DNA of 64,000 nucleotides from Dehalococcoidia bacterium (GCA_963665215.2 CAXXWW010000003.1:94526-158525); one strand, 5' to 3'. Shown: positions 1 to 64,000, counted from the stretch's first letter. Numbers and translations: made by a program. The notes: generated by a model not told the origin, from the sequence alone.

Positions 1-108
1 AAGCCACTTGTATCCAGTCGTAGGGCTGATCCCGAAGCGACGGCAAAGGCCCCTTTTGTTGGTGCCTTCAGCCTGCGCCAGCTCCACGAACTCTCTCCTC
101 TGAGACAT
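1..108 (-). CDS. IS481-like (integrase-core) transposase, N-terminal HTH part only; gene runs off the window start
   Basis: Minus-strand ATG at 108 with AAGGAG 9 nt upstream. Translation MSQRREFVELAQAEGTNKRGLCRRFGISPTTGYKWL resembles the HTH N-terminus of IS481-family transposases. Absent from the ORF track because it is truncated. Confidence 0.45.
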   Translation of the reverse strand, partial: MSQRREFVELAQAEGTNKRGLCRRFGISPTTGYKWL

Positions 109-319
109 AACGGACATCTCCTTCCATGGCATGACCACCTCCTTGTAATGAAGTCATGCCTATTATGGTGTCCACCATGTCCCCGAACATGTGTAAGCTA
201 TGTCCCCGGTCTATACAGTGGGGGTCTGGGGGATACCCCCCAGATTGACTCAATTCCCCCTCTCCCTTGCCAAGGGAGAGGGGGATACAGGGGGTGAGGG
301 TTTCGTTTGAGGCTCTAAG

Positions 320-2038
320 CCCGAATCCACCGAAGGACACCGATGGACGGCGTGAGGAAAGCGGAAGGGGGGTGAGGGAGCTACAGGGGAAATAGCCTGG
401 GTTCCATTTGGGGTAGGGAGGTCGGCGGACGGTCTTCATCGCCGCACAGGGGCCCCTATGGCCGTCTGCGGGAGCTGCGATGCGCGGGATGGCGAGAGAA
501 TACGCAGCAGGGAACTCTCTCGGACCGGGCTGGCACGAGTCTGCGGGGATCTTCGGTTGTCCGGTGGGTGGGTCGGTCGCCGACGGTGCCGTCAGGCCGG
601 GAGTGGAATGGCTCGCAGCCGGGCCAAGGCGCGGCTGAACTTCTCAGCCCAAGGCCAGCGATCCGGAAGATGCAGGGTCAACCGGCGTGCCGAGCGGGTG
701 AGCCGTCCGGCCAGGGAGAAGAACCGCCGCCGGAGGGTCTTGGTGGTGGCTATCCGCTCTCCCAGACCGATCCGCGCCGTCCAGCGGGCCAGGTTGTGGG
801 CCATCGTCTGGACGGCCAGCCAGGCGCCGTTGGCGGCGAAGCGGCCCGAGGGGAGATGGTTCAGCCCGACGCCGTACTTGAGGTCGCGTATGGCATTCTC
901 GATCTCGGCGTGGCGGCGATGGTCAGCCTCCAGTTCGAGCAACTCCCCGTCCCGGTCGGTGATGAAGCCATGATAGCTGTATTTGGCGAAGAGGGCCAGT
1001 TGGGAACCGGGCGTCGGCTTCACCCGCCGGACGATGAGCCGTACCGGCGCGGCGTCCGCCTCGGCCTGGAAGGGGGTGCAGGTGGTCTCGGCCACATCGG
1101 CGGCGCCGTCCATCCAGTAAGGAATCGGCGTCCAGGCATCTTCGGGTATCGCCTCGATGAGATTGTGCAGGCTTTTGTGCTGGCGGATGGTGATGGAGAA
1201 GCGGACATCCATCTTGCGGCAGACGGATACCACGCCATGAGTGTAGAACCCGCTGTCGGCCCGTAGCGTGAGTCGTCCGTTGGCCCCAGCGTAGCGCACC
1301 CGTCCCACCGTCTCCCGCAGGAAGTGGGCGGCGCCGCGGGCGGTGTTGGCCCGGCCCTCGCGCAGCCGGGACATCAGCACGTCTCCGGTGCCGGCGGCGA
1401 TGGCCAGCAGCGGGTGGTAGCCCCGCTTGCCGGTATAGCCGTGGTGGCGCGCTCCCTCCTTGGCCAGTCCGTAGGTCTCGCAGATGGTGGAGTCCAGGTC
1501 AATGGTCAGGGGCCCGTCGCCGGGTCCCGCCCCGGCCTGCCAAGCCCGGGCCAGCAACTCGCGGCTCACCCGGTCGAGTTGACGGACGTGGCCCCACCGG
1601 AAGCTGCGCAGGAAGGTGCCCAGGGTGGATGGCGCCTTCACCGTGCCGCCCAGGGTGCAGGCCGTCCCCCCGGTGCGCAACACATCGGCGTCGTCAATGC
1701 AGTCGCCCCCAGCCAGCGCAGACGCCACCAGCGTCATCATCTTGTCGCTCGTGTTCGCCCGCCCCGGGGCATCGCCCAGGTCGAGGCGCTGCCGGACGAG
1801 TTCGGGCAGGCCGAGGTGCCGCGCCAGGGTGGCCGGAAGGAGCAGCCCGGCATTGGCCACCAAGCGGCGGTCGTCGAAGGTGATTTGGATCCGGTCGGGG
1901 TGGTTGCGTGGCAGCATCTACTGGGTGCTCCTTTTCCGGGGCCGTTTTTTTGCTACAAAACCATTATCCCAGAAGCACAGGAGCACCTTCTTGCCGCCTC
2001 AGGACGCTAACCCGACGCCCTCCTTCGGTGGATTCGGG
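320..2038 (-). mobile_element. IS1380-family insertion sequence, copy 1 (1719 bp)
   Basis: Terminal inverted repeats CCCGAATCCACCGAAGGA (320-337) and TCCTTCGGTGGATTCGGG (2021-2038). Flanked by CTAAG at 315-319 and 2039-2043. Same-length copies at 40111-41829 and 50356-52074. Confidence 0.9.
592..1917 (-). CDS. IS1380-family DDE transposase (441 aa)
   Basis: 441-aa ORF MLPRNHPDRIQITFDDRRLVANAGLLLPATL...; identical protein in copies 3 and 4; lies between the IS inverted repeats. Confidence 0.92.
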   Translation of the reverse strand: MLPRNHPDRIQITFDDRRLVANAGLLLPATLARHLGLPELVRQRLDLGDAPGRANTSDKMMTLVASALAGGDCIDDADVLRTGGTACTLGGTVKAPSTLGTFLRSFRWGHVRQLDRVSRELLARAWQAGAGPGDGPLTIDLDSTICETYGLAKEGARHHGYTGKRGYHPLLAIAAGTGDVLMSRLREGRANTARGAAHFLRETVGRVRYAGANGRLTLRADSGFYTHGVVSVCRKMDVRFSITIRQHKSLHNLIEAIPEDAWTPIPYWMDGAADVAETTCTPFQAEADAAPVRLIVRRVKPTPGSQLALFAKYSYHGFITDRDGELLELEADHRRHAEIENAIRDLKYGVGLNHLPSGRFAANGAWLAVQTMAHNLARWTARIGLGERIATTKTLRRRFFSLAGRLTRSARRLTLHLPDRWPWAEKFSRALARLRAIPLPA

Positions 2039-2324
2039 CTAAGTGACACCTGCTTTGACATTCATTTCAAAGGTGGACAATAGTGGCGCGGAATTCTTAC
2101 CGCGGAGTTAGTAATTAGGAGGCAAGCCATTGTATTCTCAAGTACTAAGGGTCAACATCCAGCCAGGCAAGATGGACGAAGCAATTGCTATTTTCAAGGA
2201 CTCTGTAGCGCCAGCCATTCATGGGTGGAGCGGCTTGCAGATTGGCCGTATGCTGGTAGACCGTGCGGGAAACAAGATTATGGCTGTCAGTTTCTGGGAC
2301 AGTCAGGCAGATGAGGCTAGTGGT

Positions 2325-3471
2325 TCAACGTTTTTGTATTGATGGGTAGAGTGACTTTAGCTTGATGCGCGCATCCTCGGTAGTGAAGCGCCAATCCACT
2401 CGTATCACATCCCGGTTGCGTTGATTCTGCCAAGCATTGACCTCGCCGCGCAGGATGTCTTGATTGGCAATCCGTCGGTCCAGGCACTGTCGAGCCAGCA
2501 CACCGATCTCTATCTCCGCCATATTCAACCAACTCCCGTGTTTGGGAGTGTAGTGTATCTCCAGTCGCTCAGCTATACGCCTCGCCTCAGCAGGCTCGAA
2601 TGCCTCGTATAGCGAGGACAGCTTGTGAGTGTTGAGATTGTCCATTACCAGCACGATCCGGTCTCTGTCAGGGTAGTCCTCGTCGACCAGTTCCTTTATC
2701 ACATGCGCCCAGTCCACCTTCGTGCGACGCTCTCTGACCTCGACTCGGCGCCATCCGTCCAACGGTGCAAACAGCATGAACAGGCTGCTCACTCCATTGC
2801 GCTCGTATTCGTAGTCGTATGCCGCCGATAAGCCGGGCGCTGCGGGACGCGGCACTCGCGTCTCCTTGACTTGCTGTTTGCTCGTCTCATCCATGCACAC
2901 CAGAACCTCATTCCCATCGTACGGCCGTTGGTAGACCTCCAGTACGTCTTCCATCGCGCACACAAACTCCGCGCTCTGACCGGGCGGGATGCACCAACTC
3001 TGCTTCAGCCACGGCTTCAGTTCGTTTTTTTTTAAGCGCCTGGCGAACCGTCTCGGTGCTAATGGTCCCGACTATCTCACACTCGACCAACTGGTCAGCC
3101 AACAGCTTCAGGGTCCAACTGGCACGCCCCTCCGGCGGTTCCCCGCAGGCCATCGCTATCAACCGTGCTTCACCTTCGCCGTCCAGTCTCTTTTGACGCC
3201 GACGCAGTTGCTTTTTGCGATTCAGCGCAGACTCGACCCCCTCCTCCACACAGCGCTTGCGTATTCGCTCGACCGTTGACTGTCCCACACCGAGCGCGCT
3301 GGTGATGTCCGCGTCCTTCATTCCCCCGTCCGAGCGTGACTCATCGCTCATCAGCAGAATGCGCGCATGGGTCTGTTTGTACGCCGCAGCCCGACCGCGT
3401 GAGACCAAGGCGTTGAGTTCCTGTTGTTCGTCGGTAGTCAGTCTGATACGGTACTTCTTGGTAGACATCAT
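2325..3471 (-). CDS. IS630-family transposase; needs recoding (A9 run) to join the HTH part to the DDE part
   Basis: The upstream frame gives MMSTKKYRIRLTTDEQQELNALV...QALKKK. Dropping one A gives LKKNELKPWLKQSWCIPPGQSAEFVCAMEDVLEVYQRPYD..., continuous with the 212-aa DDE ORF (2325-2963). GGAGGA lies upstream of the ATG at 3471. Confidence 0.85.
3025..3033 (-). promoter_or_regulatory. A9 (T9 on + strand) slippery run at the IS630 orfA/orfB frame junction
   Basis: Nine consecutive T at 3025-3033. The same run is at 53409-53417 in copy 2. The frame change lies exactly here. Confidence 0.6.
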
Positions 3472-3681
3472 GGTTCCTCCTCGGTTCAACGTTACGATTG
3501 AACCCCCAAGAGGAACAATGACTATCATGGTATTCATTTCAATGATGTTGGACCACTAGTCTCACGTCGAGTGGTCCCTACCAGGAGCAGGTTGCCAAAT
3601 TAGCAGCCTTGTTCGCTGGCCCGCCAGAAGTTGACGTTTATGAGGAGGCAGTAGAGGTGTAGGGCTGTCTGGGGGAGACCA

Positions 3682-4467
3682 ATGAACAACGGGCGGCCCT
3701 TCCGGCTAGGCTACAACACCAACTCCTGGGGGCGCACACCGGACCTGGACGCGATGCTGGGCGACATCGCCGGCGCCGGATGGGAGGGGGTGGAGTTTAT
3801 AGGTCTCTCCCTCGACTGGCTGGGGACGCCCCGCCACCTGAGGGGCCTTCTCGACAAGCACGGCCTGGAGGCGTCCGCTGTGTTCGGTCGCCTGGACAGC
3901 CTGGGGGACGACGCCGAGCAGATGCTCGAGCGGGAGAGACGTCGGATCGAACATGCGGCCGAGCTGGGCTGCAAGGTCTACCCATTCACGGGCCCGCCGC
4001 GCGTGCCGCGCTGCCTGCCCGCCGACGACGAGTTCAAGCGGCTGGGTGAGCAGGCGGAGACGCTGATCGACCACGCCGCCGGCCTCGGCCAGACACTTGC
4101 GTTCCATGCCCATCCCAACACCGTGGTGGAGACCGAGGCGGAGCAGGACCGTCTTTTTTCATACGCCGGTCGGTTGCAGGTCTGCGTGGACGTGTCGATA
4201 GCGGCCCTGATGCGAGAGGATGCGGTCGCCCAGCTCCGCAAGTACCGCGACCGCCTGGGCTACGTCCACATGAAGGATGTGGCCCCGGGCAAGTTCTGCA
4301 TAATGGGCCGGGGTATGGGCCTGCTCGATTTTGGTCTGATTCGACAGACGCTGCTTGACATCGGATACAAAGGCTGGGTAGACGGTGAGCTTGGCAGCGG
4401 GGCCGACACCGGTACCGTAGAGTCATGCTATGCAAATCGAGAATACCTGCGATCGCTGGGCTACTGA
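3682..4467 (+). CDS. Sugar phosphate isomerase/epimerase (xylose-isomerase-like TIM barrel) family protein
   Basis: 261-aa ORF. The general pattern (NSWG..., HAHPNTVVETE, VHMKD, GELG) is typical of AP-endonuclease-2/xylose-isomerase-like TIM barrels. Confidence 0.75.
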   Translation: MNNGRPFRLGYNTNSWGRTPDLDAMLGDIAGAGWEGVEFIGLSLDWLGTPRHLRGLLDKHGLEASAVFGRLDSLGDDAEQMLERERRRIEHAAELGCKVYPFTGPPRVPRCLPADDEFKRLGEQAETLIDHAAGLGQTLAFHAHPNTVVETEAEQDRLFSYAGRLQVCVDVSIAALMREDAVAQLRKYRDRLGYVHMKDVAPGKFCIMGRGMGLLDFGLIRQTLLDIGYKGWVDGELGSGADTGTVESCYANREYLRSLGY

Positions 4468-4475
4468 TCGGCCCG

Positions 4476-4700
4476 TCCCGCGCTAGCAGGCTGATGAAGA
4501 ATGGGGGAGTGCAGAGGGGGGAAAACCCCCGGCGCCTGTCCTGAGTAGCCCTTCCATGGTGGAATGGCGTACCGGAGGGAGCCTGCCGAAGGGCCGGGAG
4601 TCTGAGAGCCTGCCCTGAGCAACGCCGAAGGGGTGTCCCTCAGATTTGGTTTTTTCCCCCTTCCTGGCCAGAGCCTGCCGAAGGAAAGGGGCACAGGGGG
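4476..4700. repeat. GC-rich palindromic intergenic repeat (REP/MITE-like), copy a
   Basis: Shares CTAGCAGGCTGAT...GGGGAGTGCAGAGGGG..CCCCGGCGCCTGTCCTGAG with 7539-7625. Shares CCTGTCCTGAGTAGCCCTTCCATGGTGGAATGGCGTA..GAAGGG with 9850-9920. Confidence 0.7.
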
Positions 4701-4762
4701 ATTGGTCGAGAGGTCTCTCAGCACCCTGCCAGATCCATCCTAGCATCAAGGAGGGTACACAG

Positions 4763-6007
4763 GTGGAAAAGGTCCCGCTTTGTGTCATCGGCTGCGGCGG
4801 CATGGGCCACCGCCACATCCTGGGCTACAAGGAGCTGGAAGATAGCGGCATCTCCAATATCGAGGTTGTGGCCGTCTGCGACACGCAGCGCCAAAACGCC
4901 GAGCTGGGTGCAAGAGAGGTCGAGCGACTCTTCGGCAAGAGGCCCATGGTGTACACCAACATCGATGACGTGCTGGCGAACTCCGAGATTGCCGCCGTGG
5001 ATGTCGTCACCGATCCGTCGAGCCACCACACCGTGGCGGTCCCGGCGCTCGAGGCCGGCGTGCACGCCATCGTCGAAAAGCCGCTGGGCATAACCATACG
5101 CGCATGCCTTGCGATCATGGACGCGGCCGAACGCGGTGGCGTTGTGCTGGCAACGGCGGAGAATCTGAGGCGCGACCCACCCAACCGACTGGTGCGGGGT
5201 ATTATCGACGAAGGGCTGCTGGGCGACCCCTACTACATGGTCCACAACACGCTGGGCGGCGACGATCTCATTAGAATTACACCGTGGCGCCACCTCAAGG
5301 AGAAAGGCGCCATCGGCCTCGACTACGCCGTCCACATGGCCGACATCGTCCAGTACTACATGGGCGAATTCGAGGAGGTATACGGCCGCGGCATGATCGT
5401 GGAGCCGGTCCGCCGGCGGCCGGAGAGGGAGAGCAGCACCCTGGAGTCCTATCAGACGCGCTTCAAGTCCTACCCTGAATCGGTCCAGGCCACGGGCGAG
5501 GACTCGGTAATCGCCATGTACAGGATGAGCTCCGGCGCGATGGTCGCAATGGCTTATATCTCCTCGGGCCGCGGCGGCGCGGAGTTCGAGCGCAGCGTCC
5601 ACGGACGGTGGGGGGCCATTCACGCGCCCGGAGACCGCAACGGCAAGCCCGTTATCCTACGACTGGAGGACCGGGAGCTGCGTGGCCAGGACATCTTGCC
5701 TCTCCTGCCCAACTTCCATATGAACGAGATCACCGAGCGGCTCTTCGGCGCGGACACTGTCGTCTACGACCTCCCGGCCCGGCCTATAGACGTCAAGCAC
5801 ATGGCGATTGAGTTCCACGACTTCGGCCAGGCCATATTGCAGGGCGGCCGGCCCGAGGTGGATGGACTTCATGGGACGACGGCGGTCGCGGCGGTCCTCG
5901 GGGCCTATGAGTCGGCCCTGGCCGGGAGAGCTGTCAGCATCCGCGAGCTTCTCTCGGGAGAGGTCCGGGCATACCAGGAGGATATCGACGAGGCCCTTGG
6001 CCTCTGA
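4763..6007 (+). CDS. Gfo/Idh/MocA-family NAD(P)-dependent oxidoreductase
   Basis: GTG at 4763 behind AAGGAGGG. N-terminus VEKVPLCVIGCGGMGHRH (Rossmann GxGxxG) followed by EKPL. The upstream part of the track ORF lies inside the repeat element. Confidence 0.85.
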   Translation: MEKVPLCVIGCGGMGHRHILGYKELEDSGISNIEVVAVCDTQRQNAELGAREVERLFGKRPMVYTNIDDVLANSEIAAVDVVTDPSSHHTVAVPALEAGVHAIVEKPLGITIRACLAIMDAAERGGVVLATAENLRRDPPNRLVRGIIDEGLLGDPYYMVHNTLGGDDLIRITPWRHLKEKGAIGLDYAVHMADIVQYYMGEFEEVYGRGMIVEPVRRRPERESSTLESYQTRFKSYPESVQATGEDSVIAMYRMSSGAMVAMAYISSGRGGAEFERSVHGRWGAIHAPGDRNGKPVILRLEDRELRGQDILPLLPNFHMNEITERLFGADTVVYDLPARPIDVKHMAIEFHDFGQAILQGGRPEVDGLHGTTAVAAVLGAYESALAGRAVSIRELLSGEVRAYQEDIDEALGL

Positions 6008-6167
6008 GCGCCCTCCAACAGCCACGGAAGTCCCGGAGCCGCCTTTCGGACGGCGTTGCGCCCGACCTCTACGAGCGGGCGCGGGTTCGGTGCCGTCCCG
6101 TACCAAAAGTTGTATAATCCCGGCGAAGCCTTGCTTCGGCCAGCAATCGTTCGAGGAGGGACCAGCC

Positions 6168-7490
6168 ATGGCGAGCGATACCGACCGCGTCCTCAAGACC
6201 GTCGACGACATGAAACAGGAGATCGTGGACGGGTTGATTAGTCTGGTCCAGGTGCCTAGCGTTAACCCCAAGTACCCCGGCGTGGACTTCGACGAGGTCC
6301 TGGGCGGCGAGAGCGAGGCCAACGAGATCATCGCCGGTTTGTACAGGGGGATTGGGGCCGACGTCGACGTCTGGGCAGAAGAGCCCAAGCGCAACAACGT
6401 CGTGGGCACGATCAAGGGGACGGGCGGCGGCAGGTCTCTGATCTTCAACGGACACATCGATACGGTCCCCACCGGGCGGCATGAGGACTGGAAGTTTCAG
6501 AACCCCTTCAGCGGACGGATAGAGGACAACAACATCTACGGCCGCGGGGCCTGCGACATGAAGGGCGGCCTTGTGGCCCAGGCGATGGCCGCCACCGCCA
6601 TGCAAAGGGCCGGCGTGAGGCTCCGAGGCGACCTTATCCTCGAGAGCGTCGTCGGCGAGGAGGTGATGGATCACGAGGCCGGCACGACGGCGACGGTTCG
6701 CCGCGGCTACACGGCCGACGCGGCCATCGTGTCCGAGCCGTCCGCGTCGGGCGAGACCCCGCTTACCGTGGTCCCCGTCAGCCCTGGGCTGCTGTGGATG
6801 GCCGTCACGTGCGTGGGCAAGGCCAGCCACGCCTCCAACCGGGCCGAGACGATACGCGCCGGCGGGCCGGGCGCCGCGGTTGGCGTCAACGCCATCGACA
6901 AGGGCCACCTCATCTTCAACGCGCTGCTCAAGCTGGAGCAGGAGTGGGGGCTCACCAAGAAGCACCACCTGTTCAATCCCGGCCATTTTGTGCTGCATCC
7001 GGGCGTGATAACCGGGGGCCCGCACGGCGTCCTGGTGCCCTTCATCATCTCCGAGTTCACCACCATCGAGTACGCCATCTGGTACCACCCCGAAGAGGAC
7101 GTCGAGGCCGTCAAGAAAGAGGTCGAGGAGTACATTCGGCATGCGGCGGCGATGGATGAATGGCTCAGGGACAATCCTCCCCAGGTCGAGTGGAAGCTGC
7201 ACTGGCCTCCCTTCAACATCAAGGAGGACCATCCGATCGTCCAGACCGTCATGTCCGCCCACGAGAAAGCGGCCAAGGGGACCCGGTTTGAAGGGCCCTC
7301 TGTTGTGGCGGGATTCTACGCGGTGGACGACGGCACGTTCCTGACGGCCAACGGGATTCCCGCCGTCACCTACGGGCCGGGCAGCATCCACCACGCCCAC
7401 ATGGTGGATGAGTTCGTGAACATCGACGAGCTGATCACGTCCACAAAGTCCTACGTGCTGGCGGCGATGGACTGGTGCGGAGTGGCGTAG
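6168..7490 (+). CDS. M20-family metallopeptidase (ArgE/DapE/succinyl-diaminopimelate desuccinylase-like)
   Basis: ATG at 6168 behind GAGGAGGG. Motifs LIFNGHIDTVP, GRGACDMKGG, VGEE and a C-terminal GPG..HHAH..DEFV are typical of the M20 family. Confidence 0.85.
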   Translation: MASDTDRVLKTVDDMKQEIVDGLISLVQVPSVNPKYPGVDFDEVLGGESEANEIIAGLYRGIGADVDVWAEEPKRNNVVGTIKGTGGGRSLIFNGHIDTVPTGRHEDWKFQNPFSGRIEDNNIYGRGACDMKGGLVAQAMAATAMQRAGVRLRGDLILESVVGEEVMDHEAGTTATVRRGYTADAAIVSEPSASGETPLTVVPVSPGLLWMAVTCVGKASHASNRAETIRAGGPGAAVGVNAIDKGHLIFNALLKLEQEWGLTKKHHLFNPGHFVLHPGVITGGPHGVLVPFIISEFTTIEYAIWYHPEEDVEAVKKEVEEYIRHAAAMDEWLRDNPPQVEWKLHWPPFNIKEDHPIVQTVMSAHEKAAKGTRFEGPSVVAGFYAVDDGTFLTANGIPAVTYGPGSIHHAHMVDEFVNIDELITSTKSYVLAAMDWCGVA

Positions 7491-7538
7491 CTCCAGCGGC
7501 GAGGGCCCGCTGTCGACGGGACCGCTCTCGCTGTGCAC

Positions 7539-7670
7539 TAGCAGGCTGATCCCGCCACAGGCGGGCGGATGGGGAGTGCAGAGGGGTTAAGCCCCGGCGC
7601 CTGTCCTGAGCTTGTTGAAGGGCAAGGGGGATGGGGAATTCCCCATGCCCCCAAAGGGCGGGGGGGCGGG
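7539..7670. repeat. GC-rich palindromic intergenic repeat, copy b
   Basis: Begins immediately after the M20 gene with the same CTAGCAGGCTGAT...GGGGAGTGCAGAGGGG...CCCCGGCGCCTGTCCTGAG core as 4476-4560. Confidence 0.65.
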
Positions 7671-7925
7671 ATATGATGCCATCATTACCAAGGTTGACTT
7701 ACGACTAGTACCTATTTCAGGTGGATCTAACAACCTGTCGTTCTGAGCGGGAGCGAAGAACCTGGTGGGGTCGGGTACCAGGATAGCCCGACTAAGCCCG
7801 GCGGTGACACCACCCCAGGCTCATCGTCGCGCGGCTCCTCAGAATGACAATCAATTCTAGCTGGACAGAGTGCTAAGGCGAGGCAAGAGGACGTAGCAGA
7901 GTGAAGTCCCATCAGGAGGCCTTAC

Positions 7926-8975
7926 ATGGTTGTCAAAGTAACGGCTGAAGTTTCCAAAGGAATGAAGCGTTTCAGGGACGCCAGGGATCTTGGGTCCGAT
8001 TATCTGGCGGGGAAACAGCGGGCGGACGGAAGCTTCGAGGGCGTCGAGGATGGGGCGGGCGCGTACTGGGGTATACCGATCGCCCTCTTCGTGGGCGGCC
8101 ACTCCAACGCGGCGAACCGGCTCTTTAGCTGGATACGCAACAACGCCTTCACGCCGGACGGCGACATCGGTCCGAGCCCAGGAAGGCCGGGCCTGTACCA
8201 CTACCCCTATGAGAAGTCGTGGCTGATCGAGGGGGCTCACAGGCTCGCGCAGTTCGACCTGTCGCAGAAGGGCATGGACTTCATGCAGCGCTTCTGGGAC
8301 CCGGAGAGCGGCGGGTTCTACTCCAGCCCGTCGGAGCGGAGCGCCGAAACGAAGATGGACCTCTGGGTGACCAGCGGATGCGCCCGGGCCGCACTCTACA
8401 CCGGCAGGCTCGACGTCGCCAGAGGCGCCGCCCGGTGGATGAAGGACCTCATGGAGGCCCAGCCCAACTATCCCGAGCAGTTATACACGGTCTACAGCCG
8501 GGCGAAGGGGCTGTACACGACGCCTGACCCGGAAAGCGACGACATAAGGCGGATGCTCAAGTGGGCCATAGACACTCGGTACGTTCTGAACCAGGACGCG
8601 ACCCGTGACCAGACCTTTTACCACCCCGGAATCGCCGGCGGATTTCTCGCGCGCCTCTACCAGAGCACGGGCGAGGAGGAGTGGCTGGAGCTGTCGAAGG
8701 AGTATATGCGCTTCGCAGACGGGGCCAGCGACTACCTCTTCCGCATCCTCCGCGCCGGCAAGACCGGGTGGGCCGCCGCAGTGCTCTACACCATCACCGG
8801 TGAGCAGAAGTACAGGGACATGACCGTCCGCATCGGCGACAACATCATCGCCCTCCAATCGAAGGAGGGATTCTGGAGTGGCGCGCTGGAGAAGACGGAC
8901 ACGCCCGCACTCAACCTCTCCGCCGAGATGGTGGTCTGGCTGGACGAGATCTATCAGGCCGTGGGCCACGAGTAG
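7926..8975 (+). CDS. Hypothetical protein, possibly (alpha/alpha)6-toroid (six-hairpin) fold
   Basis: 349-aa ORF with AGGAGG upstream. The repeated W/Y-rich helical pattern suggests a six-hairpin fold; no catalytic motif recognised. Confidence 0.55.
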   Translation: MVVKVTAEVSKGMKRFRDARDLGSDYLAGKQRADGSFEGVEDGAGAYWGIPIALFVGGHSNAANRLFSWIRNNAFTPDGDIGPSPGRPGLYHYPYEKSWLIEGAHRLAQFDLSQKGMDFMQRFWDPESGGFYSSPSERSAETKMDLWVTSGCARAALYTGRLDVARGAARWMKDLMEAQPNYPEQLYTVYSRAKGLYTTPDPESDDIRRMLKWAIDTRYVLNQDATRDQTFYHPGIAGGFLARLYQSTGEEEWLELSKEYMRFADGASDYLFRILRAGKTGWAAAVLYTITGEQKYRDMTVRIGDNIIALQSKEGFWSGALEKTDTPALNLSAEMVVWLDEIYQAVGHE

Positions 8976-9167
8976 CAGTACCCGCTCCGGTACGGCCGGC
9001 CCATGACCAGGCTCTAGGGCTTGTAGATCTCGGCGGTGTTGGTGAGCGTGCCGACGCCGTCCCTATCCAGCGTGTCGCCGATGCTCTCCAACTTTGATCT
9101 GGGGGAGTCTTTTAGGCCAGCGCCCTCTTCAACCTGCCGGATCGGACCCAACAGATGAAATCCAGGC

Positions 9168-9557
9168 TCAGTTGCCCCCGCTCTGAACCACGATTGTGAA
9201 AGTAGTCCCATGCGCGATGTTGGTAATGGTAAAGGTTCCTGGTTGATCGAAGGTTAGCGTACGGTCCTCTTTGGTAAACTCACCTGTGTTTAACCCCAAT
9301 TCCTCATTGGACAGGGGGTGGCTCATAGTCTCGAGATTGCGGAAGATGACCGCTTCGCCGACCCCAATGGTCAATTTAGGTGGCTCGAAGTAACTGTGGC
9401 TTAATTCTACGACTTTAGGAGGCTGATCGACAGCACCTTCGCTGCCTGTTGGGCCTCCCGACTCGCCTCCACCGCAGCCTCCCACGGCCAGCAACAACAC
9501 CAGGCAGATTGCTCCTAAGAGAAGCTTGACGGGGACCATACAGGCCGATTGAAACAT
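9168..9557 (-). CDS. Cupredoxin-like lipoprotein
   Basis: ATG at 9557 behind GAAGGAG. Signal peptide with lipobox (LLLAVGGC). The C-terminal beta-rich domain (KLTIGVGEAVIFRNLETMSHPL...FTITNIAHGTTFTIVV) resembles the plastocyanin/cupredoxin fold. Confidence 0.6.
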   Translation of the reverse strand: MFQSACMVPVKLLLGAICLVLLLAVGGCGGGESGGPTGSEGAVDQPPKVVELSHSYFEPPKLTIGVGEAVIFRNLETMSHPLSNEELGLNTGEFTKEDRTLTFDQPGTFTITNIAHGTTFTIVVQSGGN

Positions 9558-9811
9558 TTCCCACTCCTTCACGATCGATCAGAACAGTGCAAACAAGATA
9601 AGACCTCAACGATACCCGCTACCCGGTGCTGCAAGAAGACTGCTAACTTATGGTCGATTTATCAGAGGACGGACCGGTAAGCCATTATACACGCCTGAGA
9701 ACTGCCGCTGGGACCTCCCTAAGTCGAGCATCACAGAGTGCCCAGCGTACAGAGTCCGCCCCTCCCAAATTGTGCCGGTGAGGCTAAGAGCTTCGAACAG
9801 TGCTCATTATT

Positions 9812-10180
9812 ATGGGGGAGTCCAGAGGGGGCAAACCGCCTCTGGCAGGGGCTGGGCCTGTCCTGAGTAGCCCTTCCATGGTGGAATGGCGTATCGAAGG
9901 GAGCCCGTCGAAGGGGTGTCCCCAGATTTGTTTTAGTCCCCCTCCCCCTTGCCAAGGAGCCTCTCTCAGAACTGGCCTCGGGAGGCAATCGGTTCCTTCC
10001 TCTCCCTTGAAGGGAGAGGATTCAGGTGAGGGTGATCCGACTAGCGGCCGCAATCGTCTACACCGTGAATCCATATGCCGACTTTCGTCGGTACCCCCTC
10101 ATCCTAGCCTTCTCCCGCCAGGGGAGAAGGGACTTTTAGGACACCCTCCAAGAGAGAGGGGGATCAAGGGGGTGAGGGTC
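9812..10180. repeat. Cluster of GC-rich hairpin repeats (copy c of the REP/MITE-like family plus CCTCTCCC..GGGAGAGG-type hairpins)
   Basis: Contains the core GGGGAGTCCAGAGGGGG...CCTGTCCTGAGTAGCCCTTCCATGGTGGAATGGCGTATCGAAGGGAGCC. Followed by several short perfect hairpins, including CCTCTCCCTTGAAGGGAGAGG and TCTCCCGCCAGGGGAGA. Confidence 0.65.
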
Positions 10181-10338
10181 TTGATATGGTCTCAAGGGAA
10201 GCATCGGGCGGCGGCCATCAGGGACGTGTAGGGCGGCGTCTTGTTTGCTGGGTATTCAACCAAATGGGCCGGGCCCCGCAAGAGGAGAAGCCCGGCCCTG
10301 ACCGCGACCGAATCAAGCGCGCTTCCGCCGCAGGCGGA

Positions 10339-10726
10339 TCAGGACCCGCTGTCGAGGAACAGCGTGGGGGGTGGGCCGGGGGGCGGCTGGGTCAAGTCAA
10401 AGCCGTGGACTTCCTTGATCGTCTCCTTGAACCACACGTCGAACTCGTGTTTAGAGGGGCCCACATTGGCCATGAATTCGTCCCCGCCCGGCCCCTGATG
10501 CAGGGCTACCACCATTGTGCCCGCCGGAGTTTCGGCCAGCCAGGCCGCATGTCGCGTCAGACCATGTGCCCGCCGGAGTTTCGGCCAGCCAGGCCGCATG
10601 TCGCGTCAGACCATAGCGCCGGTTGAAGTCTTGCAGCTCCTTTTTGCGGGGTCCACTCATCTCTTTAATCCACTCCTTCCACGTTTCGAGCTTGCCTTTC
10701 AGGATCGGTGCTACTATAACTCCCAT
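10339..10726 (-). pseudogene. Small hypothetical protein gene frameshifted by a 49-bp tandem duplication
   Basis: ATG at 10726 behind AAGGAGG encodes MGVIVAPILKGKLETWKEWIKEMSGPRKKELQDFNRRYGLTRHAAWLAETPAGT. The same GLTRHAAWLAETPAGT peptide restarts the downstream ORF (...MVVALHQGPGGDEFMANVGPSKHEFDVWFKETIKEVHGFDL...). Deleting one 49-bp unit restores a single ORF of about 113 aa. Confidence 0.7.
10517..10614. repeat. Perfect 49-bp direct tandem duplication (2 units)
   Basis: GTGCCCGCCGGAGTTTCGGCCAGCCAGGCCGCATGTCGCGTCAGACCAT occurs at 10517-10565 and again at 10566-10614. ACCAT also precedes unit 1 (microhomology). Confidence 0.9.
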
Positions 10727-10956
10727 CTTGACCTCCTTACCCTTCATTGTGACGCGCTACGCCTGTCGTCCCAAGTGCCCGCACATCAAGAGCTGCAGGG
10801 AGCATTCTCAACAAGTGGGCCTCAAGTCGAGCCCAAGTCAAGCGATGGCGCCTTGGCGTGTCAACCCGATTTGACATATTCACCGTTCCTCGGCGTAACA
10901 TGGCCATGTTAGATGTCCCCCGCGGCGAGCGCCAAATACATTAATAGGGAGCGTCC

Positions 10957-11922
10957 ATGAAAGCGGTCCAGATATCCCGTACCGGAGGCCCGGAAGTCCT
11001 GGTTGTCACGGATGTATCAGACCCGAGACCGGGCAAAGACCAGGCCCTTATCGAGATCGAGGCCATTGGAGTCAACTTCATAGACATCTACATTCGGTCT
11101 GGCCGGTACCCCCGTGACCTGCCTCTGGTCCCGGGGGCTGAAGCGGCAGGTACGGTTGTCGAAGTCGGCGAGGACGTGCGCGACGTGTCGCCCGGCGACC
11201 CGGTCGCCACCGCGGGGGTTATGGGTTCGTACGCCGAGAAGATGGTGGCCCCTTCATGGCAACTCGTGAAGCTTCCCCAGGGAGTCGATGCCGAGACAGG
11301 GGCCGCCGTGATCGAGCAGGGACTCACCGCCCACTACCTGTGTCACTCCACCTATCCCCTCAGCTCGCACGACACCGCGTTGGTCCATGCGGGAGCCGGC
11401 GGGGTCGGACTGCTTCTAATCCAGATGGCAAAGCGTTTGGGCGCAACCGTCATCACCACAGTCTCGACCGAGGCCAAGGCCGAGCGTGCACGTGATGCGG
11501 GCGCCGACCACGTGATCAATTACGCTGTTCAGGACTTCGAGGACGAAGTGCTCAAAATTACGGAGGGCAGGGGGCTGCCCGTCGTGTACGATTCCGTTGG
11601 CGCTTCGACATTTGACAAAAGCCTCGCATGTCTGGCGCCCCGGGGTTACATGGTCCTCTACGGTCAGTCCAGCGGTCCAGTGCCAAAGGTGTCCGTCCCG
11701 GTAATCAATAGCAAGTCGCTATTCTTTACGCGCCCGTCCCTGACAGACCACACGGCGTCGCGGGAGGAGTTGCTGCGGAGATCAGACGATGTATTTGGTT
11801 GGGTGAGGTCCGGCGAGCTGAAAGTGCACATCCATGGCCGGTACCCACTAAGAGACTCCGCCGAGGCGCACCGCGCCCTGGAAGGACGGGCGACGACGGG
11901 CAAATTGCTGTTGATTCCATGA
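10957..11922 (+). CDS. qor: NADPH:quinone oxidoreductase (zeta-crystallin-type MDR)
   Basis: 321-aa ORF. Motifs GVNFIDIYIRSGRYP, PGAEAAGTV, HAGAGGVGLLLIQ and a C-terminal HRALEGRATTGKLLLIP are typical of the Qor family. Confidence 0.8.
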   Translation: MKAVQISRTGGPEVLVVTDVSDPRPGKDQALIEIEAIGVNFIDIYIRSGRYPRDLPLVPGAEAAGTVVEVGEDVRDVSPGDPVATAGVMGSYAEKMVAPSWQLVKLPQGVDAETGAAVIEQGLTAHYLCHSTYPLSSHDTALVHAGAGGVGLLLIQMAKRLGATVITTVSTEAKAERARDAGADHVINYAVQDFEDEVLKITEGRGLPVVYDSVGASTFDKSLACLAPRGYMVLYGQSSGPVPKVSVPVINSKSLFFTRPSLTDHTASREELLRRSDDVFGWVRSGELKVHIHGRYPLRDSAEAHRALEGRATTGKLLLIP

Positions 11923-12135
11923 CTCGAATCCCGTATCCGTATCGTCTGCGTACCAAGCTCGTGCATCTTTGTCCGCGGCATCCCTCGGGCAATATGTCGA
12001 TTGACAACATTAGCAGCGGGTTATAGAGTTCGTGCCATCCCAGAATGTAGTGTTTACGAAGGCGCCGGGTTCCATCTGGCTGGGTCAAGGCATTCGTGCT
12101 GGACCCTCAGCTCACAAGCAACGGGAGGTTTTCGG

Positions 12136-14670
12136 GTGTCAGACTACCAGCCGATCGACATATCAAGATGGTGCAACGCGGGCGTTGCGGCTCTCGGCCC
12201 GGAGGAGGAGCCAACAACCGATAAAGCCTCCGGAGAGCGGATAGAGGCGAGGGTGCACACCGGACGTCAGACGTTTCGGGGGCTCCCATTTCTGGTGGGG
12301 GCGCCGGATGGCGAACCCGGTGGCGACTGCTTCATAGTCCTGGGCGGCTCCGACGCATCCGTCACGGTCCGGATCGGCGCGAAGGCCAGCCGCGTCATTG
12401 TGGCCCATACGTTGCTGGAGACCACGTTTCCGGAAGACGGCCGCTCTGGCAAGAAGGTCGCCGATTACGTCTTCCACATGGCGGGGGGTGGCGAGGAGCG
12501 TGTCCCGGTACGGGAGAGCTTCGAAATCGGCCCCCTCCCCTATGGACGGGGGCAGTTCCTCGCCGTTGCCGATACTAAATCGGACCTGCTTCCGCGATAT
12601 GAGGGGGAGTTTGGCAGGGCAGGCTGGCGTCAAGTGGAATCGCGGGGCGGTATTTCTCGCTTGTACTACCTGTGGGCATGGAGGAACCCCGACCCGGAGC
12701 ATGCTATCGAGTCTCTGGAGATCGTGCCGGCTGGGCCACGCTTCGTGGTCGCGGGAATTACGCTGGGCCACCTGGACGAGCACCCCTTCGCCAGGGAGGG
12801 AAGCCGGCCAGCACGCATCATCCTGACCGACCCTGAAGACGCTCGGACGCCTGGTGCCCTGGAGGTGGCGGTCGACCGCGGCGACACGACGTACGTCTAT
12901 CCGCTGCCCCAGGCTTCGACCGATGAGTTCATTGGCGACCCGTACAAGGGTTGGGGGCAGAGGCAGAACGAGCGGTCCAGCCCCACCTACGTGGAGATCT
13001 CCGCAATCCCGTCCGCGACGGTCGCAGTCAAGCAGGGCGGCAAGGACGTAGGGAAGGTGAACTGGGGCGAGGTGCAGGACCAGGGCGCCGTCGAGACGCC
13101 CCGGATGCGCTTCGAGTTGATCGACCCCGGCAAGAATTGGGTCAGCGTAACGGTGCTGGACGAAGATACAGGCAGGCCGGTGCCGTGCCGAGTGCACTTC
13201 CGTTCTCCCGATGGTGTCCCTTACCAGCCCCACGGCCATCACAACCACGTAAACTCCAACCTGGCCACCTTTAACTTCAACATTGGCGGCGACGTCCGGC
13301 TCGGCCAGATAACCTACGCCTACATAGATGGGACCTGCCAGGGCTGGCTGCCTCGCGGCGAGGTGGTGGTGGACATCGCTCGTGGGTTCGAGTACGAACC
13401 GCTGCGCACCAGGGTCAACATCGAGCCGGGCCAACGCGAGCTTACGTTGCGGATCAAACGCTGGATCAACATGAACGCCGACGGTTGGTACAGCGGCGAC
13501 TCCCACGTGCACTTCCTCTCGGCGCAGGGCGCCCTGACCGAGTCGCGGAGCGAAGATCTGAACGTGGTCAATCTGCTTCAGTCTCAATGGGGCAGCCTGT
13601 TCACGAGCGCGCAGGAGTTCACGGGCGCTCCCGGCATCTCTCAGTTCGGTGACAACATCGTCTACGTCTCTCAGGAGAACCGGCAGCACTTCTTGGGCCA
13701 CATGATACTTTGGGGGCTGAAGAAGCAGGTGATGCCATGGTGCTCCGACGGCGCCGGTGAAGCCGAGATAGGCGGGACGTTGGAGACGACCCTCAGCGAG
13801 TGGGCAGACAGGTGTCACGCCCAGGGCGGCACCGTCATAGCCCCGCATTTCTGGGGCTTGAACAGGGAGGCGGTGCCGCTGGTGGCTACCGGCCGGCTGG
13901 ACGGCATCGAGCTGTGCGGGCACCAGAAAAAGTTTCCCCACGACGAGTACTATCGTGTGCTGAACTGCGGTTACAAGATGCCCGTGGTAGGCGGCACCGA
14001 CAAGATGAGCAGCGACGTGGTGGTGGGCTACAACAGGACCTACGTTCACCTCCGCGACGGCGAGGAGTTCAGTTACGACAATTGGTGCCGAAACGTGACT
14101 AGGGGCCGCACCTTCCTCAGCTCGGGCCCCATCATCAATCTGACAGTGGACGGCCACGACGTGGGCGATACCGTTCGCATATCTGGACCGGGGACCGTCG
14201 AGGTTGAGGCTTGGGCGGAGAGCGTGCTCCCCATTCACAGGCTAGACATCGTCCAGGCCGGCCGTGTAGTAGCGTCCGCCGAGTCGCAAGGCCCGACCCG
14301 GAGGCTGGAGATCAGGGAGAAGCTGAGGGTGGATGGACACACTTGGATCGCGGCGAGGTGCGGCAGCCCGGACTACTTTGGCGATCCGGACTACGACGAT
14401 ATGAAGCGCGGCATCTATGCCCATACCTCGCCGGTCTACATCGCGTGTGGCGGGGAGTGGTGGATGTTCGACCGGGGCACCACCGAGCATATGCTCACCG
14501 TGATTGAAGGCGACATAGCCTATATCCGCGAGACGTCGGGCCAGCACCCGCGCGGGCGGGTCACCCACCACCATGGCGAGGACGACCACATCGCCCACCT
14601 GGAGCGGCCGTTCCACGAGGCGCGCGAGGCCATAGAAGCGCGAATGCGTGAGCTGGGGATAGCTCCCTAA
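12136..14670 (+). CDS. Large protein with a PHP-like (CehA/McbA-type) metallohydrolase domain in the C-terminal half
   Basis: GTG at 12136 behind GGGAGG. The WYSGDSHVHF motif and downstream His/Asp pattern resemble PHP-type hydrolases. The N-terminal 460 aa or so are unrecognised. Confidence 0.65.
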   Translation: MSDYQPIDISRWCNAGVAALGPEEEPTTDKASGERIEARVHTGRQTFRGLPFLVGAPDGEPGGDCFIVLGGSDASVTVRIGAKASRVIVAHTLLETTFPEDGRSGKKVADYVFHMAGGGEERVPVRESFEIGPLPYGRGQFLAVADTKSDLLPRYEGEFGRAGWRQVESRGGISRLYYLWAWRNPDPEHAIESLEIVPAGPRFVVAGITLGHLDEHPFAREGSRPARIILTDPEDARTPGALEVAVDRGDTTYVYPLPQASTDEFIGDPYKGWGQRQNERSSPTYVEISAIPSATVAVKQGGKDVGKVNWGEVQDQGAVETPRMRFELIDPGKNWVSVTVLDEDTGRPVPCRVHFRSPDGVPYQPHGHHNHVNSNLATFNFNIGGDVRLGQITYAYIDGTCQGWLPRGEVVVDIARGFEYEPLRTRVNIEPGQRELTLRIKRWINMNADGWYSGDSHVHFLSAQGALTESRSEDLNVVNLLQSQWGSLFTSAQEFTGAPGISQFGDNIVYVSQENRQHFLGHMILWGLKKQVMPWCSDGAGEAEIGGTLETTLSEWADRCHAQGGTVIAPHFWGLNREAVPLVATGRLDGIELCGHQKKFPHDEYYRVLNCGYKMPVVGGTDKMSSDVVVGYNRTYVHLRDGEEFSYDNWCRNVTRGRTFLSSGPIINLTVDGHDVGDTVRISGPGTVEVEAWAESVLPIHRLDIVQAGRVVASAESQGPTRRLEIREKLRVDGHTWIAARCGSPDYFGDPDYDDMKRGIYAHTSPVYIACGGEWWMFDRGTTEHMLTVIEGDIAYIRETSGQHPRGRVTHHHGEDDHIAHLERPFHEAREAIEARMRELGIAP

Positions 14671-14737
14671 AGGACCAGCTCACCGCTGAGATAACAGTGC
14701 TGGGAGCTCTATTAGATGTTATATGGAGGAGCCATGC

Positions 14738-15688
14738 TTACTTCCATTTAAGTACCATGTGCATGAAATCATAATCGCCCTTCACCAGTGAATTGTAGAT
14801 GCTCTCGATCTCGGTATAGGGCCTGATCTCAGTGGGGAAAGGGTCCACATCTATCCTTCCGGATATTATGCCCTCCACGGATTCTTCGAAATTCTCTATC
14901 CCCCCTATGGCCCTCGACGCCTCCACGGACAATTCCCTCCCGAATAGAGCCCTGTAGGAAAAATGCACGATTCCCCGGTCCCCGCCGCCCATCATGAATA
15001 CTCGGCCGTGCTCCCTCGTGGCCCGCAGCGCCTCCTCCATTGCAGCCGGAGCTCCGCCCGCCACTTCGTAGGACACGTCGGCGTACCCGCCTGCCGCGGA
15101 GAGCAGCTTCTCTGAAGGGGATTCCTTGGCGGCGTTGACCGTCAGGTCCGCGCCAAGCTCCCCGGCGACCGCCAGTTTCCCGTCGTTCAAGTCGCATACC
15201 ATTACGAATCCCGCACCCGCGGATTTCGCGTGCTGGAGGAGCAGGCACCCGAGCACTCCCGCCCCGAAGATCGCGACCGTTCCCCGGTATGGGATCCGGC
15301 CTCGCTTTATCCCGTGAGTCGCCGTGGCCCCGAGCACGGAGAGAGTGGCTTTTTCAGGCTTGACATGCTCCGGGACCCTGTACGCCCCGGCTTCCCGTAC
15401 GCGCACGTACTCGGCATGCACTCCCATTGTCACGACGCGCTCCCCCGACTTGAAACGGGTAACCTTTGAGCCGCATTCCTCGATAATGCCCACGGCCACA
15501 TACCCCGGCTCGATGGGGTACTTGGACGGGTCCTTTTCCCAGGTCCCGTCGTAGAATATCTTCTCAGTCCCAAGGCTGACCCCGCTGTATTCCGTGCGCA
15601 CGAGCATCTGGTCGTCCTCGATCGGCTCAGGGACCGGCCTGTCGACGATCTTCACCTGCATGGGCTTGGGTATTATTATCTGGTCCAT
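14738..15688 (-). CDS. Zinc-type medium-chain alcohol/polyol dehydrogenase
   Basis: 316-aa ORF. Motifs SGVSLGTE, PGYVAVG and the Rossmann segment AIFGAGVLGCLLLQ match the MDR family. Confidence 0.8.
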   Translation of the reverse strand: MDQIIIPKPMQVKIVDRPVPEPIEDDQMLVRTEYSGVSLGTEKIFYDGTWEKDPSKYPIEPGYVAVGIIEECGSKVTRFKSGERVVTMGVHAEYVRVREAGAYRVPEHVKPEKATLSVLGATATHGIKRGRIPYRGTVAIFGAGVLGCLLLQHAKSAGAGFVMVCDLNDGKLAVAGELGADLTVNAAKESPSEKLLSAAGGYADVSYEVAGGAPAAMEEALRATREHGRVFMMGGGDRGIVHFSYRALFGRELSVEASRAIGGIENFEESVEGIISGRIDVDPFPTEIRPYTEIESIYNSLVKGDYDFMHMVLKWK

Positions 15689-15707
15689 GATGCTTTTCCT
15701 CGGTTAT

Positions 15708-16670
15708 CTACTTTCCGTCCTTCACAAAATCGTCGTAAAGGCCGAGCACGTTCGACATGTCCCCTTCCACTCTCGTGAGCATCATCCTGAACCGCGCCCG
15801 GCGTTTCGTGCCCGGTTTGAAGTCCTCCCCGAAAAGGTAGAAGTAGGTGGGCGAATAGTCCGCTTTCAGGTTCGAGTCGGAATACGCCGTTCCGTCCCTC
15901 TTGAATCCCAGATGGATCTGGTTGTTGTCCGAGGAATAGAGTGAGCCCACCCGCGTGCACGTGTCGTACTCCGCCATCTGCACCAGCGCCATTCCCGTAG
16001 TCGGATTGCGCGACACCAGGATCGGCAGGCGAAAGTAAGGCCCCGTGATGTTTATCTGGTACTTGTCACCTGGCCACCTGCCGTCGTAAGTCAGCATGGC
16101 GGTCCTGTTATCCCTCGGGGCGCTGTGGTACCACCCCGCGAGGAAGGGCGTGTCCTCGGGCTGGATGAACGTCCCGTTGTCCTCGTTGGCCGGCTGAAGG
16201 CAGAGATAATAATACGGCGAACCCCATTTGCGGTTCACGGTGTAGGATGAAAGGCATATCTCCAGGTCGTTGAGCTCCGTCCGGCTGGTAATCTCGATAT
16301 CGACGTCGAGGGTCTCAACTCCGGTGAAACGGAGCCGGACCTCGGTCTCTGTCTTGCAGGGGCCGAAGTGCCCCAGCGTCAGCACGAGCGAGCCGCCGTC
16401 CTCCCTTACCTTTCCAGGCATATTGCGGCCGAGAATACCGAAGGGAAGGTTCTTTGCCAGGTAATGATAGAAGCTCATAAGGTACAGGCGCTGTCCGGGC
16501 GGGATGTCATAGCTGGGATACCCGGAATCGAAGTCCCCGACCCACTCGGTCCCCTCGTCCTTGTGGACCAGGCTCTGGATACCGCTGTACGCCCCCCCGG
16601 GCTGGAAAACGCCCTTTAGCTTCTCTGTCTCAAATTCATAGGTCTCGTTCTTTTTGTTATAGGTGAACAT
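15708..16670 (-). CDS. Hypothetical protein (320 aa)
   Basis: ATG at 16670 behind GGAGGA (MFTYNKKNETYEFETEKLKG...). Tightly packed between two dehydrogenase genes on the same strand. No domain recognised. Confidence 0.65.
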   Translation of the reverse strand: MFTYNKKNETYEFETEKLKGVFQPGGAYSGIQSLVHKDEGTEWVGDFDSGYPSYDIPPGQRLYLMSFYHYLAKNLPFGILGRNMPGKVREDGGSLVLTLGHFGPCKTETEVRLRFTGVETLDVDIEITSRTELNDLEICLSSYTVNRKWGSPYYYLCLQPANEDNGTFIQPEDTPFLAGWYHSAPRDNRTAMLTYDGRWPGDKYQINITGPYFRLPILVSRNPTTGMALVQMAEYDTCTRVGSLYSSDNNQIHLGFKRDGTAYSDSNLKADYSPTYFYLFGEDFKPGTKRRARFRMMLTRVEGDMSNVLGLYDDFVKDGK

Positions 16671-16686
16671 GTGGTCCTCCGGATGA

Positions 16687-17715
16687 TCATTCCGCCAGGG
16701 GCAGGGATACGGGCATGCCGCTCTGCTCAGCCGACCGGTCCAGTGCAAATACGACCTCATGCGAATGCGCCGTGTTTTCCACGGAGGCGTGCGATTCCCT
16801 GTCCTCGAGAATGCACTCGACAAAATGGTCGATCTCATTCTGGAACGGGTGATCCGACACGTCGCCGCTGTCCGGGAGAATGCTCGGTACCGTGGCCCAG
16901 TCCTTCTGGCCTGCCAGTTTATCGGACCATATCCTGTTGTCGCGAACGGCCCCCTTGCTCCCCATGAGCTCCATCGGAAAGGTGTACGGCATGTGTAGCT
17001 CCTGGCTGACGGTGATGTGCGCCAGCGTGCCGTCCTCGAAGCGCATCACGCCCGCGATGGTGGGATCGTATTCGAAATCGTCCCTGTGGCCGCGGGCGCT
17101 GAAGGCCGACACCTCTATTACCTTTTTCTTTAGCAGGAACAGCATGGCGTCCACGGCGTGGCACCCTCCGAGAAGGGTCACGCTCTTCCCCTGTTTCTTC
17201 GTCCGCGCCCAGCCGTACCCGCTGTACCAGTCCCCCATCTCATGCAGGTAGGCGAAACGGCTGTAGATGATCTTTCCGAACCAGTCCTCGCTTATCAGCC
17301 GGGCGATAATTTCCACCATGGGGTTCCAACGGAGGACAAAACTGGTCACGGTCCTGACGCCGGCCTTCTTCACCGCGTCCCTTATCCTCCTCAGCTCCTC
17401 GGGGGTCGTGGCCACCGGCTTCTCCATACATACGTGCTTTCCGGCCTCTGCTGCCCGGATGCCTGCGTCGGCTTGAAGGTCGGCGGGCATGCAGATGGAA
17501 ACGGCATCGAGGTCCTTTCTTCCGAGCATCTCATCCAGGTCCGTGTACACCTCCACTCCCTCCACCCCCGCTTGCGCCAGGCGCTCTTCGACCTGCTCCT
17601 TCCTCCTAGAGCCCATGGCCACGATCCGGGAGTGCGGATTATTGTTCCATGCGGCGAGGTGCTCCGTGCTGACCCAGCCCGCTCCCCATATTCCCGCCCC
17701 GATCTCTTTTTTCAT
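16687..17715 (-). CDS. Gfo/Idh/MocA-family oxidoreductase
   Basis: ATG at 17715 behind GGGAGGA. MKKEIGAGIWGAGWVSTEHL (Rossmann) followed by CMEKPVA. The longer track ORF adds an implausible Arg/Pro-rich extension. Confidence 0.85.
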   Translation of the reverse strand: MKKEIGAGIWGAGWVSTEHLAAWNNNPHSRIVAMGSRRKEQVEERLAQAGVEGVEVYTDLDEMLGRKDLDAVSICMPADLQADAGIRAAEAGKHVCMEKPVATTPEELRRIRDAVKKAGVRTVTSFVLRWNPMVEIIARLISEDWFGKIIYSRFAYLHEMGDWYSGYGWARTKKQGKSVTLLGGCHAVDAMLFLLKKKVIEVSAFSARGHRDDFEYDPTIAGVMRFEDGTLAHITVSQELHMPYTFPMELMGSKGAVRDNRIWSDKLAGQKDWATVPSILPDSGDVSDHPFQNEIDHFVECILEDRESHASVENTAHSHEVVFALDRSAEQSGMPVSLPLAE

Positions 17716-17881
17716 TGGATTCCTCCCGGTATCATTACAGCTGGACTTTTGCAAACTCAGGTTTATGCGAGAGCGGGGTGCGTCACAATCCGTTCCTGAT
17801 TCCATCCGGGCGCAGTGGCCTGTTCGATGGCCCAGGAGATGGTCTTGCTCAGCGTCTCGGAGAACCATTGGCCTAGATCGC

Positions 17882-18316
17882 TCAGGACGCGGTCCGGTTC
17901 TTCCGGTAGGAATCCTTGATGGCGATCTTGCCGCCCTTGAAGGTGATGAGGTCGCACCCATCTACCTCGATGGTGCCACCGTTAGGCGTGGTGCCAATGA
18001 ACGTCCACTCGATGACACCCCGGTCCCCGGATACGAAGTAGCGGAGCTTACGCCACTGGCCGTCGGGGCAAATCCCAAGAAAGGAGAGAAGACCTTGCCG
18101 GACTTTCTCGCTCCCTATGTATCGGGTGCCGCTGACGTCAGGTCCCGTTGAGCTGTAGAACTCGCAGTCGGCGGCGATGAATGACATCATTGCGTCGATG
18201 TCGTGAGCGTTCCCGGCCTCGGCGTACCCTTTTAAGACCTGCAATAGGTCCGTGTCTGCCTGGCCAGTCGCGCTGGTTGCCACTGCTTCACCTGCCTTGC
18301 CGCGACATGAGGACAT
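17882..18316 (-). CDS. SnoaL/NTF2-like fold protein
   Basis: 144-aa ORF. The pattern ...GNAHDIDAMMSFIAADCEFY...GVIEWTFIGTTPNGGTIEVDGCDLITFKGGKIAIKDSYRK is typical of SnoaL-like domains. Confidence 0.65.
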   Translation of the reverse strand: MSSCRGKAGEAVATSATGQADTDLLQVLKGYAEAGNAHDIDAMMSFIAADCEFYSSTGPDVSGTRYIGSEKVRQGLLSFLGICPDGQWRKLRYFVSGDRGVIEWTFIGTTPNGGTIEVDGCDLITFKGGKIAIKDSYRKNRTAS

Positions 18317-18419
18317 CTACGATACAGGTTAGACCGACCCAGGTCAAAGGAGCGAATTAGCCCCATATCCAACGGAGGTCGTGCTGAGCGGCCGAGGAAC
18401 AGCAGGCACAGTTCGCGAT

Positions 18420-18880
18420 TCCGCCGACGGCACTGGATCGATGGAGGTACAATTCAGGTCGAGCTGAACGGTCTCTTGGCGACGGTCAGGTACATTGGGG
18501 TCGATACGCCGGAGACCAATCACCCGACGCGCTTTGCACAAGAAGTGGCGCGGTCGTGTGAATTGCCCTTCGACAAGCTCAGGGCGAACGGTTGGTTTAT
18601 AGCTCCGTTCGTGGTGAGCCTGCCTGTCCTGAGCGAAGTCGAAGGGTCGAACCACGCCTCCGCATTCCACCTTTTGGTGCAAAGCCCACCCGACGAAAGG
18701 CATAGAACCGTACAGGGTCGAGGCGGCGGAGAGAGACCAGCAGCTTGTTGAGAGGAAGACTGAGTACTTGGAGAAGGATGTATCAGAGACCTACAGGCAT
18801 GGACGCTTGCTCAGGTACGAAACGACTCAGGGGTAGTCCGCCAGTTCGCGCATACCGGCCACGTGGTCGGTTGAGCAACG
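18420..18880 (+). pseudogene. Thermonuclease (staphylococcal-nuclease-like) remnant, interrupted by a palindromic repeat and frameshifted
   Basis: HWIDGGTIQVELNGLLATVRYIGVDTPETNHPT.. (18431-18540) matches the SNase DGDT...R(L/Y)IG(I/V)DTPE motif. After the repeat the sequence continues EPYRVEAAERDQQLVERKTEYLEKDVSETYRHGRLLRY. No intact start or C-terminus. Confidence 0.5.
18566..18646. repeat. MITE-like palindromic element inside the nuclease remnant
   Basis: Nested inverted repeats: CCCTTCGAC/GTCGAAGGG, CTCAGG/CCTGAG, CGAACGG/CCGTTCG. Shares the CCTGTCCTGAG core with the intergenic repeat family. Confidence 0.6.
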
Positions 18881-19202
18881 TAGGCTACTGGAAGAGCATG
18901 GTCAAGGGCGCGGTTTATGTGACGTTCATCGTGGTTGGCCTGGGACTCACCGCGTGTTCTGGTGAAGCCGCGCCAACACCTATCCCTCAGGTTGAGAAGC
19001 CGGCTGCGTCGATGGACATCAATGCGACAGGTGCCAAATTGTACGTCGCTCAGTGCCAATCGTGTCATGGCGACCGAGACGGCGCGGGGGCCACGGCCGG
19101 CGCACCAGTTCATAATGAGACGGGTCACACCTGGCACCACCCTGATGCTCAGCTCAAGGCCTGGATCAAGGATGGTAAGTTGGGCTTCGCCCAGATGCCA
19201 GC

Positions 19203-20570
19203 GAGGTTACGTCAATAGGTGTGTAAACGACATCAGGCGGCGACCTTCTCAGCCGTTGATTCAATGGCGATTCCATCCGCATACTGTGCACCGAGATAGA
19301 CGTCTTCGATCAACTCAGGGGCCTTCAGACGCCTGAAGCGCTGTTCGGCGACCATCAACATTTTCCAGATCACCGCTATCGCCCGATCGACCCTCTTGTA
19401 GCGCTTGGCGGCATCGGTCCGAAGCCTGAGGGCCGCGAAGGGTGATTCTACCGGGTTCGTCGTGCGAAGGTGCCCCCAGTGCTCCTTTGGGAAGTCATAG
19501 AAGGTGACCATGCGGTCCCAGTCCCGCTCCAAGGCCTCTGAGGCCGCCTCGTAGGAATGGTCGCCGCACCACCTGGTGAACACCGTCCTGAGCCGCTCAG
19601 CCTCTGTCCGAGTCGGCGCGTAGGGGATAGTACGCAGCATGAGCTTGGCCTGGTCCTGTTGTCGCTTTGGAAGCTTGGCGAGCACGTTTACGATCTTGTG
19701 GTTCCAGCAGCGTTGCTCTGCCGCCTGCGGATAGACGTTGCGCAGAGCTCCCCAGATGCCCAGGTGTCCGTCTCCAACCACCAGCCTCGGGCAGCTCAAG
19801 CCCCGGCGCTTGATGTCCCTGAGCACCTCGGACCAGTTCTCTGTGGACTCCCTGTATCCGGGAACAGCGCTCACCACCACCTTGCTCCCGTCGCTCAGGG
19901 CCGCCATCACCACCAGTACCGCCGCCTTCTCCTTCTCAAGACCAGCCTTGACGTAGACTCCATCCACCCACATGTAGACCACTTCCAGGTCATCGAGGGG
20001 CCGGCTGCGCCATTGGGCAAGCTCATCGTTCCACTTATCCTTCAACCGGGCCACCGTGCTCGCCGATACCGGTGCGTCCTCTCCCAGCAGCCCCCGCAAA
20101 GCCAGATCGAAGTCGCCTTCGGATAGACCGTGCAGGTACAGCTCGGGGATCAACTCAGCAACCTTCCTGGTCCTGTTGACGAACAGCGGCAGCAGCCGGC
20201 TCTCGAACTGCTCCTCGGTATCGCGGACTCGCGGCCGCCTCAGCTGTATCGTTCCCGAACTCAGCGTAAGCCTCCGGGCTCTGCCGTATCCGTTCCGATA
20301 GCCGGTATCTGAGTCCGAGTCGGATCTGAGCGCCGACTTCGCCCTTCCCAGAAACGCCGTCACCTCCTCCTCCAGCAACTCCTGGATCAGCCTCTGGACC
20401 TGGCTTCGCACCCAATCCTCCAACTGCTCCCACTCCGGCCTTGACTCCGACCTACTCTCAGTGCTTTCCTTCCTCATGGGCGGTCTATCTCCTCTCTTGG
20501 GCCTCGAGCCCGTGTTGTTCAGAGAGAGGGTACACCGCCTGACTGTTTACACACTTTTTGAAGATACCTC
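19203..20570 (-). mobile_element. IS256-family insertion sequence, copy A (1368 bp)
   Basis: Ends GAGGTTACGTCAATAGGTGTGTAAAC... and ...GTTTACACACTTTTTGAAGATACCTC. Perfect 8-bp target duplication ATGCCAGC at 19195-19202 and 20571-20578. Confidence 0.92.
19233..20477 (-). CDS. IS256-family (mutator-type) transposase, 414 aa
   Basis: Full-length ORF MRKESTESRSESRPEWEQLEDWVRSQVQRLIQELLEEEVTAFLGR... Five near-identical copies in the window. Confidence 0.92.
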   Translation of the reverse strand: MRKESTESRSESRPEWEQLEDWVRSQVQRLIQELLEEEVTAFLGRAKSALRSDSDSDTGYRNGYGRARRLTLSSGTIQLRRPRVRDTEEQFESRLLPLFVNRTRKVAELIPELYLHGLSEGDFDLALRGLLGEDAPVSASTVARLKDKWNDELAQWRSRPLDDLEVVYMWVDGVYVKAGLEKEKAAVLVVMAALSDGSKVVVSAVPGYRESTENWSEVLRDIKRRGLSCPRLVVGDGHLGIWGALRNVYPQAAEQRCWNHKIVNVLAKLPKRQQDQAKLMLRTIPYAPTRTEAERLRTVFTRWCGDHSYEAASEALERDWDRMVTFYDFPKEHWGHLRTTNPVESPFAALRLRTDAAKRYKRVDRAIAVIWKMLMVAEQRFRRLKAPELIEDVYLGAQYADGIAIESTAEKVAA

Positions 20571-20752
20571 ATGCCAGCTTTCGAGGACAAGCTCAGCGAG
20601 TTACAGATGGATGCCATCCTTGCATACATCAAGACCTGGTGGACTGAGGCCCAGCGTCAGGGACAGTCAGACATCTCACAGAGGTACCAAGAGGCACTTG
20701 ACAGACAAAAGCAGGACCAGTGAGTCCCCACTGCGTCGGCAATAGGCCTGGA

Positions 20753-21058
20753 TTATTGGCTGGTTGAATCGGTGCCGTGAAAGTGGTCCCACAACAGGGC
20801 GCGAATCAACCAATGAATCCCGCCGGTATCGAGGATCGCGGCGATTAACGCAATTAGCTGTGGAACGGACGGCGTGGGGAAAAACGCGAGCGAGAGCAGG
20901 CAAAACAGTTGGCCGATCAATGGAAAACCAGAGGGGATTCTGGACTCATTTTGACGAAGACGGTGGTATAGAGGCAGAGTGAAGGAGAGGTGGAAATTTA
21001 CCAGACTAATGAACACGCCGAGAATCAGCAGCAGCCAGCCCACAACTGTTCCTAGCAT
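20753..21058 (-). CDS. Small hypothetical membrane protein
   Basis: 101-aa ORF with three hydrophobic segments (LGTVVGWLLLILGVFISLV, FPLIGQLFCLLSLAFF, LIALIAAILDTGGI). Confidence 0.4.
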   Translation of the reverse strand: MLGTVVGWLLLILGVFISLVNFHLSFTLPLYHRLRQNESRIPSGFPLIGQLFCLLSLAFFPTPSVPQLIALIAAILDTGGIHWLIRALLWDHFHGTDSTSQ

Positions 21059-21348
21059 CGCGTTCGATCGGGCCGCACAACGCTCTGCGCCAACTGCGGG
21101 CTGCGTGCTAGGCCCTGGCGCTTTGCCAGGCGCGCAACCGCTGGTCCGTCAGCCGCGTGCCGTTGTTGGCCGACAATTCCCATATCAAGCTGCGGGCGTC
21201 CATAAAAGTCACAATCCCTGACGAGGGTGATGGTACTGGCGCCTTAGAACGCTGTCAAACGACCTACCGCTCCCACGAATTCGCCCTGGTATCGCGCGGC
21301 ATGTCATAGCAAAAAAAGGGGACTTATCAAGAATGTTACCCATAGCTA

Positions 21349-21477
21349 CTAAGACCGCACAGGCTTGGCAGGCCCTTTTAGCGGGCGCACCAGGGCCTTT
21401 ATCACAGACTCGAACGGCCCGTGAATCGGGGGAATGAGCTTCTTCGGACGGCCCCTCGGCTTCTTCTGCTTCGGCAT
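21349..21477 (-). CDS. 42-aa basic micro-protein with AT-hook-like PRGRPKK motif, translationally coupled to the methyltransferase
   Basis: Read by hand: MPKQKKPRGRPKKLIPPIHGPFESVIKALVRPLKGPAKPVRS*. The ATG at 21477 lies 5 nt after TAGGAGG, whose TAG is the methyltransferase stop codon. Below the ORF-track length cutoff. Confidence 0.4.
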   Translation of the reverse strand: MPKQKKPRGRPKKLIPPIHGPFESVIKALVRPLKGPAKPVRS

Positions 21478-21486
21478 GATGACCTC

Positions 21487-23121
21487 CTACGGCATTACCA
21501 AGCGGGATTGCGTGTTGCCCACAAGCGCCCTAGGGTCCACCGGCGGCAACTTTGGCCTCTCCCCTTTGATCAGCATCTCCTCCACGCTCAAGGCTTGCAT
21601 CACGGGGTAGTCGTCGCCATGTAGCGGAACGCGCCCCTGTTGGGCAGCGAAGGCACGTAGGTTGTGCGCGGGAGGGTACAGGCTGACCATCAGGGACATT
21701 GGAGCATGGATGCCCCGGTTGTTCATGGCCGTCTGTGCGCCTAGGAGCTTGTCCATGTCAGGGCGTCCTACGGGGTTTCTGTGCATCTTTACCTGAATAG
21801 GGATAACTTCGTCGCCTGCCCCGTAGTAGCGGGCGTCCACGCCCCCGTCGCCGGTCTTTTTGCTGTTAGGCACAGCATTGAGCAATCCCGCCACGCGGTC
21901 CTCTGCCCATGCCCAACCCGGTACGCCATCCTCCGCTTCGTCTCGGGTCCGTAGGGCCATGCGCTCGAATTGCTCCCATTCCCAGTCACCCCACTCCAGC
22001 CCATAGACAACCGGTTTGACGGCTTCGCCCCGGCTGGTCAGACGTTGCTCCATGACCCGCACGGCAATGCCGCTGATGTCAATACCTAGGTATTTCCGGC
22101 CTAGCTTGGCTGCTGCGTCTACAGCCGTACCACAGCCGCAGAACGGGTCCAAGACTAGGTCGCCCTCGTTGCTGCTGGCCCGGATGATGCGCTCCAGGAG
22201 GGCCAGGGGCTTCTGAGTCGGATAGCCAATGCGCTCTTTCGCCCGTGAGTTTATCGGGGGTATGTCCGTCCACAAGTCTTGGAGCGGAACTCCAGGCATC
22301 TCATCGAGATACCTTATGTACTCTGCGGTTCCTTTTGAAGTGTAACGAATACGCCCCTTGCTCTCCAATTCGGCCATGCGCTCAGGCGGGCACCGCCAGA
22401 CTCTCGTCACACCGTTCCATTCATATTGGTAACCTCCGCCAGTCAGGCCACCGGCGGTCAAGTTATCAGTCCTGTACCGTCGCCCCGTTGAGTCTTTGAA
22501 ACGATAGTGGCTCTTGATGTACCCGTCATCATAAGCCTGGTATTGACGGTTCCACGTTGACTTGTCACCGTTTACGTAGAACAGTATGGTATCAGTATTG
22601 GCTCCATACCCGTGGGCATCGTTATGGGCTGTGGTACGCTTCCAGGTAATATCCGCTTGGAAGTTTTCCCGCCCCAAAACGGCGTCCAGGAGGATACGGA
22701 GATAATGACCTGCATGGTAGTCGCAGTGGAGATAGATGCTTCCGGTTGGCTTCAAGGCTCTGCCCATCTCTATGAGGCGGCGCCCCATGAATACGCAGTA
22801 GGCCGCCATGGGCGACGTTTGCCCAGCCTGTAGACGGATGCCTTTGAGGGTGTCGAGTACGGGACCGAAGGGCAATCTCTGGAACGTCCGCTCGGTCTCC
22901 GTGGTCCACTGCCAAATGTCCTTGAGCTGTTCGTCAGCCTGTCCCTTATCACCAAACACTGCCACGTAGTGGGCATCGGACTGGAACGGCGGGTCCAGGT
23001 AGATCAGGTCCACGGAGTTGTCGGGGAGGTCCCGGAGTACGTCGATGTTGTCGCTACAGACAAGGGCGTTACCGGCTAAATACTTGGCGTAGTCCTCTGT
23101 GGCGGGAAACAGAGATTGCAT
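21487..23121 (-). CDS. Beta-class N6-adenine/N4-cytosine DNA methyltransferase fused to a C-terminal Mrr-like (PD-(D/E)xK) restriction-endonuclease domain
   Basis: Motif IV DPPF (LIYLDPPFQSD) precedes motif I FCGCGT, giving the beta-class order. The C-terminus GDGGVDARYY...IPIQVKMH...GRPDMDKL resembles the Mrr catalytic domain. AAGGAGGA lies upstream of the ATG at 23121. Confidence 0.8.
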   Translation of the reverse strand: MQSLFPATEDYAKYLAGNALVCSDNIDVLRDLPDNSVDLIYLDPPFQSDAHYVAVFGDKGQADEQLKDIWQWTTETERTFQRLPFGPVLDTLKGIRLQAGQTSPMAAYCVFMGRRLIEMGRALKPTGSIYLHCDYHAGHYLRILLDAVLGRENFQADITWKRTTAHNDAHGYGANTDTILFYVNGDKSTWNRQYQAYDDGYIKSHYRFKDSTGRRYRTDNLTAGGLTGGGYQYEWNGVTRVWRCPPERMAELESKGRIRYTSKGTAEYIRYLDEMPGVPLQDLWTDIPPINSRAKERIGYPTQKPLALLERIIRASSNEGDLVLDPFCGCGTAVDAAAKLGRKYLGIDISGIAVRVMEQRLTSRGEAVKPVVYGLEWGDWEWEQFERMALRTRDEAEDGVPGWAWAEDRVAGLLNAVPNSKKTGDGGVDARYYGAGDEVIPIQVKMHRNPVGRPDMDKLLGAQTAMNNRGIHAPMSLMVSLYPPAHNLRAFAAQQGRVPLHGDDYPVMQALSVEEMLIKGERPKLPPVDPRALVGNTQSRLVMP

Positions 23122-23138
23122 GCCCCGATCCTCCTTAT

Positions 23139-23160
23139 AGCATCCTCTGCCGAGGATGCT
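23139..23160. promoter_or_regulatory. Perfect 9-bp-stem palindrome immediately upstream of the methyltransferase RBS
   Basis: AGCATCCTC-TGCC-GAGGATGCT at 23139-23160; the RBS lies at 23130-23137. Could be an operator or an RNA hairpin. Confidence 0.35.
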
Positions 23161-23725
23161 TCGGGTCGATTAGCTCCGCGTAAGTGAGACTTGCCCACCG
23201 CGCCCGCTGCCATTCTATCCATCTGGTCTTGCGTGTCAAGCGACCGGACGTTATGCCGCCCTGAGAATTCGTCCACGTACCGCCAATGGGCGAGTAGGGA
23301 CAACACGACATTTGCATCAACCCCGACTTTTAGTGCAAAGCCCGATAAGGTCTTGATACCGGAGCCGTTTTCCGTCCATGCCCCGAATGACACTGCGAAC
23401 CTGGTTGATGGTGTCGTTCGATCGACCTTCAAACTCGCTGGCATATGGGTAACATTCTTGATAAGTCCCAAAAAAAGGGGTGGCCCGGCCCTCGACCGGC
23501 ACCGTGCCGTGAGCGGGGGCTCTTCTCCATAATCCGAGGTCAGGGGGCTACCCCCACTGCCCATCTTACGCCAGTTCACGACGCCGACAGATGGTTTTTT
23601 GAGCTAGATTGGCTGGTTGACGGCATTCGTGAGTGATACTACCATGGCTCTCGTCCAGGATGGTGCGGTGCCTGGGTCCAGGGCGGCTTGATATTGGGAA
23701 TTCCGCATGACAGGACGATGACACA

Positions 23726-24619
23726 TTGGAGGAGCTATTGCCGACCTACAGCATAGCGTCAGGCCTTTTCCTGTACGACAAGCAGGGGCAAAACGTCGGC
23801 GACCCGATCGAAGCGATCCGGTCCGTCGCCGCCGGTCGGTTTCCCGAGACAGAGCTGATGGCCGAGGGTGTGGGATGGGAGGAGGGGCCACCGGACCCGA
23901 AGCCTTACCGTGACGCCCTTGCGGAACTCGGTGTCTATGCCCACACAATCCACGCCCCATTCAAGGCCATTAACCTTGCCAGCTTCGACGAATCCGAGCG
24001 CAAGGACGGAGTCGAGCAGGTCGCGGCGGCGATGCATTTTCTCGCGGAAGTGGGCGGGAGGACGATCATCGTCCACCCGACCGGTGGTCCGTCGACGCCG
24101 GGCCTCGCCTACTACACACTGGAGAACGTCGGTGCCGCCACGGAGAACGCCCACAGTTCTATCTCCGAACTGGTGGCGGTGGCCGAGGCTGAAGGGGTTC
24201 GCATGGCGCTTGAGAATCTTCCGGCCAAGGAGAAGGCGGTCCGGCCCTTGGAGACGATGCGGGAGCTGCGGTCATTCATGGCCGACCTTCCGGCCGAATA
24301 CGTCGGCATCTGTCACGACATCGGACACACGCGGCTCATCGGCCTGGATATCGCCGATGAGGCCCGCATCGCATCGGAGCGCCTATACGCCCTTCACATC
24401 CAGGACGGCTCGACAGATTCCGATGATCACCTTCCGCCCGGCCACGGCGTGCTGGACTTCGATTCGTATGCAACAGCCCTAAACGAAATCGAATTCGACG
24501 GGGCCTGGACGCTGGAGGTGCTAGCGAAGAACCATCCTGGCAGCGTCGAGGACGTGGCCATCGAGTTGGCGGATATCCGCGACCGGTGGGAATCCGAGGG
24601 GATGGGGAACATAAGGTAA
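23726..24619 (+). CDS. Sugar phosphate isomerase/epimerase (xylose-isomerase-like TIM barrel) family protein
   Basis: 297-aa ORF. IHAPF, IVHPTG, ALENLP and HIQDG...DDHLPPGHG motifs match the family. TTG start is uncertain. Confidence 0.75.
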   Translation: MEELLPTYSIASGLFLYDKQGQNVGDPIEAIRSVAAGRFPETELMAEGVGWEEGPPDPKPYRDALAELGVYAHTIHAPFKAINLASFDESERKDGVEQVAAAMHFLAEVGGRTIIVHPTGGPSTPGLAYYTLENVGAATENAHSSISELVAVAEAEGVRMALENLPAKEKAVRPLETMRELRSFMADLPAEYVGICHDIGHTRLIGLDIADEARIASERLYALHIQDGSTDSDDHLPPGHGVLDFDSYATALNEIEFDGAWTLEVLAKNHPGSVEDVAIELADIRDRWESEGMGNIR

Positions 24620-24641
24620 GAACAACGGGACTGTCAGCAGC

Positions 24642-25379
24642 ATGGGGACGGCTGGTCTCATGAGCGTTAACTTTCAAGAGCTTGATTACCGTGCAACGCC
24701 CTTGGGACTGCTGACCCTGCGCCGACGCAAGGAGATCACCCTCGGCATCGACATATACGAGATAAAGCTGGATGAAGAGTTCCTGATGTCCAGCCTGTTC
24801 ACTGTGGGCGAGGTCGCCCTCGCAAACCTAGGTCTGGCGGAACTCTCGGAGCCTGAGGTGGACGTGGTCGTCGGAGGGCTAGGGCTAGGCTACACCGCCA
24901 GGACGGTCCTGGAACATCCGGAGGTGCGAGAGCTCCTGGTGGTGGACACTCTGCGGGAGGTGATCGAGTGGCACCAACAGGGCCTCCTTCCGCTGGGCGA
25001 GCAGCTGACTTCCGACCCCAGATGTAGATTTGTGCACGGCGACTTCTTCGCGATGTCCGCCTCGCGTTTCAGAGGATTCGACCCCGAGAATCGCGGCCGG
25101 AGGTTTCACGCCATACTGCTGGACGTAGACCACTCACCCCGAGACGTTTTGCACCCCAGCCACACGCCGTTCTACGAGTCCGACGGCCTGCGCCGGCTTG
25201 TGTCGCACCTCCTGCCCGGCGGGGTCTTTGCCCTGTGGTCCAACGACCCCCCGGACGAGCAGTTCCACATCGCGCTGTCAGAGGTGTTCGGCTACTACGA
25301 GACCCATGTCGTCACCTTCTCCAACCCCATACAGCACCGTGAGGAGGCCAGCACCGTCTATGTCGCCCGAAATGCATGA
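24642..25379 (+). CDS. Spermidine-synthase-like class I SAM-dependent methyltransferase-fold protein
   Basis: 245-aa ORF. VDVVVGGLGLGYTARTVL (GxGxG), the acidic VVDTL strand and ILLDVDHSP are typical of spermine/spermidine-synthase-like proteins. Confidence 0.65.
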   Translation: MGTAGLMSVNFQELDYRATPLGLLTLRRRKEITLGIDIYEIKLDEEFLMSSLFTVGEVALANLGLAELSEPEVDVVVGGLGLGYTARTVLEHPEVRELLVVDTLREVIEWHQQGLLPLGEQLTSDPRCRFVHGDFFAMSASRFRGFDPENRGRRFHAILLDVDHSPRDVLHPSHTPFYESDGLRRLVSHLLPGGVFALWSNDPPDEQFHIALSEVFGYYETHVVTFSNPIQHREEASTVYVARNA

Positions 25380-25406
25380 GCGGATTTTGCGGATAGGCCG
25401 GCCGCT

Positions 25407-25530
25407 TCATTGAAGCCGCATAGCGTAGCCAGTGTCCCTTGACTCCAGGTACTCGTACATCTCGGGCTTGGCAAAGGCAGCATCGGCCCGGAACAGCAGC
25501 CGGACTCCTTGTATCTTGGTTTGGTGTGTA
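25407..25530 (-). pseudogene. Short fragment of another IS1380-like transposase
   Basis: The minus strand encodes ..KIQGVRLLFRADAAFAKPEMYEYLESRDTGYAMRLQ*, resembling the RADSGF... DDE segment of IS1380-type transposases. Bounded by the IS110 element. Confidence 0.4.
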
Positions 25531-25544
25531 ACAATCACTTCACT

Positions 25545-26667
<1,123 letters not shown>

Positions 26668-26920
26668 CTTTCAAGACAGTTGCTTTCTCCTGGTTGACTC
26701 TGCTCTACGCCTCTACTAAGTAAGACGCTGCGAGAAACTGGATGGTTCCAATGAGTCTGCGTCCGCCGCGGAGTCAGGAGTTGGGTCGACAGGCGCCGCC
26801 AGGGGTGCCTCGACCATGACCTCGTATTCTCCTGTGTTGACCGCCCTTGGCCCCGAGCCGTCCTCAACTCCGTCACGTCCCGTCAAGTGGTGTAAGAGTG
26901 CGTCATCCTGTTGATGTTGT

Positions 26921-28129
26921 TTAGGCGGCTGTCGCCTCCGCGAGATCGGCCTCTGGAAGAGCTTCGTTGAAGGTCAGCACGACAGGTGTGATGTATCGAC
27001 GGCCAACGGCCCATTCGTCGTGCTGCTCAGCCAGGACGGCGCCAACGAGGCGGCGCACGGCCGGCCGGTTAGGGAAGATGCCCACCACATCGGTGCGTCG
27101 CCGGATCTCCTTGTTGAGACGCTCCTGTGGGTTGTTGGACCAGATCTTCTTCCAGTGGGCGAGTGGGAAGTTGGAGAAGGCCAGGACGTCGGGTCCGGCC
27201 TCGTCCAGTAGAGAGGCGACCTGAGGGAACCGGTTCTGGAGTTTGATCGGTCACCCTGTCGAGCTGGGCGTGTACCTCATCGGGGGAGGGTTGCTGGTAG
27301 ATGGTGCGCACCATGGTGGCTACCCATGGCTGGGCGCGCCTGGGGACCCGAGTGAGCAGGTTGGTCATGAAGTGGGTGCGGCACCGTTGCCAGCTGGCTC
27401 CGCCGAAGACTGCGGCGATGGCGCCGCGGAGTCCCTGATGAGCGTCCGATACAACCAGCTCCACCCCGCCGAGGCCCCTGGCGGACAGCGAGCGCAGAAA
27501 GGCCAGCCAGAAGGCGCCGTCTTCACTCGTACCCACGTCCATCCCGATGATCTCCCGCTTGCCCTCGCCATTGACCGCCGTCGCCACCACCACGCTGACG
27601 TTGACGATCCTGCCGTCCTCCCTGACCTTCTGGGTCAGTGCGTCCAGCCACAGGTAGGGGTAGGGTCCAGCGGACGGCCCATGAAGCCATCCACCACCAC
27701 GTCCAGCTCCTGACAGATGCGCGACACCTGGCTCTTGGAGATACCCTCACACCCCAGGGCCTTGACCAGATCGTCCACCCGCCTTGTGGATACACCTTCC
27801 ACGTAGGCCTGCTGGATCACAGCCAGCAGAGCTCGCTCGCTGCGACGCCGTGGCTCCAGCAGGCTCGGGAAGTAGCTCCCTTCTCTAAGCTTCGTGATGT
27901 GCAACTCCATAGTCCCTACCCGGGTATCCCACGCCCGGGACCGATACCCGTTGCGCTGGGTCACCCGCTCAGGGCTGCGTTCTCCATACTCAGCACCGAT
28001 CCTCGATGACACCTCCGCATCCATGATCCCCTCTACCAGCACTCTCAGTGCCTCCCGCAGGAAGTCCACGTCACCGTCCATTCCCCCCTTGCGCAATAGC
28101 TCCAGCAGGTCCATCCTTTCCTTGACCAC
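26921..28129 (-). pseudogene. Second, unrelated IS256-family transposase gene with at least two frameshifts
   Basis: Three consecutive frame segments: MVKERMDLLELLRKGGMDGDVDFLREAL... (28129-27635), ...MVVATAVNGEGKREIIGMDVGTSEDGAFW...SDAHQGL... (27593-~27240), and ..[54 protein letters not shown]... ending at 26921. Confidence 0.8.
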
Positions 28130-28268
28130 TGTTGTCCTCCTTTCTCGAGCTTTCTTCTTTGCCCGCTAAGGATGACGCGGTGGTCTCTCTTTCTCCAGAC
28201 CCTCTCCCTCTTACACCACTTCCTGGGACTCTACTTTTCCAACAGCCTGCTAATGCACAGTAGGCAGA

Positions 28269-28301
28269 CCGCCGCCGTCCCCTGAGTGTCAAGGGCGGCG
28301 G
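28269..28301 (-). terminator. GC-rich hairpin just downstream of the TlpA-like gene
   Basis: CCGCCGCC (28269-28276) pairs with GGCGGCGG (28294-28301) across a 17-nt loop, about 20 nt past the stop at 28321. No U-tract. Confidence 0.3.
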
Positions 28302-28320
28302 GATATTGGGACACGGGGAA

Positions 28321-29040
28321 TTAGGAATCTAGCAGGGCTTCAAAAAGCTCTCGCCAGTCCTCCGCGTTCTCGCTTCCGTAGGTGACACTGGACAGGACGA
28401 CGCCGTTGGAGTTGATAGTCACGTGGGCGGCTTGGCGAGTGACGTTGTAACTCTTCACCACCTCCGCATCAGCGGCGGTCATCGGCCAGGAGAATCCTTC
28501 GGCCTTTTTGTAGGACAGGATCTCTTCGGTGCTCTGCAAGGGATCTACGTTCACCGCAAGAAATCCCACGCGGTCCGCGTATTCGGAGTGAACGTCCTTA
28601 AGGTGCCTCAACGAGGCACGGCAGACTGGTCACCAAGTGGTGTAGAAGTAGAGGACTAATGGGCGGCCCTGGAAGCCTTCCAGGCTGACCTGCTCACCCT
28701 CCACGGTGGTCAGCATGAAACCTGGGGCCTTCTGCCCCACCTTGTGGCCTATCTCCACAGCCACTACGGCAGGCGTCGCCGCAGGCTGTTCAGTTTCCGC
28801 CCCTGTGGCAGGGACTATAGGCGTGGACGCCTGGCTGTCAGCAAACGTCTCGGTCCCGGGTGCTTCGCTGCCACAGCCGGCGAGCATAAGGGCGACCATA
28901 GACAGGCATATGGCCAAAGGCAACCACATAGGTCTTCCAGTGAGCGTGAGCAACACTGCCTTTACACGTCCCTTCACTACGTTCGTAGTCGAACTGCGAG
29001 GATAGCAGGTGGAGTTGATAGTGACCATCTCCGCCTGCAC
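28321..29040 (-). CDS. TlpA/ResA-like thioredoxin-fold lipoprotein with in-frame TGA at the first Cys of the WCxxC motif (candidate selenoprotein, or pseudogene)
   Basis: Single frame: ...MWLPLAICLSMVALMLAGC (lipobox)...GQKAPGFMLTTVEGEQVSLEGFQGRPLVLYFYTTW-TGA-PVCRASLRHLKDVHSEYADRVGFLAVNVD... The TGA is at 28630-28632. The true start is probably at 28965 or 28929. Confidence 0.6.
28603..28619 (-). promoter_or_regulatory. SECIS-like hairpin 10 nt downstream of the in-frame UGA
   Basis: The mRNA reads UGA-CCAGUCUGCC-GUGCCUC-GUU-GAGGCAC: a perfect 7-bp stem with a triloop starting with G. Confidence 0.35.
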
Positions 29041-29482
29041 TAAGCAATAAGAGGGTCGTGCAAAGCTAGGGTCTGGCCGTTATAGACAGGCGTGCAAGGC
29101 GCTGAAGATCGCCAAGTCAGCTCGGTCTTCATGACCAGTCATCCTCCGGCCCGGCGCCATCCGCGCCCCATCATACGACAGCCCGAGCAGCCTAGCAGTG
29201 TGACCTGATGGAAACGGGCTGAGACGAGGGTTATCGCCCGGCCATCCAAACTCTGCCCACAAGCGAACCGTCCATCCACGGCTCCAAGAAGCCGGAATTG
29301 GGGACAGAGAACCTTGATTCTCTCGTAAAAAGTCTGTGCAGGTCGAATTAGAACAACCGTGCCCTTGCCTGGGTACAATACACAGTCTCTGTTCCGTGTA
29401 CTACCCCAACATACGGTAGCGCTCAGATGTGCTAAATCGCTGGAACTTCCTCAAAACGGGTTTTTACGAGGGAATCAAGCTT

Positions 29483-29514
29483 GGTCCGCCAGGTAGAAAC
29501 ATACCTGGCGGACC
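29483..29514. terminator. Perfect 13-bp-stem hairpin downstream of the AbiEi-like gene
   Basis: GGTCCGCCAGGTA-GAAACA-TACCTGGCGGACC at 29483-29514, about 43 nt past the stop at 29557. No clear U-tract. Confidence 0.35.
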
Positions 29515-29556
29515 AGGGCCAGGTCTTCACTCCCATACCCGTCTCCGGTGGCCGGT

Positions 29557-30773
29557 TTAGAGTCCATCCCGGCCTCGCAGCAGCCCGCTCCGGAGTTCTG
29601 CGGCAGCCTCTCGCGCCCTCTCGGGATGGTCCTTCAGGTCGAGGTACGCCTGTACCGGGTGGACGCACCGTATTCCCTCGACCTCGCTGGCTCCGTCGAA
29701 GACGCCTTCGTCGTTGGGTATTACCAGCCAGGTGTTGGCGCCCCTTGGTTCTTCCCGGAAGCCGATGTCGGCCAGGAGCGCTTCCGAGGGGATCTCGGAC
29801 AGATATACGGTTGCCAGCCGGAACCCGGCGTGCCGTGTCCACAGCCACGCGGCCGGAAGCGCGGTCACCGCATAGGGTAGTTCCATCTTTGAAAGGGTTT
29901 CGGCCAGCGACCGTGTCAGACCGTCCCCCGAGCCGGACGCGATGTGTCCCCGCAGCACTGTGTGCCGGTCGAACCGGTATTCCTCCTGCCAGGAATCGAG
30001 CAGCAGGTTAGCGTCGGCAACGCGAATACCATCCCTGCCGCGTCGAGGCCAAGAGAGGAGATAGACCGCCCATGAGGAAGGAAAGCACTGAGAGTAGGTC
30101 GGAGTCAACCAACGGACTCCAGCAGCTTGCCCACGATGCGGCTCACATGCCCCTCGTCCAGACCGGTGCTGGACGCGAGGGTGCGCTGCCGGGCCGTTTC
30201 GCTAGGTTCCATCAGCAGCCGCCTGGCTATTCGTGAACCCTTTGGGGCAAAGGCGTTTTCCGGCCGGCACGATGGGCACGCCTGAGACAGATGCGCTGGG
30301 GTTTCGCTGGCCAAGGCTATTTGAATAAAAGATTGGGGTGGAACAGATTGGGGTGGCCAAGGTTTTGATAAAAGACCCGGCGCTATGATTCTGGCATTGC
30401 CGGAAAGGTCCAGCCATGGCAATCTGGCCTGGGCGCAATGCTCCCGCGCCGGTTCCCCCATGTAAGGCACCGCCAGCAGCGGAATCACCCCATCGGGAAA
30501 GCCATCCCTAGCTTCACTCATCTGATGGATTGCCAGGGCCACTTGGTTCAGAGAGCCGGACCGCTTCCATTCCACGGCGAAGGAGTTAGGCCCAACAGAA
30601 AAAACAGCATCCCAGTTCTGGCCATTGACGTAAGGAACGTCAAAGCACCTGTTGACGATATGACCGAGAACCTCAAATATTTCGGCCAGACGATCGGCTA
30701 CCTGACCAACGGCTATGTGTTCATGTGGGACTCGCATACTTGCTTGTATATCATAGCTTGCATGCCTACACAA
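29557..30773 (-). pseudogene. Nuclease-like/HTH/AbiEi-antitoxin-like protein gene, disrupted
   Basis: The N-terminal ORF has a PD-(D/E)xK-like DAVFSVGPNSFAVEWK and an HTH (RTLASSTGLDEGHVSRIVGKLLE). The C-terminal ORF (IRVADANLLLDSWQEEYRFDRH...VHPVQAYLDLKDHPERAREAAAELR) resembles the AbiEi C-terminal domain. The two are out of frame across an IS256-derived insert. Confidence 0.45.
30043..30108 (+). repeat. 66-bp internal fragment of the IS256 element (RBS plus the first 14 transposase codons) embedded in the AbiEi-like gene
   Basis: TCGAGGCC-AAGAGAGGAGATAGACCGCCCATGAGGAAGGAAAGCACTGAGAGTAGGTCGGAGTCAA matches 42337-42403 of IS256 copy C apart from one missing C. Neither IS terminus is present. 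Confidence 0.85.
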
Positions 30774-30776
30774 GTA

Positions 30777-31353
30777 TTATAAATTACGCACATTATGACT
30801 GCTCCGCCAAGGGCTTGTTGAAAAAGTGGGTTCCAACGGAGGGACAGGGTGCCACAAAAAGGTCGCGACGCTCATCATTAGGAATCCAGCAGACCTGGAG
30901 CGTGGAGGCTCTCCGATTGTGGTTGGGCCTCCATAAGTATTTGGGGTTGCCGGAACTCCGACTGCTGCTGCCCTGGGTTTCAATGGAACCGGAGGTTCCG
31001 TGCCTTGGTGCAACCGTCGCACGGCCTTGAGCACGTTGTGGGCCAGGGCGGCCATATATCCCTCGCAGTCCACTCTCCACAATTCGCGCAGGCGGGATTT
31101 GGCCCAGCCCAGTCTGTCCAGAGATGCAAAGGTGCCCTCGGCGACGATACGGCGGCCTTTCTGCTCCCGGCGATAGGCGGCGGTCCGGTTCCGTTCCCTG
31201 GCTCTCAGGTGCAGCGGGTGATACATGGTGAGGCCGATGTATTGGCGCTTTTGTCCTGTAGGGAGGCAATCCACTTTGACCGGGCATGCCCGACAGTCCT
31301 TCTGGCGGGCCGCGTATTGATAAACGCCGTCCCGGTTGTGAATCTTGCCCAGC
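30777..31353 (-). pseudogene. IS1182/IS5-like transposase C-terminal remnant, interrupted by the IS1380-like element
   Basis: The minus strand encodes ..LGKIHNRDGVYQYAARQKDCRACPVKVDCLPTGQKRQYIGLTMYHPLHLRARERNRTAAYRREQKGRRIVAEGTFASLDRLGWAKSRLRELWRVDCEGYMAALAHNVLK.., typical of IS1182-type C-termini. The sequence beyond the IS (33055-33120) is degenerate. Confidence 0.55.
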
Positions 31354-31358
31354 TTAAG

Positions 31359-33049
31359 CCCGAATCCACCGAAAGGCTGAGGTTACAGCAGGGGAATGGG
31401 CGATGAGGGGCAAGGGGAGGCGATGGTCCGGGCACGATTTTGCGTAGAGGGGGCCGGTGTCTGTCTTCAGTCGCCGCGGGGAGACCTTGTGACCGTCTGC
31501 GGACGTTGGGCAGGGCGAGATGGTGGGGAGAGGGCGCAGCAAGAAACCCTCGCGGACCGGGCTGGCGCGAGTTGGCGGGGACCTTCGGTTGTCCGTTGGG
31601 TGGCTCAGGCACCGACGTGCCGTCAGGCAGGGAGTGGAATCGCTCGCAGCCATGCCAGGGCGCGGCTGAACTGGGTTTCCCAGGGCCAATGCTTGGGAAG
31701 ATACAAAGTGAGGCGGCGCGCCAGAGCGAAGAACCGCCGCCGGAGGGTCTTGGTGGTCACGGCCCGTTCGCCCAGACCGATTCGCGCTGTCCAGCGGGCC
31801 AGGTTGTGGGCCATCACCTGTACCGCCAACCAAGCGGCGTTGGCGGCGAAGCGGCCTGAGGGGAGATGGTTCAGCCCGACGCCGTACTTGAGGTCTCGGA
31901 TGGCATTCTCGATCTCGGCGTGGCGGCGATGGTCAGCCTCCAGTTCGAGCATCTCCCCGTCCCGGTCGGTGATGAAGCCGTGATAGCTGTAGGTGGCGAA
32001 GAGGGCCAGTTGGGAACCGGGCGTGGGCTTCACCCGCCGGACGATGAGCCGCACCGGTGCGGCGCCGGGCTCAGTGCGGAAGGGGGTGCAGTTGGTCTCC
32101 GCCACATCGGCGGCGCCGTCCATCCAGTAGGGGATGGGCGTCCAGTCCCTCTCGGGTATCGCCTCGATGAGATTGCGCAGGCTTTTGTGCTGGCGGATGG
32201 TGATGGAGAAGCACACGTCCATCTTGCGGCAGACGGATACCACGCTATGAGTGTGGAAGCCCCTGTCGGCCCGCATCGTGAGTTGCCCCTGGGCCCCGGC
32301 GTAGCGTACCCGCCCCACCGTCTCCCGCAGGAAGTGGGCAGCGCCCCGAGTGGTGTTGGCGCGGCCCTCGCGCAGCCGGGACATCAGCACGTCCCTGGTG
32401 CCGGCGGCGATGGCCAACAGCGGGTGATAGCCCCTCTTGCCGGTATAGCCGTGGTATCGTGCGCCCTCCTTAGCCAGTCCGTAGGTCTCGCAGATGGTGG
32501 AATCGAGGTCGAGGGTGAACGGCGCGTCGCCGGGTCCCGCCCCGGCGGCCCATGCCCGTGCCAGCAACTCCCGGCTCACTCGGTCCAGCTGGCGAACGTG
32601 GCCCCACCGGAAGCTGCGCAGGAAGGTCCCCAGGGTGGATGGCGCCTTGACCATGCCGCCGAGAGCGCAGCCCGTCCCGCCGGCGCGCAGCGCATCGGCG
32701 TCGTCGATGCAGTCGCCGCCCGCCAGCGCAGACGCAACCAGGGTCATCATCTTGTCGCCGGTGTTGGCCCGCCCCGGCGCGCTGCCGAGATCGAGGTGAT
32801 AGTCTACGAGTTCCCCCAGGCCCAGGTGTTGGGCGAGGGTGGCCGGCAGGAGCAGGCCGGCATTGGCCACCAGGCGGTGGTCGTCAAAGACGATGCGAAT
32901 ACGGTCGGGGTGGTTGCGTGGTAGCATCTATACGGGTGCTCCTTTTCCGGGGTCGGTTTCTTGTTGCAAAACCATTATCCCAGATTCAGAGGAGCACCTT
33001 TTCGCCCCTTCAGATGGCCGCTTACACCCACTCGTCCGGTGGATTGGGG
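31359..33049 (-). mobile_element. Diverged IS1380-family element (1691 bp), copy 2
   Basis: Ends CCCGAATCCACCGAAAGG and CCGGTGGATTGGGG. Flanked by TTAAG at 31354-31358 and 33050-33054. Its transposase is about 85% identical to the other copies over the first 100 aa (by eye). Confidence 0.85.
31623..32927 (-). CDS. IS1380-family transposase, diverged paralogue (434 aa)
   Basis: MLPRNHPDRIRIVFDDHRLVANAGLLLPATLAQHLGLGELV...; full-length ORF. Confidence 0.9.
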   Translation of the reverse strand: MLPRNHPDRIRIVFDDHRLVANAGLLLPATLAQHLGLGELVDYHLDLGSAPGRANTGDKMMTLVASALAGGDCIDDADALRAGGTGCALGGMVKAPSTLGTFLRSFRWGHVRQLDRVSRELLARAWAAGAGPGDAPFTLDLDSTICETYGLAKEGARYHGYTGKRGYHPLLAIAAGTRDVLMSRLREGRANTTRGAAHFLRETVGRVRYAGAQGQLTMRADRGFHTHSVVSVCRKMDVCFSITIRQHKSLRNLIEAIPERDWTPIPYWMDGAADVAETNCTPFRTEPGAAPVRLIVRRVKPTPGSQLALFATYSYHGFITDRDGEMLELEADHRRHAEIENAIRDLKYGVGLNHLPSGRFAANAAWLAVQVMAHNLARWTARIGLGERAVTTKTLRRRFFALARRLTLYLPKHWPWETQFSRALAWLRAIPLPA

Positions 33050-33196
33050 TTAAGGTAGCGTCCCATGTGCTAAATGTAGCTGCATTGAACGCAGTCGCCT
33101 ACACCCTCGTTTGGCTCGGCTTGGTACCAACCGGTTATTGAGGTCTAGGCCCGTAAACATACCCTGTTCGCTGTGTTTATCGCGTGCCGGGTTTCG

Positions 33197-36100
33197 TCAA
33201 ATACGGACAACCTCCGGCTCTGTGGCACCGCGTTGGGCTGCTGCATCCACGAACCAATCCACGATCTGCGGGTGGCAGGTGAATACCAGCACTTGATTTG
33301 TCTCAGAGAGTTTGATGAATGATCCAGCGGCCTTGGGTCCCCTGATCGGGTCGAAGTTCACCAATACCTCGTCCACGATCACCGGCAGGCGTTCCGCCCG
33401 CAGGCTCAGCTCAAGGATCAACCCGAACCGAAGCGCTAGGAACAATTGCTCGCGGGTGCCGCGGCTCAGCTCTTGAGGGGTCTTGTCTATGCCAGCAGCG
33501 TCTCTGACCTTTATCTCAGAACTGCCCAGCGGGGAAAAGACGGCCTGGTATGCGCCATTGGTTAAGTCGAGGAAGAAGCGCTCGGCGTGGTGGATCACAT
33601 CCGGCTGCCGCTCCCGCTCGAACTTGCTTTGCGCCTGGCGTATCAGGCTTTCGGCAATCGTGAGGATCGCCCAATCCCGTGCGCGCCCCTGCAACTCTTC
33701 CGCCACTCGATGACGTTCCAACCTCAACCTCGATGAATCTTCCTCGTTGGCGAGGCCATCGAGACGGGTTTGGATAGCCCCACGCTCTGTATCCAATTCA
33801 GACCGTTGCGCATCTGTCTCTTCCAGTTCTGCCTCACATTGCCGCACGCCATCACGGATGGTATGCAAATCGGTCTCGGACAACGCGGTTCGGAGCGCTG
33901 ACAGGGCATCGCCCGGCCCACTGATCCGTTGCATCTGCTCCAGAGCGCTGGAGATTGTTGCGGTCAGAGCGGTCCGTTCCTGGAAAATCTGGTGGCGCCT
34001 GCGGAAGTCGTCAGCGTCCTCTGCCTCTCCGGACTTCAGCAGCGCCGCAATCTCTTCAGTGACCTCTTCTTGGCTCTTCTCCCGCACCTCTAACTCTTGT
34101 TCAGCCTCCTCCAACTCCTTCTCAGCATCGGCGCGTGTGCGAGCCGCTTCTGACACATCGCGATGCAGGTCAATAATGTCGTCGGCTACACCCGCGACCT
34201 TGGCGTAGTCGCTCCACTCGACTTCAAAGCCGTGAGCTCGAGACAGCTGTCGAGCCATGCCGATGAATTCATCGATATCCGTTTGAATGGCGGTAATGCG
34301 ACCCTCCATGCCGATCGCGTCGCGATGGTGAGTCTTCGCCAAGTCCACGAGGGTGCGCAGTTCTTGGATGCCGTCGGGCGAGAACGTGCTCAACAGGCCG
34401 CGTTGCTGAAGCCAGGCCTGCCAGGCTTGTTCCTCAGCCTCCAACGCCACCTGAGCATGCTGGACGGACTGCTGCGCTTCCTCTAGCCGCAGGGTTTGGC
34501 GTTCGACGCGTTCGGTCGATTGGGCCAGTCTCGCTTCCAGTTGTTGCCATTCCCTGAGCCTCGTTTCCGCCGTATCCAGCCCTTCCTCGGCTTCCACCAA
34601 CGCGTCCGCGTCGAGAGCCTCCAAGCCCAATGCATCAGTGTCTGTCTGGAGCCGAGAGCGGATTGCCGCCAACTCCTCATCGGCCTCGCGGATTTGCCGT
34701 TGAACTCGCGCCGCCGCTGGGGATCCCGTGCCTAGGTCTGGCGAACGACCTCTGACGAACCAGAACGCCGCCATCGTGGACAGCACGGCGCCGATTACAG
34801 CCAGGAAGGCGCCGGCTTCGAACGTGGTGGCCGCTACAAGCCAAAGACCAAGCACCAGTAGCGCGACACCCAACCCCCCAACCAGACCGGCTATCAGATG
34901 GAACCCGCCGCCTTTCGGCGTTGCCTCCCCAAAATCTGAACCATCACCGATCTGTTCTCGTAGATCCCTGCTTCGCTCTGCGACGCGGGTCAACTCCCCC
35001 AGGGTATTCCTGGAGTGTCGAATTTGTCGGCGGTGGTCGCGGATAACGCTCTCGTTCAGCTCGGGTGGAGCGGCGCTATCCCGGTCGACCTGCGCCTTTT
35101 CAGCATCCTCTTGGGCATCCGCCAGCGCCGTCTCTTCTTGCGCCAGCGAAGTTCGAGATCCTTGGATTGCGGTCCGGGCGGTCCGAAGGCGCTCGCCATG
35201 TTTGACAACCTCCTCACGGACGACCAGCGAGAGGTCGAAACTATTGAGGCGCTCCGTGTCCCAGTCGGAACCCAAGTTCCCCAGTGAGACACCCAGCTCG
35301 GAGCGTTTGCCGGAGAGTTCTGTCCGTCTCTCAGGTAAATCTTTGACCGACTGGTCGAATGCGCTTCGAGCGCGCTCGAGTTCTCGAACTTTGTTCGAGG
35401 TCTCCAGGATCATCAGGTGCTCGATCTCCTGGTCAGCGCTAGCCTTGATGCGTTTCACCCGTTCATCTGAAGAGGTTAGTTCCCGACGGGCGGTTTCGGC
35501 CCGTGTCTCAAGGGATTCCAGGAGGACGATTCCATTATCTGGAAACTCCTCAACCGCCGGCATTTCCGCCAGTCGTTGCTCCGCATTGATGACGTCGTTC
35601 CAAGGATCCCAAGCGCGGATGAGGTCTTCTTGCCGTTCCTTTTCCGACATGAGTCGCAGGCGCCGCTCGCCCACGCCTTTCAATTCTCCTTCAATCTCGG
35701 TCAGGCGTTCCGATTGGCGACGATATTCCGCCGCAAAACCCGCGATTTTCTGCAAATCCGAATTCGTTCGTTCAATCGCGTTTGCGACTTTAGGAACAAT
35801 CTGGCTGCTGCCCCGTGGAGCAAAAATCTTCCTCCTCTGGCTTTCTAATTCTGCGAGGGCAGCTGGCAGTCTCATCGCTCCGATGCCGGCGCTGTAGATC
35901 TGCAGGTTGACACTGTCGTCATTCAGCAGGCCTTCATTGTTCAACTCATCCAGGGTGAAGGCAAAGAAACTTTCGAATACACTCCTCGAGTGGTTTCCCA
36001 GCAACCTCGGCAACTCATTGCTTGGAATCGCTTCGCCGGCGCTGGAACTGAGCGTAACCAGACCAGATCCCCTGCCCTGGGTACGCTGGATTGTGATCAA

Positions 36101-36343
36101 TTCCTCCGCGTCGGTGGCGATCGTAACCCTTCCGCCGTGCCGACCGCCGTACAAGGGCGGATATGGGTTGCCCCTGCTGCGGCCATCCGGGAACCCGAAT
36201 AGTACCCGACGGATGAATTCAAGCAGGGTGCTCTTGCCAGCCTCGTTGGGCCCGTAGAAAACCGCAACCGGACGCTCCAACGGGCCGAAACTGCGATCGG
36301 TGAAACGCCCGAATCCGTCGATATGCAGCCCAGTGATTCTCAT
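33197..36343 (-). CDS. YhaN/SbcC-like AAA ATPase (Rad50/SMC-type) with a central double-transmembrane hairpin
   Basis: Walker A GPNEAGKST, long Glu/Arg/Leu-rich coiled-coil stretches, signature LSRGTREQ and Walker B LPVIVDEVLVNFD. Hydrophobic FHLIAGLVGGLGVALLVLGLWLVAATTFEAGAFLAVIGAVLSTMAAFWFV is encoded at 34757-34903. No CxxC zinc hook. Confidence 0.85.
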   Translation of the reverse strand: MRITGLHIDGFGRFTDRSFGPLERPVAVFYGPNEAGKSTLLEFIRRVLFGFPDGRSRGNPYPPLYGGRHGGRVTIATDAEELITIQRTQGRGSGLVTLSSSAGEAIPSNELPRLLGNHSRSVFESFFAFTLDELNNEGLLNDDSVNLQIYSAGIGAMRLPAALAELESQRRKIFAPRGSSQIVPKVANAIERTNSDLQKIAGFAAEYRRQSERLTEIEGELKGVGERRLRLMSEKERQEDLIRAWDPWNDVINAEQRLAEMPAVEEFPDNGIVLLESLETRAETARRELTSSDERVKRIKASADQEIEHLMILETSNKVRELERARSAFDQSVKDLPERRTELSGKRSELGVSLGNLGSDWDTERLNSFDLSLVVREEVVKHGERLRTARTAIQGSRTSLAQEETALADAQEDAEKAQVDRDSAAPPELNESVIRDHRRQIRHSRNTLGELTRVAERSRDLREQIGDGSDFGEATPKGGGFHLIAGLVGGLGVALLVLGLWLVAATTFEAGAFLAVIGAVLSTMAAFWFVRGRSPDLGTGSPAAARVQRQIREADEELAAIRSRLQTDTDALGLEALDADALVEAEEGLDTAETRLREWQQLEARLAQSTERVERQTLRLEEAQQSVQHAQVALEAEEQAWQAWLQQRGLLSTFSPDGIQELRTLVDLAKTHHRDAIGMEGRITAIQTDIDEFIGMARQLSRAHGFEVEWSDYAKVAGVADDIIDLHRDVSEAARTRADAEKELEEAEQELEVREKSQEEVTEEIAALLKSGEAEDADDFRRRHQIFQERTALTATISSALEQMQRISGPGDALSALRTALSETDLHTIRDGVRQCEAELEETDAQRSELDTERGAIQTRLDGLANEEDSSRLRLERHRVAEELQGRARDWAILTIAESLIRQAQSKFERERQPDVIHHAERFFLDLTNGAYQAVFSPLGSSEIKVRDAAGIDKTPQELSRGTREQLFLALRFGLILELSLRAERLPVIVDEVLVNFDPIRGPKAAGSFIKLSETNQVLVFTCHPQIVDWFVDAAAQRGATEPEVVRI

Positions 36344-37596
36344 TAGCGGTCTTCCTCGGCGAGCAGGTTCATGGCCAACGTTTCCGCTTCGTCGAGCAGC
36401 GCCGCGATTTCTTCGACGGTGAAAGCGGAAAGATATCGTCTGTATCGCGTGTGTTGGTAGAGGTCAGCAAGCCCATCAAGGAGCGACGTGGGAGATTCCC
36501 TCATCTGATCAGCAGTGCGCAGCACCTCGCCTAGGAAATCCTCGCCGGCCCGCATGGCCTCCCGGTCAATCGGAGCGGCGGTTTGGTCTTCAATTCGTTC
36601 GCACCACGCAAACGGCAGCCGGCCAGCCCAGTGTTCGTTGACGCCCTCCAGGGTGTCGTCCAATGCGTTGGTCTGGCGCAGGAAATGGTTCAACTTGCCT
36701 CGGCCCGTCAGAGTTATGCGGGCGACAACTGACCTGCGCTCTGCACTATCCAGCAAGCCTTGCATTGCATCATCGATCTCGTTGAGCAGGTCCTCTTCAG
36801 TCTCCAACGCGCTGATGTCTATTCTCGCCCGTTCCCATCGCACCGTGTCCGTGGGGCGAAAATCCAGGCTGACGCTGCCGTTCGGATCGACTTCAACCAG
36901 GTAAACGCCCCTGGCGCCGGCCTCGTTGGGGTGTCGCCCTTGCGAATTGCCCGGATACACCACCGTCGGAGTTCGTTCGCGGAGTATCTGGCGCGTGTGG
37001 ACGTGGCCCAACGCCCAGTAGTCGATCCCCGACCGCGCCAGATCATCCAGCGAGCAGGGGGCATACGGCGCGTGGTCAGTGTTGCCGCCGACGTTGGCGT
37101 GCAGCAGGCCGATGGTAAAGGCACGCTCGTCCACCTGCCCAAGACGCGTGACGAGATTCTTGTCCACGTCCCGAGTCGGATAGCTGATCCCGTAAACCAA
37201 CGCGCGATCAGGTTCATCGGGGAAGACGGGCGCCGCTGAGAATTCAGCGCCGAATCGATGGCATCCGGCAGGGTACGACAGCCGCGCTTCCCAGCCGTCC
37301 AGCGGGTCGTGGTTCCCGTGGCATATAAACGACCGTATACCGGCAGCATCCAGCCTGTTCAAACCATCGATGAAGGCACGCTGGGCGCGCAGACTGCGGT
37401 CGGCCCCGTCGTAAATGTCGCCGGCGACGAGCAGGGCATCCACCCGCTCGAAGATACAGAGGTCTACGATCTCTCTGTAGGAATCGAAAGTGGCCGAGTA
37501 AAGTGCCTTGGCCACATTTTCCGGCGCGGCTGCTCTGATACCCATGAACGGACTGTCCAAATGGAGGTCAGCGGCGTGAACAAAACGCAAGGTCAT
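36343..37596 (-). CDS. YhaO/SbcD-like calcineurin-type metallophosphoesterase (DNA repair exonuclease family)
   Basis: Motifs FVHAADLHLD, LLVAGDIYD, CHGNHD and GHVH. The stop overlaps the ATPase start (ATGA at 36343). Confidence 0.85.
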   Translation of the reverse strand: MTLRFVHAADLHLDSPFMGIRAAAPENVAKALYSATFDSYREIVDLCIFERVDALLVAGDIYDGADRSLRAQRAFIDGLNRLDAAGIRSFICHGNHDPLDGWEARLSYPAGCHRFGAEFSAAPVFPDEPDRALVYGISYPTRDVDKNLVTRLGQVDERAFTIGLLHANVGGNTDHAPYAPCSLDDLARSGIDYWALGHVHTRQILRERTPTVVYPGNSQGRHPNEAGARGVYLVEVDPNGSVSLDFRPTDTVRWERARIDISALETEEDLLNEIDDAMQGLLDSAERRSVVARITLTGRGKLNHFLRQTNALDDTLEGVNEHWAGRLPFAWCERIEDQTAAPIDREAMRAGEDFLGEVLRTADQMRESPTSLLDGLADLYQHTRYRRYLSAFTVEEIAALLDEAETLAMNLLAEEDR

Positions 37597-37865
37597 ATTT
37601 GGTAATCATCCCGTTTTCAATTAGTCGGTATCCACGATGAGAGTGGCCAAGCTCAGCACATATCTGGCCCGGGCGGGCTCAGGTTGACCCGCCCCCGGCG
37701 GTTGGACCACTTGCTCCACTAGTCCGATCAGCACCTTGCCTTGCCTCATTTCCTGTACCAAGCACTGTGCGAGTCTTGCGGCTCAGCGGTAACGATTCAG
37801 GGCAGAATCGAAAAGGTCTTCTGGGAAATCTGCTGAATGCCGTAGCATAACAGCAAGCAGCGAAC

Positions 37866-39233
37866 GAGGTTACGTCAATAGGTGTGTAAACGACATCAGG
37901 CGGCGACCTTCTCAGCCGTTGATTCAATGGCGATTCCATCCGCATACTGTGCACCGAGATAGACGTCTTCGATCAACTCAGGGGCCTTCAGACGCCTGAA
38001 GCGCTGTTCGGCGACCATCAACATTTTCCAGATCACCGCTATCGCCCGATCGACCCTCTTGTAGCGCTTGGCGGCATCGGTCCGAAGCCTGAGGGCCGCG
38101 AAGGGTGATTCTACCGGGTTCGTCGTGCGAAGGTGCCCCCAGTGCTCCTTTGGGAAGTCATAGAAGGTGACCATGCGGTCCCAGTCCCGCTCCAAGGCCT
38201 CTGAGGCCGCCTCGTAGGAATGGTCGCCGCACCACCTGGTGAACACCGTCCTGAGCCGCTCAGCCTCTGTCCGAGTCGGCGCGTAGGGGATAGTACGCAG
38301 CATGAGCTTGGCCTGGTCCTGTTGTCGCTTTGGAAGCTTGGCGAGCACGTTTACGATCTTGTGGTTCCAGCAGCGTTGCTCTGCCGCCTGCGGATAGACG
38401 TTGCGCAGAGCTCCCCAGATGCCCAGGTGTCCGTCTCCAACCACCAGCCTCGGGCAGCTCAAGCCCCGGCGCTTGATGTCCCTGAGCACCTCGGGCCAGT
38501 TCTCTGTGGACTCCCTGTATCCGGGAACAGCGCTCACCACCACCTTGCTCCCGTCGCTCAGGGCCGCCATCACCACCAGTACCGCCGCCTTCTCCTTCTC
38601 AAGACCAGCCTTGACGTAGACTCCATCCACCCACATGTAGACCACTTCCAGGTCATCGAGGGGCCGGCTGCGCCATTGGGCAAGCTCATCGTTCCACTTA
38701 TCCTTCAACCGGGCCACCGTGCTCGCCGATACCGGTGCGTCCTCTCCCAGCAGCCCCCGCAAAGCCAGATCGAAGTCGCCTTCGGATAGACCGTGCAGGT
38801 ACAGCTCGGGGATCAACTCAGCAACCTTCCTGGTCCTGTTGACGAACAGCGGCAGCAGCCGGCTCTCGAACTGCTCCTCGGTATCGCGGACTCGCGGCCG
38901 CCTCAGCTGTATCGTTCCCGAACTCAGCGTAAGCCTCCGGGCTCTGCCGTATCCGTTCCGATAGCCGGTATCTGAGTCCGAGTCGGATCTGAGCGCCGAC
39001 TTCGCCCTTCCCAGAAACGCCGTCACCTCCTCCTCCAGCAACTCCTGGATCAGCCTCTGGACCTGGCTTCGCACCCAATCCTCCAACTGCTCCCACTCCG
39101 GCCTTGACTCCGACCTACTCTCAGTGCTTTCCTTCCTCATGGGCGGTCTATCTCCTCTCTTGGGCCTCGAGCCCGTGTTGTTCAGAGAGAGGGTACACCG
39201 CCTGACTGTTTACACACTTTTTGAAGATACCTC
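37866..39233 (-). mobile_element. IS256-family insertion sequence, copy B (1368 bp)
   Basis: Same termini as copy A. Perfect 8-bp target duplication CAGCGAAC at 37858-37865 and 39234-39241. Confidence 0.92.
37896..39140 (-). CDS. IS256-family transposase (414 aa)
   Basis: Differs from copy A by one residue (ENWPEVL versus ENWSEVL). Confidence 0.92.
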   Translation of the reverse strand: MRKESTESRSESRPEWEQLEDWVRSQVQRLIQELLEEEVTAFLGRAKSALRSDSDSDTGYRNGYGRARRLTLSSGTIQLRRPRVRDTEEQFESRLLPLFVNRTRKVAELIPELYLHGLSEGDFDLALRGLLGEDAPVSASTVARLKDKWNDELAQWRSRPLDDLEVVYMWVDGVYVKAGLEKEKAAVLVVMAALSDGSKVVVSAVPGYRESTENWPEVLRDIKRRGLSCPRLVVGDGHLGIWGALRNVYPQAAEQRCWNHKIVNVLAKLPKRQQDQAKLMLRTIPYAPTRTEAERLRTVFTRWCGDHSYEAASEALERDWDRMVTFYDFPKEHWGHLRTTNPVESPFAALRLRTDAAKRYKRVDRAIAVIWKMLMVAEQRFRRLKAPELIEDVYLGAQYADGIAIESTAEKVAA

Positions 39234-39913
39234 CAGCGAACTTCCACACAGACGGCACTGGGTCTGAGCATGTTCGTCTATCTGTAGCTCAAACATCGAC
39301 TCCCCCCTGTCGATCAGTGGGATTGACATTTGCTCTCTCGACCACGTGACTTTGACCACGGAGAAAAGATGAGCAAGTCCGGGCGAAAATCCCGCACCAT
39401 CCAGGGAATGTATGTTTCCAAGCCCACCTCTGACAATGAGCAATTGCCTTCCCTGTTGGTGGTCGCATGACAGAACCAAATATATGGGCCTCATGAATCA
39501 GCAAGGAAGGCATGTTGGATTTTCTTGATTCTGAATCTTACTTAGAGCCACTTTCCGATTTTAAGGATGCGCGGCCCCATTATGCGGCTTGTTTGCCTTA
39601 TTCCGCTAAAATTGACTATCCTACGCGATGCCCGCAGTCCTCTTGTGCGTTGCTACCTGTCAAGGGTGTCGACGTCCAGCGATTATGTCAGGGTAATGGA
39701 CCAGCGATTATGTCAGTGGTTGCTGTGTCAAGCCAATAGTTATCCAGTTCGATGATTGAGAAAGCCCCCACCTCCAGCTTCGTGTGACACCGTGGGTGGC
39801 AGTGATGGTGACTCGATCCGAGCGGAGCAGCCCGCGGATAAATGGATAACCTTGGCGGGATTGCCCACTTACCCACAGGCCGGTTGTTATGGACCGAAGG
39901 CGGTTCCACATGA

Positions 39914-40105
39914 TCAAGAGTGAGCAGCGAGCTCCCTGTCCGGATAGACAGGTGGACTTGAAGCCTCAACGTACTTTCGGACGGTGATGCGGGATATGCC
40001 CAATTCCCGGGCGATTGCCCGAAGAGAAAGGCCTCGACGCTTGGCCCTCTGCACTGCTTTCCAACGGGCTCGCTGACGAGGCGTCGGCGGTCTGGGTGGT
40101 TGAGC
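39914..40105 (-). pseudogene. HTH fragment of a transposase-like gene, N-terminally cut by IS1380 copy 3
   Basis: The minus strand encodes QPPRPPTPRQRARWKAVQRAKRRGLSLRAIARELGISRITVRKYVEASSPPVYPDRELAAHS*, an HTH of the type found at IS21/IS481-like transposase N-termini. Confidence 0.35.
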
Positions 40106-40110
40106 CTAAG

Positions 40111-41829
40111 CCCGAATCCACCGAAGGACACCGATGGACGGCGTGAGGAAAGCGGAAGGGGGGTGAGGGAGCTACAGGGGAAATAGCCTGGGTTCCATTT
40201 GGGGTAGGGAGGTCGGCGGACGGTCTTCATCGCCGCACAGGGGCCCCTATGGCCGTCTGCGGGAGCTGCGATGCGCGGGATGGCGAGAGAATACGCAGCA
40301 GGGAACTCTCTCGGACCGGGCTGGCACGAGTCTGCGGGGATCTTCGGTTGTCCGGTGGGTGGGTCGGTCGCCGACGGTGCCGTCAGGCCGGGAGTGGAAT
40401 GGCTCGCAGCCGGGCCAAGGCGCGGCTGAACTTCTCAGCCCAAGGCCAGCGATCCGGAAGATGCAGGGTCAACCGGCGTGCCGAGCGGGTGAGCCGTCCG
40501 GCCAGGGAGAAGAACCGCCGCCGGAGGGTCTTGGTGGTGGCTATCCGCTCTCCCAGACCGATCCGCGCCGTCCAGCGGGCCAGGTTGTGGGCCATCGTCT
40601 GGACGGCCAGCCAGGCGCCGTTGGCGGCGAAGCGGCCCGAGGGGAGATGGTTCAGCCCGACGCCGTACTTGAGGTCGCGTATGGCATTCTCGATCTCGGC
40701 GTGGCGGCGATGGTCAGCCTCCAGTTCGAGCAACTCCCCGTCCCGGTCGGTGATGAAGCCATGATAGCTGTATTTGGCGAAGAGGGCCAGTTGGGAACCG
40801 GGCGTCGGCTTCACCCGCCGGACGATGAGCCGTACCGGCGCGGCGTCCGCCTCGGCCTGGAAGGGGGTGCAGGTGGTCTCGGCCACATCGGCGGCGCCGT
40901 CCATCCAGTAAGGAATCGGCGTCCAGGCATCTTCGGGTATCGCCTCGATGAGATTGTGCAGGCTTTTGTGCTGGCGGATGGTGATGGAGAAGCGGACATC
41001 CATCTTGCGGCAGACGGATACCACGCCATGAGTGTAGAACCCGCTGTCGGCCCGTAGCGTGAGTCGTCCGTTGGCCCCGGCGTAGCGCACCCGTCCCACC
41101 GTCTCCCGCAGGAAGTGGGCGGCGCCGCGGGCGGTGTTGGCCCGGCCCTCGCGCAGCCGGGACATCAGCACGTCTCCGGTGCCGGCGGCGATGGCCAGCA
41201 GCGGGTGGTAGCCCCGCTTGCCGGTATAGCCGTGGTGGCGGGCGCCCTCCTTGGCCAGTCCGTAGGTCTCGCAGATGGTGGAGTCCAGGTCAATGGTCAG
41301 GGGCCCGTCGCCGGGTCCCGCCCCGGCCTGCCAAGCCCGGGCCAGCAACTCGCGGCTCACCCGGTCGAGTTGACGGACGTGGCCCCACCGGAAGCTGCGC
41401 AGGAAGGTGCCCAGGGTGGATGGCGCCTTGACCGTGCCGCCCAGGGTGCAGGCCGTCCCCCCGGTGCGCAACACATCGGCGTCGTCAATGCAGTCGCCCC
41501 CAGCCAGCGCAGACGCCACCAGCGTCATCATCTTGTCGCTCGTGTTCGCCCGCCCCGGGGCATCGCCTAGGTCGAGGCGCTGCCGGACGAGTTCGGGCAG
41601 GCCGAGGTGCCGCGCCAGGGTGGCCGGAAGGAGCAGCCCGGCATTGGCCACCAAGCGGCGGTCGTCGAAGGTGATTTGGATCCGGTCGGGGTGGTTGCGT
41701 GGCAGCATCTACTGGGTGCTCCTTTTCCGGGGCCGTTTTTTTGCTACAAAACCATTATCCCAGAAGCACAGGAGCACCTTCTTGCCGCCTCAGGACGCTA
41801 ACCCGACGCCCTCCTTCGGTGGATTCGGG
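40111..41829 (-). mobile_element. IS1380-family insertion sequence, copy 3 (1719 bp)
   Basis: Same inverted repeats as copy 1. Flanks are CTAAG (40106-40110) and CTAAA (41830-41834), matching in only 4 of 5 positions. Confidence 0.9.
40383..41708 (-). CDS. IS1380-family transposase (441 aa)
   Basis: Protein identical to copy 1; a few synonymous differences at the DNA level. Confidence 0.92.
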   Translation of the reverse strand: MLPRNHPDRIQITFDDRRLVANAGLLLPATLARHLGLPELVRQRLDLGDAPGRANTSDKMMTLVASALAGGDCIDDADVLRTGGTACTLGGTVKAPSTLGTFLRSFRWGHVRQLDRVSRELLARAWQAGAGPGDGPLTIDLDSTICETYGLAKEGARHHGYTGKRGYHPLLAIAAGTGDVLMSRLREGRANTARGAAHFLRETVGRVRYAGANGRLTLRADSGFYTHGVVSVCRKMDVRFSITIRQHKSLHNLIEAIPEDAWTPIPYWMDGAADVAETTCTPFQAEADAAPVRLIVRRVKPTPGSQLALFAKYSYHGFITDRDGELLELEADHRRHAEIENAIRDLKYGVGLNHLPSGRFAANGAWLAVQTMAHNLARWTARIGLGERIATTKTLRRRFFSLAGRLTRSARRLTLHLPDRWPWAEKFSRALARLRAIPLPA

Positions 41830-41884
41830 CTAAAGGGAACGGTCCCGCCGAATCCCATACGGCCCCATAGGAAAGGAGAAACCC

Positions 41885-42135
41885 ATGCTCGACCAAAAGG
41901 GAAACGCCAAAACCACGACCTGGCAGGACAACCACAGCGGGCGCCGCAGGCACAAGCTCATGACGAAGGAGCTCGGGGACGCGATCCCCGCCATCGGAGC
42001 CAACGAGAACGTCGAAGACCACGACGACGTTCTCGCCCCGGCCAAGCTGTTCAGCCCCTGTGCGCCGCGTGACGCGGCATAGGATCCTCGACCCAATCGA
42101 GAGGGACTCGGAGGAAGTCCCTGGGCCAACCGACC
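41885..42135 (+). pseudogene. DUF2958-like gene remnant (plasmid/ICE-associated family)
   Basis: MLDQKGN...HKLMTKELGDAIPAIGANENVEDHDDVLAPAKLFSP resembles the DUF2958 N-terminus (LLTKEL..LP......KFFTP). A downstream ..LDPIERDSEEVP piece is in another frame. An internal deletion or frameshift is inferred. Confidence 0.35.
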
Positions 42136-42281
42136 CACCTTGAGGCGAAAGCCAAGGGGGACAACAGCATGTCGGTAAAGCGGCTACAGCCCCAAAGCGT
42201 TGTAGGGCTGGTTCCGCAAGGCCCGCGCGATACGGTGAAAGCTACACTGCCTGAACCCTAGTCCCCAGTAGGTGTTTGAAG

Positions 42282-43649
42282 GAGGTATCTTCAAAAAGTG
42301 TGTAAACAGTCAGGCGGTGTACCCTCTCTCTGAACAACACGGGCTCGAGGCCCAAGAGAGGAGATAGACCGCCCATGAGGAAGGAAAGCACTGAGAGTAG
42401 GTCGGAGTCAAGGCCGGAGTGGGAGCAGTTGGAGGATTGGGTGCGAAGCCAGGTCCAGAGGCTGATCCAGGAGTTGCTGGAGGAGGAGGTGACGGCGTTT
42501 CTGGGAAGGGCGAAGTCGGCGCTCAGATCCGACTCGGACTCAGATACCGGCTATCGGAACGGATACGGCAGAGCCCGGAGGCTTACGCTGAGTTCGGGAA
42601 CGATACAGCTGAGGCGGCCGCGAGTCCGCGATACCGAGGAGCAGTTCGAGAGCCGGCTGCTGCCGCTGTTCGTCAACAGGACCAGGAAGGTTGCTGAGTT
42701 GATCCCCGAGCTGTACCTGCACGGTCTATCCGAAGGCGACTTCGATCTGGCTTTGCGGGGGCTGCTGGGAGAGGACGCACCGGTATCGGCGAGCACGGTG
42801 GCCCGGTTGAAGGATAAGTGGAACGATGAGCTTGCCCAATGGCGCAGCCGGCCCCTCGATGACCTGGAAGTGGTCTACATGTGGGTGGATGGAGTCTACG
42901 TCAAGGCTGGTCTTGAGAAGGAGAAGGCGGCGGTACTGGTGGTGATGGCGGCCCTGAGCGACGGGAGCAAGGTGGTGGTGAGCGCTGTTCCTGGATACAG
43001 GGAGTCCACAGAGAACTGGTCCGAGGTGCTCAGGGACATCAAGCGCCGGGGCTTGAGCTGCCCGAGGCTGGTGGTTGGAGACGGACACCTGGGCATCTGG
43101 GGAGCTCTGCGCAACGTCTATCCGCAGGCGGCAGAGCAACGCTGCTGGAACCACAAGATCGTAAACGTGCTCGCCAAGCTTCCAAAGCGACAACAGGACC
43201 AGGCCAAGCTCATGCTGCGTACTATCCCCTACGCGCCGACTCGGACAGAGGCTGAGCGGCTCAGGACGGTGTTCACCAGGTGGTGCGGCGACCATTCCTA
43301 CGAGGCGGCCTCAGAGGCCTTGGAGCGGGACTGGGACCGCATGGTCACCTTCTATGACTTCCCAAAGGAGCACTGGGGGCACCTTCGCACGACGAACCCG
43401 GTAGAATCACCCTTCGCGGCCCTCAGGCTTCGGACCGATGCCGCCAAGCGCTACAAGAGGGTCGATCGGGCGATAGCGGTGATCTGGAAAATGTTGATGG
43501 TCGCCGAACAGCGCTTCAGGCGTCTGAAGGCCCCTGAGTTGATCGAAGACGTCTATCTCGGTGCACAGTATGCGGATGGAATCGCCATTGAATCAACGGC
43601 TGAGAAGGTCGCCGCCTGATGTCGTTTACACACCTATTGACGTAACCTC
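42282..43649 (+). mobile_element. IS256-family insertion sequence, copy C (1368 bp), no target duplication
   Basis: Complete termini, but the flanks GTTTGAAG (42274-42281) and GGGGGAGG (43650-43657) do not match. Confidence 0.9.
42375..43619 (+). CDS. IS256-family transposase (414 aa)
   Basis: Protein identical to copy A. Confidence 0.92.
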   Translation: MRKESTESRSESRPEWEQLEDWVRSQVQRLIQELLEEEVTAFLGRAKSALRSDSDSDTGYRNGYGRARRLTLSSGTIQLRRPRVRDTEEQFESRLLPLFVNRTRKVAELIPELYLHGLSEGDFDLALRGLLGEDAPVSASTVARLKDKWNDELAQWRSRPLDDLEVVYMWVDGVYVKAGLEKEKAAVLVVMAALSDGSKVVVSAVPGYRESTENWSEVLRDIKRRGLSCPRLVVGDGHLGIWGALRNVYPQAAEQRCWNHKIVNVLAKLPKRQQDQAKLMLRTIPYAPTRTEAERLRTVFTRWCGDHSYEAASEALERDWDRMVTFYDFPKEHWGHLRTTNPVESPFAALRLRTDAAKRYKRVDRAIAVIWKMLMVAEQRFRRLKAPELIEDVYLGAQYADGIAIESTAEKVAA

Positions 43650-44267
43650 GGGGGAGGACGTGAAGGCCCTCACCAACCACTCGGGCTCCCGAAATTACGT
43701 GGACATACCTGTCTACCTGAAGGAGGCGACGGGGAAGGCGACGGCATCGGCAGGCGGCAGTGCACCGACAACTACAAGATCAGGCCCATCCGCCGAAGGA
43801 TACGCGAGATGTTGGAACTCAGGCCCAGGCAGCGCGTCCCCGCCGGAACGACCGTTGAGCTGTGGCTCGGCATCTCCACCGACGAGGCCATACGCATGAG
43901 GACCTCCCGCGACCGGTGGATGACGAACCGCTACCCTCTCATCGAGGCGGGGATGTCCCGCAGCGACTGCCTGAACTGGTGGCAGGAGCGTTACGACAGG
44001 CCCCTGGAACGCTCGGCCTGCGTCGCCTGCCCCTTCCAGTCCCGGCAGCGGTGGGTCGAGACCAAGCGCAGGTGGCCGGAGATGTTCGCCGAGGCGGTGG
44101 AGATCGACGACCGGCTGCGGGATGGACTGGCCCTGGACAAGACGCCGTACCTGCACTCCCTGCGGATGCCGCTGGCCGAGGCGGTCGCCCTCGATGAGGT
44201 GGCCCTCGGAGACGACGAACAGCGAGACGGGTTCGGGAACGAGTGCGAGGGCCACTGTGGGGTGTGA
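43650..44267 (+). pseudogene. PAPS-reductase-family (phage/plasmid type) gene, 5'-truncated at the IS256 copy C boundary
   Basis: The frame is open from the IS edge: ..RQCTDNYKIRPIRRRIREMLELRP...ELWLGISTDEAIRMR...YPLIEAGMSRSDCLNWW...SACVACPFQS...EGHCGV*. The N-terminal PP-loop part is absent. Confidence 0.6.
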
Positions 44268-44448
44268 GGTGGGTGTGAAGGCGACCGACAGGGGTCCGGG
44301 CAGCCGAGGGCTGCCCGCGCTATCACCGGTATCGAGCGTTGACAGCCGCCGCCGCTCGTGGTATGTTTTTCTCACCACCCCTATCTCTTCGGCGGTAGGG
44401 TCGAGACCGTCCTCCGGGGCGGTCTCTGTCTTTGTATGGGAGTAGCGA

Positions 44449-45078
44449 TTGATCACCAACCTCTACATCGACGGATTCAATCTCTACTACCGCGCCCTGA
44501 AGGACACGCCCTACAGGTGGCTGGACCTCCGGAGGCTGGCCGAGACGCTCTTTCCCCAGGACTCGATCAACCGGGTTTCCTACTTCACCGCGCGGCTCGA
44601 CGCCCGTCCTGGGAATCCCTCTCAACGCCAGCGGCAGCAGGCGTATCTGAGAGCCCTGGCGACGCTGCCGGGCTTCGACGCGTACTACGGCGTGTTCCGG
44701 TCCGGCGTCAAGCGCCGCCCTCTGGCTGAGCCGGCGCCGGGGTTGCCGTCTTACGTCCTGGTGAGGGACTCGGAGGAGAAGGGGTCGGACGTGAACCTCG
44801 CCACTCGTCTCTTGGTCGATGGGTTCAACGGGGAGTACGAGCAGGCGGTCGTCGTGTCCAATGACGCCGACTTTGCGGGAGCGATGCGGTATGTTCGGGA
44901 CGACCTGGGCCTTCGCGTCACCCTTGTCAATCCAGACTCCAAGAACAGCAGTCCGAGGGAGCTGGCGGACGCCGCGACCTACGTAAAGCGCCTTTGGAAG
45001 AGCCACCTGAGGCGGAGCCAGCTTCCCGACACGCTGACTGACGGGATCGGAACTATAACCAAGCCGGCGGGGTGGTAG
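44449..45078 (+). CDS. NYN-domain (LabA/DUF88-like, PIN-related) protein
   Basis: TTG start behind GGGAG. MITNLYIDGFNLYY...EKGSDVNLATRLLVDGF...AVVVSNDADFAGAM matches the NYN acidic-residue pattern. Confidence 0.7.
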   Translation: MITNLYIDGFNLYYRALKDTPYRWLDLRRLAETLFPQDSINRVSYFTARLDARPGNPSQRQRQQAYLRALATLPGFDAYYGVFRSGVKRRPLAEPAPGLPSYVLVRDSEEKGSDVNLATRLLVDGFNGEYEQAVVVSNDADFAGAMRYVRDDLGLRVTLVNPDSKNSSPRELADAATYVKRLWKSHLRRSQLPDTLTDGIGTITKPAGW

Positions 45079-45298
45079 CGAATGACTGACCCACTGCCGG
45101 ACGGGCGCCGCGCTTTGACGCCGGCCCCCCAATCGCGGTATCATGTGAGCGAAAGTTGGCCCGGCGATGCAGCAAACACCCCGGGCCGTGGCGCCACCTG
45201 AAGGAACAGGTGATGCAAGTAGCATTGTACTACTCGCAGACCCGCTCCCGACAGGAGGCGGGTCTTTTTGATTTCAGCGTATCGGAAAGGAGGCAGCA

Positions 45299-46930
45299 AT
45301 GGCGAGAATCACCGATAGAAAGACGGAGGCGAACCGGGCGGCCATCTACGCCCGCGTCTCGGACAAGAGCCAGGACGGGGAGGACAAGACCTCCATCTCC
45401 GAGCAGACGGGCGACATGGAAGCCTACTGCGAGAGCAAGGGGCTGACCATCACCACCCGCTACCAGGAGGTGGGCCGGGGATGGTCGAAGAAGCGACCCG
45501 AGTTCCAGCGGATGCTTGCCGACGCCAGAAAGGGACGCTTCGACACCATCGTGTGCTGGAAGTCCGACCGCCTCAGCAGGGGCATGTACCCCGTCGCCGC
45601 CCTCATGGAGGTCGTCGAGGCCCATCAGATTCGGCTCGAAGCCGTCTTGGACGCCATCGACATGAAGACCTTCGGACTCATGGCGGCCATCGGCAAGATT
45701 GAGTTGGACAACTTCCGGGAGCGATCCACTATGGGCAAGCGGGGGACGGCCAAGCAGGGACGGGTGCCCACCGGCGGCGTCCCCTACGGATACCGCATCG
45801 GGGACGACGGCAGGTTTGAGGTGATTGAGGAGCAGGCGGAGGTCGTCCGCCGCATCTTCCGCATGTACGTCGATGAGCGGATGGGGTCCTACTCGATTGC
45901 CGTGCGGCTGACCGACGAGGGGGTTCCCACGCAGTCCGGCAAGCTGCTGTGGCTTCAGTCCCGCGTGCACCACATTCTGAAGAATGCCACCTACACGGGC
46001 ACCTGGGTCTACGGAAGGTACCGCCACGTCTCCACCGAGGATGGTATGAAGGTCTACAACCAGCCCAAGGACACCTGGATTGAGATCCCGGTCCCGCAAA
46101 TCATCGACGATGAGACCTGGAAACGGGCGCAGAAGTTGAAGAAGCAGCGGGGCAGCAAGGCCAAGAGGAACACGAAGGTGGTCTACCTGTTGCAGCACCT
46201 TCTGAAATGCGGCGAGTGCGGCCGCAACTTCCATGCGAGGGCGAGTTGGACAACCACCAGCGTTCGCAAAGGCAAGGCTTACACCTACGACCTGACCGCC
46301 CCCCGCCGCTACTACATGTGCAACGGGATGCAGAGTATGCGCCTGCGCTGCCGCGAGAAGCCCTACATCCGGGCTGAGCAGTTGGAGGAGCCGATATGGC
46401 GCGAGGTGAAGCGGGTACTCCAGAACCCCGATCTGATCGTCGCCGGTATCGCCGACCTCGATTCTCAGGATGGCGTCGGAATGGAGGAGGAGATCGCCCA
46501 GGCCGAGCGCGACCTGCGGAGCATCCAGATGGAAGAGGACCGCGCCATCAGGCTGTTCGTGTCGGGGAAGATCACCGAGGCCCAACTCGACCTCCAGCGC
46601 AGGTTCATCACCGAGCGGCTTGAGAGCGCCAGGGCGAAGCTGGACGATTATCTGGTTCAGGAGACGAGTGGAGCTGAAAAGCGGCGACTGATGGAGGAGG
46701 TTCTAACCTGGGCGAGAGAGTTCGGCCAGGGCCTGGACGAGGTGACCCCCGAGGAGCGTCACGATTATCTCCAGATGATCGTGGAAGAGGTCATCATCGA
46801 CAGGGACAACAACGTGGACATCACGCTGGCTTTACCCATCGACGATGATTCCTCAGACCCTGATTCTCCTGACCCTGAGTCCCCTGACCCTGAGTGCGTG
46901 TCAATTGGTTCACAAGAATCTTCGCCTTGA
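45299..46930 (+). CDS. Large serine recombinase (resolvase domain, recombinase domain and zinc ribbon)
   Basis: AAGGAGG RBS. AAIYARVSDKSQ (catalytic Ser region), CWKSDRLSRG, VPYGYRI, Cys-rich LLKCGECGRNFH...YYMCNG, and a coiled-coil tail. Confidence 0.9.
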   Translation: MARITDRKTEANRAAIYARVSDKSQDGEDKTSISEQTGDMEAYCESKGLTITTRYQEVGRGWSKKRPEFQRMLADARKGRFDTIVCWKSDRLSRGMYPVAALMEVVEAHQIRLEAVLDAIDMKTFGLMAAIGKIELDNFRERSTMGKRGTAKQGRVPTGGVPYGYRIGDDGRFEVIEEQAEVVRRIFRMYVDERMGSYSIAVRLTDEGVPTQSGKLLWLQSRVHHILKNATYTGTWVYGRYRHVSTEDGMKVYNQPKDTWIEIPVPQIIDDETWKRAQKLKKQRGSKAKRNTKVVYLLQHLLKCGECGRNFHARASWTTTSVRKGKAYTYDLTAPRRYYMCNGMQSMRLRCREKPYIRAEQLEEPIWREVKRVLQNPDLIVAGIADLDSQDGVGMEEEIAQAERDLRSIQMEEDRAIRLFVSGKITEAQLDLQRRFITERLESARAKLDDYLVQETSGAEKRRLMEEVLTWAREFGQGLDEVTPEERHDYLQMIVEEVIIDRDNNVDITLALPIDDDSSDPDSPDPESPDPECVSIGSQESSP

Positions 46931-47198
46931 GGTTCAGGCTGGAAGTATAGTCAGGCTGTAGGCCCGCCCTCGCCGGGCCAGGACTCACGAGGGCTGCCGA
47001 CACGCGGGATGTCCCTACTCTGATGGCAGGAGCATCTGTCGATGCCTCACCCGGATTCCTGCTATTCTCTGAAATCAGCCTACTCGAATGGTTGAGATGG
47101 AGAAATTCGCTTGATCCCCCAAGTGCATTCCCGTTTCCTAGGGGGCCAGCATCCGCCGTCGTCAGCCAAAAGCAGGAGATACAGAATGGGAGACTTGT

Positions 47199-47483
47199 AT
47201 GGACGAGATGAGCATCCAAGAGGGTATAGACTATATTCGTGGGAAGTTCAGAGGATTGGAAGCTATGCTGGCCATTACAAGAGGCACGTTCGATCAGGAT
47301 GACAGAGAGTTCCTTATAGAACGATTCAATGGCCTGGTGAACACGGCTACCCGAATCAACATCGAGGCCAACGTGTTGGGTGATTCATCTCCGCATACCG
47401 AGCCGTTTTATCGCGGAATCACAGACGCGGTAGAGGGCGTCACGAACTGCTTCAATAGAGACTCTGAAGAGGGAAATCCGTAA
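47199..47483 (+). CDS. Hypothetical 94-aa protein
   Basis: ATG behind GGGAG. The stop lies 4 nt before the next gene's GTG. No recognised domain. Confidence 0.45.
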   Translation: MDEMSIQEGIDYIRGKFRGLEAMLAITRGTFDQDDREFLIERFNGLVNTATRINIEANVLGDSSPHTEPFYRGITDAVEGVTNCFNRDSEEGNP

Positions 47484-47662
47484 GCAAGTGTCCGACGATT
47501 CCGTCTCCAAAGAGGCTTTAGGTCAGAGACTCCACATACCGGAGAGGATAACGCTGAGCATCCCACCCTCAGGCTACGAGTCTGTCGGCTGGGGTGGGCC
47601 GTGGTCGATCGTCCTACGAGGAGAGTTCGTACGGGGCTCCTACACGACCGGGCGCCTCCTCT

Positions 47663-49030
47663 GAGGTTACGTCAATAGGTGTGTAAACGACATCAGGCGG
47701 CGAGCTTCTCAGCCGTTGATTCAATGGCGATTCCATCCGCATACTGTGCACCGAGATAGACGTCTTCGATCAACTCAGGGGCCTTCAGACGCCTGAAGCG
47801 CTGTTCGGCGACCATCAACATTTTCCAGATCACCGCTATCGCCCGATCGACCCTCTTGTAGCGCTTGGCGGCATCGGTCCGAAGCCTGAGGGCCGCGAAG
47901 GGTGATTCTACCGGGTTCGTCGTGCGAAGGTGCCCCCAGTGCTCCTTTGGGAAGTCATAGAAGGTGACCATGCGGTCCCAGTCCCGCTCCAAGGCCTCTG
48001 AGGCCGCCTCGTAGGAATGGTCGCCGCACCACCTGGTGAACACCGTCCTGAGCCGCTCAGCCTCTGTCCGAGTCGGCGCGTAGGGGATAGTACGCAGCAT
48101 GAGCTTGGCCTGGTCCTGTCGTCGCTTTGGAAGCTTGGCGAGCACGTTTACGATCTTGTGGTTCCAGCAGCGTTGCTCTGCCGCCTGCGGATAGACGTTG
48201 CGCAGAGCTCCCCAGATGCCCAGGTGTCCGTCTCCAACCACCAGCCTCGGGCAGCTCAAGCCCCGGCGCTTGATGTCCCTGAGCACCTCGGACCAGTTCT
48301 CTGTGGACTCCCTGTATCCGGGAACAGCGCTCACCACCACCTTGCTCCCGTCGCTCAGGGCCGCCATCACCACCAGTACCGCCGCCTTCTCCTTCTCAAG
48401 ACCAGCCTTGACGTAGACTCCATCCACCCACATGTAGACCACTTCCAGGTCATCGAGGGGCCGGCTGCGCCATTGGGCAAGCTCATCGTTCCACTTATCC
48501 TTCAACCGGGCCACCGTGCTCGCCGATACCGGTGCGTCCTCTCCCAGCAGCCCCCGCAAAGCCAGATCGAAGTCGCCTTCGGATAGACCGTGCAGGTACA
48601 GCTCGGGGATCAACTCAGCAACCTTCCTGGTCCTGTTGACGAACAGCGGCAGCAGCCGGCTCTCGAACTGCTCCTCGGTATCGCGGACTCGCGGCCGCCT
48701 CAGCTGTATCGTTCCCGAACTCAGCGTAAGCCTCCGGGCTCTGCCGTATCCGTTCCGATAGCCGGTATCGTTGTCCGAGTCGGATCTGAGCGCCGACTTC
48801 GCCCTTCCCAGAAACGCCGTCACCTCCTCCTCCAGCAACTCCTGGATCAGCCTCTGGACCTGGCTTCGCACCCAATCCTCCAACTGCTCCCACTCCGGCC
48901 TTGACTCCGACCTACTCTCAGTGCTTTCCTTCCTCATGGGCGGTCTATCTCCTCTCTTGGGCCTCGAGCCCGTGTTGTTCAGAGAGAGGGTACACCGCCT
49001 GACTGTTTACACACTTTTTGAAGATACCTC
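47663..49030 (-). mobile_element. IS256-family insertion sequence, copy D (1368 bp)
   Basis: Perfect 8-bp target duplication CCTCCTCT at 47655-47662 and 49031-49038. Confidence 0.92.
47693..48937 (-). CDS. IS256-family transposase (414 aa)
   Basis: Three substitutions relative to copy A (SDSDN, KRRQDQ, AEKLAA). Confidence 0.92.
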   Translation of the reverse strand: MRKESTESRSESRPEWEQLEDWVRSQVQRLIQELLEEEVTAFLGRAKSALRSDSDNDTGYRNGYGRARRLTLSSGTIQLRRPRVRDTEEQFESRLLPLFVNRTRKVAELIPELYLHGLSEGDFDLALRGLLGEDAPVSASTVARLKDKWNDELAQWRSRPLDDLEVVYMWVDGVYVKAGLEKEKAAVLVVMAALSDGSKVVVSAVPGYRESTENWSEVLRDIKRRGLSCPRLVVGDGHLGIWGALRNVYPQAAEQRCWNHKIVNVLAKLPKRRQDQAKLMLRTIPYAPTRTEAERLRTVFTRWCGDHSYEAASEALERDWDRMVTFYDFPKEHWGHLRTTNPVESPFAALRLRTDAAKRYKRVDRAIAVIWKMLMVAEQRFRRLKAPELIEDVYLGAQYADGIAIESTAEKLAA

Positions 49031-49724
49031 CCTCCTCTTCACGCGATGGACTACAAGCTACGGCGGGGGAGACGTCTGTCCTGCGGTCGAGGAGACGATT
49101 TGGACGCTGCTGGCCCGCGTCTCTGGCGCTGGGATCGTCTACTTCACCATCAACCCGGTCTGGGATGATGATGTGACAGAGCTCCAAGACCTCCTGTATG
49201 AGCATGGGCTCACGCTGATCACCCCTTCCAAGAGGCGGAATCACGGGCCTTTCGTCGTGCCCATCTCTTCAAGGGAGCACCTCGCGGCCATAGTGCAGAT
49301 CTGGAACCACGATGCCCCGATCACGCCGTCCCACAACTTCCGCATCTTTGCACCCAGGCCGTCGTCCTTCAACAGACTCGTGGCTCAGGCCGGCGCCCTC
49401 GTCGACGCCGACTACAAAAGCGAAAAGGACATGCTCAAGGCGTGGGAGGTTGCAAGCGACTACGTAGTCGCAGACTACAGCGAAGGCCTTCGCAACGAGC
49501 TCTGGGTACACTCGGCGGACCGTCGGAGAATGGAGTGGGCCAGGGAGGGCATAGCAGAGATCTGGCGATCACAAGGCGTCGACGTTGGGTCCGCTGGGAC
49601 CTAGCCCGAGATACAGCCGAACCGGACAAAATCAAGAACTTTCACCTTGAGATTCAGGTTAGAGTCTGACATTGGCCTTGGGCTAGGAATGCCCTGATGG
49701 TCCCAATAGAGGAGGCCGCGACGC

Positions 49725-50345
49725 ATGACGGGATGCCCCGCCAACAACTCTCCCATCGCCCGCGCATTGGGGGGCGACTTTATCAACCTACACACGGCGG
49801 TGCGTAAGCACTACTCTGAACCAACGGTGGTCTTGAGTGGGGTCATGGACAGTATCAATGTTAAGACGGCAATCAGGCCAGTAGCATTGCTCTCATACAT
49901 GCTGTTCCGTGCCCCGGTCCCGCACGGCGGAGAGGATGTTGAATTCACCGTGCACAGCCGAGTCGATGGTTCGGGCGCGATGCATTGGCTCAGGACCTTC
50001 TTCGGCAACGACGGCTCTCGTAGGGACGTGACGTTCTCTTCTCACATGGCATTTTCAGGCGACCATAGAATCATCGAAACTACGAGATGGGGTCTGGGGG
50101 TAGAGTCGGACTTGCGAGTTGACCACGTAGGAAGCTTGGTCTATGAGATCCGGAAGTACGTGTTAAGGGTACCTTTTCTTGGGCTGATTATTGGATTCCC
50201 CACCTGGGTCTCGCCTTTCGGAGGTGGCTGCACCACCGAAACCGGAGAGAGTGAAGCCAGTTTCAGTGTCAACTTTGAGATGACCCATCCGGTATTCGGA
50301 CGAACTATCGGCTACTCGGGTAGGTGTCGGATGTCGTCCCTTTAG
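49725..50345 (+). CDS. DUF4166-like protein
   Basis: GAGGAGG RBS. 206 aa. The overall pattern (LG.DF..LH..V..HY...G....W.RTF...) resembles DUF4166; call made from memory only. Confidence 0.5.
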   Translation: MTGCPANNSPIARALGGDFINLHTAVRKHYSEPTVVLSGVMDSINVKTAIRPVALLSYMLFRAPVPHGGEDVEFTVHSRVDGSGAMHWLRTFFGNDGSRRDVTFSSHMAFSGDHRIIETTRWGLGVESDLRVDHVGSLVYEIRKYVLRVPFLGLIIGFPTWVSPFGGGCTTETGESEASFSVNFEMTHPVFGRTIGYSGRCRMSSL

Positions 50346-50355
50346 GCTAGCTAAG

Positions 50356-52074
50356 CCCGAATCCACCGAAGGAGGGCGTCGGGTTAGCGTCCTGAGGCGG
50401 CAAGAAGGTGCTCCTGTGCTTCTGGGATAATGGTTTTGTAGCAAAAAAACGGCCCCGGAAAAGGAGCACCCAGTAGATGCTGCCACGCAACCACCCCGAC
50501 CGGATCCAAATCACCTTCGACGACCGCCGCTTGGTGGCCAATGCCGGGCTGCTCCTTCCGGCCACCCTGGCGCGGCACCTCGGCCTGCCCGAACTCGTCC
50601 GGCAGCGCCTCGACCTGGGCGATGCCCCGGGGCGGGCGAACACGAGCGACAAGATGATGACGCTGGTGGCGTCTGCGCTGGCTGGGGGCGACTGCATTGA
50701 CGACGCCGATGTGTTGCGCACCGGGGGGACGGCCTGCACCCTGGGCGGCACGGTCAAGGCGCCATCGACCCTGGGCACCTTCCTGCGCAGCTTCCGGTGG
50801 GGCCACGTCCGTCAACTCGACCGGGTGAGCCGCGAGTTGCTGGCCCGGGCTTGGCAGGCCGGGGCGGGACCCGGCGACGGGCCCCTGACCATTGACCTGG
50901 ACTCCACCATCTGCGAGACCTACGGACTGGCCAAGGAGGGAGCGCGCCACCACGGCTATACCGGCAAGCGGGGCTACCACCCGCTGCTGGCCATCGCCGC
51001 CGGCACCGGAGACGTGCTGATGTCCCGGCTGCGCGAGGGCCGGGCCAACACCGCCCGCGGCGCCGCCCACTTCCTGCGGGAGACGGTGGGACGGGTGCGC
51101 TACGCCGGGGCCAACGGACGACTCACGCTACGGGCCGACAGCGGGTTCTACACTCATGGCGTGGTATCCGTCTGCCGCAAGATGGATGTCCGCTTCTCCA
51201 TCACCATCCGCCAGCACAAAAGCCTGCACAATCTCATCGAGGCGATACCCGAAGATGCCTGGACGCCGATTCCTTACTGGATGGACGGCGCCGCCGATGT
51301 GGCCGAGACCACCTGCACCCCCTTCCAGGCCGAGGCGGACGCCGCGCCGGTACGGCTCATCGTCCGGCGGGTGAAGCCGACGCCCGGTTCCCAACTGGCC
51401 CTCTTCGCCAAATACAGCTATCATGGCTTCATCACCGACCGGGACGGGGAGTTGCTCGAACTGGAGGCTGACCATCGCCGCCACGCCGAGATCGAGAATG
51501 CCATACGCGACCTCAAGTACGGCGTCGGGCTGAACCATCTCCCCTCGGGCCGCTTCGCCGCCAACGGCGCCTGGCTGGCCGTCCAGACGATGGCCCACAA
51601 CCTGGCCCGCTGGACGGCGCGGATCGGTCTGGGAGAGCGGATAGCCACCACCAAGACCCTCCGGCGGCGGTTCTTCTCCCTGGCCGGACGGCTCACCCGC
51701 TCGGCACGCCGGTTGACCCTGCATCTTCCGGATCGCTGGCCTTGGGCTGAGAAGTTCAGCCGCGCCTTGGCCCGGCTGCGAGCCATTCCACTCCCGGCCT
51801 GACGGCACCGTCGGCGACCGACCCACCCACCGGACAACCGAAGATCCCCGCAGACTCGTGCCAGCCCGGTCCGAGAGAGTTCCCTGCTGCGTATTCTCTC
51901 GCCATCCCGCGCATCGCAGCTCCCGCAGACGGCCATAGGGGCCCCTGTGCGGCGATGAAGACCGTCCGCCGACCTCCCTACCCCAAATGGAACCCAGGCT
52001 ATTTCCCCTGTAGCTCCCTCACCCCCCTTCCGCTTTCCTCACGCCGTCCATCGGTGTCCTTCGGTGGATTCGGG
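50356..52074 (+). mobile_element. IS1380-family insertion sequence, copy 4 (1719 bp)
   Basis: Same inverted repeats. CTAAG at 50351-50355 and 52075-52079. Confidence 0.9.
50477..51802 (+). CDS. IS1380-family transposase (441 aa)
   Basis: Protein identical to copies 1 and 3. Confidence 0.92.
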   Translation: MLPRNHPDRIQITFDDRRLVANAGLLLPATLARHLGLPELVRQRLDLGDAPGRANTSDKMMTLVASALAGGDCIDDADVLRTGGTACTLGGTVKAPSTLGTFLRSFRWGHVRQLDRVSRELLARAWQAGAGPGDGPLTIDLDSTICETYGLAKEGARHHGYTGKRGYHPLLAIAAGTGDVLMSRLREGRANTARGAAHFLRETVGRVRYAGANGRLTLRADSGFYTHGVVSVCRKMDVRFSITIRQHKSLHNLIEAIPEDAWTPIPYWMDGAADVAETTCTPFQAEADAAPVRLIVRRVKPTPGSQLALFAKYSYHGFITDRDGELLELEADHRRHAEIENAIRDLKYGVGLNHLPSGRFAANGAWLAVQTMAHNLARWTARIGLGERIATTKTLRRRFFSLAGRLTRSARRLTLHLPDRWPWAEKFSRALARLRAIPLPA

Positions 52075-52703
52075 CTAAGACTGAGCAGGCGGCAAAAGAC
52101 ATGGCCAAGGGCCAGCCACTGCCGCCGGGGTCGCCTTTGCAACTGCGGGGGTTGCAAAGGGCGCGGCCATAGCTGGAATTGGGCTATCGCTCGGTCCCTT
52201 CGTGCAACATCGCGAGGACGAGGCCAAATAAATAGGAACCCCGCTAACGATTCAGAGAAATCAATGGTTCAGGCGCTGGGGCAACTGTGAATTCGAGAGG
52301 GAAGTCGCTCTCGACGACCTGACGGGCCCGGTCGATCTGTTGCGCCGAGTCAAGCCGCTCAGTGGGTTCAATCCCGACTCCAATTCCTGAGAAATCAGGG
52401 AGAGGTCCTGCCTCAGTGACATTAACGCCTGCCCCGGAGAGATCAAGTTCGACAAGCCGCCTTGCTTCCCGCTGAAGCTCTACGAGTGAGTAGGGTCTTT
52501 CAACGACTCGAACTGGGACGCTGGTCCGCAACGTCCGCACAAGCGCGGCCATCCTGTGAGGGACTTGTCCCTTCCAGTAGAGGATTACTTCCCCCTTGTC
52601 ATTGTCAAACCGAATCCCTGTGGAGCCTTCCAAGCCTTCTCTCTGCCAAAGCTCGTAGATTTGACTCGACGCGTCTGCTAGAGGCATCTGCCTAACGATC
52701 CTA

Positions 52704-53940
52704 GTGGTTCAACGTTTTTGTATTGATGGGTAGAGTGACTTTAGCTTGATGCGCGCATCCTCGGTAGTGAAGCGCCAATCCACTCGTATCACATCCCGGT
52801 TGCGTTGATTCTGCCAAGCATTGACCTCGCCGCGCAGGATGTCTTGATTGGCAATCCGTCGGTCCAGGCACTGTCGAGCCAGCACACCGATCTCTATCTC
52901 CGCCATATTCAACCAACTCCCGTGTTTGGGAGTGTAGTGTATCTCCAGTCGCTCAGCTATACGCCTCGCCTCAGCAGGCTCGAATGCCTCGTATAGCGAG
53001 GACAGCTTGTGAGTGTTGAGATTGTCCATTACCAGCACGATCCGGTCTCTGTCAGGGTAGTCCTCGTCGACCAGTTCCTTTATCACATGCGCCCAGTCCA
53101 CCTTCGTGCGACGCTCTCTGACCTCGACTCGGCGCCATCCGTCCAACGGTGCAAACAGCATGAACAGGCTGCTCACTCCATTGCGCTCGTATTCGTAGTC
53201 GTATGCCGCCGATAAGCCGGGCGCTGCGGGACGCGGCACTCGCGTCTCCTTGACTTGCTGTTTGCTCGTCTCATCCATGCACACCAGAACCTCATTCCCA
53301 TCGTACGGCCGTTGGTAGACCTCCAGTACGTCTTCCATCGCGCACACAAACTCCGCGCTCTGACCGGGCGGGATGCACCAACTCTGCTTCAGCCACGGCT
53401 TCAGTTCGTTTTTTTTTAAGCGCCTGGCGAACCGTCTCGGTGCTAATGGTCCCGACTATCTCACACTCGACCAACTGGTCAGCCAACAGCTTCAGGGTCC
53501 AACTGGCACGCCCCTCCGGCGGTTCCCCGCAGGCCATCGCTATCAACCGTGCTTCACCTTCGCCGTCCAGTCTCTTTTGACGCCGACGCAGTTGCTTTTT
53601 GCGATTCAGCGCAGACTCGACCCCCTCCTCCACACAGCGCTTGCGTATTCGCTCGACCGTTGACTGTCCCACACCGAGCGCGCTGGTGATGTCCGCGTCC
53701 TTCATTCCCCCGTCCGAGCGTGACTCATCGCTCATCAGCAGAATGCGCGCATGGGTCTGTTTGTACGCCGCAGCCCGACCGCGTGAGACCAAGGCGTTGA
53801 GTTCCTGTTGTTCGTCGGTAGTCAGTCTGATACGGTACTTCTTGGTAGACATCATGGTTCCTCCTCGGTTCAACGTTACGATTGAACCCCCAAGAGGAAC
53901 AATGACTATCATGGTATTCATTTCAATGATGTTGGACCAC
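52704..53940 (-). mobile_element. IS630-family insertion sequence, copy 2 (1237 bp)
   Basis: Appears identical to copy 1. TA at 52702-52703 and 53941-53942. Confidence 0.9.
52709..53855 (-). CDS. IS630-family transposase (requires A9 recoding, as in copy 1)
   Basis: Same two ORFs as copy 1; T9 run at 53409-53417. Confidence 0.85.
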
Positions 53941-54364
53941 TAGGGTCTATCGTTCGGGGAGGGGCCTCGTGGGATATCTTCGATTTGTGACCAGGTGCCG
54001 ATTCGTAACCACCCGTGCCTCGGGCGTACAAAATCCCCGCAGCGGCAATCAACGTCAGCGTTACTACCAGAATTGCAGAGTATGTGAATCTCCGACTCAT
54101 ACCAACGCTTCTTCGTCTTCACGAATGCAATTACTACAGCAATGTCGTCAAAGCCGACGAACCCTACTAGAATAGAGAGGCATCTAAGTTTCGATTTTAC
54201 CACGCCGGGGTTTAGCCATCTCAACTCCGGCGCTTCGTGATATCCGGGAGCCCGGTGCACGAAACGCACTAGCGCTTGGTACGGAGGGACATCTGAGGTC
54301 TATCGGCGTAGCGACGGTATCTGCATGGGTCGCCCATGCCTTTGCCTGGGCCGCTGGGGTCTGG

Positions 54365-54712
54365 TTGGCGTTCTGGCCCACCTATGAGGGTGCGTCGGTA
54401 ACGGCGACACTCCCTGGTGAGCCTGGCGGGGAGGTGATTCGCTCTAGCGCTACGGCAATAGAAGTGAATGGCCTGCACGTAATCTTGTTGCTGCTAGTGC
54501 CTATCCTGTTGACCGCCATCACTTTGTTGGGCCTTCGGCTCCAACAGACGACGATGCGCAAGATACTCCTCTGGAGCCCCGCCGTCGTGCTTCTGGGATT
54601 CTGTTTTGTAGCGATAGCTTCCATCGGCATGTTCTACCTGCCAACAGCCCTCGCGCTCCTTGCTGCAGCCATTGCTGATCTCGGAGGTCAGGAAGGCAAT
54701 GAGCCGATCTAG
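54365..54712 (+). CDS. Hypothetical membrane protein
   Basis: Two clear TM segments (LHVILLLLVPILLTAITLLGL, VVLLGFCFVAIASIGMFYLPTALALLAAAI). The frame is open upstream to 54188 and encodes a further hydrophobic segment, so a non-ATG start near 54293 (behind GGAGGG) is possible. Confidence 0.45.
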   Translation: MAFWPTYEGASVTATLPGEPGGEVIRSSATAIEVNGLHVILLLLVPILLTAITLLGLRLQQTTMRKILLWSPAVVLLGFCFVAIASIGMFYLPTALALLAAAIADLGGQEGNEPI

Positions 54713-55622
54713 TCTCTCGGTCGTCACTGGGGCCTTTGGCTACAGTGGCAAGTACATCGCGCGGCGGTTGCTGGAACAGGGTGGCATTGTGAAAACGTTG
54801 ACCCGTACTCCCGCCTCCCGCAGCCCCTTCGGTGATCGGGTGGAGGCTCTACCTTTGGACTTCGGCGATTACGATAGGTTGGTGGAAAGTCTTCGGGGAG
54901 CCGCCACTCTGTACAACACCTATTGGATTCGCTTTGCCAGAGGAGCGGTCACGTATGAGGTCGCCGTCCAGAACTCCCGCACCCTGATAGCAGCGGCGGT
55001 CGAAGCCGGTGTTAGACGCATCGTCCATATCAGCATAACCAACCCTTCGGAAGACTCGCCACTTCCTTACTTCCGGGGGAAGGCGCTGGTGGAGAAGGCG
55101 ATCCACGAGTCTGGGTTGTCCTACGCCATCCTCCGACCCACGGTGCTGTTCAGCCCTGAGGATGTGCTGATAAACAACATCGCCTGGTTCCTGCGGCGGT
55201 TTCCAGCGTTCCCCATCGCAGGGTCCGGGGACTATCCGATCCAGCCTGTGTTCGTGGGCGACCTCGCACAACTTGCCGTGAATGCCGCGACGGGAAGTGA
55301 AGATGTCGTATTAGACACGGTGGGACCTGAGACATTCACGTTTGAGGGGATGGTACGGCTCATAGCTAGACGAGTGGACAGCCGAGCCCGACTGATTCAC
55401 GTACGGCCTTCCGTGGCGCTGCTGGCCGCCCGAATGGCGGGTTGGCTGGTGCGGGACGTGGTGCTGACCAGGGATGAAATAGACGGCCTGTTGGCGGGCC
55501 ATCTGGTTTCGGTTGACCCGCCTACCAGCTCCACCCGGTTCACCGAATGGCTGGAGGCCGAGGGCGCCACGTTGGGACGCCGCTATGCCTCGGAACTGGG
55601 CCGCCACTACCGCCGCCCGTAA
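54699..55622 (+). CDS. NAD(P)-binding Rossmann protein (NmrA/atypical-SDR-like)
   Basis: MSRSSLSVVTGAFGYSGKYIARRLLEQG (GxxGxxG). About 307 aa. Confidence 0.75.
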   Translation: MSRSSLSVVTGAFGYSGKYIARRLLEQGGIVKTLTRTPASRSPFGDRVEALPLDFGDYDRLVESLRGAATLYNTYWIRFARGAVTYEVAVQNSRTLIAAAVEAGVRRIVHISITNPSEDSPLPYFRGKALVEKAIHESGLSYAILRPTVLFSPEDVLINNIAWFLRRFPAFPIAGSGDYPIQPVFVGDLAQLAVNAATGSEDVVLDTVGPETFTFEGMVRLIARRVDSRARLIHVRPSVALLAARMAGWLVRDVVLTRDEIDGLLAGHLVSVDPPTSSTRFTEWLEAEGATLGRRYASELGRHYRRP

Positions 55623-55725
55623 GGTCGCACATACTTGTTATCAAATAGACACCAATAGCTCAGATACTGGTGGGCGGTTGACTTAGCTTCAGTCGGAGGT
55701 AGCATGTCGTCCAGTCCGGCTCCCT

Positions 55726-57381
55726 TTGGCGGACTACGTCAAGCACCGCATGAGGGGCTTCTTCGACCTGCTCATTGCAGACGAGGTCCATGAGTTTAAG
55801 GGCAGAGGCTCGGCCCAGGGCATCGCGGCGGGCATCCTCGCCGACGCCTGCGGCAGGTCCCTAACACTGACGGGAACTTTGCTTGGAAGATATGCTTCAA
55901 CATTGTTCCATCTCCTCTACAGGTTCTCCCCCGAGATCAGGACGGAGTTCGGCAGATCGGAGGAGGGCCGCTGGATCAGCCGGTACGGCTTCCTGGAGGA
56001 GACCATCCGTCGCGGGGACGACGGCGGCTACGACGAGGACGGCAGGAGCAGCAGGCGCAGGCGCTACCGCAAGACGGTGCGCGAGAAGCCGGGACTCGCT
56101 CCGGCTGCACTTTTCCACCTCATAGGACACAGCGTGTTCCTGCGGCTGTCCGAGGTGGCCTCCGACCTGCCGCCCTACGAGGAGCAGGTGCTCCTGTCCT
56201 CGATGGACTCCGAACCCGACGCCACGGAGCTATCGCAGGGCAAGGCATACGACAAGCTCTTCGACACGCTGCGGGCCGCTCTGACTGAGGCCCTCGCCAA
56301 GGGCTCAAAGAGGCTGCTGGCCACGTACCTTCAAAGCCTTCTGGCCTACCCGGACGGCTGCACGCGGGGCGAGACGGCCTTCGATCCCACGACCGGGGAC
56401 GTGCTCGTGCAGATACCTCCGCTGTCGGACGAGAGGCTATACCCAAAGGAAAAGGCACTGCTCGACCTTGTGGCCGCCGAGCGGCTGGAGGGGAGAAGGG
56501 TCCTCGTCTACGCCACCCACACCGGGACACGGGACGTGACCGGGCGGATGAGCGACATCCTCACCCGCCACGGCTTTAAGGTGGCGGTGATGAAGGCCGA
56601 CGCGGTTGCCCCCGACCGCAGGGAGGCGTGGGTCGCGCAGAAGGTAAAGGAGGGCATCGACATATTGATATGCCATCCCCGGCTGGTGCAGACCGGCCTC
56701 GACCTGGTGGACTTTCCAACGATCTGTTGGATGGAAACAGACTACAGCGTCTACACGATGCGGCAGGCTTCGCGCCGCTCGTGGCGCATCGGCCAGACCA
56801 GGCCCGTCAGGGTCGTCTTCATGGCCTACAGGAACAGCCTCCAGGCCGACGCGCTCAAGCTGGTGGCCAAGAAGCTACAGAGTTCCCTGGCGGTGGAGGG
56901 CGAGCTGCCAGAGGACGGGCTGGCCGCATACGGCGACGACGGAGACGACCTGATGCTCGCCCTGGCGCGCAAGATCGTCAATGGAGAGGAGGGGGACCTG
57001 TCTGCCGACGAGGCAGGCGAGGAGACCGTGGAAGCGGCCTTCGCGCAGGCGCGGGACGCCGAGGCAACCGGAGAGGAGCTGCTGGTTGACGAGGGGTGGC
57101 ACATGGTCGAGCCGGAGTCGGTCGAAGTGCACAGGAACGGAACCGCGCCTTCGGTTGAGGTGGTCATGGCCAACGGGCACCTGTCTCCCAAAGAACCCAA
57201 CGGAGCCGAAGCGGAAGAGCTGGAGCAGGCAGTCTTGACGTGGGCAGAGCTGTTTGCGGAGGTGCCTGTGAAGCCGAACGGACGGCGCAAGCCACCCCGG
57301 CCGGCATCGCTGTCGCTGTTCGAGTGGGCGCTCAGCGTGGAGCAGGAGAGAGAGGAAGAGCTGGTCGGCGCGGGCCGCTGA
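55726..57381 (+). pseudogene. SNF2/DEAD-like helicase gene lacking its N-terminal (Walker A) part
   Basis: Starts just before motif II (LLIADEVHEFKG), then motif III LTGT, a helicase-C domain (VLVYATHTG...) and motif VI QASRRSWRIGQ. An in-frame stop at 55684-55686 leaves no room for motif I. Confidence 0.65.
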
Positions 57382-58196
57382 CTAGGTGCTGACCGAAACG
57401 CAAGGGGCGGCCATCGTATTGCACGGTGGTCGCCTCTGCTCGTTCATCTATATGTGGGCCTTTTTTTGTTGTCAGAAAGGGCCACTCGGGCGGCCGACAA
57501 AGACGAGGACACACTCACAGTGCGTGCGCTTAGCCTCACAGGAGAGACCAGAAGGGTGGATTCCAGGAAGGCACAGTATCCGTGACCATCCGGGGGCGAA
57601 GTGGGTACAGATGAGCCTCTGGCCTCGCGTGTTCGTCAGTTATCGAAAGGAGAGCCGGGTGGTGATGGTCAAGGGACAGGTATTAGAGGTGGGACGGTAC
57701 GATTCCTCCCCTCCGTACCATGGTGAATCCGGTGACATCCATACGGCTGTGCCCCTCGAGCCCTCCCTTGGCCCGTCCTCGCCAACACAGACGATTTCCA
57801 TCACCTGCAACGAGTGTCCTGGGGGCGGATCGGACACCATATCACTGGACCCAGGCTGGCCATACCATGACGGCCATCACCGGCCCCAACCCGTGATAAT
57901 GGCCGTCGGCGTTCTCACACCAATTCTTGTCCAGGTCAGGCCCAGCCGTCGCATCGGCTGCTTGCACGCGCTCTCCGCCGGAAGCATAGGCCACAGAGCT
58001 GACCGGCAATATGGACTGATCAGTCCCAGAGTTCCAGGGCTGAGTCAGCCTGACGGATGTGGCTAGTAGCACGACCACGGCCACCGTTGATACGAGAGTC
58101 ATGCGATCCGGGGATACTGAGAGTCACCATATGGAGAATCTGTGCAGCCTGTAGCGATGGTTCCCCACTCTCATGGTCACACCCCACAGGTGCGGA

Positions 58197-58499
58197 TTAC
58201 TCTCCGGGTCCCTCCGTTACTCCAGTAACGTCGCCGAATATCGCTTGCACGGTCAGTCCGACCAGCGCGGCAATAATAATCACGCCTCCGGTGATCCCGA
58301 CGATGCCGAGGACCTTCCAGCCTTTGCTCGGACCGCGTAGAAATGCCATGATTCCGCCGAATAGCCACATCGCTGCAACGACCGGCGCCAACGGCGGTGC
58401 GGCGAAAGCGGCCGCAGAGAGCCCCGCCGTGACCGCCAAGCCGACAACCCAGCTCAATGAAGTGTCTGCAGGGGAGCTTCTCGGCTCAATTGAACTCAT
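58197..58499 (-). CDS. Small hypothetical membrane protein (3 predicted TM segments)
   Basis: SWVVGLAVTAGLSAAAFAA, VVAAMWLFGGIMAF, VLGIVGITGGVIIIAALVGLTV. Lies directly downstream of the secreted-protein gene. Confidence 0.45.
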   Translation of the reverse strand: MSSIEPRSSPADTSLSWVVGLAVTAGLSAAAFAAPPLAPVVAAMWLFGGIMAFLRGPSKGWKVLGIVGITGGVIIIAALVGLTVQAIFGDVTGVTEGPGE

Positions 58500-58544
58500 C
58501 GCGTACGACTCCCTACTTTCGCTCCTGCCTGTGGTAAGGACTGC

Positions 58545-59208
58545 CTATACGCCCCAGTCGTCCCAGTACCCATTGTTCTTTTTCCCTTTCTGATCAATCC
58601 ACGGGTACTTGTAGATTGGCAAACACCCAATAAGACAATATTGAACCGTGCCCTGAGTGAACGCCGTATAGAACGTAGAAGCAAGATAAGTGGAGCCACT
58701 GCTATGACCCTTGTAGTTCCAAGGCCAATTCGCGGATCCACCGCGCGTCCGGTATCCACTGTCGACGGTCGATACCGTGTAGCACCAATTAATCTTTTGC
58801 CAGTATTTCCAAAAGATCCCTTGGCTGACTGTGAGCTTCCTCCACGTCCAAGTGCAAGAATCCCCCCCCATTCCCATTCGAGACCTTTCGTAAAGCGGCC
58901 ACTGGCACCCCCGCCGCACCTTCCCCTGTAGTTACCTCGTAAGTGATCGGCGTCTTCCTTACGAGGTCTTCGATAGCCGCCTGGGCTTCGCGGGGCAACT
59001 CGGCGAAAGCGGCCTGCGCACCATCACCCTTCTGCTGCAACTCTTCGATAGTGTGGATGATGACTTCAGGATCGGACCAGTCTACTTCCGCTCCGACTTC
59101 CGCTCCGGCGGCCGCTCCGGCGGCCGCTCCGGCAGGCACAGCTATCATCGCGAGCACTATTGCAATCGCTATAACGCCACAGAATACGCCTAGCCGCTTC
59201 TTGTTCAT
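58545..59208 (-). pseudogene. Secreted W/Y-rich protein gene, split into two overlapping frames at a G8 tract
   Basis: ATG at 59208 behind GGAGGGGG: MNKKRLGVFCGVIAIAIVLAMIAVPAGA (signal)...LRKVSNGNGG. With one G fewer it continues DSCTWTWRKLTVSQGIFWKYWQKINWCYTVSTVDSG...YWDDWGV* to 58545. Confidence 0.5.
58862..58869. repeat. C8/G8 homopolymer at the frame switch
   Basis: The + strand reads T-CCCCCCCC-A at 58861-58870. Confidence 0.9.
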
Positions 59209-59311
59209 CGTACCCCCTCCGTTATGCCTAGCTAGTAATGCCCTAAAGAGGTGGTCTCGTTTGTCTGAACAGCGCTGCCCGGTTTGATAAGTGGAATCGC
59301 GCTGCCGTGCG

Positions 59312-60141
59312 TTAGGCCGCCGCGGACTCGGCAGGCGCTCTGTCAAAGAACTGGTCCGGCGTCATTCCCCCAAGGCTCGAATGGGGCCGTCCGGCATTGT
59401 AAAACTCGAAGTACCGCCCGAGTCCAGTTCTGGCTTCCGGGACCGATTCGTAGGCTCTCAGGTACACCTCCTCGTACTTGACGCTCTTCCACAGCCGTTC
59501 GACGAACACATTATCCTTCCAGCTTCCCTTCCCGTCCATGCTGATCTGGATCCCATTGGCTTTCAGCAGGCCGGTGAAGGCGTCACTTGTGAACTGGCTT
59601 CCCTGATCTGTGTTGAATATCTCCGGCGCGCCGTGGCGTCCCAGGGATTCTTCGAGCGCCTCCACGCAGAAGTCTGTGTCCATTGTGACCGATACCCGCC
59701 AGGCCAGCACCTTGCGGCTATGCCAGTCCATCACTGCGGCTAGGTACACGAACCCCCTGGCCATCGGAATGTACGTGATATCCATTGCCCACACCTGGTT
59801 GGGCCTGCTCACCTCAAGCCCGCGCAGCAGGTACGGATACACCGTATGGCCGGGCCCCGTCGCCGGCTGGTGTTGGGCTTGCGGTACAGCGCCTCGATGC
59901 CCATCCGCCGCATCAGTGTGGCGATGTGTCTACGCCCGGAGGAGAGTCCCTCCTGGCGGAGCAGGCCTCGCATCATCCTACTGCCTGCAAACGGATACTC
60001 AAGGTGCAGCTCATCGATGCGGCGCATCAGCCCGAGACCGGCTTCGCCCACCGGCCGTGGCCGGTAGTAGATGCTCCCGCGGCTGATGCCCACTGCCTTT
60101 GCCTGGCGGGCGAGAGGCAGCTTGTGATCGCGGTCGATCAT
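59312..60141 (-). pseudogene. IS3-family orfB (DDE integrase domain) with an extra internal frameshift
   Basis: MIDRDHKLPLARQ...YRKPNTS then changes frame near 59880 to ..PATGPGHTVYPYLLRGLEVSRPNQVWAMDITYIPM...DQGSQFTS... Confidence 0.75.
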
Positions 60142-60443
60142 CGCCTTGCGCCCGGCAATCCCGCCTTCGTGAGCGCGGCCTCTAAAAAATCGTTCTCCAA
60201 CGCAAGCTCACCGATCTTAGCGTGAAGGACCTTCATATCTACCGGCTTTTCAGCCTGCCCTGTCCCGGACCCAAATAACTGCGCCGCCCGATCCAGCAAC
60301 TGGGTCTTCCATTGCGTGATCTGGTTCGGGTGCACATCGAACTGGCTTGCCAGCTCCGAAAGTGTCCGATCGCCGCGCACTGCGGCAAGAGCCACCTTCG
60401 ACTTGAACTCTGCCGAGTGGTTACGGCGGGGTCGTCTGCTCAT
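60138..60443 (-). CDS. IS3-family orfA (HTH)
   Basis: MSRRPRRNHSAEFKSKVALAAVRGDRTLSELASQFDVHPNQITQWK... A candidate slippery heptamer U UUU UUA lies at about 60186-60192. Confidence 0.8.
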   Translation of the reverse strand: MSRRPRRNHSAEFKSKVALAAVRGDRTLSELASQFDVHPNQITQWKTQLLDRAAQLFGSGTGQAEKPVDMKVLHAKIGELALENDFLEAALTKAGLPGARR

Positions 60444-60726
60444 CTCTCGCTCCTGTCTCCGAGAGCACTATCATGCCCTCAATCAGGCAGCGATTCCACT
60501 TATCCCCCTGTTCAGATTTCCGGAGCCACTTCTCTAACACCGCGCAACTCAAACGCCTTCTGTATGTTCATCCAAAGTCGCCGTTGGTGAATCCCAATCT
60601 ATATGTGATACTTGTACCATAGCTTTTGGCCGTGTCAATGACTAAATTCAGTCTTTTTCTTAGCTGTCGACGACATACACGGCATACGAGGCCAAGATGA
60701 CCTGGAGGCGGAATCGTTGGGAGTGG

Positions 60727-61325
60727 CTAGAGCAGACCGGAATGCTGGGCGGAGATCACTGCGGCTAGTGTGGATTTCACATGCAGCTTCTTGCGAGCGT
60801 TGCGGACATGGTTGAGGACGGTGTGAGGACTCAGGCCGAACTCGTCGGCGATCTCTTTGGTCTCCAGCCCCAAAGCCACCAAGCGCAAAACTTCCAACTC
60901 GCGGCCAGTAAGGGGACCAGCTGCGCGGCGGGTCGAGTCGGTGGTCAAGTCCGTTGGCACGGCTGGGGACTTCCCTTCAGAGAACACACTCTGGACGGTT
61001 GCAGCGACTCTTGTGGCCCGTGCTTCATCTAGGTTCGCATTGAACAGGTGTACTAGCAGCGTCTGATCCGAGTGGGCCATCGGGATGATCAGAGGGGTTA
61101 CCATGATCTCTTTTCGTGTGCCTGACGCGCACCGCGCTCGGACACAGGTTACCGGCGGGACACGTCGTTCTCTGGCGAGCCGGATAGAAGGGCAGCCTTC
61201 CATGCAGACCGGCGTCGAACCTTCCGGGGGAAGGTTCTGCAATACCTCGTAGCATCGCCGCCCGATCACCTGGGACGCTTTGTGCCCGAGAATCTGCTCG
61301 GCGCTGCGGTTCCAGAAGACGATGG
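60727..61325 (-). pseudogene. PAS-domain / LuxR(GerE)-type HTH regulator gene, 5'-truncated by IS256 copy E
   Basis: ..IVFWNRSAEQILGHKASQVIGRRCYEVL.. (PAS) and LTGRELEVLRLVALGLETKEIADEFGLSPHTVLNHVRNARKKL (LuxR HTH). The apparent start codon lies inside the IS. Confidence 0.7.
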
Positions 61326-62694
61326 GAGGTATCTTCAAAAAGTGTGTAAACAGTCAGGCGGTGTACCCTCTCTCTGAACAACACGGGCTCGAGGCCCAAG
61401 AGAGGAGATAGACCGCCCATGAGGAAGGAAAGCACTGAGAGTAGGTCGGAGTCAAGGCCGGAGTGGGAGCAGTTGGAGGATTGGGTGCGAAGCCAGGTCC
61501 AGAGGCTGATCCAGGAGTTGCTGGAGGAGGAGGTGACGGCGTTTCTGGGAAGGGCGAAGTCGGCGCTCAGATCCGACTCGGACTCAGATACCGGCTATCG
61601 GAACGGATACGGCAGAGCCCGGAGGCTTACGCTGAGTTCGGGAACGATACAGCTGAGGCGGCCGCGAGTCCGCGATACCGAGGAGCAGTTCGAGAGCCGG
61701 CTGCTGCCGCTGTTCGTCAACAGGACCAGGAAGGTTGCTGAGTTGATCCCCGAGCTGTACCTGCACGGTCTATCCGAAGGCGACTTCGATCTGGCTTTGC
61801 GGGGGCTGCTGGGAGAGGACGCACCGGTATCGGCGAGCACGGTGGCCCGGTTGAAGGATAAGTGGAACGATGAGCTTGCCCAATGGCGCAGCCGGCCCCT
61901 CGATGACCTGGAAGTGGTCTACATGTGGGTGGATGGAGTCTACGTCAAGGCTGGTCTTGAGAAGGAGAAGGCGGCGGTACTGGTGGTGATGGCGGCCCTG
62001 AGCGACGGGAGCAAGGTGGTGGTGAGCGCTGTTCCCGGATACAGGGAGTCCACAGAGAACTGGTCCGAGGTGCTCAGGGACATCAAGCGCCGGGGCTTGA
62101 GCTGCCCGAGGCTGGTGGTTGGAGACGGACACCTGGGCATCTGGGGAGCTCTGCGCAACGTCTATCCGCAGGCGGCAGAGCAACGCTGCTGGAACCACAA
62201 GATCGTAAACGTGCTCGCCAAGCTTCCAAAGCGACAACAGGACCAGGCCAAGCTCATGCTGCGTACTATCCCCTACGCGCCGACTCGGACAGAGGCTGAG
62301 CGGCTCAGGACGGTGTTCACCAGGTGGTGCGGCGACCATTCCTACGAGGCGGCCTCAGAGGCCTTGGAGCGGGACTGGGAACCGCATGGTCACCTTCTAT
62401 GACTTCCCAAAGGAGCACTGGGGGCACCTTCGCACGACGAACCCGGTAGAATCACCCTTCGCGGCTCTCAGGCTTCGGACCGATGCCGCCAAGCGCTACA
62501 AGAGGGTCGATCGGGCGATAGCGGTGATCTGGAAAATGTTGATGGTCGCCGAACAGCGCTTCAGGCGTCTGAAGGCCCCTGAGTTGATCGAAGACGTCTA
62601 TCTCGGTGCACAGTATGCGGATGGAATCGCCATTGAATCAACGGCTGAGAAGGTCGCCGCCTGATGTCGTTTACACACCTATTGACGTAACTTC
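61326..62694 (+). mobile_element. IS256-family insertion sequence, copy E (1369 bp; mutated)
   Basis: One extra A at about 62380-62381 and a T-for-C change in the terminal repeat (..GTAACTTC). The flanks GACGATGG and TACAGCGT do not match. Confidence 0.9.
61419..62664 (+). pseudogene. IS256-family transposase gene, frameshifted
   Basis: GGGACTGGGAACCGCATGG here versus GGGACTGGGACCGCATGG in the other copies splits the ORF into 327-aa and 92-aa pieces. Confidence 0.9.
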
Positions 62695-62783
62695 TACAGC
62701 GTTGGGTAAGGTGCGTCAGCTGCGGCAAAACCCCGGCTGGCGCGTCGGCGTATTAGGTACTAGAGATATCTGGAGGGGGCTCC

Positions 62784-63604
62784 ATGAACCAGAAGGTGCT
62801 GTTCAGCCTTGCGAGAGCCTTGAAAGTGTACTTCAATCACGCAGTCGTCGTCGGACTGCTAGTGCTTCTAGCTGCCTGCGCCTCTGCTCCGGCTTCCCCG
62901 AGCGGCGACGAGGTGTTGCCCAATGCAGGAGCAGAACCTACGGAGGCAGCCGCTCAATCCCCGAGTGGCGACGAGGTGTTGCCCAATGCGGGAACAGAAC
63001 CTACGGAGGCAGCCGCTCAATCCTCTAGCGGCGCTTCCCCGAGCGGCGGCGAGGTGTTGCCCAACGTCAGTATGAGTGAACCCACCCCAATTAACGCCGG
63101 AACCGAACCTCCGAGTCCCGGTGGTGCGCCAGCGTCCTGCGATCCGGATTATGTAGCGGCCAAAGTAGCGGCCAAATCCCCTGGCTTTTTTGACGCTGAC
63201 CTTCATCTTGTAGGTGATGGACAAGGCAATCCCATTTTGGACGTTGGAGTCGACACACTTGTGTTCGTGGCAAGGTATAAGCCTAATGGTAGCGGAGGGA
63301 TCGGCATTAGGACCGGAGTGATCGTTGATTCTGACGGTCATGTGATGACCGTTATGGGTCGAGTTACGCAGGACCTGTGTACTGTAATCGCGGTACCGAG
63401 GAGAGGGAGCTTTAGGGGGACAATGCTCCGCACTGATGTCTTAACAGGTGCGCGTATTTTCGCGACCGAAGGTACTACTGCCTTGCCCTCGGCAGAATTT
63501 GGGAGTGGTGCGAGCCTAGCCACCGGGCAGAAGGTTGTGAGCTACCAGAAAAGGGCTATCACACAGCCTTGGACTGCCGTGCCGGGAACTGCACGCTCGC
63601 TTAA
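62784..63604 (+). pseudogene. Lipoprotein with tandem 21-aa repeats and a trypsin/HtrA-like region, 3'-truncated by IS1380 copy 5
   Basis: Lipobox LLAAC. Repeats SPSGDEVLPNAG(A/T)EPTEAAAQS. Later GIRTGVIVDSDGHVMTV is reminiscent of S1 proteases. The reading frame runs into the IS end at 63605. Confidence 0.55.
62896..63070 (+). repeat. 63-bp tandem repeat (2 full units plus a partial third)
   Basis: Units start at 62896 and 62959 (CCCCGAG(C/T)GGCGACGAGGTGTTGCCCAATGC...). The partial unit starts at 63037. Confidence 0.85.
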
Positions 63605-64000
63605 CCCGAATCCACCGAAGGAGGGCGTCGGGTTAGCGTCCTGAGGCGGCAAGAAGGTGCTCCTGTGCTTCTGGGATAATGGTTTTGTAGCAAAAAAACG
63701 GCCCCGGAAAAGGAGCACCCAGTAGATGCTGCCACGCAACCACCCCGACCGGATCCAAATCACCTTCGACGACCGCCGCTTGGTGGCCAATGCCGGGCTG
63801 CTCCTTCCGGCCACCCTGGCGCGCGGCCCGAACTCTCGCGCCTCGCCCGAACTCGTCCGGCAGCGCCTCGACCTGGGCGATGCCCCGGGGCGGGCGAACA
63901 CGAGCGACAAGATGATGACGCTGGTGGCGTCTGCGCTGGCTGGGGGCGACTGCATTGACGACGCCGATGTGTTGCGCACCGGGGGGACGGCCTGCACCCT
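63605..64000 (+). mobile_element. IS1380-family insertion sequence, copy 5 (partial; continues past the window end)
   Basis: Starts with the same CCCGAATCCACCGAAGGAGGGCG end. The left flank is CTTAA. Confidence 0.85.
63726..64000 (+). CDS. IS1380-family transposase, N-terminal part (variant allele)
   Basis: MLPRNHPDRIQITFDDRRLVANAGLLLPATLARGPNSRASPELVRQ... Carries a net +9-nt patch relative to the other copies (ARHLGLPELV). Confidence 0.85.
   Translation, partial: MLPRNHPDRIQITFDDRRLVANAGLLLPATLARGPNSRASPELVRQRLDLGDAPGRANTSDKMMTLVASALAGGDCIDDADVLRTGGTACT

Follow-up and report, generated by a model that had tools for sequence, protein, structure and literature searches.

Selenoproteins that combine a thioredoxin fold with a UxxC redox motif are long established, and a cis-proline (cis-Pro) is almost universal in thioredoxin folds. 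A 2026 review lists two families of this kind, i.e., a Prx-like thiol:disulfide oxidoreductase (PF00578, with UxxC or UxxU) and a "Redoxin family protein" (PF08534, with UxxC) (PMC13188914). The same review gives a consensus for bacterial SECIS elements with an apical loop of 3-9 nt, an upper stem of 4-16 bp, a G in the first two loop positions, a UGA-to-loop distance of 16-37 nt, and a minimum free energy of at most -7.5 kcal/mol (PMC13188914). Among bacteria rich in such genes, the BSepDB resource places two metagenome-assembled genomes (MAGs) of the Dehalococcoidia with 49 and 46 selenoprotein genes in its top ten, and one of them carries a UUID-type isolate name like nine of the twelve MAGs described below (PMC13326102). 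These counts support the use of selenocysteine (Sec, U) at the level of the class only.

An earlier sequence-only reading of 64,000 nucleotides of Dehalococcoidia DNA (GCA_963665215.2 CAXXWW010000003.1:94526-158525; this whole stretch is called the window here) had proposed a candidate UxxC selenoprotein with a SECIS hairpin, with thioredoxin-fold proteins of the UxxC type as a common selenoprotein class, and the review cited above indeed lists such families (PMC13188914). The proposal is supported by the conservation of the TGA codon, by selection on both halves of the gene, and by constraint and covariation in the hairpin, and we consider it highly probable that the in-frame UGA encodes selenocysteine.

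On the minus strand of the window, positions 29040-28321 form one reading frame that is interrupted only by TGA at 28632-28630 and ends with TAA at 28323-28321. Both ORFs named in the sequence-only reading (28630-29040 and 28321-28611) are present in the ORF listing and are, as it had claimed, one frame split by this TGA alone; all of its coordinates are correct. The TGA stands in the context ...GRPLVLYFYTTW-[TGA]-PVCRASLRHLKDV..., and the residues around it read ...RPLVLYFYTTW-[TGA]-PVCRASLRHLK.... The gene has the following features:

28321-28956, minus strand: complete coding sequence of 211 codons including the proposed Sec codon, from GTG 28956 to TAA 28323-28321
28873-28956, minus strand: lipoprotein signal peptide predicted by motif only, ending in the lipobox L-A-G-C; sequence VLLTLTGRPMWLPLAICLSMVALMLAGC
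28875-28873, minus strand: codon of the lipobox cysteine
28759-28872, minus strand: linker of about 38 residues between lipid anchor and fold, rich in Pro, Thr, Ala, and Glu
28324-28758, minus strand: TlpA/ResA-like thioredoxin-fold (redoxin) domain, from Pfam matches and sequence matches to the PDB
28630-28632, minus strand: in-frame TGA, the proposed Sec codon and U of W-U-P-V-C
28621-28623, minus strand: resolving Cys of UxxC, TGC in all 13 aligned species (TGT, also Cys, at locus L021)
28603-28619, minus strand: SECIS-like hairpin GUGCCUC-GUU-GAGGCAC, upper stem and apical loop
28591-28632, minus strand: possible extended SECIS with two short lower helices added by RNAalifold

GTG 28956 rather than position 29040 is probably the true start because the gene calls of orthologues begin with MLTL or MLLTL in alignment with this codon. 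ATG 29028 and ATG 28929 are possible alternatives, and a scan for promoters and terminators yielded nothing helpful for placing the start site. The signal peptide of the window protein ends in ...LSMVALMLAGC, which on inspection fits the lipobox motif [LVI][ASTVI][GAS]C, and the orthologues keep the xxGC/xxSC type (LTGC, LAGC, LISC, or LVGC) with one atypical LTNC. The protein is thus predicted, from the lipobox motif only, to be a bacterial lipoprotein. Signal peptide and linker are the least constrained columns of a 13-species alignment, with a dN/dS of 0.42 and indels between species.

For searches of domain models, C was substituted for U. The product matches Pfam AhpC-TSA (PF00578) with 72.2 bits (E 4.8e-20, gathering cut-off 26) and Redoxin (PF08534) with 65.7 bits (E 5.3e-18, gathering cut-off 26.6), and its nearest solved structures by sequence are ResA, StoA, and TlpA-like proteins in the PDB (E 1e-11 to 1e-15). 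In the aligned ResA/TlpA-like chains, the U column coincides with the first Cys of WCxxC, and distant Cys-type relatives read WCKPC, WCPPC, or WCPVC at this position. Both alignments agree with the initial suggestion that TGA replaces the first cysteine of WCxxC in a TlpA/ResA-like lipoprotein. Scores against the NCBIfam models for ResA, StoA, and TlpA (NF002854, NF041202, and NF047696) are below the cut-offs, with 65.6 versus 170, 48 versus 210, and 30.7 versus 230, so that the protein is a relative rather than a member of ResA, StoA, or TlpA proper. The selenoprotein models of NCBIfam likewise remain far from their cut-offs, with 21.4 bits versus 100 for NF053656, 15.8 versus 300 for NF041054, 15.6 versus 120 for NF040769, and 16.8 versus 270 for NF040737.

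The column of the cis-Pro is occupied by Ala in the window protein (RQAAHV, window 28420-28440) when aligned with 3KCM, by sequence alignment only, and the wider family of Sec- and Cys-type proteins shows a Q-S/A-S/T-K motif there. The conserved cis-Pro loop facing the active site thus appears to have been lost in the redoxin clade. Beyond this column, the wider family shows a conserved [FY]R.GYG...W, and the redoxin clade reads SSV.YGS....W. These features could define a distinct TlpA-like subfamily.

Orthologues were sought in protein and genome collections. Among about 5.8 billion protein clusters, 18 relatives were found, 17 of them N-terminal halves and one a C-terminal half. All 17 N-terminal relatives (55-100% identity) stop exactly at ...YF[YF]x[TR]W, and there was no full-length Cys orthologue among the 18. 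A scan of one genome per species across 185,579 species used a pattern in the N-terminal part of the protein and was therefore blind to the U or C state of the motif. It recovered full-length matches in 12 species of Dehalococcoidia MAGs (65-82% identity), and in all 12 of them the codon is TGA and the frame is open before and after it. The TGA and a frame that is open to the normal stop were likewise seen at another four loci (L021, L026, L027, and L028). Altogether, TGA is kept in 17/17 loci of the orthologue group (the window and 16 other Dehalococcoidia) and in all seven genes of five more distant loci (L030-L034), and no orthologue found has TGC at this codon. The comparison of orthologues for Cys or Sec that the sequence-only reading had called for thus came out in favor of Sec. 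An additional scan of metagenomes for orthologues found only four distant Cys-type TlpA-like proteins with 27-31% identity. Sequences that carry the redoxin gene include five complete chromosomes (OZ240206.1, OZ244792.1, OZ220697.1, OZ244723.1, and OZ242262.1) and two contigs (CBDCYU010000003.1 and CBDHEI010000002.1).

Both sides of the TGA are under similar purifying selection, with a dN/dS of 0.19 upstream and 0.22 downstream at a dS of about 0.6 in a 13-species codon alignment, and the 102 codons after the TGA contain neither an indel nor an extra stop. The impression that both halves of the gene are undamaged is therefore borne out by selection in the same frame, with no other inactivating mutations. 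TGA is the redoxin gene's own terminator in 7 of the 13 species and ends 9 of 37 neighboring genes at three loci (L016, L027, and L028). Since it works as an ordinary stop in these same genomes, the genetic code is not reassigned, and code reassignment was ruled out as an explanation. As a side observation from this small sample, the 37 neighboring genes end in TAG (22), TGA (9), or TAA (6); a minority share of TGA among stops is not what would be expected in G+C-rich genomes.

The TGA is followed by 10 nt (CCAGUCUGCC) and then, at 28619-28603, by the perfect hairpin GUGCCUC-GUU-GAGGCAC that had been noticed from the sequence, with a 7-bp stem and the loop GUU. The window has a single copy of this 17-mer, compared to 0.04 expected within two mismatches. 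It begins 11 nt after the UGA, the distance from UGA to loop is 17 nt, and the 17 nt by themselves fold at -10.1 kcal/mol. The element thus fits the bacterial SECIS consensus in loop, stem length, spacing, and energy, and the geometry given in the sequence-only reading agrees with the published one (PMC13188914). A few relatives have weaker bare 17-mers (-5.5 to -7.3 kcal/mol), and the distant paralogue L030b has the loop AUUUG, which lacks a G at its first and second positions. The folding energy of the surrounding 71 nt is unexceptional (z = -1.43), and the case for a SECIS element is therefore based on conservation, not on stability. RNAalifold adds lower helices that reach back to the UGA and include its last two bases (GA) and the C that follows. 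Because these lower pairs change one-sidedly (G-U to G-C and U-G to C-G), we regard the extended element as tentative. Rfam contains no SECIS family matching the hairpin, and at a permissive threshold the region around it gave a chance match only (Glutamine-II, E 7.8).

Codons +3 to +9 after the TGA (TGC CGT GCC TCG TTG AGG CAC) show no synonymous change across 13 species. Within the hairpin, a run of five codons with at least four-fold degeneracy is invariant, compared to a background of 20 invariant codons in 90, and two of the conserved codons are rare: In neighboring genes, CGT accounts for 6% of the codons for Arg and TTG for 8% of those for Leu. The few changes seen in the stem of close orthologues include several that preserve pairing, i.e., U-A to C-G in L021, C-G to U-G in L001, and U-A to U-G in L003 and L026. 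In 5 of 14 aligned orthologue-group sequences, the closing pair does not form. With so little variation in the element, covariation among close orthologues alone is weak and is reached by 39 of 500 shuffles.

More divergent sequences were obtained by searching the 102 residues after the TGA against 1.84 billion cluster representatives. Among the best 150 hits, 65 are proteins of at most 105 aa without CxxC, and 85 are longer, 69 of which carry xCxxC. Those of the short hits that were inspected or aligned start a few residues past the motif position; these are C-terminal halves of split genes. A profile built from 16 C-terminal halves retrieved 48 more hits, all of them fragments, and the loci were read for five (L030-L034). 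These hold seven genes, with two tandem genes each at L030 and L031. All seven are called as two fragments, the N-terminal one ending 18 nt ahead of the C-terminal one, with a TGA between them in the motif [WT]-U-P-x-C, and each carries a hairpin in identical register (10-nt spacer, 6-7 bp) built from other stem sequences such as GGUCUG/CAGACC, GUUCCG/CGGAAC, GCGCCGC/GCGGCGC, and AUGCGG/CCGCAU.

In an alignment of 10 close and 4 distant sequences (A4), 92.9% of cells pair versus no more than 51% after sliding of the 3' partners. Compensatory changes are found in 5 of the 7 pairs (12 cells), and the covariation score of 0.463, compared to 0.134 in shuffles, is reached by none of 500. Whether the hairpin covaries had been named in advance as a check on the proposal, and in the wider family it does. 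The hairpin is thus conserved in close relatives and covarying in distant ones.

From these observations, we propose that the two called ORFs are one selenoprotein gene whose product would be an exported lipoprotein on the outer side of the cytoplasmic membrane. There, a linker rich in Pro and Thr would hold a TlpA/ResA-like domain with the redox motif W-U-P-V-C in place of W-C-x-x-C. During translation, the UGA at 28632-28630 would be read as selenocysteine, with the hairpin at 28619-28603 (6-7 bp, loop GUU) acting as a bacterial SECIS. This element presumably brings SelB with Sec-tRNA(Sec) to the ribosome, where it would compete with release factor 2. In the mature protein, the U-P-V-C couple would be expected to alternate between selenolate/thiol and selenenylsulfide (Se-S) states, and the likely role of the protein is that of an extracytoplasmic thiol-disulfide reductase.

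The genes around the redoxin gene differ between species, and there is no conserved operon context. None of the loci examined has ccdA, resB, or resC among the neighbors; this, together with the unconserved context, gives no indication of a role in cytochrome c maturation. At L001/L016 and at L032, where the proteins are about 40% identical after the UGA, the gene adjoins the same block of ispG, rseP, dxr, cdsA, uppS, frr, pyrH, tsf, and rpsB, and the other flank is variable. The exact N-terminal product of the window gene is also present on 21 metagenome contigs, and the four of these that were read (L017-L020) have differing flanks with transposases and phage portal, replicase, restriction, and TIR genes. 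One copy among them (L019, 3x coverage) has a frameshifted C-terminus (...SSVHLRKRERGG...), whose cause may be misassembly or decay of this copy. In the window, the gene lies among many insertion sequence (IS) ORFs and a few other genes of note:

592-1917: IS ORF, DDE_Tnp_1_4 transposase by domain scan
19233-20477: IS ORF of 414 aa, Mutator/IS256-family transposase by domain scan
31623-32927: IS ORF, DDE_Tnp_1_4 transposase by domain scan
37896-39140: IS ORF
40383-41708: IS ORF
42375-43619: IS ORF
47693-48937: IS ORF
50477-51802: IS ORF
27069-28129, minus strand: broken IS256-family transposase directly downstream of the redoxin gene
29557-30108, minus strand: AbiEi-like antitoxin or regulator, the upstream neighbor
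33197-37596, minus strand: ATPase of 1048 aa (AAA_27/SMC_N) and metallophosphoesterase of 417 aa

Four of the IS ORFs encode 414 aa, three 441 aa, and one 434 aa, and those that carry no domain assignment above are inferred to be IS copies from identical ORF length. The two ORFs of the broken transposase (27635-28129 and 27069-27593) cover profile positions 8-157 and 184-300. The pair at 33197-37596 resembles SbcC/SbcD, which is our reading of the domains, and together with the AbiEi-like gene it would fit an island of defense genes and mobile elements.

Several other readings of these data deserve consideration. Going beyond a Sec codon in a single gene, the wider group might be a distinct and uncatalogued selenoprotein family that is typical of Dehalococcoidia, forms a selenium redox system anchored at the cell surface, and uses a minimal SECIS of 6-7 bp; we think this rather unlikely. 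The features of such a family may include the lipoprotein signal, the long Pro/Thr linker, a redoxin domain with [WT]-U-P-x-C, the Q-S/A-S/T-K motif, and sometimes tandem Sec genes. Tandem Sec-type redoxin lipoprotein genes are seen at L030 (8790-9374 and 9398-10294) and L031 (8778-9362 and 9386-10294), in both cases downstream of hydantoinase A/B genes. A different arrangement is found in one protein of 274 aa (P0148) with two redoxin domains, the first of Cys type (FFFATWCPICR) and the second stopping at ...FLFFAATW as if it were of Sec type and cut at its own UGA; two others (P0230 and P0238) end in the same way. Less likely than such a family is a lineage that decodes UGA without the canonical SelA/SelB route.

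Alternatively, the UGA could be read through without Sec by a near-cognate tRNA (for Cys or Trp) or by a SelB-like factor delivering Cys, with the hairpin as a stimulator, as would apply if the lineage had no selenophosphate or SelA. A downstream stem-loop can in principle stimulate read-through without SelB, and no Sec machinery came to light in the window and about 570 kb of related loci, which is a small sample per genome: There were no genes for selA, selB, or selD, there was no tRNA-Sec by ARAGORN or Rfam, and tblastn with E. coli SelA, SelB, and SelD matched IF-2 only. A scan of the same sequences for UxxC and CxxU motifs also gave only noise besides the target family, i.e., no second selenoprotein gene. 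However, the codon coincides exactly with the nucleophilic Cys of a redox motif, a position that is the hallmark of Sec, and the hairpin matches the geometry of a SelB-type SECIS. TGC would suffice to encode Cys, yet no TGC form was found, and MAGs of the same class are reported with up to 46-49 selenoprotein genes (PMC13326102). We therefore consider read-through without Sec improbable.

Even less probable is that translation stops at the UGA and yields a truncated N-terminal lipoprotein with at most a separate C-terminal piece starting at TTG 28611, in a split or regulatory arrangement. It is true that every gene caller produces exactly two products that are 18 nt apart. However, a break there would divide the CxxC active site of one thioredoxin fold, so that neither half would be functional. 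The six codons that separate the UGA and the internal start (P-V/T-C-R-A-S), among them that of the resolving Cys, are also conserved at the amino acid level. The supposed start itself (TTG or ATG) is a conserved Leu or Met codon inside the hairpin loop.

The weakest alternative, already named in the sequence-only reading, is a pseudogene created by a single TGC/TGT-to-TGA nonsense mutation next to a coincidental hairpin; gene decay is common in a setting full of IS elements with a broken IS256-family transposase directly downstream, and the L019 copy is indeed frameshifted, but the shared TGA at 17/17 orthologue-group loci and in seven genes at five distant ones, the dN/dS of 0.22 over 102 intact downstream codons, the lack of any Cys-type orthologue in two very large collections, and the independence of the related loci, which are not assembly copies (dS about 0.6, differing neighbors, separate contigs), refute a nonsense mutation and leave a pseudogene next to no probability.

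With selenocysteine as the preferred reading of the UGA, the main practical value of these results is a correction of annotation in which gene callers had split one gene in two. All copies of the redoxin gene and its wider family that we found in one collection, which comprises about 15 billion predicted proteins, are stored as two fragments, and no current NCBIfam selenoprotein redoxin model that we scored would flag the gene in an annotation pipeline. It follows from the split calls and from the lack of an NCBIfam selenoprotein model at cut-off that selenoprotein counts for Dehalococcoidia MAGs may be too low unless homology searches pairing Sec with Cys are used. The gene adds a predicted exported and lipid-anchored UxxC redoxin to a class already reported to be rich in selenoproteins, and its hairpin is a clean case of a very short SECIS with good covariation that could help to refine models of bacterial SECIS elements. 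What is known about Sec decoding and thioredoxin-fold selenoproteins remains unchanged, and the finding will not surprise a specialist.

Compared to the described systems, the hairpin differs from the SECIS of the E. coli fdhF type in being much shorter, with an upper stem of 6-7 bp and a loop of 3 or 5 nt, and in having no evident bulged U, sequence similarity, or Rfam match. In both cases, the stem-loop lies inside the coding sequence and closely follows the UGA, its apical loop carries a G followed by a U, and the spacing is suited to present this loop to SelB. Among proteins, ResA, StoA, and TlpA (PDB 1ST9, 3ERW, and 3C71) share the thioredoxin fold and a WCxxC-type motif at the same position, as well as a membrane anchor and a domain outside the cytoplasm, as predicted for the window protein. 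However, the latter would have Sec for the nucleophilic Cys and scores far below the NCBIfam cut-offs, and it is further set apart from textbook TlpA/ResA by its lipoprotein-plus-linker architecture and the apparent loss of the cis-Pro. Described selenoproteins modeled in NCBIfam (NF053656 with a TUGYCR motif, the ResA-like NF041054 with WAxxUGC, the SelL-related NF040769, and PrxU, NF040737) have the thioredoxin fold in common with it and are in part ResA-like, but the window motif is TW-U-P-[VT]-C-R rather than UGC or TUGYCR. Close counterparts are also the Prx-like and Redoxin selenoproteins, from which the redoxin clade differs by its lipoprotein signal, its long Pro/Thr linker, and the apparent cis-Pro loss. 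They share the AhpC-TSA and Redoxin domains, the UxxC motif with Sec for the N-terminal Cys, and a SECIS directly downstream in the coding sequence. With a PF00578 domain and U in UxxC, the protein fits the definition of the Prx-like family, and the gene is an addition to the known UxxC redoxin/Prx-like class, placed there by this family definition.
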